A DNA stretch of 64,000 nt from Dehalococcoidia bacterium (lineage in GTDB: Bacteria; Chloroflexota; Dehalococcoidia; Lucifugimonadales; QGNO01): assembly GCA_965261825.1 (NCBI GenBank), contig CBDHED010000003.1, positions 135,090 to 199,089 on the forward strand, written 5' to 3'. The notes under the pieces were generated by a model that worked only from the letters and a program-made list of their open reading frames with translations, searched no databases and was not told the origin of the DNA. Below are positions 1-64,000 of this stretch, one piece after another. The position numbers were made by a program, and so were the translations under genes. Within the stretch, counting starts at the first letter, position 1. Each line of letters begins with the position of its first letter.

Positions 1-1
1 T

Positions 2-937
2 ACAGGAAAGGAGATAATCGAGAAACCCGGAGCTCACGGCAATCTCTTCTTCTTCATCACAGATCTCCTTTACTGGGACATGCGCGGTGACCTCCTTGGG
101 AAATGCTACGGTACCCTGATCATGGTGCCCCGTGAAGAGATGGGCACCGGCAGGGCAATGTCAGTGGAACGCTTAGGTGAGCGTATGTTGTATGAACGAG
201 AGCCCGGCAAGTACAACGAAGAGAAGGTTGAAGAGATCCTAGACATGGTGAAGAAGGGACGCCCCAGGGGCAAAGAGATTCTATACTGGGAGGACGTCAA
301 CGTGGGCGATAAGTTGACGCCCTTTGTGCTTCCTCCTTGGACTGACCAGGACTACGCCGGTCCCAACTTGATCCGCAACGGACCGCAGAGGGCATACGGC
401 TTTGATGCAGGATATAGGATGCGGAAGTACATCAGACAAGAAGGTGGGGGAGGCGTCACTTACACGCATCCGGTTTCCCGCTGGCCTTGGAGCCCGGGTG
501 CCGAACACGGCGATGCCCTCATGGCGGCCTACCGCGGCCAGTCTCTCCCCTTTGACTGGGGTGGTCAGAGATCCCAGATACCTCAAGCCTTGATGAGTAA
601 CTGGATGGGCGACCACGGCTTCATTCGCCGTCTCCAGATGGCCCTACGCCGGCCCATGTACTACGGAGACCTTGGTGTTTATAGCGGTGAAGTGACAAAG
701 AAGTTCAAAGAAGTGCAGAAAGGCGAGTCCGGCGAAGGCGCTGTCCCCGGGGAGAGGACCTACTACGCGGTGGGCATCAAGTACGAGGGACGCAACCACG
801 AGGACCAGGTATTTGTCCAAGGCACGTCCACGGTCTACCTGCCCTCCCGGGAAGGTGGCATGGTGCAACTGCCTATTCCGCACGTGGCCAGACCCCCTGC
901 GGTCCCCTACGAGACCTTCTACAGGGACTGGTACTAG
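2..937 (+). CDS. double hot-dog fold (MaoC/FAS1-dehydratase-like) protein, paralog A; 5' end cut by window edge
   Basis: The frame is open from nt 2. TGKEIIEKPGAHGNLFFFITDLLYWD...CYGTLIMVP aligns with the internal part of the full-length paralogs at 4163, 27949(-), 39084 and 40469. It ends ...VPYETFYRDWY. Confidence 0.8.
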   Translation, partial: TGKEIIEKPGAHGNLFFFITDLLYWDMRGDLLGKCYGTLIMVPREEMGTGRAMSVERLGERMLYEREPGKYNEEKVEEILDMVKKGRPRGKEILYWEDVNVGDKLTPFVLPPWTDQDYAGPNLIRNGPQRAYGFDAGYRMRKYIRQEGGGGVTYTHPVSRWPWSPGAEHGDALMAAYRGQSLPFDWGGQRSQIPQALMSNWMGDHGFIRRLQMALRRPMYYGDLGVYSGEVTKKFKEVQKGESGEGAVPGERTYYAVGIKYEGRNHEDQVFVQGTSTVYLPSREGGMVQLPIPHVARPPAVPYETFYRDWY

Positions 938-966
938 ACCCAGTTTATTGGAGCGTCTAAGGCTTG

Positions 967-2295
967 ATGGAACTAGACGGGATGCTCACCGGGATACGTG
1001 TGCTCGACTCCACCACGGCAGTAGCAATGCCAACGGCGATGCACATCCTGGCCGATATGGGGGCCGAGGTGATAAAGGTTGAAGCCCCCGCCAGAGAGGA
1101 GTCCGCTGCCAGGGATGACGCGTTCCAGTACTTGCAACACGGCAAGCTGGGAGTGACGGTCAATATCAAGGCGGAGGGCGGCCTAGACCTTTACAAAGAC
1201 CTAGTGCGTGTCAGTGACGTCCTTGTAGAGAACAATAGGGCCGGTACCATCGCCCGTTTGGGACTGGGATATGATGAACTGCGTAAAGTAAACCCCACCA
1301 TTGTTATGCTCTCCAACACCGGCTTCGGCCAGACAGGCCCATGGAGGCGCTATACTGGGATCGGATCTTTCCTTGAACTAACCACAGGAGTCAGCCACTT
1401 CACCGGCTATTTGGATCAGGGCCCGCGGCAGGTTGGAGGGGCCTGGATCGATATTCACGCGGCGTGGATGACCGTCTTCTCCGTGCTTGCCGCGCTTTAC
1501 CATCGTGCCCAAACGGGAGTTGGGCAGCATGTCGACTTCGCCATGTACCAGGTCGGTGTGACCACGATGGGTGTTGATCTTCTCGATTACTTCTCCAACG
1601 GTAGGATTGGAAAGCAGATGGCGAATCGTCATCCATACTACGCACCACACGGCCTGTACCCCTGTAAGGGCGAAGACAGATGGATCGCCATCGCCGTAGA
1701 GTCCGATGTCCAGTGGCGGGCACTTTGTATATTGATGGACAAGCCTGAGTTGGCGAATGACCCGCGATACGCAGACAGCCTGAGCCGCTGGCATCATCAA
1801 GACGACCTTGAACCCGTCATCGCGGCCTGGAGCAAGGAATACGATTACAGAGAGTTGATGAAGCTAACCCAAGACAAAGGCATAGTAGCCTCCATAGTAC
1901 CTGATGCCGCAGAACTAATGACGGACCCGCATATGGTGGCCCGGGGCTTCTACGAAAAAATGACCCACTCCCCGGAATCGGGATACGGTACCAGGCTATT
2001 CATCGGACGTCCTTGGAAAGCGTCCCATACCCCATCTCATTTCCGTAGACCCGCTCCCTACCTCGGTGAGCACAACGAATATGTCTTCGGAGAGCTCCTC
2101 GGTTTGTACCACAAAGACCTGGAGCGGCTCTACCAGAACGGGGTTGCCGCCAAGATTCCTCCCAAGCCACAACAAGAGAGTGCAGGTCGACCCGTAGGGC
2201 GTAGAGGCCATATCGGCTACGCGGCGCCGTCGGTGGAGAACGGTACCTTGGCCTACGTTGACTCTGACTATAAAAAGAAACTCGGCATCGAATGA
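967..2295 (+). CDS. family-III (CaiB/BaiF-type) CoA-transferase, alpha-type subunit, copy 1
   Basis: Motifs: GIRVLDSTTAVAMPTAMHILADMGAEVIKVE, NNRAGT..LGLGY, GFGQTGPW, AWIDIH...LAALYHR..GVGQHVDFAMYQ. ATG 967 is preferred over TTG 964 by comparison with the paralogs at 41861 and 59469. Confidence 0.85.
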   Translation: MELDGMLTGIRVLDSTTAVAMPTAMHILADMGAEVIKVEAPAREESAARDDAFQYLQHGKLGVTVNIKAEGGLDLYKDLVRVSDVLVENNRAGTIARLGLGYDELRKVNPTIVMLSNTGFGQTGPWRRYTGIGSFLELTTGVSHFTGYLDQGPRQVGGAWIDIHAAWMTVFSVLAALYHRAQTGVGQHVDFAMYQVGVTTMGVDLLDYFSNGRIGKQMANRHPYYAPHGLYPCKGEDRWIAIAVESDVQWRALCILMDKPELANDPRYADSLSRWHHQDDLEPVIAAWSKEYDYRELMKLTQDKGIVASIVPDAAELMTDPHMVARGFYEKMTHSPESGYGTRLFIGRPWKASHTPSHFRRPAPYLGEHNEYVFGELLGLYHKDLERLYQNGVAAKIPPKPQQESAGRPVGRRGHIGYAAPSVENGTLAYVDSDYKKKLGIE

Positions 2296-3518
2296 CGCAA
2301 GCAGGGCCATTTAATAAGCTGCGTGTTATAGACCTAGCAACCGAGGTCGCCGGCCCCTTTGCCACAAAACTCTTCGCCGACTACGGCGCCGATGTGATCA
2401 AAGTGGAACCGGTTGGTGGTGAGCCGTCAAGGCGCATGGGGCCCTTTCACGAGGACGACCCTCATCCTGAAAAGAGCTTGACCTTCCTTTTCCTGAACTG
2501 TAACAAGCGCGGGGTCACACTGAATCTGGAGACAGAGGCCGGTAGGAAGATATTTCGCGAGTTGGTCAGGGGCGCCGACCTACTCGTGGAGAGCAACCCG
2601 CCCCGCTATCTCGAAGGGTTAGGTATAGGCTATCGCGAACTGGAGAACCTCAATCCCCAGCTCGTGATGACGTCCATTACACCTTTCGGTCGGACCGGGC
2701 CCTATCGGGATTTCAAAGGCAACGACTTGGTGTACTACGCATTCGGTGGGCAGATGTACGTCAGTGGCGCCTATGACCGAGAGCCGTTGAAGCACGGACA
2801 CCCTCAGAGCCTCTTCTTGGGTGGCATGGTTGCAGCACACGCCACCACTGCAGCTCTGTTTGCCAGAACTATGCTTGGCCGAGGCCAGCATATAGACCTA
2901 TCCTTGGCAGAGGTTATGGCGGCCGATCAATACCAGTCCGCCGTGCGCTACGCCTTCTCCGGTCAAGTGACCCGCCGAGCGCCCAAGAGCGACACCGGTG
3001 ACCCCAAGGGCACTGGATTCAACGGCATGGTCCGGGCCAAGGACGGCTATGTGCGTCTGTCGGTCAGCCCCCCGAATCGCCTCTACCCCAGGTCAGGGGA
3101 GACGCCGTGGAAAGATTACGCGGCCCTACTTGGCCATCCCGAGTTGGGACAGCCACTACAAGACGCCGAGAGCATCCAGGATATAGACTCACTCCTCTTG
3201 CCCGTCATCCGGGAGATGCCCAAGTTCGAGTATTTTCATAACCTGATGACCCAGGAGTGGGACGCAGCAGTGGCGCAGACCCCGGAAGATTTGGCCGGCA
3301 GCCCTCAGTTGGAAGACCGTGGCTTCTTCACCCAAGTAGAGCATCCTGTTGTAGGAAAGATAAGATTTCCCGGTGAGATTGTGAGGTTCTCCAAATCGCC
3401 ATGGAGCCTTCGTTTTCCCGCTCCGTTGTTGGGGCAGCACAATAGAGCGGTGTACTGCGGAGAGCTCGGTTACACAGATGAGGATGTCGTGAACCTTAGG
3501 CAGCTAGGCGTCATTTAG
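2292..3518 (+). CDS. family-III CoA-transferase-like, beta-type subunit, copy 1
   Basis: Motifs: LRVIDLATEVAGPFATKLFADYGADVIKVEP, ITPFGRTGPY, GRGQHIDLSLAEV. The start ATG overlaps the upstream stop (ATGA), which indicates translational coupling. Confidence 0.85.
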   Translation: MTQAGPFNKLRVIDLATEVAGPFATKLFADYGADVIKVEPVGGEPSRRMGPFHEDDPHPEKSLTFLFLNCNKRGVTLNLETEAGRKIFRELVRGADLLVESNPPRYLEGLGIGYRELENLNPQLVMTSITPFGRTGPYRDFKGNDLVYYAFGGQMYVSGAYDREPLKHGHPQSLFLGGMVAAHATTAALFARTMLGRGQHIDLSLAEVMAADQYQSAVRYAFSGQVTRRAPKSDTGDPKGTGFNGMVRAKDGYVRLSVSPPNRLYPRSGETPWKDYAALLGHPELGQPLQDAESIQDIDSLLLPVIREMPKFEYFHNLMTQEWDAAVAQTPEDLAGSPQLEDRGFFTQVEHPVVGKIRFPGEIVRFSKSPWSLRFPAPLLGQHNRAVYCGELGYTDEDVVNLRQLGVI

Positions 3519-4162
3519 CAGAGCCCGCGACACTCATCGTATGCATTTGCTTGCGAGTGGAACTACCCCTTCAACAGCGAGGATTTCAACCCCAGGCTCT
3601 ACTACGTGGCCAGGCTGTATAGAGATGGTACGCCCGCAGGGGCTGAAGATGTAAAATTCGTCAGGGGTTCCGAGAGACCACGAGCATCGAGTTCGACGTC
3701 TCAGGCATAGAGAGGAGAGGCAAGTTCACCGTGACGGCGACGCGCCTCCGCCGACGCCGGGCCTGATGGAGCCGAGGCCACGTACCACACCGTCGCTACA
3801 TAGCTCTAGTGAGGTACGGAGATAGTCATAGATCGGTTTCGTGAACCCGGCTGAACCCCTTGGCAACTCCCTGGGGACCCGCTTGCCTAGAGCGATCTCA
3901 CGGGAGTGGGCATCAAGCTAATGCAGGATACACATCCTTTGAGGAAATAAGAGCTCTAAGCTCTGTAGCCACTGATACTCAAAAACATCTCTGTCGTATT
4001 CCTCAATCATTGCCTTGACAGCGCTCTGAATCAGTGGTACAAGCTCGCTCACCTGATGCCTAAACGCTACCGTCTTGAATACCCATGACAAACCTAGAGA
4101 ACCTCTGGGTCCGTATCTCAGTTGGAGAATAGCGTACGCTCGGAGAAAAGGGGGAGGAACGA

Positions 4163-5524
4163 ATGTTGACCCAGACTTTCGAAGAGGCAATTACCGAGTA
4201 CATCGAACGGTGCAAGGAGGCAATTGGAAAAGAGAGAGACGAATATAGGCCCCCCGGCCCGGGGACTCCGTTTCCTTGGTCCTCGCCATATGAAGCGGCA
4301 TTAAGATTCGATTCCCGGACAATCCGCAACTACACCTTGGCTCACGGTGATGACAACCCCCTATTCATCGACCCAGAGTATGGCAAGAGGACGCGCTACG
4401 GCTCCCAACTAGTCCCTAACCCGGCCCTCATTTTGGTAAGAGGCGCCGGCGGCCAAGGACCAAACAGACCCCAGGGATACCCGGTAGGCGATTTCTTTTC
4501 CGGAGTCGCCTGGGACTACTACGATGTTGTCAGGCTTGGTGCCGCTCGTGTTAAGAACACCAAAACCACCACGGAGTTCTTTGAAAAGCAAGGCTCAAGA
4601 GGACGCTTGCTCTTCCTCATCGCGGAGAACCGGTATTGGGATGCCCACGCCGATTTGATAGCCATGTGCTACGGGACGCTTATTCTGGTCCCAATTGAAG
4701 CTATGGGCGGCGGTCGTGCCATGCCCGTGGAGCGCTTAGGCGAACAGCTAATGTACGAACGTAAGGCATCCCAGTACAATCGTGAGCAAGTAGACGAATG
4801 TCTTGCGACGATGAACCAGTCTTACCGACGTGGTGCGAATACACTCTACTGGGAAGACGTTCAGGTAGGAGACAAACTGGGGCCTCTAGTCCATCCACCA
4901 TTCACTCTCCTAGACCAGATATCAGGTGGCGTGGTCTCTGGCGCCACGCAAGGCCCCAGGCAGTATGAGGAGGGTGAGGATCTGACTCATGAGGGCCTTC
5001 AATTTGAGGGCGTGTTCCATCGGAATCGGAAGAGACCTGGAGGTGCGGGCACGCACCCCATTACTCGTTGGCCTTGGGGTCCCCGTGATGAGCACCCCGA
5101 TGCCGTAACCGCCCCGTTCCGCGGACAGCCGTTACCCTTTGACGGGGGGGTCAGGCGCACGCAAGCAGCCAACAGAATGCTGACAGACTGGATGGGTGAC
5201 GATGGGTTCATTCGGCGCTACCAGACCGCCCTACGCAAACCGCTGTATTACGGAGACACCACCATATATACGGGTGAGGTAGTAAGAAAGTTCAAAGAAG
5301 TGCAAGAGGGCAACGCCGAGCCTGGGGGCCAGCCCGGTAAGGCTGAGTACAACGTTGTAGGGATCAAACTGCAAGGGTCCAATCAACTGGAAGAGATCCA
5401 GATGCAGGGCACCGCAGCCATATATCTGCCCTCGCGAGAAACCGGGCCAGTTAAGTTACCCGTGCCCCACCCTGGGAATCCCCCGTACGTACCTTATGAA
5501 ACCTTCTATCGTGACTGGTATTGA
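4163..5524 (+). CDS. double hot-dog fold (MaoC/FAS1-dehydratase-like) protein, paralog B
   Basis: GGAGGA Shine-Dalgarno 4 nt upstream of the ATG. IRNYTLAHGDDNPLFIDPEYG resembles the MaoC_dehydrat_N / hydratase-2 segment. LYWEDVQVGDKLGP is a typical MaoC hot-dog entry. C-terminus VPYETFYRDWY. Confidence 0.85.
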   Translation: MLTQTFEEAITEYIERCKEAIGKERDEYRPPGPGTPFPWSSPYEAALRFDSRTIRNYTLAHGDDNPLFIDPEYGKRTRYGSQLVPNPALILVRGAGGQGPNRPQGYPVGDFFSGVAWDYYDVVRLGAARVKNTKTTTEFFEKQGSRGRLLFLIAENRYWDAHADLIAMCYGTLILVPIEAMGGGRAMPVERLGEQLMYERKASQYNREQVDECLATMNQSYRRGANTLYWEDVQVGDKLGPLVHPPFTLLDQISGGVVSGATQGPRQYEEGEDLTHEGLQFEGVFHRNRKRPGGAGTHPITRWPWGPRDEHPDAVTAPFRGQPLPFDGGVRRTQAANRMLTDWMGDDGFIRRYQTALRKPLYYGDTTIYTGEVVRKFKEVQEGNAEPGGQPGKAEYNVVGIKLQGSNQLEEIQMQGTAAIYLPSRETGPVKLPVPHPGNPPYVPYETFYRDWY

Positions 5525-5712
5525 ACGGCGGCTCGTTAGACCCAGAGCAGTATAACCGGAGGTAGCCGGCTTGGCAGTCCCCGCGTTACTAGCGCCGCTA
5601 CTCTTCTTCCATGGTAACAAGCGGCAAGCCCGTACCACGGACTTCGCCTCTCTACTGCTGCGTGACGGCTACCGTTGAATCGCGTTAGATCAGCGGGGAG
5701 ACGGCGACCGAG

Positions 5713-7512
5713 CTACCAGCCAAAGGCGTAAGCAGTGTTCCCTTTAGGCGAGGCGGCGCCTGAGATTGTGCCCCGCTCCTTGTCAAATTGGATCGCCATC
5801 ACCCTTCCATTGGCCCAGTCCCCCACGATGTCTATCTGGTGGCCTCGACTTTCCAGCTCACCGATAACCTCCGGGGGGATGCGACCTTCGGCGATGACCT
5901 TTGCGGGGTACGCCGCCCTGGGATAAAAGGAAGACGGGAAATGGTTGGAGTGCACGGTGGGTGCATCCAACGCCTCCTGTAGATTCATGCCGAACTCCAC
6001 GTAGTTCATGAAGAACTGTAGCGTCCACTGGTCTTGGGCATCTCCACCTGGCGTACCAAACACCATAAACGGTTCTCCTCTCTTGGTTACCAGGGATGGC
6101 GTCAGTGTTGCCCTGGGCCGCTTGTGTGGAGCCAATGCGTTGGGCCGCTCTGGATTCAGGTAGAACATCTGCCCCCTGGTGCCCAGCGGAAATCCCAATC
6201 CCTTGATGACGGGGGACGAGCGCAGCCACCCGCCGCTCGGCGTAGCGCTCACCATATTCCCTTCGTGGTCAACCGCATCCAGGTGTGTCGTGTCGTTTAT
6301 GTGTCCCTCTGTCGATCCGGACTGGGGCGCTTCAGCCACCGGCAGGCCAAGCGCTCTTCTGTTGTCTAGAGCTACGTCCAGAAGATCGTAGGAGAGACTT
6401 CCCCGGCCAACGTCTCCGGCAACAAGTTCTGTGGAGGCCTGAGCGCCGACAAGCTCTTGTCTTGCTGCGGCGTATCTCTCCGAAAGAAGCTTGGCCACGG
6501 GCACTTCATCAAACATCGGGTCGCCGTAGTAGGCTTCCCGATCAGCGAACGCCAGTTTCGCCGACTCGATCCAGGTATGCAGGTAGTTAGCGGAGTTGTG
6601 GCCCATGCTCTTGAGATCGAACCCGTTCAATATTGCGAGCGTCTGAAGGAAAACCAGGCCCTGCGTCCAGGGAGGGCATTTGTGTACATCCAGTCCTCGA
6701 AAGCTATAGGTCACTGGATCCTCTACTTGTGCGTGCCACTCTGCAATATCCTCGTAAGATAACAGTCCCCTATGAGACTTGCCGCTGGCGTCTTCCACCG
6801 GGTTCTCACTGATGAACCTGGCAATGCGTTCGGCAATGTCTCCCTTATAGAAGGCGTCACGCGCTGCCTCTATGCCACTCGTCCGACCCTTGTGTTGGGC
6901 CTCCTTTTCAGCACGGACCATCGTCTTGAGCACATCGGCCCAGTCCTGGTTGCGGATTACATCCCCCAACTCAGGGGCTCGGCCAAAGGGCCAATAAACC
7001 TCACCGGTTGTCGGGTAAAGCTCTCCTAAACTATCGGCGTACTCGGCAAGCCTGGTCTGCAGTGTCGGGTAGAGGACAAATCCATTCTCGGCCAGATCAA
7101 TCGCGGGTTGGAGCACCTGGGCAAACGACATGGTGCCCCACCTTGCTAAGGCTACAGCCCATGTGTCCACTACAGCGGGCACGCAGGCGGGCAAATACCC
7201 GTCTCCCGGGATGAGGTCAATGCCGTTGTCACGGCACCAGTCAATGGTAAACGCTTTTGGCGTCCATCCCATGCCGCTGATGGCATACGTCCTACCTTCA
7301 CGCGCCGAGTAGATTAGCGTAGGCACTTCGCCGCCAATACCGCAGCTGGCTGGCTCCAGTATGTTCAGACAGAAACACATGGCGGCCGCCGCGTCTATGG
7401 CATTGCCGCCTTGGTCCATGATACGGAAGCCTGCAGCCGTAGCCAGGTAATGTCCTGAGGTTACCACTCCTCGCGTCCCCAGAATCACCGGTCGAGTTGT
7501 GAAAGTCCCCAT
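5713..7512 (-). CDS. gamma-glutamyltranspeptidase (GGT) family protein; no obvious signal peptide
   Basis: 599 aa. INDTTHLDAVDHEGNMVSATPSGG fits the autoprocessing Thr region, and FGTPGGDAQDQ is also present. GGAGGGAG Shine-Dalgarno upstream. Confidence 0.85.
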   Translation of the reverse strand: MGTFTTRPVILGTRGVVTSGHYLATAAGFRIMDQGGNAIDAAAAMCFCLNILEPASCGIGGEVPTLIYSAREGRTYAISGMGWTPKAFTIDWCRDNGIDLIPGDGYLPACVPAVVDTWAVALARWGTMSFAQVLQPAIDLAENGFVLYPTLQTRLAEYADSLGELYPTTGEVYWPFGRAPELGDVIRNQDWADVLKTMVRAEKEAQHKGRTSGIEAARDAFYKGDIAERIARFISENPVEDASGKSHRGLLSYEDIAEWHAQVEDPVTYSFRGLDVHKCPPWTQGLVFLQTLAILNGFDLKSMGHNSANYLHTWIESAKLAFADREAYYGDPMFDEVPVAKLLSERYAAARQELVGAQASTELVAGDVGRGSLSYDLLDVALDNRRALGLPVAEAPQSGSTEGHINDTTHLDAVDHEGNMVSATPSGGWLRSSPVIKGLGFPLGTRGQMFYLNPERPNALAPHKRPRATLTPSLVTKRGEPFMVFGTPGGDAQDQWTLQFFMNYVEFGMNLQEALDAPTVHSNHFPSSFYPRAAYPAKVIAEGRIPPEVIGELESRGHQIDIVGDWANGRVMAIQFDKERGTISGAASPKGNTAYAFGW

Positions 7513-7762
7513 AGCTCCCTCCCTAGCCTAAGCTCCATGTGATGTACCTAGCCATCTTATTCATGGAACCTTACCAGAGGCAGACAGGACGGCCAATACC
7601 TCCTCGCTCGTAACATGTTCAAGCTCAAAGTAGGCTTTCTTATCTCATCATCATTGAGTATCACGCTGGAATAGGCCAAGAACCACTGATTCCCCGCGTA
7701 TCCTTCAATGGCAAGACTGTCGTCATGGTACATGCGGAAGCAGGGGGCCGCGTCGCTGACCG

Positions 7763-7984
7763 ATGAGTGCCCCGACACTGACCGTCCTCGGCCTCGGCGG
7801 AGGCGTCCAGTCCTCCGTCATGGAGCTCATTTCATGGGTCCAAATCCGGATAAGAGGTAGACACCCACGACCAAGCATGTCGTATACTGCCTTTACCGGT
7901 CTATATAGGGAAGCATACCGATTGCGCGTATGGTTCATGATGACCAATAACCCAATACGGAATCCCCATAGAACGAACGTCTAG
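7763..7984 (+). pseudogene. possible remnant of a PP-loop (PAPS-reductase-like) gene; only about 20 N-terminal residues are recognisable
   Basis: MSAPTLTVLGLGGGVQSSVM resembles the N-terminal nucleotide-binding loop of phage-type PAPS-reductase family proteins. The rest of the ORF has no protein-like character. Confidence 0.2.
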
Positions 7985-7994
7985 TACATATGAT

Positions 7995-8399
7995 ATGCCG
8001 ATACCATTAGAGGTTGTTATAGAGCGCACTCCGCTATCCCAGCAGGCTGACCGCCGCCGCTTGAGAGCTTGGAAGCGGGTGGTGCGGAATGCTGTGGGAG
8101 AAGAGTGGGACGCTGAACCGCCCTTCGCCGGAGAAGTCATGGTGGGCATCACCTACTACTTCAAAGGAGAGTCTCTGGATGTCGACAATATGCCGAAGCC
8201 AATCCTGGACGCACTGAAGGGGCTGGTCTATGCCGACGACGACCAAATAACCGACCTCGTCTGCCGCAAGAGAACCCGGGATAGAGACCTGCAATTTGAG
8301 AACCCGTCACCCGTTCTGCTGGAAACGCTCGGACGATCCGAGCAGTTTCTCCACATCACCGTGAACGAAGCACTGAGCCTGGAGGTGCCATCTTGGTGA
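7995..8399 (+). CDS. RusA-family Holliday-junction resolvase-like endonuclease
   Basis: 134 aa. LDVDNMPKPILDALKGLVYADDDQI matches the RusA acidic/Lys core (D-x-D-N-x2-K-x3-D-A-L...D-D-x-Q). Confidence 0.7.
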   Translation: MPIPLEVVIERTPLSQQADRRRLRAWKRVVRNAVGEEWDAEPPFAGEVMVGITYYFKGESLDVDNMPKPILDALKGLVYADDDQITDLVCRKRTRDRDLQFENPSPVLLETLGRSEQFLHITVNEALSLEVPSW

Positions 8400-9049
8400 G
8401 AGACGCAACCGACTCCGAATACCTACTCACGCACAAGACCGCAGAAGAGTACCGAAGCAAGGGCTACCAGGTCCTGTTGGAAGCGCCGCTGGACTTCATG
8501 CCGGGATTCAGAGCCGATCTGCTTGTTCGGAAGGGCGATGAGGCGAGGGTCATAGAAGTGAAGTCCAGAGCGTCACTGGCCGCCGACCCCAAGATAAGCG
8601 AGCTGGCGCGACTCATCGAGTCGATGCCAGGGTGGACTTTTGAGCTGGTTCTGGTGGGTGAACCGGAAAAGGTGGACTCGCCCGAAGGCGCACGTTCGTT
8701 TGAGAGCGATGGGATTCTGCAAAGGCTCGAAGAAGCCGAGAGATCTCTCCAAGCGGAATTACCGGAGGGGGCCTTCCTGCTCGCATGGTCGGCTTCTGAA
8801 GCCGTCATCAGAGAACTGCTTACAGCGCAGGGGGTATCCAGCAGGAGCATCACCTCGCCCGGTTATGTTCTCGACCAGGGGATATACCGTGGGGTCATCT
8901 CTAGGAACGACTACGACGCTCTGACCCGTATGCGAAAGTACAGAAACGCTATCGTCCATGGTTTCGGCACATACGACTTCAACGGTGAACTGGTAACGGA
9001 GCTCATTGCCACCATAAGACGCATCATGGCGAGGCGTTTTAGGGATTAG
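8393..9049 (+). CDS. PD-(D/E)xK nuclease-like N-domain fused to a C-terminal HEPN domain
   Basis: RADLLVRKGDEARVIEVKS gives D42...E55-x-K57, a restriction-endonuclease-like triad. YRNAIVHGF at nt 8942-8959 is a canonical HEPN R-N-x3-H motif. The start (TTG 8393 or GTG 8396) overlaps the RusA-like stop. Confidence 0.65.
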   Translation: MVRDATDSEYLLTHKTAEEYRSKGYQVLLEAPLDFMPGFRADLLVRKGDEARVIEVKSRASLAADPKISELARLIESMPGWTFELVLVGEPEKVDSPEGARSFESDGILQRLEEAERSLQAELPEGAFLLAWSASEAVIRELLTAQGVSSRSITSPGYVLDQGIYRGVISRNDYDALTRMRKYRNAIVHGFGTYDFNGELVTELIATIRRIMARRFRD

Positions 9050-9190
9050 GTCCATGGGCAAGTAGCCCTTGACGACTCGGTTCTGTCTACCGTCCACTTA
9101 GGCCCACCAAAGAGGAATCGAACGGGTCGTAGGGCACCAGTTGCTAGTTGGCACACCCCTTTCGTCGCCCCGCTTTACCTACCCGGCTTT

Positions 9191-11707
<2,517 letters not shown>

Positions 11708-11955
11708 CCTCAGAGTAATGCTCGTAACAGTCCGAGATCCCGCGCCGCTATCGGGATAGCATGGGTAGTCAAGCACCAGACTATCGTCCCCCGTGCATAG
11801 GGAGCTCACATTTGGCCACTTCCGTGGATACCTCATCATCTCTGAACAGTTACAATTGTGTTATTCTTTTGATAAAGATTTCACAAGTCTTGGGGTCAGA
11901 CGCCCACTAACAATCAGCCCTCTCCCGCAGGGGGTAGAACAGCAGGAGTTGCTCT

Positions 11956-14900
11956 GTGACATTCCTCACCGCATTGGCATTACGCCGCCCGACGGTTGCC
12001 CTCTTGGCCATCATTATCGTCTTGACCTCCGGCATTCTTGCGTACCGGTCCATGCAGGTGGAGCTCTTCCCGCAAATTGAGTTTCCTCTGGTTACGGTAT
12101 TTGCCTCCTACCCTTCCGCAGATCCTGGCGCGGTGGTTCGAGAAGTCACGGACCCAATCGAACGGGCCATTTCTGGCGCGGATGGACTGGAACTTCTCCA
12201 GTCCACGTCCTCTGAAGGGAATGCCGTGATCTTCGCGACATACAAGTTCGGGACGGACATGGCTGCTGCGGCGAGCGACGTTGAGAATTCCCTTAACGGT
12301 TTGAACTTCCCCCCAGGCGTCGACAGCCCCACCGTGGGCCGTTTCAACCCTGACGACTTTCCGGTGATCCAGTTCGGCGTCGTTTCCGATAGGCCACTTA
12401 CCGAAGTCCAGCGGCTGACGGAGGACCTTATCATCCCAGAGATTGAAGACATTGAGGGGGTCACGGAGGTCCGACTGACTGGAGGCGTGGAGCGCAACAT
12501 AACGGTAGTAGCGGATTTGAACAAGTTGTCGGCCAACGGCGTCTCCCTCTATCAAGTCTCCTCCGCACTACGCGAGAACAACGTGACGCTGCCGGCGGGC
12601 CTGCTTTTCGACGGCGGGCAGGCGGTCATCGCCAAGACCACGCACTCTCTGGACTCGGTTGATGAGCTCCAGAGCCTCGTCGTTGCCATCAACGAATCGG
12701 GGCCGGTGCGGCTGTCGGACGTAGCAACGGTCTCCTTTGGCTCGGCACGGCCCTCCAGCGTTTCCCGTATCAACGGGCAGCCCGGGCTCTCCGTATCTGT
12801 CACAAAGGATCCGGATGCCAACACCCTGGATGTCACGACCCTGGTGAACGAGAGCCTGGAAACCATCACGGGAATACCTGACGACGTCAACATCATCGTG
12901 GTGACCGACCAGGGCCCGGACATTCAGAGACAGATTGACAATCTGGTGAGAGAAGGCGTGTTTGGCTTCCTCTTTGCCGTTTCCGTGGTATTTGCATTCA
13001 TGCTCACCATCCGTCCGACCATTGTGCGAGGGCTGTTTACCACCATTAGGCCCACTGCCGTCATAGGGCTATCCATACCCCTCAGCGTCTTCACCGGCAT
13101 ACTCCTCATGTACTGGCAGGACATGTCCCTCAATTTCATGACACTGGGCGGCCTTGCCATCTCTGTAGGCCGGGTGGTGGACGACTCCATTGTCGTGCTG
13201 GAAAACGTGTACCGCCACATACAGGGCGGCCGAGAGCGCTGGCGCGCCGCGCTGGAGGCCACGGTGGAGGTGGGGCCGGCTATCTTCGCGTCCACTATGA
13301 CGACCGTTGTCGTCTTTGTGCCGCTGGCCTTCATAGAGGGGCTGGTGGGCTCATTCTTCCTCCCCTTCGCACTCACAGTAACCTTTGCGCTGTTGGCCTC
13401 TCTGATGGTGGCCCTCACCGCTGTGCCGGTGCTGGGCGCCCTGCTGCTGCGCCCGGGTGACCTGCCTGATGTCGCCGGCGACGAAGGCGATATCCCCATG
13501 CAAGAGACTTGGTTGCAACGGACGTATATCACCATTCTCAAGTGGGTGCTTGGGCACCGCGCCGTAACGCTCCTGGCCGCCGCCATCCTGACCCTGGGGA
13601 GCCTTGGCCTCCTGGCGATCATTCCGGTAAACCTTTTTGGCGGCGGCGGCGACCGGTTCCTGCAAATTGAATTGAGCTTGCCCCCAGGCTCAGGGGTGGA
13701 ACAGACCGTTGAGGCGGTCACGGGCATTGAGGCCCGGCTCGGAGAGTTCTCGGAAGTGTACAGCGTAACCATCGGCGCTGGTGGCGCTGACCCCGAGTTT
13801 GCCGGGATCCCCGCCGGGCTTGGAAGCGCAAGCTTTCTTGTCCAACTCTCGGAAGACGCCCCGCAGGACATTGCGGAAACGTTGCGTGAAGAGTTGGCCA
13901 AGCCTGGGCAGACCTTGCGAATATCGGAGGTCTCGGCTGGGCCACCCGTCGGGGGAGTTGAGATCGCCGTCACAGGCACCAACTACGACGACATCGCTGC
14001 GGTTTCCGCGGAATTGACCGCCTCCATAGCAACAATTGAAGGTGTTATCAATTTGGAAAGCGACGTCACCGAGGCCCGGACAGAGGTGGTCGTGGAGGTG
14101 GACCAGGAGAAGGCGGCGCTCGTTGGACTGACGACGCAGCAAGTCGGGTTGCAACTTAGCCAGTACCTCATCGGACAGCGAGTCACCACGATCAACGTTG
14201 ACGGCGAAACCGTGGACGTTTTCGTCTCCGGAGACCCACGGGCCGCGGGCGGCATCGAACAGCTCAAGTCGCTCATCATCGTGGGCCCTGCCGGCACCGT
14301 CCCGCTCGGTGACGTGGCGGAACCCGTCCTGCGGGAAGGGCCGGTCTCAATCACTCGAACGGACGGAATGCGGTCTTCCAGCATCGCAGGCGACATAGTC
14401 TCGGATAACGCGCAGGCGGTGGGCATTCTCATTGATGAGAAGATCGCAGCATTGGACCTGCCGCCGGGCGTGAGCGTGACCAGCGGCGGCATCTTCGCGG
14501 ACATTGAGGAGGGCTTCCAGGCCATATTCATCTCTATGGCCGTGGGCATCGTACTAGTCTACTTGGTTATGGTGGCCAGCCTCGGCAGCCTGCGGAACCC
14601 CTTTGTCATCGTTCTTACATTGCCCCTGGCGCTCATTGGCGTTATGGTCTCGCTTGTGGTAACCGACCGAGCGCTCGGTCTGGCGGCCATGATGGGAGTC
14701 CTCTTACTCATCGGCATCGTGGTCACCAACGCCATCGTGCTGATCTCCTTCGTGGAGCAGCAACGGACCCGCGGGTTGAGTGTCTACGACGCGCTGGTCT
14801 CCGGCGCACGAGTGCGGCTGCGCCCCATCCTGATGACGGCCATCACAACCAGCTTTGCACTGCTGCCCCTGGCCGTGGAAACGGAGGGGAGCGGGGGGAT

Positions 14901-15078
14901 TATCAGTGCGGAATTGGCGACGGTGGTTATAGGCGGACTCACCAGTTCCACGGCGCTGACCTTGCTGGTGCTGCCCATCGTCTACACACTCTTCAACGAC
15001 AGCATCCCGCGCCTGATCGACAGGCTGTTGCGTAGAAACGTTCCAGCCGCCGCGTCCGAAGCCACCGAAACAGCTTGA
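11956..15078 (+). CDS. RND (AcrB/HAE-type) efflux transporter; no adjacent adaptor or outer-membrane gene
   Basis: 1040 aa. N-terminus LALRRPTVALLAIIIVL...ELFPQIEFP, with 12-TM architecture and two large loops. GTG start with AGGAG 7 nt upstream. Confidence 0.9.
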   Translation: MTFLTALALRRPTVALLAIIIVLTSGILAYRSMQVELFPQIEFPLVTVFASYPSADPGAVVREVTDPIERAISGADGLELLQSTSSEGNAVIFATYKFGTDMAAAASDVENSLNGLNFPPGVDSPTVGRFNPDDFPVIQFGVVSDRPLTEVQRLTEDLIIPEIEDIEGVTEVRLTGGVERNITVVADLNKLSANGVSLYQVSSALRENNVTLPAGLLFDGGQAVIAKTTHSLDSVDELQSLVVAINESGPVRLSDVATVSFGSARPSSVSRINGQPGLSVSVTKDPDANTLDVTTLVNESLETITGIPDDVNIIVVTDQGPDIQRQIDNLVREGVFGFLFAVSVVFAFMLTIRPTIVRGLFTTIRPTAVIGLSIPLSVFTGILLMYWQDMSLNFMTLGGLAISVGRVVDDSIVVLENVYRHIQGGRERWRAALEATVEVGPAIFASTMTTVVVFVPLAFIEGLVGSFFLPFALTVTFALLASLMVALTAVPVLGALLLRPGDLPDVAGDEGDIPMQETWLQRTYITILKWVLGHRAVTLLAAAILTLGSLGLLAIIPVNLFGGGGDRFLQIELSLPPGSGVEQTVEAVTGIEARLGEFSEVYSVTIGAGGADPEFAGIPAGLGSASFLVQLSEDAPQDIAETLREELAKPGQTLRISEVSAGPPVGGVEIAVTGTNYDDIAAVSAELTASIATIEGVINLESDVTEARTEVVVEVDQEKAALVGLTTQQVGLQLSQYLIGQRVTTINVDGETVDVFVSGDPRAAGGIEQLKSLIIVGPAGTVPLGDVAEPVLREGPVSITRTDGMRSSSIAGDIVSDNAQAVGILIDEKIAALDLPPGVSVTSGGIFADIEEGFQAIFISMAVGIVLVYLVMVASLGSLRNPFVIVLTLPLALIGVMVSLVVTDRALGLAAMMGVLLLIGIVVTNAIVLISFVEQQRTRGLSVYDALVSGARVRLRPILMTAITTSFALLPLAVETEGSGGIISAELATVVIGGLTSSTALTLLVLPIVYTLFNDSIPRLIDRLLRRNVPAAASEATETA

Positions 15079-15182
15079 GCCCAAGACCGCCCGTGACCGG
15101 CACGGAAGGAGCAGACTAGCCCACCACGCCTTAAGACAACCGGTGGAGTATCGCTCACGGCTACTTCTTAGAGTCTGGCCTC

Positions 15183-15231
15183 ATCCAATCAACCGCCCAT
15201 AAGTACCGCACTTTTTCGTTGCTATTGCGTC
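15183..15231. repeat. intergenic direct repeat, copy 2 (downstream of the RND gene)
   Basis: atccaatcaaccgcccataagtaccgcactttttcgttgctattgcgtc; see copy 1. A weaker partial relative (tggcacaccc...tttatcc...) lies at 15327-15412. Confidence 0.7.
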
Positions 15232-15450
15232 CTGTCTTTAAGACGCCGATTCTAGGCACGAAATCCCGCCGCATTGTGTAGAGATGCCTTCTCTGGTACC
15301 CTGCGTTTGGGTTGATATCGCGTGGCTGGCACACCCGTCCGCCACGTTTTATCCCTAGTCCATCCAAAGTGACACCGGAGCGAATTTCTCGCCTCTTTTG
15401 TGCCTATTTACCAAACTTTGCTAGCTCAAACGCTGTGTTGAGGGAGCATT

Positions 15451-16230
15451 ATGACTGGAGAGAACGGATCATCGCAGAGTGCCGCCGAGCAGTTTGGCAG
15501 GCAGGCGGAGCATTACGCGGTAAGCACCGGCGTGCACGCCCACAGTGAGGGACTGGATGTATTGCAAGAGTACGCATCACTGGGTGGCCGCGGCGTTGCC
15601 GTGGACATAGCCACGGGGGCAGGGTTCACCGCGTTTGCCGTGTCTCCATACGTGGAGCGGGTGCTCGCCACCGATATAGCGGCCGGAATGTTGCAACAGA
15701 CCAGGCAGCTGGCCGGCGAGCGAAATCTGGGCAACGTAGAACTTGCCTTTGTTGAGGCAGAGCACATGCCCTTTGCCGGTGGTTCTTTGGACATGGTGAC
15801 GTGCCGGCAGGCGGCGCACCACTTCTACAAACTCCCCCTGGCGCTGCGGGAGATCAGTCGCGTGCTCAAGCCCGGCGGGGTGTTCTTGTTGAGCGACACT
15901 TGCGCTCCTGAAGAGGACGCTGTGGCGGCGTGGATGAACGATGTTGAGCTGAGGCGCGATACAACCCACGTTAGGGATAGGAAGCAGTCGGAGTGGCGCG
16001 CCATGCTACAAGAAGTCGGGCTGGCGGTAACCCACCTCCAGATGGCCAGAGTTCACCTGGAGTTCAACGACTGGGTGAAGCGATCGGCGACCCCGGAGGA
16101 AGAGGTGGAACCCTTGAGAAGGGACTTCCTATCGGCTTCTGAAACTGTTGTGGATGCTCTTGGCATAGAGCCTGAAGGCGGCGGCATCAACTTCAGCTGG
16201 CCGGTAGTGGTGTTGCGGGCTGTGAAGTAA
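15451..16230 (+). CDS. class I SAM-dependent methyltransferase (UbiE/Methyltransf_11-like)
   Basis: VDIATGAGFTAFAV is motif I. LKPGGVFLLSD is the post-I/III region. Confidence 0.8.
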   Translation: MTGENGSSQSAAEQFGRQAEHYAVSTGVHAHSEGLDVLQEYASLGGRGVAVDIATGAGFTAFAVSPYVERVLATDIAAGMLQQTRQLAGERNLGNVELAFVEAEHMPFAGGSLDMVTCRQAAHHFYKLPLALREISRVLKPGGVFLLSDTCAPEEDAVAAWMNDVELRRDTTHVRDRKQSEWRAMLQEVGLAVTHLQMARVHLEFNDWVKRSATPEEEVEPLRRDFLSASETVVDALGIEPEGGGINFSWPVVVLRAVK

Positions 16231-16250
16231 ATGAAACGGTAGATTGACCA

Positions 16251-16886
16251 ATGACCTTAGTGACAGACCGCCTTAGCTGGTTGGGCTTAAGAGTGATTAT
16301 TCTGGCCTCAGTGCTGGGAGTTTCCGGCTGTCTGGGTGGGATGCCTGAAACGCTCACACCGACGGCTACGCCCGTACCGCCACCGACGCCAACTCCAGCG
16401 GCTACGCCCGTACCACCACCGACGCCTACCAAAGGTAGGTATGAGACCTGCCCCTCCTTTGATCCGGATGAGGTGGAAGTGAGGTGGAAGATTGATCCGG
16501 ATGAGGTGGAATACGTTGGGCTATCGCTTCCTATAATGCCAAGTGAGGATGTCACCCTGCATCCGGAACTGGTAGAGGACACCATCGAGCTTGTCAAGAG
16601 GGCGTTAAAGGGTGATGGTACTATCAAAGAGCTCGGAATCGAAGAGGCAGGAGAGGCGATGCAAGTTACTGTGACAGATACTGGAGGAGGAGTTCGGATG
16701 GGTGGTCCTACACGTAAGTTGGGAGATGGCCGTGAACTGTACCACGAAGTTTGGCTGGGGGGATCGGCCACTTTTGAGGACGGTTCTGAGACCGGCTTCC
16801 AAGTCTGGGCTTATCCCGCACTCTCCAGCCGGGGTTGTACGATTCAACGTGTGATAATCTTCCATGAGTATTTTGCTCCCATCTAG
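16251..16886 (+). CDS. hypothetical lipoprotein with Pro/Thr-rich linker
   Basis: Signal peptide plus lipobox (LGVSGC), followed by TPTATPVPPPTPTPAATPVPPPTPT. No recognisable domain. Confidence 0.6.
   Translation: MTLVTDRLSWLGLRVIILASVLGVSGCLGGMPETLTPTATPVPPPTPTPAATPVPPPTPTKGRYETCPSFDPDEVEVRWKIDPDEVEYVGLSLPIMPSEDVTLHPELVEDTIELVKRALKGDGTIKELGIEEAGEAMQVTVTDTGGGVRMGGPTRKLGDGRELYHEVWLGGSATFEDGSETGFQVWAYPALSSRGCTIQRVIIFHEYFAPI
16365..16426 (+). repeat. 36-nt-period tandem duplication inside the lipoprotein linker
   Basis: gctacgcccgtaccgccaccgacgcc (16365-16390) and gctacgcccgtaccaccaccgacgcc (16401-16426), encoding ATPVPPPTP twice. Confidence 0.8.
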
Positions 16887-16950
16887 TGGCTAGGCGTGGG
16901 CGGGGCTAGTGGGAGGATTCTTGAACTCGTCCACAGACTGGCGATTACTT

Positions 16951-16975
16951 AGCAGTACCCTCAAAGGGTACTGCT
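16951..16975. terminator. perfect 11-bp hairpin between convergent genes (candidate bidirectional terminator)
   Basis: agcagtaccct-caa-agggtactgct. No strong U-tract. Confidence 0.45.
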
Positions 16976-17017
16976 TCAACCCGCTCGTTCCTCCTGGCTT
17001 TGTCCTGCCATCAATCC

Positions 17018-18001
17018 CTATATAGATTTACGTAACGCTTCCAAGTTTGCCCCTGGGCAGCGTGGCGAAATTGAGCATGTGGAGCCGATCATAAAGCTCT
17101 GGCTCTCAGTCTGGGCGATCGCCTCTTTGACTTCGCCGGCTACTGACCCGGGTTGGCCGTGCAGGAGTGTTTCGCGACTAACACCCCCTATGAGAGGTTT
17201 GCTTGTGAAAGTACGGGCTTGTTCAAGAGAGGGGTTGGTGGCGTCCTGCGTGTCCCAGTTGAAGGCTTGAACAGGATAATCGATAAGGTCCCTCAGCATG
17301 TTGTGGCTGCGGCAAACGTGAAGTACATTGAACCAAGCATCTTTGGCCGCGCTTAGGACGCGTAGATCATAGGGACGGCCAAACTCCGCGTACTCTTCGC
17401 TGGTGATGAGGTCCGTGGTAGCCCAGGACGTGGTCGCGAAGAAGATACCGTCAGCACCGGCGTTCAATATTTCGCTGACGTAGCTGCTAAAGGTCTGGGT
17501 GATCACCTCAAGGGCTGAGTGAATTCTGTCTGGGTGATGCCGCATCTGTTCTACTAGAGTACCCTCTGACTCCACTAGGCGTCCCGCAATGGAGATGGGG
17601 TTGAATACCGTCATTATGAAAGGCACATCACCGGCTAGGCCGTTCTTGATATCGCTCAGGGCCTTCAGATGTTCAGCGAGGACACCCGTAGTTGTTTTCA
17701 GAGGTTCAAGATAATCCCATTGTTCTAGTGAACCAACCGGCACATCCAGCGCAGTCGGGCCCTCGTTGGGGTCTGCTGGATACTGGAATGTGGCTCCCCA
17801 GTCTTCAACGTGATACTGAGCGCGCGGATTCACCTTCATGAAATCCCAGTCGTATTGCTGCTGGAAGCCAAGCATCGACTCTACAAGACCTTGGGTAGTC
17901 GTTTCTTTATCGTAGAAATGCCGCCACACACTGATGGGAGGCCGGTCAACCGTTTCACCTTCAAGTACCGCCTGTATTCGCTCTTGCTTTGTCAACGTCA
18001 T
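17018..18001 (-). CDS. uroporphyrinogen decarboxylase (URO-D) family protein, MtaA/CmuA-like
   Basis: ERIQAVLEGETVDRPPISVWRHF is the N-terminal signature of the URO-D/methyltransferase family. The internal ATG at 18001 is preferred because GAGGAGG lies 6 nt upstream. Confidence 0.7.
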   Translation of the reverse strand: MTLTKQERIQAVLEGETVDRPPISVWRHFYDKETTTQGLVESMLGFQQQYDWDFMKVNPRAQYHVEDWGATFQYPADPNEGPTALDVPVGSLEQWDYLEPLKTTTGVLAEHLKALSDIKNGLAGDVPFIMTVFNPISIAGRLVESEGTLVEQMRHHPDRIHSALEVITQTFSSYVSEILNAGADGIFFATTSWATTDLITSEEYAEFGRPYDLRVLSAAKDAWFNVLHVCRSHNMLRDLIDYPVQAFNWDTQDATNPSLEQARTFTSKPLIGGVSRETLLHGQPGSVAGEVKEAIAQTESQSFMIGSTCSISPRCPGANLEALRKSI

Positions 18002-18014
18002 TGGAGCCTCCTCA

Positions 18015-18173
18015 TTACCCTGTTTCTCCATGTTCTTTTTTCAATCGCTCGGCGCGGCGGCGAGTGATTTCTTGCAGCAACCGCACGCCTCTGCCGGTAA
18101 TGCGCATCTTGCGCTTGCTTTGCCGTTTCTGCTCGCGCCGGTCTGATCTGGTCTCGGGCTCTTCATCAGCCAT
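18015..18173 (-). CDS. possible 52-aa highly basic small protein (not in the ORF track)
   Basis: MADEEPETRSDRREQKRQSKRKMRITGRGVRLLQEITRRRAERLKKEHGETG. Its stop lies 13 nt upstream of the URO-D start on the same strand. No clear Shine-Dalgarno. Confidence 0.25.
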   Translation of the reverse strand: MADEEPETRSDRREQKRQSKRKMRITGRGVRLLQEITRRRAERLKKEHGETG

Positions 18174-18266
18174 AACCCGATGGTAAGGCAACATTTGGTC
18201 TCAAAGCAAACTAATGCCAGATAGCGTGATTTAGGTTACCATGTCCGCTGCTCCTAGGACGCAAGT

Positions 18267-19709
18267 ATGGACAAGCCGCGCTTGGTGAAACAACTCGAAC
18301 ACATTGTGGGCAAGCGGTCGGTGATTCACCACCCCGACGACCTGCTGGTCTACGAGTACGACGGTTCCGTGGATAGGGGATTACCCGCGGCCGTGGTGTT
18401 TCCTGCTTCTACGGAGCAGGTGTCACGGATTGTGGACCTGGCGGGTAGAGAAGGCCTGCCGGTTATACCAAGAGGCGCTGGGACTGGGCTTTCCGGCGGC
18501 GCCATTGCCTGCCAAGGCGGGATAGAGTTGGCGCTGACCAGGATGCGTTCTATTCTGGAGATAGACCCCCAGAATAGAATAGCCGTAGTTGAGCCCGGCG
18601 TTGTGAATCTTGATCTGTCCGTCGCTGCTTCCATGTACGGTCTCTATTTCGCCCCGGACCCTTCCAGCCAGCGCGCTTGCACCATAGGCGGAAACGTAGC
18701 CGAGAACTCCGGAGGACCTCACTGCCTGCGCTACGGGGTGACGACAAACCACGTGCTGTCCTTGCAGGTGGTGTTGGAGGACGCGTCTGTGGTGTGGCTG
18801 GGCGACCCCTACCGGTACCGGCCCGGGTACGATTTAGTAGGAGCGTTCGTTGGATCAGAGGGGATGATGGGGGTGGTTACAAAGGCGGTGGTGGGTTTGC
18901 TGCCCGCTCCGCAGTCGGTGAAGACAATGCTTGCCGTGTTCAGCGAAATCGAACAGGCCAGCATGGCTGTATCCGCGGTGATCGGCGGAGGACTGATACC
19001 TACTGCAATGGAGATGATGGATAGCCTGGCCATAAAGGCGGTGGAAACTGCAATCAACTTTGGATACCCCAAGGACGCTGGGGCGGTATTGCTCATAGAG
19101 GTGGATGGCCTGGAGGTGGAGGTGAATGAATCAGCCGGCGTGGTGCGAGAGATTTGCATTGATGCGGGGGCCACCGACGTCAAGGAAGCAAGCGAGGCTT
19201 CGGAAAGGGAACGGCTCTGGGCGGGAAGGAAGGGCGCTCTGGGCGCGCTGGGTACCCTGGCCCCGAACTATTACCTGGTAGACGGCGTGGTGCCAAGATC
19301 AAAGCTTCCGGATGTGTTGCGTAAGGTAGGGGAGATCAGTGAGGAGTACGGTTTAGCCGTTGCCAATGTCTTCCACGCCGGAGACGGCAACCTGCACCCC
19401 TGCATTGTTTTCGACGAAAGGCAGCCCGGCCAAACCGAACGAGTCATAGAGGCCGGCGGCAAAATACTGGAAGTGTGCGTGGACGCCGGTGGAGTCCTTA
19501 CTGGCGAGCACGGTGTAGGACTGGAGAAGAAGGCGTACATGCCGCTGATGTTCAGCGACGCCGATATGGATGCAATGCTTCAGCTAAAAGAGACCTTTGC
19601 CCCCAGGGGTCTGTTCAATCCCGGCAAGGTGTTCCCTGACGGCGTGTCCTGTCTGGATGCCGGGCAGCAAGCGGCGGTGGGCAGAGTTGGCGCCGGAGCC
19701 TGGACGTAA
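18267..19709 (+). CDS. glcD: glycolate oxidase subunit GlcD (FAD-linked oxidase)
   Basis: FAD_binding_4 motif PRGAGTGLSGGA. 480 aa. First gene of a D-E-F arrangement. Confidence 0.85.
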   Translation: MDKPRLVKQLEHIVGKRSVIHHPDDLLVYEYDGSVDRGLPAAVVFPASTEQVSRIVDLAGREGLPVIPRGAGTGLSGGAIACQGGIELALTRMRSILEIDPQNRIAVVEPGVVNLDLSVAASMYGLYFAPDPSSQRACTIGGNVAENSGGPHCLRYGVTTNHVLSLQVVLEDASVVWLGDPYRYRPGYDLVGAFVGSEGMMGVVTKAVVGLLPAPQSVKTMLAVFSEIEQASMAVSAVIGGGLIPTAMEMMDSLAIKAVETAINFGYPKDAGAVLLIEVDGLEVEVNESAGVVREICIDAGATDVKEASEASERERLWAGRKGALGALGTLAPNYYLVDGVVPRSKLPDVLRKVGEISEEYGLAVANVFHAGDGNLHPCIVFDERQPGQTERVIEAGGKILEVCVDAGGVLTGEHGVGLEKKAYMPLMFSDADMDAMLQLKETFAPRGLFNPGKVFPDGVSCLDAGQQAAVGRVGAGAWT

Positions 19710-21007
19710 TGACGTCTCCTGCCCAAATGCGGGGAATGCTCGTCCATGTCATGGATGGGACTTCCTTTGTTCCTGACTCCGATCTGTCCCGTCACGCGGT
19801 GGAAGGCCTCACTCCCAAAGCGGCCGTTTTCCCCACTTCTGAAGAAGAGCTATCGGCCTTGCTCAAAGAGGCAAATGAAAAATGTTGGGCTGTAGCGCCC
19901 AAAGGGTCGGGAAACGCCGATCGATTGGGGAACTTGCCGGAAAGATTGGATGTTGTGGTTGGCGCCGAAATGCTGCCAAACCCTATCGACCATAATCCCG
20001 GTGATTTGACGATAAGCGTTGGCGCGGGGACTACGTTCGGACTGTTGCAGGAGCGGCTCGCCGAAGAGGGCCAGTGGCTGCCGCTGGATCCGCCGCTGGC
20101 CGGTAGGAGGACAGTGGGCGGCATACTTGCCGCAAACCTGGCCGGGCCGCTCAGCCTTTCCTACGGCGGTGCCCGTGATTTTGTACTGGGAGTGAGGGTT
20201 GCAAGCGCCGCTGGAACTGTTACCAAGAGCGGGGGGAACGTAGTCAAGAACGTTACCGGGTTCGATTTACCCAAACTGCACATAGGTGCGTTGGGGACGC
20301 TGGGCATAATCTTGCAGGCCACTTTCAAAGTGATTCCATTGCCCAAAGAGGACAGGACCCTGGCCGCTGAGTTCAACGATTTGGGCAAGGCGGTAGATGT
20401 CTGCCAGGAGATCGCTCGTTCTCCATACACCGGTCAGGCGATAGAGCTCATCAGGGGAAGCGACGGACGGAACCGGGTCTACGCCCGTTTCTTGGGCTCA
20501 GTCCCCTCTGTAGAAGTTCGACTGGAGAAGGGAAAGTCCTTGCTGGAGCAGGCTGGCGCTAAGAACGTCAACACCCTTGCCCAAGATCAAGCAAGAGCAC
20601 TCTGGGACGCCGTTACGGATTTTGGATGGAACGGCAGTGCGGAAGAAGAGATGCTGCTCAGCTTGGGGCACCTTCCATCTAAGACCAAGCCCGTGATCGG
20701 CGCAATATCCGAATATTGCATGCAAAACGGCTACAGTTTGGAAATGGCCGTCGGGCCGGCGCGGGGCGTTGTGAAGTGCAAGATTGTGGCTCCTTGCAAT
20801 CAAATGAGAAACGTAGTATCCAGCCTTAGGAGTATAGCTGCATCCGCCGATGGCTATGCGTTGGTAGAGCAGGCGCCTCTGCAGGTAAAGGCTGAGTTGG
20901 ACGTGTGGGGTGACCCGGGCCCGGCCCTGCATCTGATGCGGCGATTGAAGAACAGAATGGATCCCAACCGTATTCTCAATCCCGGCAGATACGTGGGAGG
21001 TATCTGA
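19709..21007 (+). CDS. glcE: glycolate oxidase FAD-binding subunit GlcE
   Basis: FAD-binding PCMH-type domain (PKGSGN...). Its start overlaps the glcD stop by 1 nt. Confidence 0.75.
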   Translation: MTSPAQMRGMLVHVMDGTSFVPDSDLSRHAVEGLTPKAAVFPTSEEELSALLKEANEKCWAVAPKGSGNADRLGNLPERLDVVVGAEMLPNPIDHNPGDLTISVGAGTTFGLLQERLAEEGQWLPLDPPLAGRRTVGGILAANLAGPLSLSYGGARDFVLGVRVASAAGTVTKSGGNVVKNVTGFDLPKLHIGALGTLGIILQATFKVIPLPKEDRTLAAEFNDLGKAVDVCQEIARSPYTGQAIELIRGSDGRNRVYARFLGSVPSVEVRLEKGKSLLEQAGAKNVNTLAQDQARALWDAVTDFGWNGSAEEEMLLSLGHLPSKTKPVIGAISEYCMQNGYSLEMAVGPARGVVKCKIVAPCNQMRNVVSSLRSIAASADGYALVEQAPLQVKAELDVWGDPGPALHLMRRLKNRMDPNRILNPGRYVGGI

Positions 21008-21008
21008 G

Positions 21009-22292
21009 GTGGTGCGGCAACAGGCCCCAGGCCATCCCGTCTTTGCCGGACCCCGTGACGAAGACCTGTACAAGTGCGTACATTGCGGTCTGTGCCTCAA
21101 TGCTTGCCCCACATATCTGGAGACCGGCCTTGAAACCGAATCACCGCGGGGACGTATTGCACTTATGAAGGCGGTGCGCGAAGACCGCGTCTCCTATACC
21201 AGGCAAGTAACGTCGCATATGGACTTGTGCTTGCAATGCCGTGCCTGCGAAGTGGTGTGCCCTTCCGGCGTCCCCTTCGGCAGACTAATGGAGGCAACGC
21301 GGGAAGAGATATCCAAGCAAAAGAGAGCGCCGCTATGGAAGAGATTCGCTTTGAATCTTGCCTTTCACCATCTCCTATCCTACCCCGGGCGCTTGTATAC
21401 TTTGGGCACGGCGCTGCGGCTATACCAGCGGACCGGCCTGCCCCGGCTGCTCTGCCGGGTCCCTGGAATGGCCGACAGGTTCCACAGGCAACTGCCAAAG
21501 ATCCCTGGCAAGTTTTTCAAACCGCCGGGAGATGTTGCTGCCCTCCGCATCAAAGCCAGAGCCAAGGTCTTCCTGCTCTCCGGTTGCGTTATGCCGTTGA
21601 CCCATGGCCCGACAATGGAAGCCGCTGTACGCGTGCTTACAAGGAACGGTTGCCAGGTGGCAGTGCCCCAAGACCAGGTTTGCTGCGGCGCTTTGAATCT
21701 GCACGGTGGAGACAGGCGGCAGGCACAGAGCATGGCACGGCGTAATATCGATGTTTTCTTGGGTGAAGACGTGGACGCCGTGGTGGTGGCATCGGCGGGG
21801 TGTGGCTCCACAATGAAGGAATACGACGACCTTTTGCACGACGACCCTGAATATGCGGAGAAAGCGCAAGTCCTCAGCGCCAAAGTTAAGGACATCTCTG
21901 AGTTCTTGGTCGGCTTGCCCTGGGAGCCCCCCAAGGGAAAGATGCCCATTCGGGTAACGTACCAGGATGCGTGCCATCTGGCCCACGCTCAGCGGATAAT
22001 GGAGGCGCCTCGCCGCCTGCTTCAGTCGATACCCGAGCTGCAACTGGTGGAGATGGAAGATTCCAGCCGCTGTTGTGGAGCCGCCGGTTTGTACAGCACG
22101 TTGCAGCCGGAGATGTCGCGCCGGCTTCAGAGGAACAAGGTGTTGTCTGTGCTGGCCACGGGTTCGGAAGTGATGGCCACGGCCAACCCCGGTTGCGCAA
22201 TTCAAATGGAGACGGGACTTAGGGAAGCAGCCAGCCCGGTTAGGGTGAGTCACGTAATAGACCTCTTGGATCAGGCTTACGCCTTGGAGTAG
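21009..22292 (+). CDS. glcF: glycolate oxidase iron-sulfur subunit GlcF
   Basis: Two ferredoxin-type clusters (CVHCGLCLNACPTY and CLQCRACEVVCPSGV) plus two CCG domains. Confidence 0.85.
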   Translation: MVRQQAPGHPVFAGPRDEDLYKCVHCGLCLNACPTYLETGLETESPRGRIALMKAVREDRVSYTRQVTSHMDLCLQCRACEVVCPSGVPFGRLMEATREEISKQKRAPLWKRFALNLAFHHLLSYPGRLYTLGTALRLYQRTGLPRLLCRVPGMADRFHRQLPKIPGKFFKPPGDVAALRIKARAKVFLLSGCVMPLTHGPTMEAAVRVLTRNGCQVAVPQDQVCCGALNLHGGDRRQAQSMARRNIDVFLGEDVDAVVVASAGCGSTMKEYDDLLHDDPEYAEKAQVLSAKVKDISEFLVGLPWEPPKGKMPIRVTYQDACHLAHAQRIMEAPRRLLQSIPELQLVEMEDSSRCCGAAGLYSTLQPEMSRRLQRNKVLSVLATGSEVMATANPGCAIQMETGLREAASPVRVSHVIDLLDQAYALE

Positions 22293-22294
22293 AC

Positions 22295-23407
22295 ATGGGT
22301 TGGTCCAGACATCATCCCATGGGCCTCATATTCTCTGCGCCGCAACTGTGCTATCCGGGGTATACCCTGTTTGCCAATGCTGGAGGCGGCGCTCAGCCTG
22401 GCGAGTCCGGTAAATACACCAACTTGATAGACCTGGAAGGACGCATATGCCATCGCTGGCGGCATGAGGAGGGTATCAGGTACGGACACCTGCTTCCCGG
22501 CGGGAACCTGCTCTTCCGCACTAGGCCGCCAGAAAGCGCCGACCTTCCCGGCCATGCCGGCGGCGCGGCGGCGGCGATAATCGAGATCGATTGGGATAGC
22601 AACGTGGTCTGGGAATACCGCGACCCCTACCTTCACCACGATTTCGTCAGACTGCCCAGTGGCAATACCTTGCTCCTTTTCTGGCAGCGCATGCCAGAGG
22701 AGTTGACCTCCCGTATACAGGGCGGATACAAGACGGACGACGACCCGGCGGCTATGTTTGGCGACGTGATACGGGAGGTTACACCTGGGGGAGACGTGGT
22801 CTTCGAGTGGCGTTCCTGGGAATGCCTGGATCCTTTGGAGAATATCATCTGCCCGCTGGAGAACCGCGAGGAGTGGACTCATGGAAACTCGCTGGCGGTC
22901 ATGCCAAACGGCGATATCCTGGTCAGCTTCAGAAAAACCAGCGCCATCGTCATAGTGTCCAGAGAAAGCGGGGAGATCAAATGGAAATGGGGCCCAGGCG
23001 AGGTATCGCATCAGCACCATGCATCGCCACTGGACAACGGGCGGTTGCTGCTGTTCGATAACGGGTCGCACCGCCGGGGCATGGACTATTCCAGGGTGAT
23101 AGAGGTTGACCTGTCCACGGGCCAAATCGGCTGGGAGTACCAGGGCGACCCACCCGTTTCTTTCTACAGCTATCACATCAGTGGAGCGGAGCGGCTGCCC
23201 AACGGCAACACGCTCATTTGCGAAGGCGCACACGGGCGGTTATTTGAAGTTAGTCCGGATAAGGATATAGTCTGGGAGTACGTAAATCCGTTCTTCTCTT
23301 CTGGTCCTGGCGTGGAACGCGCCAACTGGGTGTTCCGGGCGCACAGGTACGGCCCGGATCATCCTGCCCTTAGAGGAAGAGACCTGCGGCCCAAGCTGCT
23401 ACAGTGA
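22295..23407 (+). CDS. arylsulfotransferase (ASST/Arylsulfotran_2)-like beta-propeller protein
   Basis: Repeated blades: HHDFVRLPSGNTLLLF, THGNSLAVMPNGDILVSF, HQHHASPLDNGRLLLFDNG, PNGNTLICEG. Confidence 0.55.
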   Translation: MGWSRHHPMGLIFSAPQLCYPGYTLFANAGGGAQPGESGKYTNLIDLEGRICHRWRHEEGIRYGHLLPGGNLLFRTRPPESADLPGHAGGAAAAIIEIDWDSNVVWEYRDPYLHHDFVRLPSGNTLLLFWQRMPEELTSRIQGGYKTDDDPAAMFGDVIREVTPGGDVVFEWRSWECLDPLENIICPLENREEWTHGNSLAVMPNGDILVSFRKTSAIVIVSRESGEIKWKWGPGEVSHQHHASPLDNGRLLLFDNGSHRRGMDYSRVIEVDLSTGQIGWEYQGDPPVSFYSYHISGAERLPNGNTLICEGAHGRLFEVSPDKDIVWEYVNPFFSSGPGVERANWVFRAHRYGPDHPALRGRDLRPKLLQ

Positions 23408-23431
23408 ACCGCGTTATTGCAAGGAGATTGT

Positions 23432-24466
23432 ATGGACATAGGAGTTGGTATAGACGGTTCTTTGGGTCTGTCTCTTCAAGACCAGGGGCAGGTATCCAGA
23501 GAAGCAGCGCGTTTGGGCTATTCCAGTATATGGACGCCGGAGGGGCCTGGCCTAGATTCCTTCCATCTCTGCCAGCTGCGATGGGCGGCTACCACCGGTG
23601 TTGTGGACGGCGGGCTGACCACCGGCATTTCCGTGTCGCCGGTGGCTCTACGCGGGCCGGTGGCGCTGGCGATGAGTGCGGGAACGCTGAGCCAGATTAC
23701 GGGAGGGCGGTTCCTGCTTGGAATAGGCGTCGGAGGGTTGTACCAGGAGGAGACACGCCGCGCTTTTGGTGTGCCGGAGGCCTCGCCGGTGCAGCTGATG
23801 AGGGAATACCTGACAACCATCAGAGGATTGCTGGCGGGTGAGGTGGTTACCTACGAGGGCAGGGTTGTGGACCTGAGTGGCGTTCAGCTTGCCTTTGATT
23901 CCTCGCCCCGTACGCCCATATACCTTGGTGCTCTTGGGCCCCAGATGTTGAGACTGGCCGGCCAGCTTGCTGATGGCGTCGCATTGAACTGGTGCACGCC
24001 TGAGCAAATTGCTTGGAGCAGAGAAAGGGTTGCAGAGGGTGAGGCGAAGGCAGGCCGCGAACCGGGTTCCGTGAAAGTCGTCGAGTATATAAGGATGTGC
24101 CTGGATGAAGACGAAGACCTGGCCAGGCGTGCCTTTGTAGCCGCTATGCTTGGTTACGCGCTGGGGCAGCCCGGAACTCGGAGACCGCGTGGTTTGGGAT
24201 ATAGAGCACATTTCGATAGAATGGGATTTGCCGATCTGCTTTCTGACCTGGATGAAATGAGGAACAACGGGGTGCCGGAGGACAGGATAATAGAGGCCTT
24301 TCCGCCGGAGATGGCGTTGCGCGTAGGCTACTTTGGCAAGCCGTCCGGTGCGGCCGAGGCCTTCCGCAAGTTGTCTCAAGGATTGGATACAGCAGTGGCG
24401 CGGGTGGTAGTGACCCGCCCAGGAGTAGGGCCCGTAACGGCAACTATGGAGGCTTGTAGGCCGTGA
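23432..24466 (+). CDS. LLM-class (luciferase-like) flavin/F420-dependent oxidoreductase
   Basis: TIM-barrel LLM pattern: LGYSSIWTPEG..., GRFLLGIGVGG, LRLAGQLADGVALN. ATG 23432 with AAGGAG upstream. Confidence 0.8.
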   Translation: MDIGVGIDGSLGLSLQDQGQVSREAARLGYSSIWTPEGPGLDSFHLCQLRWAATTGVVDGGLTTGISVSPVALRGPVALAMSAGTLSQITGGRFLLGIGVGGLYQEETRRAFGVPEASPVQLMREYLTTIRGLLAGEVVTYEGRVVDLSGVQLAFDSSPRTPIYLGALGPQMLRLAGQLADGVALNWCTPEQIAWSRERVAEGEAKAGREPGSVKVVEYIRMCLDEDEDLARRAFVAAMLGYALGQPGTRRPRGLGYRAHFDRMGFADLLSDLDEMRNNGVPEDRIIEAFPPEMALRVGYFGKPSGAAEAFRKLSQGLDTAVARVVVTRPGVGPVTATMEACRP

Positions 24467-24517
24467 GTTGAAACCACAACTACGGCGTGAGTCTGCTTGA
24501 TATATAAGGAGGAGTAC

Positions 24518-25300
24518 ATGGCAGAGCTTTCAATGTTTGATCTGACGGATAGAGTGGCTATAGTGACCGGAGGCGGTCACGGAATCTCCAAAGCAGTCGC
24601 TTTGGGCTTCGCTCAAGCCGGAGCTCACGTGGCTATAGTGGACAAGGTTCCGGAGAGGGCGGAAGCCACCAGCGCCGCTATTGAAGACCTTGGCCGTGAA
24701 TCGCTGTTCGACACGGCTCACATAGGCTATGAAGACAAGGCCAGCGGGTTTGTAGGCAGAGTGCTGGATAAGTTTGGCCGCGTAGACATTCTGTTCAACG
24801 GAGCAGGCGGGATGCGTACTGCGGATGGGCTCTACTACGAAAAGCCGGTGGAGGAGTTGACCGAGGACGTACTGGATGAGGTCATTAGAAACAACGTGAA
24901 GTCGTGCTTCTTCATGTGCAAGGCTGTGGGGCCTACCATGCTAAACCAGGGCAAAGGCAGCATTATCAACGTGAGCTCGGTGAGCGGATACGAGCCTTCA
25001 CCCCGGCGCACGCCGTACGGTATCAGCAAGGCGGGCATCACCAACTTCACCAAGAGTCTTTCCGCGGAGTGGGGGCCAAAAGGCGTCCGCGTCAACGAAA
25101 TATGGCCGCTGGCGGTGACACGGCCCCAAGAAGAAAGATACCAGGACCAGGAGAACGTCAAGCGCCTTACCGACCGCATCGCAATCGGACGTCTCGGTGT
25201 GCCGGAGGACCACGTTGGCGCAGCCATATTCCTCGCTTCCGACGCCAGTGAGTGGGTCTGCGGAGCCACCTTCAGGGTAGACGGAGGCCGCACCGGCTAG
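24518..25300 (+). CDS. SDR-family oxidoreductase
   Basis: VAIVTGGGHGISKA (TGxxxGIG-like), NGAG, and S...YxxxK (YGISKAG). AAGGAGG Shine-Dalgarno before ATG 24518. Confidence 0.85.
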   Translation: MAELSMFDLTDRVAIVTGGGHGISKAVALGFAQAGAHVAIVDKVPERAEATSAAIEDLGRESLFDTAHIGYEDKASGFVGRVLDKFGRVDILFNGAGGMRTADGLYYEKPVEELTEDVLDEVIRNNVKSCFFMCKAVGPTMLNQGKGSIINVSSVSGYEPSPRRTPYGISKAGITNFTKSLSAEWGPKGVRVNEIWPLAVTRPQEERYQDQENVKRLTDRIAIGRLGVPEDHVGAAIFLASDASEWVCGATFRVDGGRTG

Positions 25301-25833
25301 GCAGGACAACTCCAGGGGTCATAGGGTTTAAGGACAAGCTTATTCTTGCGAGAGAGCGGATGCGTAGGTTCGCCACTCCCGTTGCATCCCAAGCAATAGA
25401 GTCGTTCTCTATGGCGCTTCAGCAGCTTGCGAACCTCATCGGCGCGGTTAAGCAGTCGACCATTGTCTCCCCAGGCGCAGACTATATGCAGCGCGTCTGA
25501 AACGGCATGTAGGATTGCACTGTTGTTATGAAGGCCTATAGGGTCTAAGACCGTAAGCAGATCATTCGGGTCCTTTGTACGGTACGCAAATAGGTTTACC
25601 ACTCGCAGGGCGCTGTACCTCCATTTAGCCAATTGAGTGACATACTTCAGGCATATATCGATCGTACGGTCAGTGAATATCTCGTCGGCGGTCGAGGGGT
25701 TTAGCATCAGGAAAGTGACGGGCTTTCCATTGCTGGACTGATTGCTTATCTGGGCTTCCCAGAGATAGCGGTATTTCCTGTCAGATGAGAACTCAGCACG
25801 GATGTTGATCGGTCGGATATCGCTCATGTTCAT
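25297..25833 (-). CDS. DUF1643 domain protein
   Basis: Motifs: RKYRYLW...VTFLMLNPSTADE..DRTI, VVNLFAYRT, IVCAWGDNG. The start was trimmed to ATG 25833 so it does not overlap the upstream aminotransferase gene. Confidence 0.7.
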   Translation of the reverse strand: MNMSDIRPINIRAEFSSDRKYRYLWEAQISNQSSNGKPVTFLMLNPSTADEIFTDRTIDICLKYVTQLAKWRYSALRVVNLFAYRTKDPNDLLTVLDPIGLHNNSAILHAVSDALHIVCAWGDNGRLLNRADEVRKLLKRHRERLYCLGCNGSGEPTHPLSRKNKLVLKPYDPWSCPA

Positions 25834-25855
25834 CCACCGGAAGTAGCCAGTAGAT

Positions 25856-27037
25856 CTAACCTGACAGAGCCCGCTCGGCGGCGGCAACGCCTTCGCCTCG
25901 CGCCACCTCGTACCCTTCCTTATCCAGCAACTCCTCAAGGGCGGACAGTACAGCCAGTACGCTTGCCGGATTTGAGTTCTCACCCATCAGGCCAATGCGC
26001 CAGATTCTGCCGGCAACAGGACCAAGGCCGCCGCCTATCTCTATGTTGTAGTCTATGAGCAGTGACCGGCGCACTTTGGCTTCGTCAATCCCCTCCGGGA
26101 CCCATACCGTGGTTAGCGTGGGCAGCCGGCTGTCCTCATCAGCGAACAGCTTCATCCCAAGTGCTTCCAGGCCGGTGCGCAGGGCGGCGGCGTTGTGCTC
26201 GTGCCTGGCAAAGCGGGCTTCCAAGCCCTCCTCCAGCACCACGCGCAAACCTTCCCGCAGCCCGTAGATCATGGAGATGGGGGCCGTGTGGTGATAGGCG
26301 CGGTTCTCGGACCAGTAGGATTTGAGCAGTGACATGTCCAAGTACCAGCTTTGCACCGGTGTCTTGCGGCTGTACAGCACCTCTTCGGCGCGCTTTCCCA
26401 GCGTGAGGGGAGATAGACCAGGCGGACAGCCCAGGCACTTCTGGGTTCCGCTGTACGACACGTCCCCATCCCACCTGTCCAAGGCCACTTCCAAGCCGCC
26501 CAACGATGTCACCGTATCTATGATGACCAGGGCGTCGTGCTCATGCGCAACCCTGGTTATCTCCTCGGCCGGACTCCGCACCCCCGTGGAAGTTTCGGCG
26601 TGCACCATGGCTACGGCTTTTACCGAGGCGTGGTTCTTGAGCTCCGCGCTGACTGCGTCGGGATCCAGAGGATGGCCCCATTCCGCCTCAACGCGGGCCA
26701 CGGTAGCGCCGGCGCGCTCTGCTATCTGAGCAAGCCTCTCGCCAAAGTATCCGTTGATGCCCACGACGACCGTGTCGCCCGGCTCTACGACATTGACTAC
26801 GGCGGCCTCCATACCCGCGGAGCCCGTACCGGAAACAGGTAGAGTTATCCCGTTGTCGGTTTGGAAGACCACGCGAAGCATGTCCCGCACGTCGTCCATG
26901 ACTTTTAGGAAGTCCGGGTCAAGGTGACCCAGCAAGGGCGCGGCCATAGCCTGAAGTACACGAGGGTTTACGTTGCTGGGCCCTGGCCCGAGTAGGAGCC
27001 TGACCGGGGGATTGAACTCTTCAAGATACTGTGGCAT
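25856..27037 (-). CDS. class-V aminotransferase (serine/alanine:glyoxylate aminotransferase type)
   Basis: [19 protein letters not shown]-terminus; SGTQKCLG contains the PLP-Lys region. 393 aa. Confidence 0.85.
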
Positions 27038-27167
27038 TCATGTCCTTTCGGTGGTTGGTAGTTTCACAAGCAATTCTGGCTGAAAATGAACAGCCAGCCC
27101 ATTATAACACTAGCCACAAATATGCGGTCTCCGCCCGGCCGGCTGGCCGTAAGACCGGCGGCCATCC

Positions 27168-27923
27168 CTATGGGACAACGTGGTCCGGTTCCAACCTGCT
27201 GGCAAGCTCTACCGTGTCCGCGGAGAGCGGGGCTTCTTCCAGATCGTATCTGGCGGAGAAGGCGTCGATTATGGCCTGCCGGACATCGTGGTAGGTTACA
27301 GCGCCAACCTCATCTCCAATGCTGCCCGCTGTCTCCGGGTCCCAATCGAACCCCAGATGTCTGTATACGGGCAGCAGCACGTCCCGGACCCGGCTTCTCC
27401 CGTTCACCACCACCACTCCTCCAACGTGGGCGGCGCTGGGGACAAGGCGCTGACCGACTCCCATGAGCTTCTTCACGCCGCGAGCGTTGACGCTATAAGC
27501 CCCAGGGCAGTATTCGCCGGGTATTTCGCCTACTCGTGCGTCCACTCCCAGCCTTCGAAAAGAATCCTCCATGATCCCGGCTACCTCTTCAAAGCGAGCT
27601 TTTACCCCTTCTCTGGGCTGCCGGTCCGGTAATGCCCAGGCAAAGGCCAGGGTGTCTTCGTGGAACACGGCGGCTTTGCCGCCAACCAGCCGTTGCACCG
27701 CCTCGAATCCGTTCTCTCTGGCCGCTTGAACAGCGGCTGCATAGCCGGGCGACCTGCTGTCTTGCCGGCCGAAGGCAACGATTGCAGAAGGCCTGTGGAG
27801 CCGCAGCGTCTCAGGCTCTTTTTCATCAGCAACCTTCAGCAATAAGGACCGCGATACAGCGGTATCCAAGGCAGGTCGCTGGAGGAAAGACTCCGTAGTC
27901 AGCCTGATGGTGCGCTTGTGCAT
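27168..27923 (-). CDS. lipoate/biotin protein ligase (BPL_LplA_LipB) family protein
   Basis: Motifs: LRLHRPSAIVAFGRQD, GGKAAVFHEDTLAFAW, KLMGVGQR. Confidence 0.7.
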   Translation of the reverse strand: MHKRTIRLTTESFLQRPALDTAVSRSLLLKVADEKEPETLRLHRPSAIVAFGRQDSRSPGYAAAVQAARENGFEAVQRLVGGKAAVFHEDTLAFAWALPDRQPREGVKARFEEVAGIMEDSFRRLGVDARVGEIPGEYCPGAYSVNARGVKKLMGVGQRLVPSAAHVGGVVVVNGRSRVRDVLLPVYRHLGFDWDPETAGSIGDEVGAVTYHDVRQAIIDAFSARYDLEEAPLSADTVELASRLEPDHVVP

Positions 27924-27948
27924 GAGCTGCGGTTATCTAAAGACAGTC

Positions 27949-29286
27949 CTAGTACCAATCCCTGTAGAACGTCTCGTAGGGAACGAAAGCAGGCCGCTGC
28001 GCATGGGGAACGGGAAGCGAGACAGGCCCTGCTTCCCTGGACGGCAGATAAACCGTACCTGTGCCGATGACCTGGGCCTCGCCGACTTGATTGAGTCCCT
28101 GGTACTTGATGCCCACGGCGTGATACTCCACCTTTCCTGAGACTGCGCCCTGACCGGAATCGCCTTCCTGGACATCTTTGAACTTCTTCACAACCTCGCC
28201 CGTGTAGGTGGTCACGTCTCCATAGTAGACCGGCTTGCGTAGAGCAATGACCAGACGCCGGATGAAGCCGTCGTCACCCATCCAGTTGCTGAACAGCTGC
28301 TCGCACATCTGGGTGCGCTGCACCCCGAAATCGAACGGGCCCGGCTGTCCGCGGTAGACAGCGGTGAGGGCGTCTTCGTGCTCGTTGCCCGGGCCGCGCC
28401 AGCGGGTGATGGGATGTACGTGGCCTACCTGGTTGATCCGCGCCCGCCTGTACATAGGTTCAAAAGAAAGCTCGTCACCCCCGGCAAGGGGCCCCGATAC
28501 CGTTGCATAGCTCAGCGAGTGATAGCAGACCTGGTCCTGCAGCGTCCACGGCGACAAGGTCACGGGGCCGACGGTATCGCCTTCTTCCACGTCCTCCCAG
28601 TAACGCGTCTCCGCGCCGCGCCGCGGCTCGTTTTTGATCTCGTTGAGCACTTCTTCTATCTGCTCGTTGCTGTACTGAGACGTCTTCCGTTCGTACAGCA
28701 TCTGCTCGCCCAGCCGTTCCACTGGCATGGAGCGGCTGCTCCCCATGCTGGACATTGGCACGTATATCTGTGTGCCGTAGCACTTGCCTAGGAGGTCGCC
28801 GTGGAAGTCCCAGTAGTGGTTGTCTGAGATGAAGAAGACCAGGTTGCCCCGGGAGCCCGGCTTTTCGAATATCTCCTTGGTCACTTTGGAGGAGCGGAAC
28901 TTCGTCCCTTCCCGGATGGTGTCGAAGAACTCCCACGCCGCGCCGGAAATGAAGTTGGCAAGGGGGTAGCCGCCGGGACGCACCGCACCGTGCACTGAGG
29001 GGTAGCGGACCAGAGCCATCGCCGGCCCCGGCGCTATCTGACTGCCGTAGCGGGTTGTCTTGCCGTATTCCGGGTCGGTGAACAGGGGGTTGTTGTCCCC
29101 AATTGACAAGGCGTACCTGGTGATGAAGTCAGAACTGAACCTTTGGGGGTACTCGTAGGGAGGCCCGGCGTGGTCATACGGCGCGGGCATCCATGGGGGC
29201 AGGTTCTCATCGGACTCTTGATCTATCTGCTCCCGTGACCTGGATAGAAACTCTGCAACTGCTTCTTCAAAAGTCTGCGTTGTCAT
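27949..29286 (-). CDS. double hot-dog fold (MaoC/FAS1-dehydratase-like) protein, paralog C
   Basis: Full-length paralog: TFEEAVAEFLSRS..., YALSIGDNNPLFTDPEYG, CYGTQIYVP, ...FVPYETFYRDWY. AAGGAG Shine-Dalgarno. Confidence 0.85.
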   Translation of the reverse strand: MTTQTFEEAVAEFLSRSREQIDQESDENLPPWMPAPYDHAGPPYEYPQRFSSDFITRYALSIGDNNPLFTDPEYGKTTRYGSQIAPGPAMALVRYPSVHGAVRPGGYPLANFISGAAWEFFDTIREGTKFRSSKVTKEIFEKPGSRGNLVFFISDNHYWDFHGDLLGKCYGTQIYVPMSSMGSSRSMPVERLGEQMLYERKTSQYSNEQIEEVLNEIKNEPRRGAETRYWEDVEEGDTVGPVTLSPWTLQDQVCYHSLSYATVSGPLAGGDELSFEPMYRRARINQVGHVHPITRWRGPGNEHEDALTAVYRGQPGPFDFGVQRTQMCEQLFSNWMGDDGFIRRLVIALRKPVYYGDVTTYTGEVVKKFKDVQEGDSGQGAVSGKVEYHAVGIKYQGLNQVGEAQVIGTGTVYLPSREAGPVSLPVPHAQRPAFVPYETFYRDWY

Positions 29287-29600
29287 TGCTCCGCTCCTTA
29301 ACGCCTTGTGTTAGGCTAATTATTGTCTCTGCCGGACTAAGCGGGGTAGGGGATAGCTTTGAATCGACTGCTCAATCCGGCCTGACCCTGCGATTCTATC
29401 ATCTGGTCCGGCATGGTCAATATTGCGCTGGGTGTGAAGTTCTGTTCCCGTTCCGCAACTTCACCGTTGACCACGTCGTACCCAAGTCCAGGGGAGGCAC
29501 CGATCACATAGAGAACTTGCAGCTACTGTGCGGCGCCTGCAACAGCATGAAGGGGACCAAGACGCAGGCAGAGTTTCTGGCTGCGCTGCGGAGCAGGTAG
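29286..29600 (+). CDS. small HNH endonuclease; start uncertain and possibly N-terminally truncated
   Basis: CAGCEV...DHVVPKSRGGTDHIENLQLLCGACNSMKG is a complete HNH/His-Me finger. There is no in-frame ATG or GTG between the hot-dog C start and the domain; only TTG at 29280 and 29286. Confidence 0.6.
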   Translation: MLRSLTPCVRLIIVSAGLSGVGDSFESTAQSGLTLRFYHLVRHGQYCAGCEVLFPFRNFTVDHVVPKSRGGTDHIENLQLLCGACNSMKGTKTQAEFLAALRSR

Positions 29601-29826
29601 GCGTAAGGACTAGTATTTTTGTTCTATGGTGCAACCAGCCCTAACTGAAGGAATGGCTGCTGAAGCAGCCGTGTTAGAATGGAGTGAATGTCAAGAAAGG
29701 GGGGCTTGAACCATGGACATTTTCCAGGGCTTCGATACTAGCCTAGTCGTCTTCTTGGCAGCACTCGAAACAACCGTACAAAGAAGTCGTTGGTCTAGTT
29801 ACTAACATTAGGTACTAGGATTATCT

Positions 29827-30378
29827 ATGATCCTTTCGACCATTGCGGATTGGTTTAGTATTGTTCAAGCGGTTATTGCCTTAATAGCACTAATAGTTGC
29901 GGGCGGCTTTGCCATTTTCAAGTTTCGTCTATTCAGACCCTTTGAACCGCATCTATCGCTCTCGCAGGAAGTTTCCCACAGATTCACGGACAGCGATTAC
30001 GTTCACCTCGCTGTTACCGTTATGTTGAACAATAATTCGAAGGTGCGAGTAATACTTACCAAGGCTTTTGTCCGCTTTCAACAAGTACGTCCGATTACAG
30101 GTTCAGAGTTAGAAAGCCTGTACATCCAAGCGTTTACAAGCGGGGAGTACGCGGACATTCAATGGCGTGTGATAGACGAGTTCCAACGCACTTGGCCTAA
30201 GAACACCCTAATTATAGAACCTGGGGAGACCCATCAAGAGGTCTACGAGTTCATAGTTGCTTCCAGTCTAAAGACAATCCTTGTGTACACTTTCTTCTGT
30301 AACTCTAAGCGTTCCTCTAATTCCGCAGAGGGTTGGGCGGCAACTACGATTCATGATATAGTCCAAGTAGGACTTTGA
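29827..30378 (+). CDS. hypothetical membrane-anchored protein (one N-terminal TM helix plus a ~150-aa domain of unknown function)
   Basis: IVQAVIALIALIVAGGFAIF is the TM segment. The gene is visibly AT-richer than its flanks. No recognisable motif. Confidence 0.55.
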   Translation: MILSTIADWFSIVQAVIALIALIVAGGFAIFKFRLFRPFEPHLSLSQEVSHRFTDSDYVHLAVTVMLNNNSKVRVILTKAFVRFQQVRPITGSELESLYIQAFTSGEYADIQWRVIDEFQRTWPKNTLIIEPGETHQEVYEFIVASSLKTILVYTFFCNSKRSSNSAEGWAATTIHDIVQVGL

Positions 30379-30388
30379 GGTGGACAAT

Positions 30389-30532
30389 ATGGTTAAGAAC
30401 TTTTTCAGAAAAGAAGAAGGTACGAGAGGATCAACGCGGAGAATAGCGCCACCTAAGACCGAAGGCAATGGTAAGCCGCCTGGAGCTGCACCAGTCAAGA
30501 TTGTTGAGAGCGCGCCTGAAAAGAAATCCTAA
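30389..30532 (+). CDS. possible 47-aa Lys/Pro-rich peptide (not in the ORF track)
   Basis: GAGGTGG Shine-Dalgarno 5 nt before ATG 30389, which lies 10 nt after the upstream stop. Sequence: MVKNFFRKEEGTRGSTRRIAPPKTEGNGKPPGAAPVKIVESAPEKKS. Confidence 0.3.
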   Translation: MVKNFFRKEEGTRGSTRRIAPPKTEGNGKPPGAAPVKIVESAPEKKS

Positions 30533-31035
30533 AATCATGGCGAGCGGTAGAACGACCGAAATGTCCATTCTGCCAAACGTGTATTAGCCCGCACTCTTCA
30601 AGTGTCGTGACTTTGAACGCGGAAGCCCGCTTGATTCTTGCGTGCCCTGCCTGTAGAGAGATATTGGGGATTGTCCGCATGTCTACATTAGGAACCTTTC
30701 ATTCTAAGCCGCCACGCCAACCAACCCGCTGGGCAAAGTAGACTTGGCTAGCTAGTGGGTCTATCCTACCCGCCCGCACTGGTACACAGGGGGGTAATTC
30801 CATAAGTGTTATAACCCCACGCCCCTCCGCCATCTCTCCCTTTCCCATTGGCCCATGAATAATCGCCGGGGCATGTCTTGTCCCCAAGCCCGCAACGAAA
30901 AACGTGCTAACCCCTGACGGAATTCGGATTTGTTTCCCATATTTCCAAAAACTTGGTTCGTTCTAGCTTTGAAGTTGACATAACGTTGGAAACAAATATC
31001 CGCCAACGGGAAATTCTATGACACTGTGCACGGTC

Positions 31036-31044
31036 TGCTAGAAT
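31036..31044 (+). promoter_or_regulatory. candidate extended -10 element (TGcTAGAAT) upstream of the DUF3090 gene
   Basis: tgctagaat lies 30 nt upstream of ATG 31074. There is no good -35 element. Confidence 0.25.
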
Positions 31045-31073
31045 AGCTTGGAAACGTCCCAGGTACGGAGAAC

Positions 31074-31598
31074 ATGCCCCAAGCGCAATACAATCTAGGA
31101 CACGTAGCCAAACTTACGGCCAAGTCCATTGGAGAACCCGGTTCAAGGTACTTCCAGGTGGCGGCTGAAGCCAGAAACGGCCAGGCCGTACTGATATGGA
31201 TGGAAAAGGAGCAGCTTTTCAACCTTGGAGTGCAGGTGAAACGGCTGCTTTTCGAATATCAAGAGGAAGCGGAACGCAGCTCCTCTGAAGATTCCTACAA
31301 TGAAGCCGTCTTCGGTGTGCCGGACCCGCCTGTCATCGAGCTAACAGCCGGACAGATGTCGATTGGATATGATCAGACGTCCGCCATGTTCTTCCTGGCG
31401 GCACACCACGTTGATCAAGAAGACCCAGTTCCCCTGGTAAATCTCGAGGCCACGTACAGGGAAATAGACTCTCTGGCGGATCAAGCCTTCGAAGTATGCG
31501 CCGCCGGCAGACCGCGCTGCCTGTTGTGCGGGGCTCCGCTGGACGCGGAAAAGCACCTTTGCCCCAGGCACAACGGACATGGAGTGATGGCTACTTAA
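31074..31598 (+). CDS. DUF3090 family protein
   Basis: NLGHVAKLTAKSIGEPGSRYFQV..., with the C-terminal pattern C-x2-C...CPRHNGH that is typical of DUF3090. Confidence 0.7.
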   Translation: MPQAQYNLGHVAKLTAKSIGEPGSRYFQVAAEARNGQAVLIWMEKEQLFNLGVQVKRLLFEYQEEAERSSSEDSYNEAVFGVPDPPVIELTAGQMSIGYDQTSAMFFLAAHHVDQEDPVPLVNLEATYREIDSLADQAFEVCAAGRPRCLLCGAPLDAEKHLCPRHNGHGVMAT

Positions 31599-31610
31599 CG
31601 GAGTTCATCT

Positions 31611-32348
31611 GTGACGGTCAACAGCAGGAGTGATCGATTTAGTCCTCAACTCTTCGACCTGCTAGCCAGGGGCAAAATGGGCGATTGCAGGCTGACACCG
31701 GATGGGTCTAATTACACGTTTCTAACCACGGTTTCCAAGGGCGGTGAAGACCTCAAGGTGATTTACAAGCCTCGCCGGGGCGAGATGCCTCTGTGGGACT
31801 TTTCTGGAGGTACCCTCTACCTCAGGGAGTATGCGTCTTATCTGCTCAGCGAAGCCTTGGGTTGGGGCTACGTTCCGCCCACAGTGATACGCGACGGGGC
31901 ATTTGGAGAAGGCTCGGTGCAGCTCTACGTAGAGTGTGATAGAAGACAGCATTACTTCACCCTGCGCGAACGTTTCATAGAGGATATGTTGCGCGTCTGC
32001 GCCTTCGATGTCGTTGCCAACAATGCGGATAGAAAGGCAACTCACACCCTGCTGGGCAACGACGGTGGCGTATGGCTGATTGACCATGGGATCACCTTCC
32101 ACGATCAACACAAGTTGAGGACGGTGATATGGGACTTTGCCGGGCAGATGTTGCCGCACTGGCTGCTGGAAGAGCTGGAGTCACTCAGGGATAGCTTCGA
32201 TGCGCCGGAAGGGCTGGCCGAAGGCCTGAGCAAGCTGCTCAGCAAGCCTGAAGTGGATGCGACTCTATACAGGTTACAGGAGCTGATAGATCAGGGAGAG
32301 TTCCCCATTCCCACTCTGAGACGGGCCGTCCCTTGGCCGTGGCTCTAA
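31611..32348 (+). CDS. SCO1664-family protein (PI3/PI4-kinase-like fold)
   Basis: Motifs: DGSNYTFL...VIYKPRRGEMPLWDF, NNADRKATHTLL, WLIDHGITFH (kinase-like catalytic/DxG segment). This family is the usual partner of DUF3090. Confidence 0.7.
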   Translation: MTVNSRSDRFSPQLFDLLARGKMGDCRLTPDGSNYTFLTTVSKGGEDLKVIYKPRRGEMPLWDFSGGTLYLREYASYLLSEALGWGYVPPTVIRDGAFGEGSVQLYVECDRRQHYFTLRERFIEDMLRVCAFDVVANNADRKATHTLLGNDGGVWLIDHGITFHDQHKLRTVIWDFAGQMLPHWLLEELESLRDSFDAPEGLAEGLSKLLSKPEVDATLYRLQELIDQGEFPIPTLRRAVPWPWL

Positions 32349-32349
32349 A

Positions 32350-33110
32350 TTAGAGCCATGGCGCTCCCCTCTGGTAGCCGCCCGTGAGCTGCAATGCAGT
32401 CCCAGACACCCATCTTGAAGCCGGACTGACCAGGTACAACACGGCTTGACCCACATCCCGCGGGGTGCCAAGCCCAAGGGGGTAACTTTTGACCCTTGCC
32501 TCGCGCTCTTCCCGCGACCATCCGAAATCCCGCGACTCTACTTCCGCCGGCATGATTGCGTTTACCCGGACACCCTTGTCCGCTACGTGGGCGGAGAAGG
32601 CAGCCGTAAGCCCAATTAGACCTGCTTTGGCCGCATTGTAGGCAGGCGACCCCCCGGCGCTGGCGACCCGTGCAGCTTGCGAGCTTATATTCACAATGCA
32701 CCCCTCGCCGGCTTCCAGCATGGGTCTGAGAGCGGACTGAGAGCAGTAGAACACGCCACTCAAGTTCACATCTATCACCCGCTGCCACTCCTCTATCGGC
32801 AGGTCCCACGCGTTGCCTCTAGGTGCGTCTATTCCCGCGTTGTTAACCAGAATGTCCAAGCGGCCGTACTCCTCCAGGGAAAGCTCAACCAGGCGGTGGG
32901 CGTCTTCCGGTCTGCTGGTGTCCATTACAATGTGGCTTGCTCTGCTGCCTTTGGAGCCACCTCGTCAGCAGTCGCCGTCGAATCCTGGAGGTCGCCGATG
33001 ACTATTGTGGCGCCGGCTTCGGCAAGGACCTGGGCAATGCCTCGGCCAATACCCTGAGCGGCCCCGGTGACTATCGCCACCCTTCCATCAAGTCTGCTGC
33101 TGTCCCTCAT
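32350..33110 (-). pseudogene. SDR-family oxidoreductase interrupted by a -1 frameshift (or a sequencing indel)
   Basis: N-terminal ORF 32925-33110 (VAIVTGAAQGIGRGIA) and C-terminal ORF 32350-32925 (NNAG, S...YNAAK) are two halves of one SDR. Adding one A to the AAA run (plus-strand TTT 32950-32952) restores ...APKGSRASHIVMDTS... Confidence 0.75.
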
Positions 33111-33146
33111 TTCTGTTCCTCCCGGATGATCTGCCTGTCTGCGAGC

Positions 33147-33593
33147 TTAGCTACACTTCCCGGACCTGCTTCGCTCTTCCAAGCAGCCAAAGATCCTGTC
33201 TGCCAGGAAGACCGCGGCGCCCTTCGAAATAGTGTCGGGTATCGCTGCCAGCAGCCCGCTTGACTTCATCTCCGCGCTCCATATCAGCTTTGTCTGATCC
33301 ACATGCTCCTCTAACCTCATTTCAGTCAGAATCTCAAAAGCGCTGCCAATGGACTTGCCGTCTATCCTTACTCTGGTCAGGTGATTCTCCATGCTCAGCA
33401 CTTCAAAGTTCAGGGTGACCGTCCCCTTCAAGAAAGTGAAGGAATGGCCCACTTTGACAACGAAATGCGTAGGGTCTTCTTCCTTGAAGCTCTTGATGTT
33501 AGGGATGCATTCACTTATCCCCTTGGGGTCAGAAGTGAGTTTCCAGACCTCCTCCACGGGAGCACCGATTGAATATTCTTTCTCTGCATGCAT
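33147..33593 (-). CDS. SRPBCC / CoxG-family protein
   Basis: 148 aa. IGAPVEEVWKLTSDPKGISECIPNI...GTVTLNFEV fits the CoxG (PF06240) pattern. Confidence 0.6.
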   Translation of the reverse strand: MHAEKEYSIGAPVEEVWKLTSDPKGISECIPNIKSFKEEDPTHFVVKVGHSFTFLKGTVTLNFEVLSMENHLTRVRIDGKSIGSAFEILTEMRLEEHVDQTKLIWSAEMKSSGLLAAIPDTISKGAAVFLADRIFGCLEERSRSGKCS

Positions 33594-33614
33594 AATTAGG
33601 TAGTTGTTGGCCTA

Positions 33615-34808
33615 ATGTTAACTAGTCCCGGGTTTGTGTTGCAGCCCATGAGAGCGGAAGACAAGAAAACCTTAGAAGACGTCCAACACTTCTGCGATAA
33701 TCTTCGCCCTTTGGAAGACATATTCTACCTTGAACACAAGTACAACGACCAACTGATTCCCCTTGCACGGGAATCGAACATTCTGGGCATGCCCGTCAAG
33801 GAGCAGTACGGTGGCCGGGGTTTGAGCAGTCTGTTGTACGCGGAAGCCATGGAAAGGATCGCTGCGGAAGGCGCTGGCATCCGTACGTTCTTCTCCGGAC
33901 ATTCCTCTCTGGGGCAAAAGACCTTGCAGCACTTTGGGACGGATTTTCAGAGGCAAAAGTACCTTCTCCCCTCAACCAGAGGGGAGATTATTCTGGCGTT
34001 TGCACTCACGGAGCCGGATGCGGGGAGCGACCCACTCTCTATGACGATGAACTGGGAAGACAAGGGCGACCACTACCTTTTGAACGGAGTCAAGTACCTC
34101 ATCTCCAACGCAGGCGTTGCCGATGTCATAGTAACGTTCGCCAGGGGATCGGATGGATGGATAAGCGCTTTCCTTGTCGATACCCGGGAAGAGGGTATTG
34201 AGCGAGAAGACCTGGCCGCAAAGATGGGCATGCCAACCACTAACACCGGCATGTTCGAGTTGACCGACTATCGAGTCCCCAGGGAGAACCTCCTTGGCAA
34301 GAAGGACGATGGTTGGAATATTGCCAAGTATTCATTGTTGAACGGTCGCCTGAGCGTTGCCGCCGGCAGCGTTGGCACCATATCCGACTGCTTGGCGGAG
34401 TCCCTGAGCTTTGCCAAGGAGAGGGTACAGCACAGGAAAGCAATAGCCATGCATCAGCTGATTCAAGAGCACATCGCGATAATGAAGACAAACTTGGAGT
34501 CGTCCAGGCTTATGGTCAGGAGGGCCGCTCATCTGGTGGACAGGTTTGAGGAAGAAGGCGACGACGAATCGTTCGAAGCTGCCGATACCGCGGTAGCCGA
34601 GGCCAAGTTTCACGCTACCAATGCCGCCTGGGATGCCGCCGATAGGGGTGTTCAGATCCTGGGAGGCAGGGGATGGTCGTTCCTGTACAGGCCGGGCAGG
34701 CATCTTGTAGATACCAGGGTCTGCCGTATATACGAAGGCACCGATGAGATTATGAAGCTGAAGATAGCATCGGCGCTTCTGGGTAAAGGGTTTGAAGCCT
34801 ACCGGTAG
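33615..34808 (+). CDS. acyl-CoA dehydrogenase
   Basis: Motifs: FALTEPDAGSDP, YLISNAG, RIYEGTDEIMKLKIA. The start could instead be ATG 33648. Confidence 0.85.
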   Translation: MLTSPGFVLQPMRAEDKKTLEDVQHFCDNLRPLEDIFYLEHKYNDQLIPLARESNILGMPVKEQYGGRGLSSLLYAEAMERIAAEGAGIRTFFSGHSSLGQKTLQHFGTDFQRQKYLLPSTRGEIILAFALTEPDAGSDPLSMTMNWEDKGDHYLLNGVKYLISNAGVADVIVTFARGSDGWISAFLVDTREEGIEREDLAAKMGMPTTNTGMFELTDYRVPRENLLGKKDDGWNIAKYSLLNGRLSVAAGSVGTISDCLAESLSFAKERVQHRKAIAMHQLIQEHIAIMKTNLESSRLMVRRAAHLVDRFEEEGDDESFEAADTAVAEAKFHATNAAWDAADRGVQILGGRGWSFLYRPGRHLVDTRVCRIYEGTDEIMKLKIASALLGKGFEAYR

Positions 34809-34826
34809 GGAGGTGTGCCTGGCTGG

Positions 34827-34845
34827 TGTGATTCATCGAATCACA
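34827..34845. promoter_or_regulatory. perfect 8-3-8 palindrome, candidate operator
   Basis: TGTGATTC-ATC-GAATCACA, located in the spacer between the ACAD gene and the ABC binding-protein gene. Confidence 0.4.
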
Positions 34846-34904
34846 ATTCCGTGTTTCGACGGAAATCATGACCTGACCGAGGGAAATCGTACACCTGATT
34901 AATT

Positions 34905-34918
34905 GTGATTCTAATCAC
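34905..34918. promoter_or_regulatory. second palindrome sharing the GTGATT half-site
   Basis: GTGATT-CT-AATCAC. GGAAATC direct repeats lie between the two palindromes. Confidence 0.35.
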
Positions 34919-35057
34919 GATGCAAAGGACTTGACAAGCTCCGAAGTGCGTTTTAAGGTTAGGAACTTCAGAGGGTGCAGCTTGGTTGTTGGTATACCCC
35001 TGTTAAAACGAGGTGGGTCGATTTGCTAGTGTCGGAATCGACGAGTGATGAGGAGTC

Positions 35058-36923
35058 ATGATGTTGAAACCAATGCCGCAGTTACTAGTTCGCTTGATGA
35101 TAGGTGCCGCTCTGCTGTTGATGCTGGCATGTGGCACCGCCGAAGAAGCCACTCCGACTTCTTCGGCTCCCACTCCGACACCTACCTTATTCGTGCCTGC
35201 GGTGCCTGCGGTGCCGGTACTCGCAACGGCGACACCGACTCCGCTGCCCGGCGTTACTGCCGTACCAACAGCCACCTCCACACCGGTGCCGGTTGGCGAC
35301 CAGCCGAAGTACGGCGGCGTCCTTCGTTTCGCTAACTCTGCCCAGCATACGCTGGATACCATTGCAAACACCGGGTCCAACTACGGGGCCATGATAGGCG
35401 AGGCCGCCATCTTCAACCAGCTCGTCAGAGTCAACAACCAGGACTGGGTCACGGTCGAAGCTGACCTGGCCGAGTCGTTCTCTGTAAGCGGTGATGGTAC
35501 TGTATGGAAGTTCCAGATCCGCCAGGGAGTGGTGGACCATGAGGGCGACCCATATACCGTGGATGACGCCTACTGGGGTGTGCTCCGTATCATAGAACGT
35601 CCCAACGGCGTGCAGGCTTTTCGCCAGTCGTGCCTTCGCTCCTATCTAGAAGATGTCTGGGACGAGAACATGCAGGCGTTGCCCAACGGTGGAGCCGAGA
35701 TCACCGGCGCCAATGAGTTGACGGTGCGCCTCAAAGCGCCTGCGATGAGCTTTATTCCTTGCATCGCTAACCACGCAGTGGTGTTTCAGCCGTCCAAGTA
35801 TGTGAAGCTCATAGACACCGACCCTAGTGGAGAGACCAGGGATCTGACGGTGGCTGAATACGTAGGCACAGGTCCCTTCAAATTCAAGGACATGCGTTTG
35901 GACGACTTCTTCGCCGTGGAGCGGTACGATAACTACTTCAGAGAGGGGCTCCCATATCTGGACGGGATCGAGGTCTTCGTAATGCCCGAGCAGAGCACCT
36001 GGGAGGCCGCTTTTAGCACCGGCAGGATAGACTTCAACTCCAACTCCGTTGGCCCGTACGTAGTCTCTAACGCGACGGTAGACCAGATGAAACGCGTGCT
36101 CGGAGATACCGTGCAGTTCGACAGGGTCCTGGCCATGGGTCTCGGCGGCTTTGACGTAAACGTTCGCCGACCGCCTTTCGGTCCTGCCGAGGATCCCAAT
36201 GCAAAGAAACTCCGCTGGGCGATTCAGATAGCCATCGACCGAGGCGAGATCAACGAACTGGTCTACGATTCGAACGGCTACTTCACCTTCCCATACTTCG
36301 TGGGCTGGAGCTGGATACACACGGAGCAGGAGTGGTTGGCCAATTTCCAGGGTTTCGACCCCAGCCCAGAGGCCAAGGCCAGAGACATGGCAGAGGCCAG
36401 GCAGATCATGGAAGAGCTTGGCTACGGTCCGGACAACAGGCTGAGTTTCACCTTCCTGGCGAGTCCGACGGGTGTGACGCCCGCCTACGCCCAGGTGGTG
36501 GCCAGGCAGTTGCGCGACCTTTATATGGACATAGAGGTTGTAACCTCACCTGAGCGTACCGCGATATCCCGCACAGGCGATTTTGATATTGTCACATTCA
36601 TGAACGGTGCCAGCTTCCCTGACCCTGACACCTTCAATACAGATATCAACCTTGAGTGGGGCAAAGGTGGACAGCGGGTAAGTGGCTGGACGAACCCCGA
36701 ATGGCTGGCGATGCATGAACAGCAGGCGCTGGCTCAAACTTTGGAAGAACGCGCCGTTATCCTGCGGCAGATGGCACAGATCTGGCACGAAGACTCGTTG
36801 CGCATCGGCACTGTCCGGCCCGAGATGAATGAGGGGTGGAGGACGTATATCAAAGGGTGGATATCACCACCCTACCACTTCATTCAGCGTAACTTCGAGC
36901 GTGTCTGGATAGACAAGTCGTAG
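35058..36923 (+). CDS. ABC transporter substrate-binding lipoprotein, family 5 (peptide/opine/nickel type), copy 1
   Basis: Lipobox LMLACG, a Pro/Thr linker, then PKYGGVLRFA... and an SBP_bac_5-like body. 621 aa. Confidence 0.85.
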   Translation: MMLKPMPQLLVRLMIGAALLLMLACGTAEEATPTSSAPTPTPTLFVPAVPAVPVLATATPTPLPGVTAVPTATSTPVPVGDQPKYGGVLRFANSAQHTLDTIANTGSNYGAMIGEAAIFNQLVRVNNQDWVTVEADLAESFSVSGDGTVWKFQIRQGVVDHEGDPYTVDDAYWGVLRIIERPNGVQAFRQSCLRSYLEDVWDENMQALPNGGAEITGANELTVRLKAPAMSFIPCIANHAVVFQPSKYVKLIDTDPSGETRDLTVAEYVGTGPFKFKDMRLDDFFAVERYDNYFREGLPYLDGIEVFVMPEQSTWEAAFSTGRIDFNSNSVGPYVVSNATVDQMKRVLGDTVQFDRVLAMGLGGFDVNVRRPPFGPAEDPNAKKLRWAIQIAIDRGEINELVYDSNGYFTFPYFVGWSWIHTEQEWLANFQGFDPSPEAKARDMAEARQIMEELGYGPDNRLSFTFLASPTGVTPAYAQVVARQLRDLYMDIEVVTSPERTAISRTGDFDIVTFMNGASFPDPDTFNTDINLEWGKGGQRVSGWTNPEWLAMHEQQALAQTLEERAVILRQMAQIWHEDSLRIGTVRPEMNEGWRTYIKGWISPPYHFIQRNFERVWIDKS

Positions 36924-36932
36924 ACTGGAGAC

Positions 36933-36979
36933 ACGCAAGTGCCCTGGGGGTCATTGAACCTCCTCCGGGGCACTTGCGT
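36933..36979 (+). other. 12-bp-stem hairpin between the binding-protein and permease genes
   Basis: acgcaagtgccc (36933-36944) pairs with gggcacttgcgt (36968-36979). The loop is 23 nt. Confidence 0.5.
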
Positions 36980-37025
36980 ACACTGTGCCAACTAATGTGC
37001 CCCGGGTCTTGTGACGGAGGAGCAG

Positions 37026-37985
37026 GTGAAAAAATACATTGGCAAACGGCTTTTGCTATTTTTTCCAACCCTGACAGGCGTAGCTCTAGCTATCTTCATT
37101 CTGATGAGAATTGTGCCCGGAGACACGGCTGAGCTTATCCTGGCCGGACCGAGCGGCGAGGCGTCGTACACTCAAGAAGACCTGGATCGTTTGCGTGTGC
37201 AGCTTGGCTTGGACAAGCCCATATACGTTCAGTTCGTGCGGTGGGTAGCGGACCTGGCACGGGGCAATCTGGGGTATTCAGCAGCCAAGAAGAGGCCAGT
37301 AGCTGGCGAGCTACAGCGTCAGTTCCCTGTGACTCTACAGCTGGGACTCTTAAGCGTTATTGTGATCTGGAGCATCTCAATCCCTATCGGTGTCCTTGCT
37401 GCGGTTAGGCAGGACTCCTGGATCGATTATGTTTTTCGCGGTACAGCTATCGTTGGCCTTGCCATGCCAAGCTTCTTTGTTGGCCTGCTGGTAATCCTGG
37501 TGCTATCCCGGTTCTTCAACTGGCTACCGCCATTCGGATTTGTCCACGTATGGGATAATCCTACGATCAGTTTTCAGCAGCTGATCTTCCCGGCCGTTGC
37601 ACTTGGATTCAGTTCCAGCGGTACGCTGCTCAGGATGACTCGCACCCAGGTACTAGAGGTCTTGCGTGAAGACTACATTCGCACGGCGCGCGCCAAAGGA
37701 CTGAGCGGAAAAGTAGTGCTCTGGCGGCATGCCGTGCGCAACTCCCTACTGCCGGTAGTGACCATTGCAGGGACACAGATAGGGTTTCTGTTCTCTGGTA
37801 CGGTTGTAATTGAGCGGATTTTTAACATCCCAGGAGTAGGACGAGGGCTCCTAGAGGCGCTTACCGTTCGGGATCTGAATGTGATCCAAGCCTACATTAT
37901 GTATTTTGCGTTTATCGCCCTGGTCGCCAACCTTCTGGTGGACCTGACTTACGCCTGGTTGGATCCCAGGATACGTTACGGATAG
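37026..37985 (+). CDS. ABC transporter permease (DppB/OppB-like)
   Basis: The N-terminus (V)KKYIGKRLLLFFPTL parallels MRNYIIKRVLLFIPTI of the paralog at 48406. EAA-like motif RTARAKGLS. GTG 37026 with a GGAGG upstream. Confidence 0.85.
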   Translation: MKKYIGKRLLLFFPTLTGVALAIFILMRIVPGDTAELILAGPSGEASYTQEDLDRLRVQLGLDKPIYVQFVRWVADLARGNLGYSAAKKRPVAGELQRQFPVTLQLGLLSVIVIWSISIPIGVLAAVRQDSWIDYVFRGTAIVGLAMPSFFVGLLVILVLSRFFNWLPPFGFVHVWDNPTISFQQLIFPAVALGFSSSGTLLRMTRTQVLEVLREDYIRTARAKGLSGKVVLWRHAVRNSLLPVVTIAGTQIGFLFSGTVVIERIFNIPGVGRGLLEALTVRDLNVIQAYIMYFAFIALVANLLVDLTYAWLDPRIRYG

Positions 37986-38027
37986 CAAAAAGTGTAACAG
38001 TGAGCAGTTCTCACAAGGATCAGTTGC

Positions 38028-38933
38028 ATGCAGACCGAAATAACTGAGCCAATCCTAAGACGGCGAAGACGATCATATACGCTGTGGTCAAAGTATCCTA
38101 TGGCCCTGTTGAGGCTTACCAAGAAGAAGCCCCTGGGTGCTACCGGGCTATACATCCTCATCTTTGCTGTAATAGTGGCTGTGATTGGCCCGTCAATCGC
38201 TCCGTTCGATCCATGGGATACTCACCGAACCAGCCGGCTCGTGGCCCCAAGCAGCACCTTCTGGTTTGGAACTGACAGTCTGGGTAGGGACCTTCTTAGC
38301 AGGACTATTTATGGAGCTCGCATTTCTATATTCGTTGGTCTGGTAACGACTATTGCAGCGACGGTAATCGGCTCGTTTATAGGTGTAACCAGCGCCTATT
38401 TCGGCGGAAAGTTTGACCTCATTGTCCAACGATTCGTAGATGCACAAAGCGCTTTCCCATCACTTCTCCTAGCCCTGGCTCTAATGGCTGCATTTGGTGC
38501 TTCTCTGACCAGCGTCATGGTGGCCCTGATAATTATCTTTTCAAGCAGGGGTGTGCGGGTGATCCGCTCGCAATCACTTAGCATCAAAGAGACTCCCTAT
38601 ATCGAATCCGCTCGTGCCATCGGTTCAAGTGACTTCCGCATCATGTTGAGACATATACTCCCCAATACGTTTGGCCCTATGATGGTGGTGTCCACAACCT
38701 TGCTTGGTTCAGCCATTCTTCTGGAAGCATCCCTGAGCTTCCTGGGTGCAGGAGTGCCGGTAACCGTGATCTCCTGGGGCGGCATGCTCAGCGGCGATGT
38801 ATTGAAGGACTTCGCCGGCGCGCCTTGGATTGGGCTTTTCCCCGGACTTGCACTCTCAGCAGTGGTCTTTGGAGTTAACGTGTACGGGGATGCGCTAAGA
38901 GATATTTTAGACCCCAGACTACGCGGAAGATGA
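38028..38933 (+). CDS. ABC transporter permease (DppC/OppC-like)
   Basis: Motifs: WFGTDSLGRDLLSR, ESARAIGSS, DALRDILDPRLR. Confidence 0.85.
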   Translation: MQTEITEPILRRRRRSYTLWSKYPMALLRLTKKKPLGATGLYILIFAVIVAVIGPSIAPFDPWDTHRTSRLVAPSSTFWFGTDSLGRDLLSRTIYGARISIFVGLVTTIAATVIGSFIGVTSAYFGGKFDLIVQRFVDAQSAFPSLLLALALMAAFGASLTSVMVALIIIFSSRGVRVIRSQSLSIKETPYIESARAIGSSDFRIMLRHILPNTFGPMMVVSTTLLGSAILLEASLSFLGAGVPVTVISWGGMLSGDVLKDFAGAPWIGLFPGLALSAVVFGVNVYGDALRDILDPRLRGR

Positions 38934-39015
38934 GTTTCTCAAAGTGCTGCCTCTCGGTGGAAACTGGCGCCTCGCTTAGTGAACTGCCACTGTATACTAG
39001 GTTCCCGGTTCCGGT

Positions 39016-39055
39016 TGCAGATGCCAGTGGCGCGCACCCTCCACTGGCATCTGCA
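39016..39055 (+). terminator. 15-bp perfect hairpin after the permease genes
   Basis: tgcagatgccagtgg - 10-nt loop - ccactggcatctgca. No U-tract. Confidence 0.4.
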
Positions 39056-39083
39056 GCCTCATTCTCGCAGTGGGTAGAGATAT

Positions 39084-40433
39084 ATGACCAGACAACAGAC
39101 GTTTGAAGAAGCCATTGCCGAGTACCTGCAGCGATGCCAGGAGCAGATAGGCAAAGAGCGTATTGAAGGACTGCCTCCCGGGCCGCCGTCCCCGTACGAC
39201 CAGTCCGGGCCGCCATACGAATCACCGCTGCGGCTCGACGCGAGGACCATCCGCAACTACGCGCTCAGCATAGGCGACGATAATCCCCTTTTCACCGACC
39301 CGGAGTACGGCAAGCGGACTCGCTACGGCTCCCAGATTGCTCCCGGCCCCATCATGGTCGTGGCGCGGGCCGGTGGCGGCCAGGGGCCGATGCGGCCGCA
39401 AGGATACCCCGTAGCCGACTTTGTGGCAGGGACGGCATGGGAGTTTTTCGACGTCATCCATACGGGCACTGGACCCTTCCGGTCTTCCAAGACGGATCGC
39501 GAGGTATTCCAAAAACAGGGGTCGCGGGGTGGGCTTATCTTCCTCATATGCGAGCTTTTCTACTGGAACGCCCACGGCGATCTGCCCGCCAAAGCTTACG
39601 GAACTTTGATCATGGTGCCCACCGAGAGCATGGGCGGCTCCAGGGCTATGTCCGTGGACAGACTGGGCGAGCAGATGATGTACGACCGTGGCACACAGCG
39701 ATATGAGCCCGACGAGATCTCGGGATACATGGATATGATCGGCAAGCCCAAGCGGCGGGGAGCGGAGACCTTGTACTGGGAAGACGTGGAGGTCGGCCAG
39801 GAGCTGGATCCGCTGTTGCTGCCGCCCTGGACGTTGCAGGACCAGATAGCCAATAACCTGGCCCGCTCACTGATGGGACGCAATCCCGAAACCCGAGACG
39901 ATGAGCTGGCGTTCGAGCAGATATATCACAGCCTGCAATCCCATAGAGGCGGGGCTCGCACCCATCCTGTTTCCATGTGGCCTTGGACCCCCAATTCCGA
40001 GCACGAAGATGCCCTGCTGGCGGCCTACAGAGGCCAATCCGGGCCGTTTGACCACGGAGTGCAGCGCTTCCAGATACCGCAGCAGTTGCTCACCAACTGG
40101 ATGGGAGACGACGGTTTCGTTAGGCGTTATCAAACTGCCATCCGCCGTCCCGTCTACTATGGTGACGTGACTATCTACCGCGGCTGGATATCCAAGAAGT
40201 TCACGGAGCGGCAGACCGGGGAAAACGCACCGGGTGCAGCGCCCGGAGACGTGGAGTACAATGCCGTCGGAATAAGGATGGAAGGCGTCAATCAGACGGG
40301 AGAAGTGCAAGCCCAGGGTACCGCTGTGGTGTATCTGCCCTCTAGGAAGACCGGCCACGTCCATCTGCCGGTCCCGCACCTGGCACAGCCGCCTTACGTG
40401 CCTTATGAGACGTTCTATAGAGACTGGTTCTAA
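39084..40433 (+). CDS. double hot-dog fold (MaoC/FAS1-dehydratase-like) protein, paralog D
   Basis: Motifs: TFEEAIAEYLQRC, YALSIGDDNPLFTDPEYG, AYGTLIMVP. It ends YVPYETFYRDWF. Confidence 0.85.
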   Translation: MTRQQTFEEAIAEYLQRCQEQIGKERIEGLPPGPPSPYDQSGPPYESPLRLDARTIRNYALSIGDDNPLFTDPEYGKRTRYGSQIAPGPIMVVARAGGGQGPMRPQGYPVADFVAGTAWEFFDVIHTGTGPFRSSKTDREVFQKQGSRGGLIFLICELFYWNAHGDLPAKAYGTLIMVPTESMGGSRAMSVDRLGEQMMYDRGTQRYEPDEISGYMDMIGKPKRRGAETLYWEDVEVGQELDPLLLPPWTLQDQIANNLARSLMGRNPETRDDELAFEQIYHSLQSHRGGARTHPVSMWPWTPNSEHEDALLAAYRGQSGPFDHGVQRFQIPQQLLTNWMGDDGFVRRYQTAIRRPVYYGDVTIYRGWISKKFTERQTGENAPGAAPGDVEYNAVGIRMEGVNQTGEVQAQGTAVVYLPSRKTGHVHLPVPHLAQPPYVPYETFYRDWF

Positions 40434-40468
40434 CCAGCGTAATTCAGCGTCAACCGGGGAGGAGATTC

Positions 40469-41824
40469 ATGGTGACACAGACATTTGAAGAGGCCATAGC
40501 AGAGTACATAGAGCGCTGCTATGAGTCGGTGGGGAAGGAACGGGAGGAAGGGCATCCGCCGGGGCCGGGGACCCCGTACCCCATCGGCGAGCCTCCGTAC
40601 GAGGCTGCAATAAGGCTGGATGAAAGGACGGTGCGCAACTACGCCCTCAGCATAGGGAACACCAATCCTCTCTATACAGACCCTGAGTACGGAAGGCATA
40701 CCAGGTACGACGCCATGCTGGCGCCAAATACGGCCCTCATCCTAGTGCGCAGCCCCGGTGGCCAGGGGCCAACACGCCCTGAAGGCTATCCCGTGGGAGA
40801 CTTCTTCTCAGGGCTGGCCTGGGAGTTCTTCGACGTGCTGAGGGTTGGTGACGCACGCTTCAAGAATACCAAGAAGACAAGCGAGTTCTTCGAAAAATCG
40901 GGTTCCCGCGGACAGTTGCTTTTCCTCATTGAAGAGATCAAGTACTGGAATGCTCATGCAGACCTGGTGGGTAAGTGCTACGGCACCCTGATTCTGGTGC
41001 CCATCGAGAGCATGGGTGGAACAAGGACTATGAACGTGGAGCGCTTGGGCGAGCAGCTTATGTACGAACGTTCCACTTCCAAGTACAACCGGGAGCAGAT
41101 GGACGAATACGTGTCGTTTCTGGAAGGTAGTACCCGCAGGGGTTCCAAGACCCTGTACTGGGAGGACGTACAGGTCGGGGATAGACTTGGGCCTCTTGTA
41201 GTACCCCCGTTCACCTTGCTTGACCAGACAGTCCAACGGGTGGTGTCCGCTGCCGCTACGGGAAGGTACGGGACCTCAGGAGACGAACTGGCCTTCGAAC
41301 CGGTGTATCACCATAACCGTGAAGGGAGAGGCGGTTACGGCAGGGGCTTTGCCCATCCCGTAACCCGCTGGCCCCACGGACCCGGAGATGAGCATCAGGA
41401 CGCTCTCATGGCGGCTTATAGAGGCCAGCCAGGGCCGTTCGACGGCGGCCAGCACAGGTCTCAGCTGCCCCACAGGCTCATCAGCGACTGGATGGGAGAC
41501 AACGGTTTCATAAGGAGATACCAGTGCGCCCTGCGCAAGCCCGTCTACTATGGAGACACCACCTTCTACACCGCTGAAGTGGTGAAGAAGTTTAAGGAGT
41601 CCCAGGAAGGCGACAACGAGTCTGGAGGGCAGCCCGGCAAGGCGGAATACTTCGGGGTGGGCCTGAAACTGGAAGGCAAGAACCAGGTGGGAGAGACCCA
41701 GATGCAGGGTACTATTGCTGTGTACCTGCCATCTCGTGAGGGCGGCCCGGTCCAGTTGCCGGTACCGCACAAGGGCAATCCTCCTTACGTGCCTTACGAG
41801 ACCTTCTATAGAGACTGGTACTAG
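40469..41824 (+). CDS. double hot-dog fold (MaoC/FAS1-dehydratase-like) protein, paralog E
   Basis: GGAGGAG Shine-Dalgarno. YALSIGNTNPLYTDPEYG has Asn where the others have Asp. It ends YVPYETFYRDWY. Confidence 0.85.
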   Translation: MVTQTFEEAIAEYIERCYESVGKEREEGHPPGPGTPYPIGEPPYEAAIRLDERTVRNYALSIGNTNPLYTDPEYGRHTRYDAMLAPNTALILVRSPGGQGPTRPEGYPVGDFFSGLAWEFFDVLRVGDARFKNTKKTSEFFEKSGSRGQLLFLIEEIKYWNAHADLVGKCYGTLILVPIESMGGTRTMNVERLGEQLMYERSTSKYNREQMDEYVSFLEGSTRRGSKTLYWEDVQVGDRLGPLVVPPFTLLDQTVQRVVSAAATGRYGTSGDELAFEPVYHHNREGRGGYGRGFAHPVTRWPHGPGDEHQDALMAAYRGQPGPFDGGQHRSQLPHRLISDWMGDNGFIRRYQCALRKPVYYGDTTFYTAEVVKKFKESQEGDNESGGQPGKAEYFGVGLKLEGKNQVGETQMQGTIAVYLPSREGGPVQLPVPHKGNPPYVPYETFYRDWY

Positions 41825-41860
41825 GCTGAGTACCGACGGGCACGGAAAGGATACTTCCTT

Positions 41861-43198
41861 ATGAAGATGGACGGGATGCTCAGCGGAATACGCGTTCTGG
41901 ACTCCACGACGGCCGTGGCGATGCCTACGGCCATGCACATCCTGGCCGACATGGGGGCCGAGGTGATCAAGATAGAGACCCCTACCAGGGAGGAGTCCGG
42001 CCGGCGTGATGAGAGCTTTCAATACCTTCACCACAGTAAGAAAAGCATGACCATCAACCTGAAAGCCCCCGGCGGAGTCCAGCTTTACAAAGACCTGGTC
42101 GGCAATAGCGACGTGCTGGTAGAGAACAACCGCGCCGGAACCCTGGACCGCCTGGGCGTGGGCTACAGTGAGCTGATCAAGGTGAAGCCGGGCATCATCC
42201 TCCTTTCCAACACCGGATTTGGGCAGACCGGCCCGTGGAAGCGCTATGCCGGCATAGGAACGTTTCTGGAGCTGATTGCCGGAGTTAGCCACTTCACTGG
42301 CTATCCTGACCAGGGGCCCAGGCAGGTTGGCAACGCCTGGATAGACATACATGTAGCCTGGATGGCGGTCTTCTCCATACTGGCGGCGCTCCACTGGCGT
42401 GAGGAGAGCGGGGAAGGGCAGCACATAGACTTTTCCATGTACCAGGTTGGCGTTTCAACCCTGGGAGCGGAGGTACTTGATTTCATTGTAAACGGCAATA
42501 TAGGGGAGCAGATGGGGAACCGTCATCCGGTGCATGCCCCGCACGGTGTCTACCCCTGCCGCGGCGACGACAAGTGGATAGCCATAGCCGTAGAGAACGA
42601 TGAGGAGTGGCGCGCCCTGCTCAAGACTATGGGCCGCCCGGAATGGGCGGACAACCCCAAGTTTGAAGATGCTCTATCGCGCCATCACAACCAGGATGAA
42701 ATAGATGGCCATATCGCTGAGTGGACAAAGGGCTGGGACTTTTATGAGCTTATGCATCTGCTCCAAGGCAACGGCGTAACAGCCTCGGTAGTCCCCAACA
42801 CGGCTGAACTCATGACCGATCCCCACATGAAGGCCAGGGGCTTCTATGAAAAGTTGACCCACTCGCCGGAATCCGGGCTTGGCTCCCGGGTTTTAATCGG
42901 CAGGCCCTGGAAGGTCTCCAAGACACCGTCTAGGTTCCGCGACCCGGCCCCCACGCTGGGACAGGACAACGAGTACGTCATGAAAGAGGTCCTGAAGCGC
43001 ACGCAGGAAGAGATGGACCGGCTGTATGAAGCCGGAGTACTGGCCAGGCAAACCCATCAGGAGACGCCTCCATCGCCGCGAACGCCAGCGGCCCCTGCTC
43101 GACCCAGGCCTGGCGCTGCTAACCCTGCTCCCAGCTTGGAAGAGGGCACCCTTGCCTATACAGACACCGACTACCAGAAGCGCTTGGGGGTGGAGTGA
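41861..43198 (+). CDS. family-III CoA-transferase, alpha-type subunit, copy 2
   Basis: Close paralog of 967-2295 (GIRVLDSTTAVAMPTAMHILADMGAEVIKIE; AWIDIH). Same C-terminal GTLAYTDTDYQKRLGVE tail. Confidence 0.85.
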   Translation: MKMDGMLSGIRVLDSTTAVAMPTAMHILADMGAEVIKIETPTREESGRRDESFQYLHHSKKSMTINLKAPGGVQLYKDLVGNSDVLVENNRAGTLDRLGVGYSELIKVKPGIILLSNTGFGQTGPWKRYAGIGTFLELIAGVSHFTGYPDQGPRQVGNAWIDIHVAWMAVFSILAALHWREESGEGQHIDFSMYQVGVSTLGAEVLDFIVNGNIGEQMGNRHPVHAPHGVYPCRGDDKWIAIAVENDEEWRALLKTMGRPEWADNPKFEDALSRHHNQDEIDGHIAEWTKGWDFYELMHLLQGNGVTASVVPNTAELMTDPHMKARGFYEKLTHSPESGLGSRVLIGRPWKVSKTPSRFRDPAPTLGQDNEYVMKEVLKRTQEEMDRLYEAGVLARQTHQETPPSPRTPAAPARPRPGAANPAPSLEEGTLAYTDTDYQKRLGVE

Positions 43199-44421
43199 TG
43201 GGCGGTAGCGTGTTCGGGAAGTTCCGCGTCGTGGACATGACTAGGGGCATAGCGGGACCCTTTGCCAGCAAGCTCCTGGCGGACTATGGAGCAGACGTGA
43301 TCAAGGTCGAACCACCTCAGGGCGACCCTTCAAGGCAGATGGGCCCCTTCGCCGGAGGCGACCCTCACCCTGAAAAGAGCCTGCTCTTTCTCTATCTCAA
43401 TTGCAATAAACGGGGAGTAACCCTGGACGTTGAAACCGGCGCCGGTAGAAAGCTCTTCCTTGACCTAGTGAAGACGGCGGATGTCCTGATGGAGGACTAC
43501 ACCCCGGGATTTCTGGATAGCTTGCAGTTGGGCTACCCGCACCTGGAAGAGATCAACCCAAAGCTGGTGATGACCTCTATTACACCGTTTGGCCAAACGG
43601 GGCCGTACAAGAGCTACAAGGGTAATGACCTTGTCCACTATGCCATGGGCGGCATGATGTACACCAGCGGTGCATACCACAGGGAACCACTTAAGCATGG
43701 CCACCCGCAAAGCCTCTATCTAGGAGGCATAGTAACCGCTTACGTCACCTCGGCCGCGCTCTTTGCCAGGAGGACACTGGGCCAAGGACAGCACGTTGAT
43801 CTGTCTCTATCGGAGGTCATGGCCGCCGACCATTACCAACCTGTGGCCAGGTATGCCTTTTCAGGGGGAGTAACGCGGCGCGCCCCCAAGAGCGATACCG
43901 GCCAGGAGAAGGGCACCGGCTTCCTGGGCATTGTCCCGGCAAAGGACGGGTACGTTAGGGCCTCCATCAGCCCTCCACAAAGGCTCTATTCTCGCTCCGG
44001 GCCTCAACCCTGGCCTGAGTATGCCGGCTTGCTGGGGCATCCGGAAATTGGTGATGCCCTGGCCGAAGCAACCAGTACACAGGAGATCGATGAGATACTA
44101 CTGCCTGTGATAAGAGAAATGCCCAAGATGGAGTACTACCACAGGTTGATGACAAACGAATGGCTGGCGGCGGCGGCACAGACTCCGCAGGACTTGGCCA
44201 ATTGCCCGCAGCTTGAGGAACGGCAGTACTTCACGGAGGTGGAGCACCCCGTTATTGGCCGTGTAAAATTCCCTGGAGAAGTGGTGAGATTGCCCAGCTC
44301 TCCCTGGAGCCTTCGATTTCCCGCCCCTCTCCTTGGCCAGCATAACAGGGCCGTCTTCTGCGGAGAGCTGGGCCGCAGCAAGGACGATCTTGTTGGGCTT
44401 AGACAGGTGGGAGCAATCTGA
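43198..44421 (+). CDS. family-III CoA-transferase-like, beta-type subunit, copy 2
   Basis: Paralog of 2292-3518. ATG 43198 overlaps the alpha stop (TGATG). GTG 43195 is an alternative start. Confidence 0.85.
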   Translation: MGGSVFGKFRVVDMTRGIAGPFASKLLADYGADVIKVEPPQGDPSRQMGPFAGGDPHPEKSLLFLYLNCNKRGVTLDVETGAGRKLFLDLVKTADVLMEDYTPGFLDSLQLGYPHLEEINPKLVMTSITPFGQTGPYKSYKGNDLVHYAMGGMMYTSGAYHREPLKHGHPQSLYLGGIVTAYVTSAALFARRTLGQGQHVDLSLSEVMAADHYQPVARYAFSGGVTRRAPKSDTGQEKGTGFLGIVPAKDGYVRASISPPQRLYSRSGPQPWPEYAGLLGHPEIGDALAEATSTQEIDEILLPVIREMPKMEYYHRLMTNEWLAAAAQTPQDLANCPQLEERQYFTEVEHPVIGRVKFPGEVVRLPSSPWSLRFPAPLLGQHNRAVFCGELGRSKDDLVGLRQVGAI

Positions 44422-44489
44422 ACTCCCTCTGAACCCAGGGTGAGCCCGTTCAGCCGGTGCGCCCACCCTGATGTCGCGCTGGACTCCTG

Positions 44490-45341
44490 CTAGGAACGCG
44501 TCTCCCCTGTGACGTGCCGCTGCCGCTTTTCCAAGAAAGCCGGTGTGGCGTCGTCACTATCCTTGCTCAACTGGCCTACCATGAAGTTCAGGGTATATTG
44601 CATGTCCCAGGCTGCCTGTTCAGGCAGATCTCTGCTCTTGACAGCGAACTCTTTGAGCATTCGCACCGCTACGGGTGGCATCTCACATATCCTCTGGGCA
44701 AGCTCTTCGCAGCGAGCCATCAGTTGGTCGTGGGGCACAGTCTCATATATAAGGCCAATTCGCTCTGCTTCCTTGGCGTCTATCGGCTCATCGGTCAGAA
44801 GCATCTTCATGGCGTGAGCATAGTTGAGCTGGCGTATCAGGTGTGTTGCGGAAGGCCCACTGCCAATTCCACCCCGATTGGAAAGCAAGGCGAAGTAGAA
44901 GCGGGCGTGTTCCTCACAGGCTATACGAATGTCTACGGTGTTCAGCAGCATGTAAAGCCCGGCGCCGGCGGCCCATCCGTTGACTGCCGCTATCACGGGC
45001 TTCCACACGCGTGGGAAGTCAACTCCTCCCCCAAAGACCACAATGTCGCGCCCGTTCACCGTGCCGGGTCTTGGCCAGAAGAAGTTGTCAGCCTGCTGAT
45101 GCCGCACGTCGTCGTAGGACATGCCGGGAGGCGGAGGCTGGATGTGATGACCGGCAGAGAAATGCCTGTCGCCAATTCCGGTTAGGATCATCACCCGCAT
45201 ATCTTTGTCCTGCCAGAAGTCCCGGTAGGCTTCTCCCATCTCCTCCATGACCTGGGAGTCCATCACGTTGGCCTTCGTCGGGTTGTTGACGGTTAGATAG
45301 GCAACGTTCTCCTTCTTTTCGTAAATCGTCTTCATGGGCAT
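44490..45341 (-). CDS. enoyl-CoA hydratase/isomerase (crotonase) family protein, copy 1
   Basis: Motifs: VAYLTVNNPTKANVMD, ILTGIGDRHFSAGH, AAVNGWAAGAGLYMLL. Confidence 0.85.
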   Translation of the reverse strand: MPMKTIYEKKENVAYLTVNNPTKANVMDSQVMEEMGEAYRDFWQDKDMRVMILTGIGDRHFSAGHHIQPPPPGMSYDDVRHQQADNFFWPRPGTVNGRDIVVFGGGVDFPRVWKPVIAAVNGWAAGAGLYMLLNTVDIRIACEEHARFYFALLSNRGGIGSGPSATHLIRQLNYAHAMKMLLTDEPIDAKEAERIGLIYETVPHDQLMARCEELAQRICEMPPVAVRMLKEFAVKSRDLPEQAAWDMQYTLNFMVGQLSKDSDDATPAFLEKRQRHVTGETRS

Positions 45342-45368
45342 AGTTTCACCTCCGAAATCCGCACCTTA

Positions 45369-45390
45369 ATATATCCGTGTATATATCCGT
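45369..45390 (-). promoter_or_regulatory. tandem 10-nt direct repeat upstream of crotonase copy 1
   Basis: atatatccgt occurs at 45369-45378 and 45381-45390. The repeat lies 28-49 nt upstream of the crotonase ATG at 45341 on the minus strand. Confidence 0.35.
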
Positions 45391-45443
45391 TTGCGGAACT
45401 AGTCAAGGGTTCGATTCGAAAGGTGTGATTTGTAGAGCACCAA

Positions 45444-45469
45444 GCAGGCAAGGCGTTTGCCAAGCCTGC
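45444..45469 (-). terminator. hairpin immediately downstream of the LuxR-type gene
   Basis: On the minus strand: GCAGGC-TT-GGC-AAAC-GCC-TT-GCCTGC. Only a weak U-tract follows. Confidence 0.3.
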
Positions 45470-45474
45470 AATCT

Positions 45475-46200
45475 CTACTGAGGATGTTGGGAAAGCAAAT
45501 TAACCCGCTCTGCATGGCTGAGTACCCCACCCGCCTTCAACGCTTCGATGATCGCCTCCGTTCTGGAGCGGACGTTCATCTTTAGCAGGATGTGTGTGAC
45601 GTGAAGCTGGACCGTTCTCAGGCTGACGTGTAACTGAGAGGCCACTTCCGTGTTGGTTAGTCCCAGAAGCATCAGGCGTAACACCTCCTGCTCTCTTGGC
45701 GAAAGAGATTCAAAGCCACGGTTGTGTCCCGCAGCACCGGAGATGTGAGTCATGCTGAAATCGACGCTTGCTCTGGCCTCCGCTCCCAGAACCGTTATTC
45801 CCCGCGCGGCAGCCCGCAGGGCGCATTCAAAGGCCGCTCTTTCAATATCCAGTGAGAGGTAGCCAAGCACGCCGGCTTGCAAGCATTCATTCACCAATAC
45901 GGGATCCTGGCGCGCCCTGGTCGTCAAAACCACGATTTTGGAAGAGAGCCCTGCGTCGCTGGCAAACCACCTTGCCAGCGTTGCCGGGTTGAAGTCATCC
46001 GGGTTTGCTCCCACCACTACAAGGTCCGGCTGCAACAGCTTGACCAGCTCGTAACCCTCGTCAAAGTTGTTGGACTCACCCAGTACGGCGAAGGCGGGCA
46101 TCTCATCCACGAAGCTGGTAATCGCTTCCCGCATCATGGTGCTTCTGATGAGGATGACTACCCCGCACGAACCCGTAGCAGCTCGACCGTTCCTCTTCAT
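45475..46200 (-). CDS. LuxR/GerE-family regulator with a degenerate (pseudo-)receiver domain
   Basis: C-terminal HTH LSPREQEVLRLMLLGLTNTEVASQLHVSLRTVQLHV. The N-terminal CheY-like fold lacks the DD pair, the phospho-acceptor Asp and the conserved Lys. ATG 46200 with GGAGGGG Shine-Dalgarno. Confidence 0.8.
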   Translation of the reverse strand: MKRNGRAATGSCGVVILIRSTMMREAITSFVDEMPAFAVLGESNNFDEGYELVKLLQPDLVVVGANPDDFNPATLARWFASDAGLSSKIVVLTTRARQDPVLVNECLQAGVLGYLSLDIERAAFECALRAAARGITVLGAEARASVDFSMTHISGAAGHNRGFESLSPREQEVLRLMLLGLTNTEVASQLHVSLRTVQLHVTHILLKMNVRSRTEAIIEALKAGGVLSHAERVNLLSQHPQ

Positions 46201-46426
46201 GGCACCCCTCCATTTGGATGGACAATGCTCAAGCTTGGGGGCAGAATACCTACGCATTTGTGAAATGTCAAAAATGTGCAGCTATACTTCGCTTTTTCGC
46301 AAAAACACATACGTATCGGTACGTATTGCAAAGATGGGCTAGTTTAACTAACGTGCAGAATAGCTTTGCCGTTATTTTTTCATCACCGCAACGCAGGGTG
46401 AAACGCTGATGCAGTGGGAGGTTTGT

Positions 46427-48289
46427 ATGGACGCTTATCGCATTCTCCGCAATAGATTGTGGATCACCGCCATCATTTCAGTGGGCTTGATTGCGCTGCT
46501 GGCCTGTGGCTCCACGGAGGAGGCAACACCGACGCCTACGGCAACGGTTGCCGCGCCCGTCAGCGCCGCCACGCCTACACCTGAACCGCCAATGGCCGAT
46601 GAACCGGTCTACGGCGGCGTGGCAAGGATTGCCGACAGAATACGGGCACAATCCTTTGAGCTTACCCACCTTGGTGGAGGCCTGCAGCCTGCCAATGGCA
46701 TCGGCCCAATCGTCTGGTCGGCGCTGATCAGAGAAAGCATCGTGGACCGTGTAAGCTTGGAGGGCGATCTTGCCGAATCCTGGACAGTAAGCGCGGACGG
46801 TACGGAGTGGAAGTTCAAGATTCGTGAAGGGATCGTGGACCACAACGGAGATCCATACGGTGCGGAAGAGGTACGTTATCTTTTGCACCGCATGGTCGAC
46901 CGGCCCAACGACGCCCCTTACTCGCAGGGCGGCGGCTGCATGAAGACGGCGATAAAGGAACCCACCAGCGCCGGCGGCGCTGAGGTTAGCGGGCCGAACG
47001 AGGTTACCATTCGACTCAAAGGTCCCACTTCATGGTTTGCCGCTTGTGTCAGCAGCGGATACGTGATGTTCGGCCCTGCCAAGCAGTACAAGGCAATCGA
47101 CGACACGGGCGAGTGGAGACTCCTGGACTTCGATAAAGATGAGGTAATAGGCACCGGGCCTTTCAAGGCCGTGGATCTACTGGAGGAGTCAAGGGCCGTT
47201 TACGAAAAGAACGAAAGGTACTTCAAAGAAGGACGGCCATACCTTGACATGGTGGAGATATTCCACGCCACTGAGCGCTCCACGGTGATCGCCGCCATGT
47301 TGGCCGGGCAGAACGACCTGATTGCCAATACCTGTTGCGACGGATTCCGCGCCGAGTTGACTCCCATAAAGAAAAGCCATGGAGCCAAGATTGTTATGCC
47401 CATCGCGGTAGGCTACGGGCAGGCGGGGATCATGGTGAACCTCAGGCGTGCTCCATTTGGTCCGCTGGACGACCCAACGGCGCGCACCATCCGCAAGGCT
47501 ATGCAGCTCTGGTACGACAGGGACGAGAGCGGGCAGGCGGGATACCAGGGCATGTACATGAAACCGTACTACTACTACCCCGGCTGTGCTCATTGCGAGT
47601 TGCCAGGCTTCGATTGGATATACACGCCGGAGCAGTGGGAAGAGTTCCCCGGATTCAATCCCGACACCAAGGAAGCGGACATAGCGGAAGCCAAGCGTTT
47701 GATGGAATCCCTGGGGTACGGCCCGGACAATATGCTGGAGTTCGACCTGGCCGTGTCCGCCAGCGGCAGCACGCGCCGCCAGGCTGACGCCGCCATTCCC
47801 AAGATGGCCCAGATTTATCTGAAGCCAAACGTACGGGTCAGCCAGATTGGCCAGGGCGAGATGGGAGACGATACCACGCAGATGGTGTTCTTCGTCCGCG
47901 GTTTCGGACTGCTTGACCCGCAGCAGTACGACGACCAGCTATACCTGCCCTTTGAGGTCTACCAGAACTCCAACTGGAACCGCTACGACAACCCTGAATA
48001 CCTCAGGCTGCACAGCCTGGCCGCCACCACCGTAGACCAGGCGGAGCGCGGACGCCTCTACAGAGAGATAGTCGATGTCCTGTACGAGGATGCCGGCATA
48101 TTGCCAAGCAGCCGTGCAACCCCCATACATCCCTTCAACGGTGCTTGGCGCGGCTGGACGCCCAAGACAAGGCACGTTCAGAATTCAAGCATTGAAAACG
48201 TCTGGATACATCCCAGCGGTGAGGCCAGCCAAGAGGTGCTTGAGCAGTACGACGTCTTCACCAGGTTTCCTGACCGGTTCCCTCAATAG
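46427..48289 (+). CDS. ABC transporter substrate-binding lipoprotein, family 5, copy 2
   Basis: Lipobox LLACGS, a Thr/Pro linker, PVYGGVARIA... Paralog of 35058-36923. ATG 46427 has GGGAGG upstream. Confidence 0.85.
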   Translation: MDAYRILRNRLWITAIISVGLIALLACGSTEEATPTPTATVAAPVSAATPTPEPPMADEPVYGGVARIADRIRAQSFELTHLGGGLQPANGIGPIVWSALIRESIVDRVSLEGDLAESWTVSADGTEWKFKIREGIVDHNGDPYGAEEVRYLLHRMVDRPNDAPYSQGGGCMKTAIKEPTSAGGAEVSGPNEVTIRLKGPTSWFAACVSSGYVMFGPAKQYKAIDDTGEWRLLDFDKDEVIGTGPFKAVDLLEESRAVYEKNERYFKEGRPYLDMVEIFHATERSTVIAAMLAGQNDLIANTCCDGFRAELTPIKKSHGAKIVMPIAVGYGQAGIMVNLRRAPFGPLDDPTARTIRKAMQLWYDRDESGQAGYQGMYMKPYYYYPGCAHCELPGFDWIYTPEQWEEFPGFNPDTKEADIAEAKRLMESLGYGPDNMLEFDLAVSASGSTRRQADAAIPKMAQIYLKPNVRVSQIGQGEMGDDTTQMVFFVRGFGLLDPQQYDDQLYLPFEVYQNSNWNRYDNPEYLRLHSLAATTVDQAERGRLYREIVDVLYEDAGILPSSRATPIHPFNGAWRGWTPKTRHVQNSSIENVWIHPSGEASQEVLEQYDVFTRFPDRFPQ

Positions 48290-48306
48290 GCCTAATGGGC
48301 TAGAGT

Positions 48307-48352
48307 TAATGCTGGACCACCTGCGATCAACTTCGCAGGTGGTTCAGCATTA
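48307..48352 (+). other. 20-bp-stem hairpin between the binding-protein and permease genes
   Basis: taatgctggaccacctgcga - tcaact - tcgcaggtggttcagcatta, with one G:U pair. Confidence 0.55.
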
Positions 48353-48405
48353 GAAATGACTATGGGTTATAATCAAGTAACCGCCACCGGCGAACCTACC
48401 GGACC

Positions 48406-49365
48406 ATGAGAAACTACATCATCAAGCGGGTGTTGCTCTTCATCCCCACCATTCTGGGGGTTTCCGTATTCGTCTTTGGCGCTTTGCGCGTACTGCCCGG
48501 TGACGTGGCGGAGTTGATTCTGACCGGGGGAGACCCCGACGTGGTGATCTCCGAGGATATGAAGGAGGAGCTGAGAAAAAAGACCGGGTTGGACAAGCCG
48601 ATACACATCCAGTACATCGACTGGATATGGGGAGTGACCAGGTTTGATCTCGGCAACTCCTGGAATACGGACAGGCCAATTACCCGCAACCTCAAACGCC
48701 AGCTCCCCGTCACCCTCCAGCTCGCCGTGGCGTCCCTCACCCTGGTTGTCCTCATTGCTATCCCCATAGGCATACTCGCCGCCCTCTACCAGGATAGGTG
48801 GCCCGATTACCTCCTGCGGGGCACCGCTGTCCTGACTAGTGCAATGCCGGGCTTCTTTGCCGCGATACTGATAGTGCTGATCCTTGCTGCCGGGTTCGGC
48901 TGGCTGCCTCCTCTCAGGTTCTACAACCTCTGGGAAAGGCCGTGGGATTCCATGACTCAGCTGTTTTTCCCCGCGGTTGCCCTGGGATTGCTGGGAACTG
49001 CAACGCTGCTGCGAATGACAAGGGCCCAGATGCTGGAGGTACTACGTGAAGACTACGTCCGCACCGCCAGGGCCAAGGGCTTGTCCGAGCGATTGGTGAT
49101 AACGCGCCACTCCATGCGCAATGCCCTGATCCCCGTGGTTACCGTCATAGGATTCCAGGTGGCGATCCTACTGGGCGGCACCGTAGTGATAGAGGTTATC
49201 TTCAGCCTACCCGGCATGGGCGAACAGCTGGTGCGGGCCGTCCTATTGAGGGACTTCCCCGTGGTGCAAACTTACGTTCTCTATCTTGTGTTCATCTCGC
49301 TGCTCGTCAATCTCATAGTAGATATCTCCTACGCCTGGTTGGATCCACGGATTAGGTATGCGTAA
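48406..49365 (+). CDS. ABC transporter permease (DppB/OppB-like), copy 2
   Basis: Motifs: MRNYIIKRVLLFIPTILG, RTARAKGLSERLV, WLDPRIRYA. Confidence 0.85.
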   Translation: MRNYIIKRVLLFIPTILGVSVFVFGALRVLPGDVAELILTGGDPDVVISEDMKEELRKKTGLDKPIHIQYIDWIWGVTRFDLGNSWNTDRPITRNLKRQLPVTLQLAVASLTLVVLIAIPIGILAALYQDRWPDYLLRGTAVLTSAMPGFFAAILIVLILAAGFGWLPPLRFYNLWERPWDSMTQLFFPAVALGLLGTATLLRMTRAQMLEVLREDYVRTARAKGLSERLVITRHSMRNALIPVVTVIGFQVAILLGGTVVIEVIFSLPGMGEQLVRAVLLRDFPVVQTYVLYLVFISLLVNLIVDISYAWLDPRIRYA

Positions 49366-49389
49366 CCAGCCGTTCAGTTCAGGGGGCCT

Positions 49390-50292
49390 ATGAGCACGGA
49401 AGGCGCAACCGGCGAACTCGCACTGCAAAGCCAGCAGCTGAGACTCTTGAGGCCGGTCGTTGCTCTTTGGGGATTTGCCCGCAGAAAACCGCTGGGCGCC
49501 GCCGGCTTGGCCATTTTGGTATTTGCAACCGTGATCGCTTTCACCGGCTCCATTATCGCACCCTACGACCCGTTCGAGACCAGGCTGGACATAGCGTTGC
49601 AGGGTCCAACCGCTCAGCACTGGTATGGTATGGATAACCTGGGACGGGACGTATTCAGCCGCACCATTATTGGCACAAAAGTGTCCCTCTACGTAGGCCT
49701 TACAACCATGCTGATGGCCACGGCCATAGGGATGTTCCTCGGGGTCTCCAGCGCGTACCTGGGCGGAAAGTACGACCTCATTGTACAGAGGTTCATTGAT
49801 GGAATTGTCGCCATACCATCCTTGCTGCTCGCCTTGACTCTGGTCGCAGCATTCGAAATCGGGATGGAAAACGTAATACTTGCCCTTACCGTAGTCAATA
49901 CGCCGCGGATTACTCGCGTAGTGAGATCATCCGCCCTCACCATCTTGGCAATGCCATATATAGAGGCGGCTCGGACCATTGGCTCTAGCAACTTTCGCAT
50001 AATGCTGAGACACATTACGCCCAACACCTTCGCACCACTGGTCGTGGTGGCTTCTGCCGCGGTGGGGTCAATCATCACCGCTGAAGCCAGCCTGAGCTTT
50101 CTGGGTCTAGGCGTCCCCTACGACACACTTTCCTGGGGAGGTCTGCTGGGGGGAGATACCAGGCAGCTCTTCATTTCGGCTCCATGGATGGCCTTTGGAC
50201 CAGGGGTGAGCCTGACTCTGGTAGTCTTCGGCTCGGCTATCTTTGCTGACGCCCTGCGGGACGTTTTCGATCCCAAGCTTAGAGGGCGTTGA
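49390..50292 (+). CDS. ABC transporter permease (DppC/OppC-like), copy 2
   Basis: Motifs: WYGMDNLGRDVFSR, EAARTIGSS, DALRDVFDPKLRGR. Confidence 0.85.
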   Translation: MSTEGATGELALQSQQLRLLRPVVALWGFARRKPLGAAGLAILVFATVIAFTGSIIAPYDPFETRLDIALQGPTAQHWYGMDNLGRDVFSRTIIGTKVSLYVGLTTMLMATAIGMFLGVSSAYLGGKYDLIVQRFIDGIVAIPSLLLALTLVAAFEIGMENVILALTVVNTPRITRVVRSSALTILAMPYIEAARTIGSSNFRIMLRHITPNTFAPLVVVASAAVGSIITAEASLSFLGLGVPYDTLSWGGLLGGDTRQLFISAPWMAFGPGVSLTLVVFGSAIFADALRDVFDPKLRGR

Positions 50293-50346
50293 GCGGGGAG
50301 CCTGTCTTGCAAACGTACATTGACAAAGGGGTAGGAGGACATAATC

Positions 50347-51771
50347 GTGGTCGCTATTGAGTTTGAACTGGACAACGCTACTATCACTAAACTTGCACCC
50401 CGCATTCAACGGCGTGAGGTCTCACCTGTGGAGATTGTGGAATCCTCTCTCCGGCGCATAGAGAGGCTGCAGCCCGTTCTGGGTTCCTTTACCACTATTG
50501 CCGCTGAGCATGCCATGCTCCGCGCCCGTGAGGCGGAGCAAGAAATTGCCCAGGGGCGTTACCGGGGACCTTTTCATGGCATCCCCTACACGTTGAAAGA
50601 CGTGGTGGCTACGGCAAACGTCCGCACCACGTGGGGCGACCCGCGGGGTGTGGACTACAAACCGAAAGAGAGCGCCACCATCCACACGTTGCTGGACGAA
50701 GCCGGAGGTATCCTCCTTGGGAAAGTGGTATCGGAGATAGGACGAGGGCAGGGTGGCCCCGTTGGCTGTCGCAATGCCTGGGATCCCACTCGCAGCCCGG
50801 GGACCTCCAGCAGCGGGTCCGGCTCAGCCACCGCGGCCTCCATGGGGCTGGGTTCCATAGGCACCGACACCGGCGGATCGGTGCGTCATCCCGGCAGCAA
50901 CAGCAACCTGGTCGCTCTGCGCCCTACGCACGGCCGCATCAGCGGCTTTGGAGTCCATGCCAGCTCCGTAACTACGGACCAGGCAGGGCCGTTGACCAAA
51001 ACGGTGGAGGACAACGCCATCATGCTGCACATCCTGGGCGTGTACGACCCCAAGGACCCCATCAGCATCAATGAGCCGCGCTACGACTACCAATCCGGGA
51101 TGCAGGACGGCATCAAGGGCATAAGCATAGGCGTACCCGTGGATGATTGGGTCTGGAAAGACTGGCTTACGGAGGAAGAGGAAAGCGTTTGCCGGAAAGC
51201 CATCTCCGTGCTCCAGGAACTGGGCGCCTCTGTGACAGAAGTGGCTCTTCCCAGGGCCGCTGAGGCTCGTTCCAACTCGTTCTCATCGCGGGCGCCGGGT
51301 ACCCTCATATACCTTGACAAATTCACCAGGGAGCAGTTGGACGCCTGGCCGGAGGTGGGCACCGGCCTCGATGAGGCCTTGCAGGAGTCGGCGGTGAACT
51401 ATCTCCGCTTGCAGCATCACCGCGCCCTAATTAGGCAAGAGGCCAACGAGGTGTTGCGCAAGGTAGACGTAATAGCCATGCCCACGGGCAGCACGTACGG
51501 TGACGCATGGGACGCTGAAAACATCGTCATCCGCGGTAGGACGGTACCCGCCCGGTCGCGTGCCGTGTATCGCAACGCCTTGGCCAGTATTTGCGGCCAT
51601 CCCGCCATCAGCGTCCCTTGCGGATTCGGCAACAACGATCGCTGGCCAATTGGAATGATGCTTCAGGGACGCGAGCTGCGGGAGGCGTTGCTCTACCGAA
51701 TTGCCTGGGCTTACGAGCAAGCTACGCCCTGGCACAAGCGTCATCCCAACCTTGACTATGGTGTTCAATAA
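50347..51771 (+). CDS. amidase-signature family amidase, copy 1
   Basis: YTLKDV (Lys), GTSSSGSGSATA and GTDTGGSVRHPG (Ser-cisSer). AGGAGG Shine-Dalgarno before GTG 50347. Confidence 0.85.
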   Translation: MVAIEFELDNATITKLAPRIQRREVSPVEIVESSLRRIERLQPVLGSFTTIAAEHAMLRAREAEQEIAQGRYRGPFHGIPYTLKDVVATANVRTTWGDPRGVDYKPKESATIHTLLDEAGGILLGKVVSEIGRGQGGPVGCRNAWDPTRSPGTSSSGSGSATAASMGLGSIGTDTGGSVRHPGSNSNLVALRPTHGRISGFGVHASSVTTDQAGPLTKTVEDNAIMLHILGVYDPKDPISINEPRYDYQSGMQDGIKGISIGVPVDDWVWKDWLTEEEESVCRKAISVLQELGASVTEVALPRAAEARSNSFSSRAPGTLIYLDKFTREQLDAWPEVGTGLDEALQESAVNYLRLQHHRALIRQEANEVLRKVDVIAMPTGSTYGDAWDAENIVIRGRTVPARSRAVYRNALASICGHPAISVPCGFGNNDRWPIGMMLQGRELREALLYRIAWAYEQATPWHKRHPNLDYGVQ

Positions 51772-51898
51772 TCAAGCTAGGCTGGCTGAAGCTGGCCGTA
51801 ATTTCGGGGAGAGCTTGGCGAAGAAGATCGCACCCCTTTGAAGCCAGGCTCTCCTTTCTGGGAGACCAATAAAGCATGAACGGCTGCTATGAGGAGGG

Positions 51899-53326
51899 AT
51901 GAAGTTGACCACTGGAACAGTAGACCTAGACTCCGCGACTATCACTGAAACCGGCAAACTGCTCAGGGAACGCAAACTATCGCCTGTGGAGCTGACCCAA
52001 GCCACTATAGATAGGATGGAAAGGCTCCAGCCCATTCTGTTGTCTTTCATAACTCCCACGCCGGAGTATGCTTTGCAGCGCGCCAAAGAGGCCGAGAAAG
52101 ATATTATGGAAGGCAGATACCGCGGCCCTTTGCACGGCATACCGTACACCCTGAAAGACTGGATGGACGCCAAAGGGATTCCCACCACCTTCGGAGGGCC
52201 CAGCGGCCCGGCCCAGCACTACATGCCCCAGGAAAGCTCCACCATCCACGCACTGTTGGAGGAGGCAGGAGGCATCCTGATGGGCAAGGTGGATCCCGGA
52301 ATAGGGATAGAGAGAGACACGGGCGGCCCCGTTGGTTGCCGCAACGCCTGGGACCCTACAAGGAGCCCGGGCACCTCCAGCAGCGGGTCCGGTTCGGCAA
52401 CCGCAGCCTCCATGGGGCTTGCATCCATCGGCGCCGATACAGGTGGGTCGGTGCGCCATCCCGCCAGCAACAGCTCACTCGTGGGCATGCGTCCAACCCA
52501 GAGCCGCATCAGCGGCTTCGGAGTCAAGGCGTCGCCTTTGACCACTGACCAGGCTGGGCCGCTGACCAAGACAGTGGAAGACAACGCCATCATGATGGAC
52601 ATTCTGGGCGTGTACGACCCCAAGGACCCGGCAAGCATCAATGAGCCCCCATACGATCATCGAGCCTGGCTGACGGATGGCATCAAAGGCTTGCGCATTG
52701 GCATGCCCGTGGACGACTGGGTATGGAAGGATTGGCTCAGTGAGGAGGAGGAGCAGGTGGTTAGAACAGCCATCGGCCTCCTAGAGGAACTGGGCGCTTC
52801 CATCATAGAGGTGAACGCTCCCCTGTCCGGGGAATCGCGCGCCCTTATGCAGGCCGTGGGAGGGGGCGGCGCCCTCTACTACCTGGAGCACTTTACTGAA
52901 GAGCAGATGTCGGCTTGGCCTGAAGTGCGCGCCAATCTGGAAGCGTCCCTTCAGCGGCCGTTGAAAGACCACTTTGAGGCCGTTCTTAAGCTCACAAGTC
53001 TCAGGCAGGAAGTGAACGCGATATTTAGGGAAGTGGACGTCATAGCCATGCCTACCGGCAGCACTTACGGCGACGCATGGGACGCTAAGACCGCCGTCAT
53101 TCGCGGTAGGACTGTGCCTGCACGTTCACGCGCCGTATGGCGAAACGGCATGGCCAGCGTATGCGGGCACCCCGCTGTATCCGTGCCCTGTGGCTTTGGC
53201 AATAACGATACGTGGCCCATTGGGCTGATGTTGCATGGGCAACGCCTGCAGGAGGCGCTTCTCTACCGGGTTGCCTATGCTTACGAGCAGGCCACCGAAT
53301 GGCACTTGAGGCACCCGGTCATATAG
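51899..53326 (+). CDS. amidase-signature family amidase, copy 2
   Basis: Same motifs as copy 1 (YTLKDW, GTSSSGSGSATA, GADTGGSVRHPA); a close paralog of it. Confidence 0.85.
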   Translation: MKLTTGTVDLDSATITETGKLLRERKLSPVELTQATIDRMERLQPILLSFITPTPEYALQRAKEAEKDIMEGRYRGPLHGIPYTLKDWMDAKGIPTTFGGPSGPAQHYMPQESSTIHALLEEAGGILMGKVDPGIGIERDTGGPVGCRNAWDPTRSPGTSSSGSGSATAASMGLASIGADTGGSVRHPASNSSLVGMRPTQSRISGFGVKASPLTTDQAGPLTKTVEDNAIMMDILGVYDPKDPASINEPPYDHRAWLTDGIKGLRIGMPVDDWVWKDWLSEEEEQVVRTAIGLLEELGASIIEVNAPLSGESRALMQAVGGGGALYYLEHFTEEQMSAWPEVRANLEASLQRPLKDHFEAVLKLTSLRQEVNAIFREVDVIAMPTGSTYGDAWDAKTAVIRGRTVPARSRAVWRNGMASVCGHPAVSVPCGFGNNDTWPIGLMLHGQRLQEALLYRVAYAYEQATEWHLRHPVI

Positions 53327-53372
53327 GCCGGAACGGCAGGGGCGCTCCTCTCCACTGTACGGTGGGAGGCAG

Positions 53373-54137
53373 CTATTCCTCCACGCTTGACAGGAACTGC
53401 CTTACGTGCGGGAGCACTACGTCGCCCCGTTCCAGCGCCTCTTGGTGGTCCAGCCCGGGCAATACCACGAAAGTAGCGTTAGGTATCTGGTCGACGCACC
53501 TCTCCAGACCTTCGCGCCAGAAAGTATCAAGCTCGCCAACATAGACCAGGCTGGGCATCGTCATGTGTTGGAGCGTATCCGTCTGGTCCGGCAGGTCGCG
53601 CACCGCCGTCAACGAGGCCGCTTGTGCCAGCGGATCGTTTGCCCTTGTCTTCGCCTCGTCTTCTTCGGTCAACGCTCCCTCGGCTTTCCTCGCCGCTATC
53701 ACGGCATCCATTCCTTGCAGCCACTGCTCTATCGACTTGTCACGCTCCTCCTTGGGCCGCTTGTATGGTGACATACTGCTGACGATCAGCGAGTGAAATC
53801 GCTCCGCGGCATATTTGGCGCAGCCGAATCCAATGCGCCCTCCCATGGAGTGACCCCAGTAATGAGCTTTATCTATTCCCAGCTCGTCCAGAATGGCCAC
53901 TATATCCGCCACGTTGTGCTTGATATCGTACGCTTCCGCATCGTGGGGTTTATCGCTTTCCCCGTGTCCCCGGGCGTCGACGATTACAAGCCGGTACTCG
54001 CTTTTTAGCGCTTCTACGTGGCCGGCCCGGTACCATTCCTTCATGCTATCGCCTTGGCCGTGCTGCAACACCAGCGCCGGCCCTTCCCCCTCCACGTGGT
54101 AGTGAACGCTTACCCCTTTGTTCGTAACGTATGGCAT
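53373..54137 (-). CDS. alpha/beta-fold hydrolase
   Basis: HGQGDS oxyanion region and GHSMGG nucleophile elbow, with a C-terminal His region. Confidence 0.8.
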   Translation of the reverse strand: MPYVTNKGVSVHYHVEGEGPALVLQHGQGDSMKEWYRAGHVEALKSEYRLVIVDARGHGESDKPHDAEAYDIKHNVADIVAILDELGIDKAHYWGHSMGGRIGFGCAKYAAERFHSLIVSSMSPYKRPKEERDKSIEQWLQGMDAVIAARKAEGALTEEDEAKTRANDPLAQAASLTAVRDLPDQTDTLQHMTMPSLVYVGELDTFWREGLERCVDQIPNATFVVLPGLDHQEALERGDVVLPHVRQFLSSVEE

Positions 54138-54338
54138 GTCCCAACCTCACTTGTTGAACGGTGAGCCCATCATATATTGCTTGGCTCACTGCGAACAGTG
54201 GTCAGGTGGAGTTACTGCCAAGTTTTTTATTGAGAGGGGGATGGCCGTACGGGGATAGGGGGCATCGTCTACCTGCAACGGGGCACAGGCCTCCACCTCC
54301 GTTGTCATTGCGAGGAACCTGAGCAATCCTAGGACAAA

Positions 54339-54368
54339 CGAGGGACCCACCCTGAGGCGGGTCCCTCG
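54339..54368 (-). terminator. intrinsic terminator-like hairpin flanked by A- and T-tracts
   Basis: aaa-cgagggaccc-(10 nt)-gggtccctcg-ttt. It lies 66 nt downstream of the vWA gene stop on the minus strand. Confidence 0.55.
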
Positions 54369-54433
54369 TTTATCTGACTCTGCAGGTCTCCTATGCGCCA
54401 CTGTCGCAAGGGCAGGCAGAGTCCTGTTCCGGG

Positions 54434-56178
54434 CTACCTGCTGCTCTGCAGCAACTGGATCCTCTCCGTCCGAACCGCCAAATCCGTGAACTCCGCAAAG
54501 TCTATCTCCTCGGGCAGAAGCTGCTGGATGCGCCTGGCCTGAGAGATCACTTGCTCCAGACTTCCCTCCTGCGCCCAGTAGCTCTCCCGGAGTATCTCTG
54601 CGTACTCGGCCACCACGGCCGACACCTGGAACCTGGGTGAAGCCTGCTCAAGGGATGACTCCAGATCTTCGCGGTTGAACTCTCGGTAGATCTCGGAAAC
54701 CACTCCGCTGTCCGGGTCCTCGTACCGCACTCGGGCAGTGCTGAGCAGTCCACTGGCACCGTCCTTCAGCTTCAGCTCGTATAGGGCGGTTACGCTGTGG
54801 TCAGCGCCTATCTCGCCGGCGTCCACCGCATCGTTCCTGAAGTCCTGGTCGTCCACCCGGCGGTTCTCGTACCCAAGCAGCCTGTAGCGGCTCACCACGT
54901 CAGGATTGAACTCGACCTGAATTTTGCCATCCTTGGCAATGACTTGCAGCGTCCCGGTGAGGTTTTCGACGAATATTCTGCGGGCCTCTGCCAGCGTATC
55001 AACGTAGTGGTATGAGCCGTCGCCGTCGTTGGACAGTTGCTCCATCAGGATGTCGTTGTAGTTGCCCATGCCGAATCCCACAGTGGTCAGGGTGATGCCC
55101 TGTTCGACGTTCTCCCTGATCCGCCGCAGAATGGACTCCGCTCCTGTGTTTCCGACGTTGCCGACGCCGTCGGAGAGGACTATGACACGGGTTATGCGTC
55201 CGGGCTCCACCTCGCTGGAGGCCATCCGGTACGCCAGACGCAGCCCATCCTCCACATACGTAGACCCTTCTGGATGCAGCGAGTCTATGGTTCTCATGAT
55301 CCTAGCCTTATCCTCGCCGTCGGTAGGCTCCAGCAACACAGAACCGCGGGAGCCGTAGATCACTATGCCTACCTTGTCCGTGGGCCGTAGCTCATCAACC
55401 AGGAGCCTCAGGGACTGCTTGACGAGCCCCAGCCTGTCCTCCCGGCCCATTGAGCCGGACACGTCGATGGTGAAAATCAGGGTGGCGTCCTTTCGCTCCT
55501 CGCTGCTGACGGACTTGCCCTGTAGACCCACTCGCATCAGCCAGTGGTTCTCCATGCCAAAGGGCGAGGGCGAACCTTCCATGTGAATGGCGAATTCTCC
55601 CTCCTCCGGCCGCTCGTATCCCTGGTCGAAGTAGTTCACGAACTCCTCTACGCGTACCGAGTCGGGGTTCGGGAGATTGCCGTCCTGCACGAACGCCGCG
55701 CCACCGTGTACGAAGCCGTATCGACGTCTACGGCGAAGGTCGAAAAGTGGTCATCCTCCGTATCTATAAAGGGGTTGACTCCGTAGTGCTTGAAGAACGT
55801 CACGTCGTACGGCTCATCGTTAACGGTGGCGGAGCCGCCTATGTTGTTGAAACCCTCCTGCATGGGGACCGCTGTCGGCTGTGATTGGGAGGGAGCTGTA
55901 AGCATTACTCCAGGAGGGGGTGGAGTGGCAGCGGTTATCGGTGGTGCACCAGGGGCGGGCGTCGGCTGTGATTGGGGGAGAGTTATAGGCGGTGCTTGGA
56001 GGGCTGGCGCCTCTGATCCACTTGGGCCCTGGGCTCCTTGAGGGCCAGGTTGGGCGGTTGCCGGCTGTGATCCGTGGGGAGCTGAAAGCTCTGATTCAGA
56101 TGGCGCGCCGCACGCTGCCGCCAGTAGCAGCAGAACCATCCCTAGGGCTATACCGGTTGTCCTGATAATGCGTTCCAT
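54434..56178 (-). pseudogene. vWA-domain lipoprotein (vWA_N + VWA + DUF3520 architecture, YfbK-like) split by a frameshift or indel
   Basis: Upstream ORF: signal/lipobox, Pro-rich linker, then ...FIDTEDDHFSTFAVDVDTASYTVARR. Downstream ORF: (F)VQDGNLPNPDSVRVEEFVNYF...DVSGSMG (MIDAS). The two are one protein if one nt is added at the minus-strand TT run (plus-strand AA 55692-55693). ATG 56178 with AAGGAGG upstream. Confidence 0.75.
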
Positions 56179-56301
56179 AATGTAATCCTCCTTCTCTCTT
56201 TTTCTGTCCTGTGGACGGCTCCAGTGTGCCAAGGAGGCGTGTACATTCCCGACTACAGTTGTGCTACATTTGGACTGTATTGCATAGCAGAGATGTAACA
56301 C

Positions 56302-58213
56302 TTGTCAACTTTCGCCGATCTCCTAACCGAATACATGGCCCGAGTCGGCATTGGGGACGCGGAGATGGCGCGCCGGGTCGGAGTGAGCCGGCTCACCCTC
56401 ATCAGGTGGAAGGAAGGGGTAACGTCCCGCCCTCGCTACCGGGAGGATGTGATCAACTGCGCCGACCTGCTGCGGCTGACTCCCGCGGAGAGAGACGCTC
56501 TGCTGCTCGCGGCTGGGTTCTCGCCGGACGCCCCTGCCGCAATCGACCAAACGACTTCGCTGGCGGTGCCTACCCCGGCTGAGCAGGCCGAGGTAACAAC
56601 GGAGACCTACCCCAGACCTCGAAAGGGTAGAAAGTCCCTGATTATCGCAGCAACGGTGGCCGGTGTGGCGGTTGTTGTCGCAATCGCCGTGGTAGCAGTC
56701 CGGATACTGAACGACTCCTCGGTCCCTATCGCCGCTCCCGGGGAGTCGCTCCTGGTTGTGGCGCCCTTCGTCAACTACACGGCAGGGCAGCAGGGGTTCA
56801 ACGTGAGGGGGCGCATCAAGGCCGAGATAGACCGGCAGATAGTCGAAGCCGGGCTGGCCGGTGTGAGGACCGCGGACTGGCCGGAGGAGATAGGGAGCGA
56901 GGATACGGCTCTGGAAGCCGCTCGCCGCTCCGGCGCTACAATAGTCATCTGGGGGGAGTACGACAGCGGCCGCGTCAAGGCCACATTGACCGTGCCTGAG
57001 GAGCAGAGGGAAGCCATTGGCCAGAGCGTAGTTGACATTGCTTCCTCCCCTGCGGAACTGCCCACCATCATCAACCTTGACCTAGCCGACGAGGTGCGCT
57101 CAATAGCACTGCTTACCCTGGGCCAGCTCTACCTGGAGCGGCAGGACTTCGACACGGCAAAGTTAGTCTTCATACAGGCACTGGACCAGCCGCCCGTGGA
57201 CCCGGCGGCTCTGGCAAGCCTTTGGTACCGCCTTGGGCGCGCCTACCAGGGAGGAGAACCTGGCAGACCTGGATGAGGCCATTTCACTGTTCTCCAAGGC
57301 CCTGGCTGTCTACCCCCAATCGGTAGACGTCTACAGCAGCCGCGGATTGTCATACCTGGAACGAGGCAGGGACGGCGACGCCAGTAGGGCCATCGCCGAC
57401 CTGACCCAGGCTACGGCCATATCCCCCGATGCCGTTTCCGCACATATTAACCGCGCCGTCGCCTTCATGGAGCGGGACCAGACGGGCGACCTGCGCCAAG
57501 CTCTCAAAGATCTGAATCGAGCCATAGGACTCGACCCGGAGTCTGCCGGGGCCCTGGTCAACAGGGCCGTCGTCTACACACGCAGAAACGCACCCGGGGA
57601 CCTTGACCACGCCTTCGAGGACTTGGAGCGGGCAATAGAAATTCAAACCGACTTTGCGGCCGCCTACGCCAACCGCGGAAACGTTTACCTGCAACGAGGG
57701 CTGGACGGAGACCTGGAACGCTCCTTGGACGAGTTCACTCGCGCTATAGAGCTTGACCCCGATTCCCCGATGGCGTTTTTCAACAGGGGCCTGGTCCACT
57801 CCGCCATCGGGGATATGGATAAGTCCATTGCCGACCTACGACGTGCTCAGGAACTGGACCCATCGGATTTCACCGTGAACAACACTCTCTGTTGGCAGTT
57901 CGGCGTGCAGCGACTGCCGGAACAGGCGCTCCCATTCTGTGAGCTGGCGCTGCAGGAGGACACTGAAGGCCAGGCGAGGGATAGCCGGGGCCTTGTCTAC
58001 GCCTTGATGGGCAGGTACACCGACGCCTCGGCAGACTTTCGCGTTTTCCTTGACTGGGCGAGCGCGTCAGCAGGAGGAGAGTGTGAGGCATACTACAGCC
58101 CCAGCCGCCTGGCCTGGATAGAGAAGTTGGAGGCTGGTCAAGACCCATTTGATGTCGAAACTCTGAAAGACCTGCGTGTTAGACCCGGCAAGGTGGGCAG
58201 TGACACGTGCTAG
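56302..58213 (+). pseudogene. HTH(XRE)-TM-TPR protein split by a frameshift or indel
   Basis: N-terminal part: HTH (AEMARRVGVSRLTLIRWKEG), a TM helix, and the start of a TPR. The second ORF continues the TPR repeats. Deleting one G from GGG 57249-57251 gives ...LGRAYQEENLADLDEAISLF... Confidence 0.7.
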
Positions 58214-58413
58214 AACGCCCCACGACCGGATCCGTGGATCAGTACAGTGAGACACCTTTGCTGATTGCCATACATCAGAGTCGCCTGGAGGTAGTAGAGG
58301 CATTGCTGGGCGTAGGCGCCAACCCCAACGCCGGAGTTACTACGGTAACAGTATCCCGTGCGTACAAGCGCGGAAGAACGAGGCGTTCACCCGGGCATAG
58401 AGCCACCCCTTGA
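58207..58413 (+). pseudogene. single ankyrin-repeat fragment
   Basis: TPLLIAIHQSRLEVVEALLGVGANPNA is one canonical ANK repeat. The rest of the ORF is not protein-like. Confidence 0.3.
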
Positions 58414-58532
58414 CTCAGCAGTGCCTCGTTGATATGTTGCACTTGGCGCCATTCCCATAGTCGCAACTGGCTCATCTGAACTGTTGACAAGACGCCAATT
58501 CGCCTCTAAACGTCGCCCAGGGGAGGGAACAA

Positions 58533-59444
58533 GTGGTCAAGAAGACCATTTATGAAAAGAAAGACGGCATTGCCTATCTCACCATCAACAACCCGGAGAA
58601 AGCCAATGTAATGGATGACGTCGTCATCGGGGAGATGGGAGAGGAGTACAGGGACTTCTGGGAAGACCGCGATATGCGGGTCATGATTATCACCGGCATT
58701 GGCGACCGCCACTTTTCCGCCGGGCACAACATACAGCCTCCTCCGACTGGCATGACCCATGACGACGTACGGCAAGACAGGGTTGACCAGTTCATCTGGC
58801 CTCCGTCTGCTTCAATAAACGGCAGATTGCCGTCGGTGGACGTACGCAGCGGGCACGATTTTCCGCAGATATGGAAACCCGTCATTGCCGCGGTCAACGG
58901 TTGGGCTGCAGGCGCAGGCCTCTACACCCTTCTCACCACTACGGATATACGCATCGGCTGCCGGGAGCATGCCCGCTTCTATTTCGCTCTTCTATCCAAT
59001 AGAGGCGGCATCGGCAGCGGGCCGACCGCGGCTCGGCTCATAAAGCAAGTCCCTCACGTTCACGCCATGAAGATGCTCCTTACGGATGAGCCGGTCAACG
59101 CAGACGAAGCGGTACGCATGGACCTGATCAACGAAGCCGTGCCCCATGATCAGTTGATGTCTCGCTGTGAAGAGCTTGCCCGCCGCATCTGTGAGATGCC
59201 CCCAATAGCGGTTCGTTTCCTCAAGGAATTCCTCATCAGGGGCGCTGACATGACTACCGACCAGGCCTGGCACCTGCAATGGGTGTTCAACCACCTGGTG
59301 AGCCAGCACTCCAGCGACAGCGATGATGCAACGGAAGCGTTCTTGGAAAAGCGCCAACGCACGGTGACCGGCGAGGTGCGTGGCAGCACAACGGGCCGCA
59401 ACCGTGACGAGCGAGGATACCTTACGTACGATAGATTTGGCTGA
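58533..59444 (+). CDS. enoyl-CoA hydratase/isomerase (crotonase) family protein, copy 2
   Basis: Close paralog of 44490-45341: IAYLTINNPEKANVMD, ITGIGDRHFSAGH, AAVNGWAAGAGLYTLL. GTG start with a GGAGG upstream. Confidence 0.85.
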   Translation: MVKKTIYEKKDGIAYLTINNPEKANVMDDVVIGEMGEEYRDFWEDRDMRVMIITGIGDRHFSAGHNIQPPPTGMTHDDVRQDRVDQFIWPPSASINGRLPSVDVRSGHDFPQIWKPVIAAVNGWAAGAGLYTLLTTTDIRIGCREHARFYFALLSNRGGIGSGPTAARLIKQVPHVHAMKMLLTDEPVNADEAVRMDLINEAVPHDQLMSRCEELARRICEMPPIAVRFLKEFLIRGADMTTDQAWHLQWVFNHLVSQHSSDSDDATEAFLEKRQRTVTGEVRGSTTGRNRDERGYLTYDRFG

Positions 59445-59468
59445 ACATACCCTCATCAGGAGCACATA

Positions 59469-60815
59469 ATGGACGGTCCGCTCTCCGGCCTACGCGTCAT
59501 AGACTCCACAACGGTCTTGGCCATGCCTACAGCCATGTACATCATGGGCGACATGGGCGCAGAGGTAATCAAGGTTGAAACCCATACCAGGGGGCGAGGC
59601 GGCGGCGGCCAGGTCAACTACGCCGACAACGTTGTTCCCCAAGAGCAGCACTGGAACCGGGATGGCAGCTTCCACGCTCTGCACAGAAGCAAGCGCGGAA
59701 TTACATTGAACTACAAAGTTCCGGAGGCGGTGGAAGCCTTCAAAGACCTGGTCAGAGTCAGTGACGTCTTGGCCGAGAACAACCGCCCGAGTACCATGGA
59801 GCGCCTGGGCCTGGGATATGAAGAACTGCGAAAGATCAAGCCGGACATCATCTACTTCTCTTTTAGCGGCTTTGGCTACACTGGCCCCTGGCGAAACTAC
59901 CAGGGCATTGGCAGAATGTTCGAATTGACCAGCGGGGTGAGCCAGTTTACCGGCTACCCGGATGAAGGCCCCCGGCGTGTCGGCTCGGCATGGTTCGACC
60001 CGCCCAACGGATGGATGGCCGTATTCTCCATCCTTGCCGCCATTCACCACAGAAACAGCACAGGCAAAGGCCAGTGGATAGACCACTCCATGTACCAGAT
60101 GGGCGTGTCCACTATTGGCGATGCTCTCCTGGACTATATCGCCAACGGCCGCAACGGCCACCTCATGGGCAATCGCCATACGTCCAAAGCGCCTCATGGA
60201 GCGTACCGCTGCAAAGGCGATGACAACTGGATAGCTATCTCCGCAGAGACGGATGCCCACTGGGACGCCCTCAAGGAAGTGATGGGCACCCCCTCTTGGG
60301 CGGAGTCTGATGATTTTTCGGATGTCCTATCCCGCTGGCATAACCAGGATGAACTGGACAACCATCTCAATGAGTGGACCAAAGATCACGAGCACATAGA
60401 GCTGATGGACGCATTGGTAAGAGCCGGAGTGCCGGCGGGAGCCGTGCTCAATCCCAAAGAAGTAATGACCGACCCCGCCATGAAGGAAAGCGATATTTTC
60501 GAAAAGGTGGAGTTCCCTTCCCAGACCGGTATGGGGACTCGCATGCTCCTGGGGCGTCCCTGGCGCATGTCGGACACAACCAGCTATATACGCCGCCCGG
60601 GTCCAGAACTTGGCGGAGACAACGAATACGTCCTGGGTGACCTCCTGGGTCGCGACGAACCTGAGATCGCACGGTTCTACGAGCTCGGCGCTCTGGGCAA
60701 GGAGCCGGAGCCTATGGGCAGACCCGGTACGCCCCAAGACTTGGACAAAGAGGTGGAGGACGGTACTCTGCGAGGATACGACACCGACTACAAACACATT
60801 CTGGGAATAGCTTGA
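59469..60815 (+). CDS. family-III CoA-transferase, alpha-type subunit, copy 3
   Basis: Motifs: GLRVIDSTTVLAMPTAMYIMGDMGAEVIKVE, AWFDPP...LAAIHHR. C-terminal tail GTLRGYDTDYKHILGIA. Confidence 0.85.
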   Translation: MDGPLSGLRVIDSTTVLAMPTAMYIMGDMGAEVIKVETHTRGRGGGGQVNYADNVVPQEQHWNRDGSFHALHRSKRGITLNYKVPEAVEAFKDLVRVSDVLAENNRPSTMERLGLGYEELRKIKPDIIYFSFSGFGYTGPWRNYQGIGRMFELTSGVSQFTGYPDEGPRRVGSAWFDPPNGWMAVFSILAAIHHRNSTGKGQWIDHSMYQMGVSTIGDALLDYIANGRNGHLMGNRHTSKAPHGAYRCKGDDNWIAISAETDAHWDALKEVMGTPSWAESDDFSDVLSRWHNQDELDNHLNEWTKDHEHIELMDALVRAGVPAGAVLNPKEVMTDPAMKESDIFEKVEFPSQTGMGTRMLLGRPWRMSDTTSYIRRPGPELGGDNEYVLGDLLGRDEPEIARFYELGALGKEPEPMGRPGTPQDLDKEVEDGTLRGYDTDYKHILGIA

Positions 60816-62038
60816 TGGACAGCACCGCTTTACAAGGGTTCCGTATCATAGAGTTGAGCGGCGGCATCGCCGGACCGTTTGCCACCAAGCTGTTCGCCGA
60901 CTACGGAGCCGACGTAATCAAGCTGGAGCCGTTGCAGGGAGACGAGGCGCGTAGTCTGCCCCCCTTTTTCCATGACGAGCCTCATCCGGAGAAGAGTCTT
61001 GCCTTCCTATACCTGAACACCAACAAACGGAGTGTTACCCTCAACATTGGAACAGCACACGGAAGACGGATCTTCAGAGACCTGGTTGCAAGCGCCGACG
61101 CACTCATAGAGAGCCATCCCCCGGGTTACCTGAACAGCCTTGGACTAGGCTACGACGAGCTTTCACGGTGCAATCCCAACCTAGTGCTCACTTCCCTTAC
61201 ACCGTACGGGCAAAACGGTCCCTACAGTGACTATCCGGGCAATGACCTCATCTACGAGGCTATGGGCGGCATTATGTACACCAGCGGCGCCTACGCCAGG
61301 GAACCGTTGAAGCATGGGCACCCCCAGAGCCTCTACATAGGAGGCATCACCGCCGCCTACGCCACCTCTGCGGCGCTGTTCGCTAGGGCATGGCTGGGCA
61401 AAGGGCAGCACGTTGACCTGTCCCTGCGAGAGGTGGTAGCGGCCCATCACCACAGCACGCCTACCCGCTACAGCTTTGGCGGCTCCATAGAGCGGCGCGC
61501 TCCCAAGGTGGATGCCGGTTCACCCAAGGGCGGCGCTCATTTCGAAGGGATAGTGCCGGTGAAGGACGGCTACGTTGGCGCCACCTTCCAACGCGGCGTC
61601 CAGCGCGGTACATATTCAGACTACGTCAAGATGCTTGGCCGTCCCGATGTGGACGACCCGGATTTCCCACCCATCATGTTCCCCGCTCGCATACCTGAGG
61701 ACAAGGACAGGATACTTCTTTCCATCCTCAACGACTGGGGCAAGTTTGAATATTTCAACAAGGCTGCCTCCGAGAGTTGGGTAGCCGCCGTTGTGCAGAC
61801 CTCTCAGGACTTGGTGGAAGGGGAGCACCTCAATGCACGCGGGTTCTTCACAGATATGGAGCACCCCGTAATTGGCAAGATCAAGATGCCCGGGGAGATC
61901 TCCCGTCTCACTGGAAGCCCTTGGAGCCTGCGTCGTCATACGCCTCTCTTGGGGCAACACAACAAGGAGATCTATTGCGGTGAGCTTGGATTCAGTGAAG
62001 AAGAGCTCATCCAGCTAAAGCGCCAAAGCGTGATCTAA
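60815..62038 (+). CDS. family-III CoA-transferase-like, beta-type subunit, copy 3
   Basis: FRIIELSGGIAGPFATKLFADYGADVIKLEP. ATG 60815 overlaps the alpha stop (TGATG). Confidence 0.85.
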   Translation: MDSTALQGFRIIELSGGIAGPFATKLFADYGADVIKLEPLQGDEARSLPPFFHDEPHPEKSLAFLYLNTNKRSVTLNIGTAHGRRIFRDLVASADALIESHPPGYLNSLGLGYDELSRCNPNLVLTSLTPYGQNGPYSDYPGNDLIYEAMGGIMYTSGAYAREPLKHGHPQSLYIGGITAAYATSAALFARAWLGKGQHVDLSLREVVAAHHHSTPTRYSFGGSIERRAPKVDAGSPKGGAHFEGIVPVKDGYVGATFQRGVQRGTYSDYVKMLGRPDVDDPDFPPIMFPARIPEDKDRILLSILNDWGKFEYFNKAASESWVAAVVQTSQDLVEGEHLNARGFFTDMEHPVIGKIKMPGEISRLTGSPWSLRRHTPLLGQHNKEIYCGELGFSEEELIQLKRQSVI

Positions 62039-62058
62039 ACAAACAGGAGGAGAATCCC

Positions 62059-62958
62059 ATGGCAGGTATAATCTATGAAAAGCGCAATCGCATAGCCTTT
62101 GTCACTCTCAACAACCCGGAGAAGGCAAACGTCCTCAACGACCAGGTGATGATGGATCTCAGAGACGCTTGGAAGGAGGTATGGGAGGACAAGGACGTAC
62201 GGGTCGCCGTCATCACTGGCAAGGGGGACCGCCACTTCTGCGCCGGCCATGACCTTGCGCCAAGGCCGGGCCAGACCGAGGATGAGCGCCGCCGCGAATT
62301 TGTGGAGCGCATATTCTGGGCCAACTCCCAGAACACCTCCTCTGATTACAAGCCCATCTACGGATCGGTAAACGAATATCCCACGGGCGTGGACGGGCGG
62401 AGCGCCGGTCACTTTCCCCAAATATGGAAACCCGTGATAGGCGCTATAAACGGCTGGGCCGTTGGCGCAGGCTTCTACATGATGCTCACAACCACGGACA
62501 TACGCATCGCCAGCAGGGAGAATGCCCGTTTCCAGTACATGCTAATGAACCAGGGCTGGCTGGGCAGCGGCCCCGGGGCGGCTAGACTGCCTCGCCAGAT
62601 CGGCCACGTGGACGCAATGAGGATTCTGCTCATGGACGAACCTTTCGACGCTGAAGAGGCGCTGCGCATTCGTCTCATCAACGAAGTGGTGCCGCACGAA
62701 AAGCTCCTGGAACGCGCCGAAGAGCTGGCCACCCGCATCGCCAGCCTGGCGCCCGTAGCCGTGCGCATGATGAAAGAGTTCCTCATCCGCGGCGCAGACC
62801 TGCCCTTCGATGCCGCCTGGCAGATGTCGCACCTGATGCAGCACTTGGTCATGCAGCTCACCACCGACCCGGAGGAAGGGCGCAACGCCTTCAACGAAAA
62901 GAGGGAACGCAACTTCACCGGTGGGCTCAGAGTGCCTGGAAACACGGACGGCGTATAA
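62059..62958 (+). CDS. enoyl-CoA hydratase/isomerase (crotonase) family protein, copy 3 (more divergent)
   Basis: Motifs: IAFVTLNNPEKANVLN, ITGKGDRHFCAGH, GAINGWAVGAGFYMML. AGGAGGAG Shine-Dalgarno. Confidence 0.85.
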   Translation: MAGIIYEKRNRIAFVTLNNPEKANVLNDQVMMDLRDAWKEVWEDKDVRVAVITGKGDRHFCAGHDLAPRPGQTEDERRREFVERIFWANSQNTSSDYKPIYGSVNEYPTGVDGRSAGHFPQIWKPVIGAINGWAVGAGFYMMLTTTDIRIASRENARFQYMLMNQGWLGSGPGAARLPRQIGHVDAMRILLMDEPFDAEEALRIRLINEVVPHEKLLERAEELATRIASLAPVAVRMMKEFLIRGADLPFDAAWQMSHLMQHLVMQLTTDPEEGRNAFNEKRERNFTGGLRVPGNTDGV

Positions 62959-62988
62959 CCGGTGTAGACCAAGCAAAGGGGGAGCAAT

Positions 62989-63780
62989 ATGGTTGAAAAG
63001 ATCACCGTGGGTAACGTAAGCGTTGCCGTTGTTTTGGATGCGGCGCCTCCGCCTTTTGAGCCTAACCAGTTCTATCCGGACGTGCCGTTGGAGGCTTGGG
63101 AGCCGTACAAAGAGGACCACCTGGACGAAAACGGCAAGTTCCGTACCAACTTCTGCACCTGGGTCCTACGTTCCGCCGGGCAGACGGTGCTTGTGGATAC
63201 CGGGCTTGGCAACGGACAGCTTATAGATAACTTGGAAGCCGTTGGGGTCACGCCTGATGAAGTCAACTCAGTGGTCATAACCCACCTTCACGGAGACCAC
63301 ATTGGTTGGAACGTTGCGGACGGCAAAGCCACGTTCCCCAACGCCAGGTATCTCATACCCAGGGGAGACTGGGAGCACTTCACCAAGGACGATGTACCCG
63401 CTGCCGTACAGCAGAACGTGATGCCGATCAGTGAGATGGGCCTCATGGACCTCATAGACGACGATCACGCCGTCACCCCGGAGATTGTCACCCTGGCTAC
63501 ACCGGGCCACACGCCCGGCCACGTCAGCGTCCTGATCAACTCAGGAGGAGAGAAAGCCTGTGTGGTCGGCGACCTCTTCCATGGCTCGGTGCAAGTCACC
63601 GAGACGGATTGGAACTCGGGGGCGGACATGGACAAAGAGTCGTCGCGGCGCACCCGGCACGCCGTGCTGGACAGGTTGGAACAGGAGGGATACACCCTGG
63701 CTGCAGGCCATCTTCCCATTGGCCGCAGTATTGGCAGACTGGCTAGGTTGGAAGGCAGGCGTTACTGGCAAGCGCTTTGA
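62989..63780 (+). CDS. MBL-fold metallo-hydrolase
   Basis: ITHLHGDHIGWN (HxHxDH), a later TPGHTPGH, and GDLFH. Confidence 0.8.
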   Translation: MVEKITVGNVSVAVVLDAAPPPFEPNQFYPDVPLEAWEPYKEDHLDENGKFRTNFCTWVLRSAGQTVLVDTGLGNGQLIDNLEAVGVTPDEVNSVVITHLHGDHIGWNVADGKATFPNARYLIPRGDWEHFTKDDVPAAVQQNVMPISEMGLMDLIDDDHAVTPEIVTLATPGHTPGHVSVLINSGGEKACVVGDLFHGSVQVTETDWNSGADMDKESSRRTRHAVLDRLEQEGYTLAAGHLPIGRSIGRLARLEGRRYWQAL

Positions 63781-63865
63781 ACGCAACCCGCCTCTGCCTC
63801 GTTCACGCCATTTGACCGGCTAGAGTGAACTTTCCAGGCACTTACTTGAAAAGAAACAAGGCCTT

Positions 63866-64000
63866 CTACATCTGAATGGTGGAGAGTTCCACTATCTCCG
63901 CGTGGGCCCTGCCGTTTTCTATGGTGAGCAGGCCTATTTGCCCCAATCTGCTCAAGTGCCCCGGATTGGTCGGGCTGCCCGGATTGACGTAAAGCACCCC
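63866..64000 (-). CDS. C-terminal 44 codons of a metallophosphoesterase (YfcE/MJ0936-like) family gene; 5' part lies outside the window
   Basis: The minus strand reads GVLYVNPGSPTNPGHLSRLGQIGLLTIENGRAHAEIVELSTIQM*. The NPGS motif plus terminal beta-strands are typical of this family. Confidence 0.4.
   Translation of the reverse strand, partial: GVLYVNPGSPTNPGHLSRLGQIGLLTIENGRAHAEIVELSTIQM

Follow-up and report, generated by a model that had tools for sequence, protein, structure and literature searches.

Genes and proposed modules of the window

The window, a 64-kb segment of a marine SAR202/Dehalococcoidia (Chloroflexota) genome, contains three copies of a gene pair for family III CoA-transferases (CTa and CTb), accompanied by double hot-dog proteins, crotonase-fold proteins or both. 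The genes concerned and their surroundings are:

2–937 (+): C-terminal 311 aa of a hot-dog paralogue truncated at the start of the window, with the frame open from base 2; 52–54% identical to hot-dog proteins D and E
964–2295 (+): CTa copy 1, PF02515; 64% identical to the CTa at 41861; catalytic Asp and tail present
2292–3518 (+): CTb copy 1, PF02515; 70% identical to the CTb at 43195; Leu in the Asp column; 4-nt overlap with CTa
4163–5524 (+): hot-dog paralogue, 453 aa, PF13452; 68% identical to E; 645 nt 3′ of CTb copy 1, with no notable ORF in that gap
27949–29286 (−): fifth hot-dog paralogue, 445 aa; adjoins an LplA/LipB-like gene (27168–27923)
33615–34808 (+): acyl-CoA dehydrogenase, three ACAD Pfam domains; probable module member
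35058–38933 (+): Dpp/Opp-type ABC uptake cassette (PF00496, PF00528) of a binding protein (35058–36923) and permeases (37011–37985 and 38028–38933); no ATPase gene in the cassette
39084–40433 (+): hot-dog protein D, 449 aa; PF13452 FAS1_DH_region (E 1.1e-07) and marginal PF01575
40469–41824 (+): hot-dog protein E, 451 aa; PF13452 and marginal PF01575; 57% identical to D
41861–43198 (+): CTa copy 2, 445 aa; full-length PF02515 (E 4.5e-103); catalytic Asp; C-terminal tail of ~45 aa
43198–44421 (+): CTb copy 2, 407 aa (408 aa from GTG 43195); full-length PF02515 (E 2.5e-85); Asp-less
44490–45341 (−): crotonase-fold protein, 283 aa; PF00378 (E 3.4e-39); convergent to the operon
45475–46257 (−): LuxR-type response regulator (GerE and a weak Response_reg match); co-directional with the crotonase at 44490
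46409–50292 (+): second Dpp/Opp-type cassette (context only)
50347–51771 and 51899–53326 (+): two amidases (context only)
58533–59444 (+): Glu-less crotonase, copy 3 upstream
59469–60815 (+): CTa copy 3; catalytic Asp and tail
60812–62038 (+): CTb copy 3; Leu in the Asp column
62059–62958 (+): Glu-less crotonase, copy 3 downstream

The five genes at 39084–45341 lie where a sequence-only reading of this DNA had placed them, including the crotonase on the minus strand, and the domains it had assigned were recovered with Pfam (PF13452, marginal PF01575, PF02515 and PF00378). This cluster (copy 2; hot-dog, hot-dog, CTa, CTb, crotonase) is the sole copy with all three types of part. Its operon is co-directional and tightly spaced, with gaps of 35–36 nt and overlapping codons, and the convergent crotonase at 44490 may belong to the transcription unit of the regulator. 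The parts do recur at 1–3518 and 58533–62958, as had been noticed, and further hot-dog genes were found at 4163–5524 and 27949–29286, the latter missing from the earlier list. This fifth gene's pairing with an LplA/LipB-like gene was also seen at three other loci (L005, L024 and L026). The notion of a 'fixed triad' of hot-dog protein, transferase and crotonase did not hold, since the three copies differ in composition: copy 1 reads hot-dog, CTa, CTb, hot-dog and lacks a crotonase, and copy 3 reads crotonase, CTa, CTb, crotonase and lacks a hot-dog protein. Similarity between paralogues is far above chance, with identities of 50–68% (hot-dog), 49–64% (CTa), 54–70% (CTb) and 48–69% (crotonase). 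Amidase and SBP_bac_5 genes were found repeatedly near the hot-dog genes of other SAR202 loci.

The CoA-transferase pair and its conservation

CTa and CTb are only 25–30% identical to each other in the window and reciprocally matched the two different subunits of BbsEF (PDB 9fn0; for the Bbs pathway see PMC10818641) at 30–34% identity, CTa pairing best with chain B (9fn0_B, 4.1e-53; 9fn0_A, 3.9e-21) and CTb with chain A (9fn0_A, 2.3e-52; 9fn0_B, 2.1e-26). The catalytic Asp is present in all three CTa proteins and in 9fn0_B, and missing from all three CTb proteins and from 9fn0_A; the CTb column holds a Leu, and Asp occurred there in 0 of 116 CTb homologues. CTa also carries a conserved tail motif, E[DEN]GTLxxxDxDY[KQ]xxLG. 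A BbsEF-like heteromer, with CTa as the predicted catalytic subunit and CTb as a conserved Asp-less partner, is thus well supported by sequence comparison, in line with the BbsEF parallel drawn earlier.

The two genes overlap in all three copies, and the overlapping stop and start codons described for copy 2 are indeed present. The junction there (...GTG GAG TGA TG...) allows CTb to start at GTG 43195 (4-nt overlap) or at ATG 43198 (1-nt overlap), the latter being the choice of the gene callers (407-aa P0121) and of the previous annotation. Across 80 metagenomic CTb loci, CTa was the constant neighbour, a CTa-type gene directly adjoining CTb at most of them and several encoding CTa–CTb fusions; acyl-CoA dehydrogenases were the next commonest partner.

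The transferase pair alone is constant from genome to genome, the hot-dog genes lying mostly elsewhere: among 37 hot-dog loci of SAR202 type, the pair was present at six and an adjacent crotonase at one. The expected conservation of the neighbourhood was therefore borne out for the transferase pair and failed for the triad. As most SAR202 hot-dog genes lie away from transferases, their products may use unlinked partners or other thioesters. Particular arrangements are nevertheless retained. The order hot-dog, hot-dog, CTa, CTb, crotonase is kept in L005 and L006 (89–90% nucleotide identity); in L005 (90% identical) the acyl-CoA dehydrogenase lies directly upstream of hot-dog D, the Dpp/Opp-type cassette between them being missing as a 4.26-kb indel. 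An HD′–HD–x–CTa–CTb order, in which HD′ denotes a subfamily of the hot-dog proteins (HD), is kept in L007, L008, L025 and L035 (60% protein identity), the order of copy 3 in L087, and transferase, transferase, crotonase in L089–L091, which are abundant TARA SAR202 contigs.

The hot-dog family is also linked to acid-activating devices. CoA-transferase pairs adjoin its 350-aa branch in many phyla, and in Rhizobium sp. CF080 a member of this 30%-identical branch is accompanied by a CTb/CTa pair and by a lyase of the CitE/HpcH type. Other members are fused to adenylation–carrier–thioesterase modules, and once to MmgE/PrpD, and at three loci (L001–L003) the hot-dog gene adjoins genes for a carrier protein and an adenylation domain.

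It is unlikely that these genes form no module at all, each belonging independently to one of the very large paralogue families of SAR202 and lying close to the others only through gene density. Such crowding would be consistent with the 62 CaiB/BaiF genes in five SAGs reported by Landry et al. (2017; PMC5395668), who rank these transferases as the most prominent SAR202 paralogous family after the monooxygenases, and also with the four CoA_transf_3 genes within 15 kb in L089, a single MAG that has 10 or more hot-dog genes, the many hot-dog genes that are solo or have other neighbours, and the varying composition of the three copies. Against it stand the tight co-directional spacing with overlapping codons, the gene orders kept at other loci even at 60% protein identity, and the linkage or fusion of hot-dog proteins to acid-activating enzymes across phyla. 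We lean, by a modest degree, towards three paralogous catabolic modules, each built around a two-subunit BbsEF-like family III CoA-transferase with variable accessory enzymes, which would process imported organic acids as CoA thioesters. Their multiplication is not new in itself and reflects the known SAR202 habit of enlarging enzyme families, the CaiB/BaiF expansion being already in print (Landry et al., 2017), and not a fixed three-part machine.

Hot-dog and crotonase-fold partners

Hot-dog protein D had no NCBIfam match. Its AlphaFold model (pLDDT 88) comprises two hot-dog domains, and the top Foldseek matches were MaoC-type double hot-dog dehydratases, with MSMEG_6754, mesaconyl-CoA hydratases, itaconyl-CoA hydratase and MFE-2 hydratase 2 as neighbours; identity to solved MaoC hydratases was 9–14%. 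Residues E306, H307, D309, D323, G325 and R328 do not vary among 46 diverse hot-dog sequences, and H307, D323, G325 and R328 are still conserved in the 30%-identity branch. When aligned with 4v12, H307 corresponds to the His of the NPLH motif and G325 to the HG glycine. In the C-terminal half the His and the oxyanion Gly are thus retained, and a Thr at His−5 replaces the dyad Asp that is canonical in MaoC enzymes. The N-terminal half, like ChsH2, has lost its catalytic His: its GDDNPL[FY] motif matches the 178–187-aa MaoC chain of 4w78/4wnb (Tyr for His), a chain that 4w78 names ChsH1 and 4wnb names ChsH2, and that is ChsH2 according to the literature. Sequence and model together indicate that the 450-aa protein is a pseudo-heterodimer, with a putative substrate-binding N-terminal half resembling ChsH2 and a probably catalytic C-terminal half (His307, Gly325). 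We infer hydration/dehydration, or a related β-elimination, of a bulky acyl-CoA, although activity is not assured given the loss of the dyad Asp from the C-terminal half. Protein E falls in another paralogue clade than D, one that includes solo members.

The coupling of a CoA-transferase with a MaoC-type hydratase, suggested earlier for this locus, agrees with the Foldseek proximity to mesaconyl- and itaconyl-CoA hydratases and with the Rhizobium sp. CF080 neighbourhood. It is nonetheless improbable that the hot-dog and transferase genes specify a C5-dicarboxylate route of the itaconate/mesaconate type, be it Ict/Ich/Ccl or Mct/Mch, or a section of the 3-hydroxypropionate bi-cycle proposed for SAR202. 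The model does lie near Chloroflexus Mch (4e3e), MeaC (8hgn) and PaIch (8huc and 8khg), the CitE/HpcH-type lyase of the Rhizobium locus would suit such a route, the invariant Arg328 could bind a distal carboxylate, and a 3-hydroxypropionate cycle in SAR202 is discussed by Landry et al. (PMC5395668). However, besides their low identity to those hydratases, the window proteins are ~100 aa longer; NCBIfam scores were 201 bits for succinyl-CoA:mesaconate CoA-transferase (cut-off 700) and 58 bits for 2-methylfumaryl-CoA isomerase (cut-off 725), a Pfam scan of the window found no CitE-type lyase, and the 10 or more hot-dog paralogues of a single MAG favour many substrates over one central pathway.

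We give still less weight to the view that the hot-dog proteins are thioesterases instead of hydratases, or that they are catalytically inert and act as scaffolds or substrate-binding partners in the manner of Rv0216 or ChsH2. The canonical dyad Asp is absent from both halves, Rv0216 (2bi0) turned up as a structural neighbour, and the HD′ subfamily, which has lost the His and always stands beside an HD, implies that inert partners do occur in this family. The HD proteins, however, kept the His that HD′ lost, and the invariant residues, with His, Asp323, Gly and Arg retained even in the 30%-identity branch, show a conservation typical of an active site.

The crotonases have lost both hydratase glutamates, with Tyr at the E144-equivalent position (120 of 120 homologues) and Leu or Ser at that of E164; they share a DRHF[SC]AGH motif and carry conserved His/His/Tyr instead of the glutamate pair. 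They are therefore probably not ordinary hydratases, which makes the hydrating role first proposed for them doubtful, and may perform other oxyanion-hole chemistry, e.g. decarboxylation, isomerisation, or ring or thioester cleavage.

Proposed route and comparison with known systems

The best reading of the sequence is that the modules are initiated by CoA transfer and serve imported organic acids. An acid, probably substituted or dicarboxylic, would be taken up via the adjacent Dpp/Opp-type transporter and possibly set free from amides by the neighbouring amidases, and the heteromer would move CoA to it from a donor thioester, which could be succinyl-CoA or the module's own product-CoA. Accessory enzymes that differ by module would then transform the thioester; an acyl-CoA dehydrogenase and an SDR are located upstream. 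No thiolase or lyase was found among the 50 window ORFs scanned with Pfam. The module may thus be an ATP-free CoA shuttle, an idea resting largely on this absence from the 64-kb window, which would activate a substrate, transform it and pass the CoA to the next one, as in CaiB/CaiD.

No component matched a characterised enzyme at high identity, all NCBIfam equivalog scores being far under cut-off. True benzylsuccinate or arylalkylsuccinate β-oxidation of anaerobic hydrocarbon metabolites by BbsEFGH orthologues is very improbable: CTa and CTb have their best solved relatives in the BbsEF subunits, and the acyl-CoA dehydrogenase, crotonase-fold protein and SDR nearby recall BbsG, BbsH and BbsCD, but identity is only 30–34%, the gene order is reversed (F-like then E-like), BbsF has no counterpart of the conserved ~45-aa CTa tail, the crotonase lacks the hydratase glutamates, the Pfam scan found neither a thiolase/DUF35 pair nor a glycyl-radical synthase in the window, and the host clade consists mainly of pelagic, aerobic organisms.

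As a design, BbsEF (succinyl-CoA:(R)-benzylsuccinate CoA-transferase) remains close to the window pair, having two different family III subunits from adjacent genes, the catalytic Asp in one subunit type only, and an acyl-CoA dehydrogenase (BbsG) and a crotonase-fold enzyme (BbsH) encoded nearby. The window adds a hot-dog protein, lacks the thiolase and benzylsuccinate synthase context, and belongs to a marine Chloroflexota lineage. Ict/Ich/Ccl and Mct/Mch likewise use a family III CoA-transferase together with a MaoC-type double hot-dog hydratase, these hydratases rank among the nearest structural neighbours of our model, and the distant hot-dog branch beside a CitE-type lyase resembles Ict/Ich/Ccl; their transferases, however, are single-subunit, the window has no lyase, and its hot-dog proteins bear another catalytic motif, EHxD ... 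FDxG. In ChsH1–ChsH2 and MFE-2 hydratase 2, a His-less unit (Tyr/Phe for His) forms the pocket and a His-bearing unit performs catalysis, a two-unit design that goes with bulky substrates. The window protein shows marginal sequence similarity to these (E 3e-4, profile), but fuses both units in one 450-aa chain and has no conserved canonical Asp, DUF35 domain or aldolase partner.

In the CaiB/CaiD carnitine system, and also in AcuN/AcuK, a crotonase-fold enzyme partners the family III CoA-transferase, and product-to-substrate CoA cycling is possible without ATP. Escherichia coli CaiB is a homodimer and CaiD retains both glutamates, and the window proteins scored far under the NCBIfam cut-offs for both (CaiB, 124 vs 413; CaiD, 101 vs 500). 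The hot-dog and crotonase-fold partners of the transferase pairs are unusual and uncharacterised, and the portion of PMC5395668 considered here describes neither the pairing of Asp-bearing and Asp-less subunits, nor the 450-aa hot-dog family, nor pair-linked Glu-less crotonases. With the SAR202 CaiB/BaiF expansion covered there, the window shares the clade, the transferase superfamily and the idea of many acyl compounds entering metabolism as CoA thioesters without ATP; it is a variant of a known strategy against organic acids, and not a new type of system.

Arrangement and surroundings of the gene modules

Open reading frames (ORFs) and Pfam matches bore out the five genes that the sequence-only reading had placed at 39084-45341, i.e. 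two double hot-dog (HD) proteins of 450 amino acids (D and E), the Asp-bearing and Asp-less subunits of a family III CoA-transferase (CTa and CTb respectively) and a crotonase-fold protein (ECH). Its claim that the same parts recur in the window was equally confirmed for the 1-3518 and 58533-62958 regions, and a fifth hot-dog gene was found besides.

Genes of the three module copies and their surroundings (window coordinates; strand where assigned)
2-937: hot-dog gene, truncated by the window start
964-2295: CTa copy 1 (C-terminal tail 2150-2295)
2292-3518: CTb copy 1
4163-5524: hot-dog gene, copy 1
27949-29286 (-): fifth hot-dog gene
33615-34808: acyl-CoA dehydrogenase (ACAD), upstream of the core
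35058-38933: Dpp/Opp-type binding protein and two permeases
39084-40433 (+): hot-dog D, PF13452 (FAS1_DH_region) and marginal PF01575
40469-41824 (+): hot-dog E, PF13452 (FAS1_DH_region) and marginal PF01575
41861-43198 (+): CTa copy 2, full-length PF02515 (CoA_transf_3) (C-terminal tail 42995-43198)
43195-44421 (+): CTb copy 2, full-length PF02515
44490-45341 (-): ECH copy 2, PF00378 (ECH_1)
45475-46257 (-): LuxR-type regulator
46409-53326: second binding-protein/permease set and two amidases
58533-59444: ECH copy 3, first
59469-60815: CTa copy 3 (C-terminal tail 60680-60815)
60812-62038: CTb copy 3
62059-62958: ECH copy 3, second

At the CTa/CTb junction of copy 2 (GTG GAG TGA TG), CTb starts at GTG 43195 or ATG 43198 and overlaps the CTa stop. 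Paralogues of the same type share 48-70% identity among the window copies, whereas CTa and CTb share just 25-30%. The fixed triad of hot-dog protein, transferase and crotonase that had been proposed did not hold, the composition differing among the three copies: copy 1 is HD-CTa-CTb-HD, copy 2 is HD-HD-CTa-CTb-ECH (with a convergent ECH) and copy 3 is ECH-CTa-CTb-ECH. The 645-nt gap (3519-4162) that separates CTb copy 1 from the hot-dog gene downstream contained no convincing ORF or Rfam match. An Rfam scan of the window detected no RNA family, and the numbers of promoters and terminators predicted over 33-47 kb equalled the shuffle expectation, which is uninformative on operon limits.

The nearest public DNA belongs to the Dehalococcoidia MAG DAOUJH01 (isolate S32_256), which is syntenic at 89-90% nucleotide identity, and the names carried by the protein homologues are SAR202 or Chloroflexota. 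A 4.26-kb indel lies inside the module: the transporter cassette (window 34815-39071) is missing in the 90%-identical MAG contig L005 (9976-9990), where the ACAD gene is directly upstream of hot-dog D. Neither ABC cassette of the window has an ATPase gene, and no thiolase or CitE-type lyase was detected among the 50 window ORFs scanned.

A short-chain dehydrogenase (SDR) gene (32353-33110, minus strand), divergent from that of the ACAD, is read in frame -3 for residues 1-51 and in frame -2 for residues 53-253; the gene is intact in L005 (253 amino acids), the split in the window being a frameshift or an assembly error. The overlapping ORFs 54434-55690 and 55648-56301 (minus strand) are consecutive pieces of one vWF_A/YfbK-type protein, matching PF12450 at positions 7-43 and then 43-91, and look like a single gene broken by a frameshift. 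Another gene that may have been split by a frameshift, for a single regulator, is represented by an HTH_31 ORF (56302-57276) and a TPR-repeat ORF (57233-58213), which share 44 nt but are read in different frames.

The two-subunit CoA-transferase

All six transferase genes match the family III CoA-transferase profile (PF02515, 280-346 bits; cut-off 23.3). The best match of CTa among all PDB sequences was chain B of 9fn0, the structure of benzylsuccinate CoA-transferase BbsEF (4.1e-53; chain A, 3.9e-21), and that of CTb was chain A (2.3e-52; chain B, 2.1e-26), a reciprocal chain matching seen in all three window pairs at 30-34% identity. The catalytic Asp that forms the acyl-anhydride intermediate is Asp169 in Frc and the D of a 'NAWID' motif in CTa; in a joint alignment its column holds Asp in the three CTa subunits, 9fn0_B, SUGCT (9br7) and the Frc-like 10uh, Leu in the three CTb subunits and Tyr in 9fn0_A, and no Asp occurs there in any of 116 full-length CTb homologues. 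With each subunit matching a different 9fn0 chain and Asp present in CTa only, the parallel with BbsEF drawn earlier for a two-subunit transferase appears sound at the sequence level. A nucleophile-less CTb that is always translationally coupled to a nucleophile-bearing CTa argues strongly for the two being predicted partners in an obligate heteromer.

Across 80 metagenomic CTb loci a CTa-type gene almost always comes directly after CTb (the bbsE-bbsF order), sometimes fused with it in one ORF of ~850 amino acids, and the CTa-then-CTb order of the window is found in its closest relatives only. Natural subunit fusions, with tandem CTb-type and CTa-type domains in single ORFs of ~850 amino acids, were observed in loci L142, L152, L155 and L158; DddD is also a two-domain protein. 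In the C-terminal tail of SAR202-type CTa, a variable, Pro-rich linker precedes the conserved motif E[DEN]GTLxxxDxDY[KQ]xxLG. The tail goes with the CTa-CTb gene order and is absent from BbsF and from distant CTb-CTa pairs; a divergent tail is present in L088, where a methyltransferase gene lies between CTb and CTa.

For the transferases, crotonases and ACAD, NCBIfam returned nothing above threshold, so that no characterised orthologue could be assigned; the high-identity match to characterised enzymes that would have counted against the sequence-only reading was not seen. Orthology to Bbs itself was rejected on the 30-34% identity and on the missing bbs/bss context, no thiolase/DUF35, BbsCD pair or glycyl-radical enzyme being encoded among the 50 window ORFs scanned.

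Hot-dog proteins and crotonases as partners

No NCBIfam model matched the three full-length hot-dog paralogues and the partial copy scanned, and a PDB sequence search with a single hot-dog protein gave marginal matches only (E 0.01), a profile being needed. AlphaFold2 (46-sequence alignment) produced a confident double hot-dog model (pLDDT 88.1; pTM 0.89) that Foldseek matched with a probability of 1.00 to 4v12, 5i7n, 4e3e, 8hgn, 8huc and 1s9c. The neighbours comprise MSMEG_6754 (4v12), 5i7n, the Chloroflexus and MeaC mesaconyl-CoA hydratases, itaconyl-CoA hydratase PaIch, MFE-2 hydratase 2 and a fungal FAS dehydratase, with identities of 9-14% (9-12% to 4e3e, 8hgn and 8huc). Assignment by sequence as a mesaconyl-CoA or itaconyl-CoA hydratase was rejected on this low identity and the lack of an NCBIfam match.

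A hydratase-2-like motif in the N-terminal half, GDDNPL[F/Y], lacks the His of the hydratase-2 motif (G-D-x-N-P-x-H). The hot-dog profile also matches the 178-187-amino-acid MaoC chain of 4w78/4wnb, which has Tyr at the His position and goes under the name ChsH1 in one of these entries but ChsH2 in the other. By the literature this chain is the non-catalytic ChsH2, in which Tyr replaces His and which supplies the pocket for a bulky substrate, each heterodimer having one active site (PMC11321319). The C-terminal half has H307 aligned with the NPLH His of 4v12, G325 with the Gly of the HG motif, and Thr at the canonical Asp position (His-5), and its E306, D309, D323 and R328 are invariant; H307, D323, G325 and R328 are kept even in a branch of ~350-410 amino acids at 30% identity. 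The MaoC dyad consists of a water-activating His and an Asp (PMC11321319). Because the His/Gly site is found in one half only, and by analogy with the ChsH2 design (PMC11321319), the hot-dog protein is probably a pseudo-heterodimer fused into one chain, in which a single site, variant in composition, would be active.

Most members of the family come from SAR202/Chloroflexota, and outlying ones from Allosphingosinicella, Myxococcaceae, Actinomycetota, Lysobacter and an Asgard archaeon. When 1.84 billion representatives were searched with a profile, 338 clusters matched at E <= 1e-30, of which only ~10 are full-length forms of 440-470 amino acids; one MAG encodes at least 10 copies. The conserved co-localisation expected of the triad was not found, as the CTa/CTb pair is present at six of 37 SAR202-type hot-dog loci and many of these loci have a solo hot-dog gene. 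Of the six, two (L005 and L006) hardly differ from the window, and four (L007, L008, L025 and L035; 52-60% identity) show the order HD'-HD-CTa-CTb (with an extra gene in L007), where HD' is a divergent subfamily (385-420 amino acids) that has lost His307 and always lies immediately upstream of an HD; no HD' partner was found in the window. Other neighbours at the 37 loci are Dpp-type transporters (~6), amidases (6) and LplA/LipB-like proteins (3). A neighbour-joining tree resolved many deep SAR202 paralogue clades, but upstream and downstream copies did not separate consistently in it and the E-type clade also has solo members. There is thus no sign that D needs E as a partner, and an obligate D-E heteromer was rejected.

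Between the hot-dog and transferase genes of L007, a locus of another Dehalococcoidia genome, lies a gene (11391-12350) for an ornithine cyclodeaminase/mu-crystallin family protein, which hints at amino- or imino-acid-derived substrates. The fifth hot-dog gene (27949-29286) adjoins one for an LplA/LipB-like catalytic-domain protein of 251 amino acids (27168-27923), a pairing repeated in three Dehalococcoidia loci (L005, 3-2063; L024; L026), and this protein may be another type of thioester-using partner that the family has.

Outside Chloroflexota (L001-L003, L036, L037 and L040; hosts Allosphingosinicella, Myxococcaceae, Pseudonocardiaceae, Lentzea and Lysobacter) the 450-amino-acid hot-dog protein is always preceded by a His-less HD' paralogue. 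In Allosphingosinicella and Myxococcaceae (L001-L003) the HD'-HD pair has genes for a carrier protein and for an adenylation domain next to it, the latter fused to HD' in L003. From its Pfam annotation this looks like a biosynthetic cluster, which also encodes FemAB-like, glutamine-synthetase-like, DHQ-synthase-like and WelO5-like proteins, a cupin and an SDR. CoA-transferase pairs adjoin the ~350-amino-acid branch in Alphaproteobacteria, Chloroflexota, Thermodesulfobacteriota and Dormibacterota, followed in Rhizobium sp. CF080 by a CitE/HpcH-type lyase. This branch is also part of fusion proteins of ~1,000-1,270 amino acids (P0388, P0402, P0412, P0480, P0461 and others), in the order HD-adenylation-carrier-thioesterase, and once of the fusion MmgE/PrpD-HD. 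Such fusions are Rosetta-stone links to acid activation and to di-/tricarboxylate chemistry, and the repeated ties of the family to acid-activating devices support the hot-dog protein acting on a thioester made by a neighbouring enzyme.

The window crotonases match PF00378 at 133-160 bits (cut-off 27). The catalytic glutamates of enoyl-CoA hydratase are Glu144 and Glu164 in the rat enzyme; the first position is Tyr in all three window copies and in 120 of 120 homologues, and the second aligns with Leu/Ser when compared with solved hydratases (in HMMER alignments 5zai and 3rsi show Glu at either position, a MAFFT column confirming only the first). With both glutamates gone, the hydrating function that the sequence-only reading saw in the system is doubtful for the crotonases, which appear not to be ordinary hydratases. 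The signature DRHF[SC]AGH is nearly invariant in the homologues, its FSAGH motif being reminiscent of methylmalonyl-CoA decarboxylase, which is a lead only. This Glu-less family numbers over 1,500 proteins, many of them from TARA and other marine metagenomes. Transferase pairs directly adjoin its genes in L087 (ECH-CTa-CTb-ECH-ECH) and in three SAR202 contigs, one TARA-derived (CTb-CTa-ECH), and the linkage of the pair to crotonases is at least as robust as that to hot-dog proteins.

Proposed mechanism and comparison with known systems

The genes are closely linked, and their linkage recurs in other genomes. In the proposed mechanism an imported acid would receive CoA from a donor thioester, and the hot-dog partner, the crotonase partner or both would then act on the alpha/beta positions of the resulting acyl-CoA; an ACAD and the frameshifted SDR are encoded upstream. 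Since no thiolase or lyase is linked, CoA may pass from the product to the next substrate, like the recycling of CaiB/CaiD. The kinship with BbsEF, the invariant Arg, the associations with MmgE/PrpD and CitE and the transporter and amidase neighbours suggest that the substrates are dicarboxylic, bulky and possibly amide-derived acids. A bolder reading, to which we give rather little credence, is that the pairs, 450-amino-acid hot-dog proteins and Glu-less crotonases form an unrecognised ATP-independent CoA shuttle ('activate, transform, release') by which ocean SAR202 remodel recalcitrant carboxyl-rich dissolved organic matter, the partners having chemistry new to their folds and the CTa tail coupling transferase to partner; such chemistry would be decarboxylation, ring opening or beta-elimination on bulky polycarboxylates.

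In the dark ocean few bacterial clades are as abundant as SAR202, which is thought to oxidise long-lived dissolved organic carbon. No new principle is revealed here, yet the gene sets are concrete and expressible, and can be used for probing which compounds SAR202 attack. Many SAR202 CaiB-type transferases would be obligate two-subunit enzymes like BbsEF, in which a catalytic subunit is joined by an Asp-less one. Two partner families accompany them, namely double hot-dog proteins of 450 amino acids whose active site is variant and crotonases that lack the hydratase glutamates; both are conserved in SAR202 contigs, and the crotonases occur on many TARA and other marine contigs. Searches of the literature on SAR202 together with MaoC, enoyl-CoA hydratase or heteromeric transferases turned up only Landry 2017 (PMC5395668), which already describes the multiplication of CaiB-type transferases in SAR202, where they are the most prominent paralogous family after monooxygenases. 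New are the pairing of an Asp-bearing with an Asp-less subunit, the tail on CTa, the hot-dog family with its variant site and the Glu-less crotonases as conserved partners.

Modules that combine a CoA-transferase with a hydratase or crotonase are established in Bbs, Cai, Ict/Ich and Mct/Mch. The window transferases resemble BbsEF in having two distinct subunits encoded by adjacent genes, each nearest to a different Bbs subunit, but their order is CTa-CTb and that of bbsE-bbsF is of the CTb-CTa type; the N-terminal half of the window hot-dog proteins is, like ChsH2, a His-less unit, Tyr standing in ChsH2 at that position. Given the low identity, the failed curated models and the different genomic contexts, we regard the window system as a member of none of the Bbs, Ict/Ich, Mct/Mch and CaiB/CaiD pathways, and as one that would work like them.
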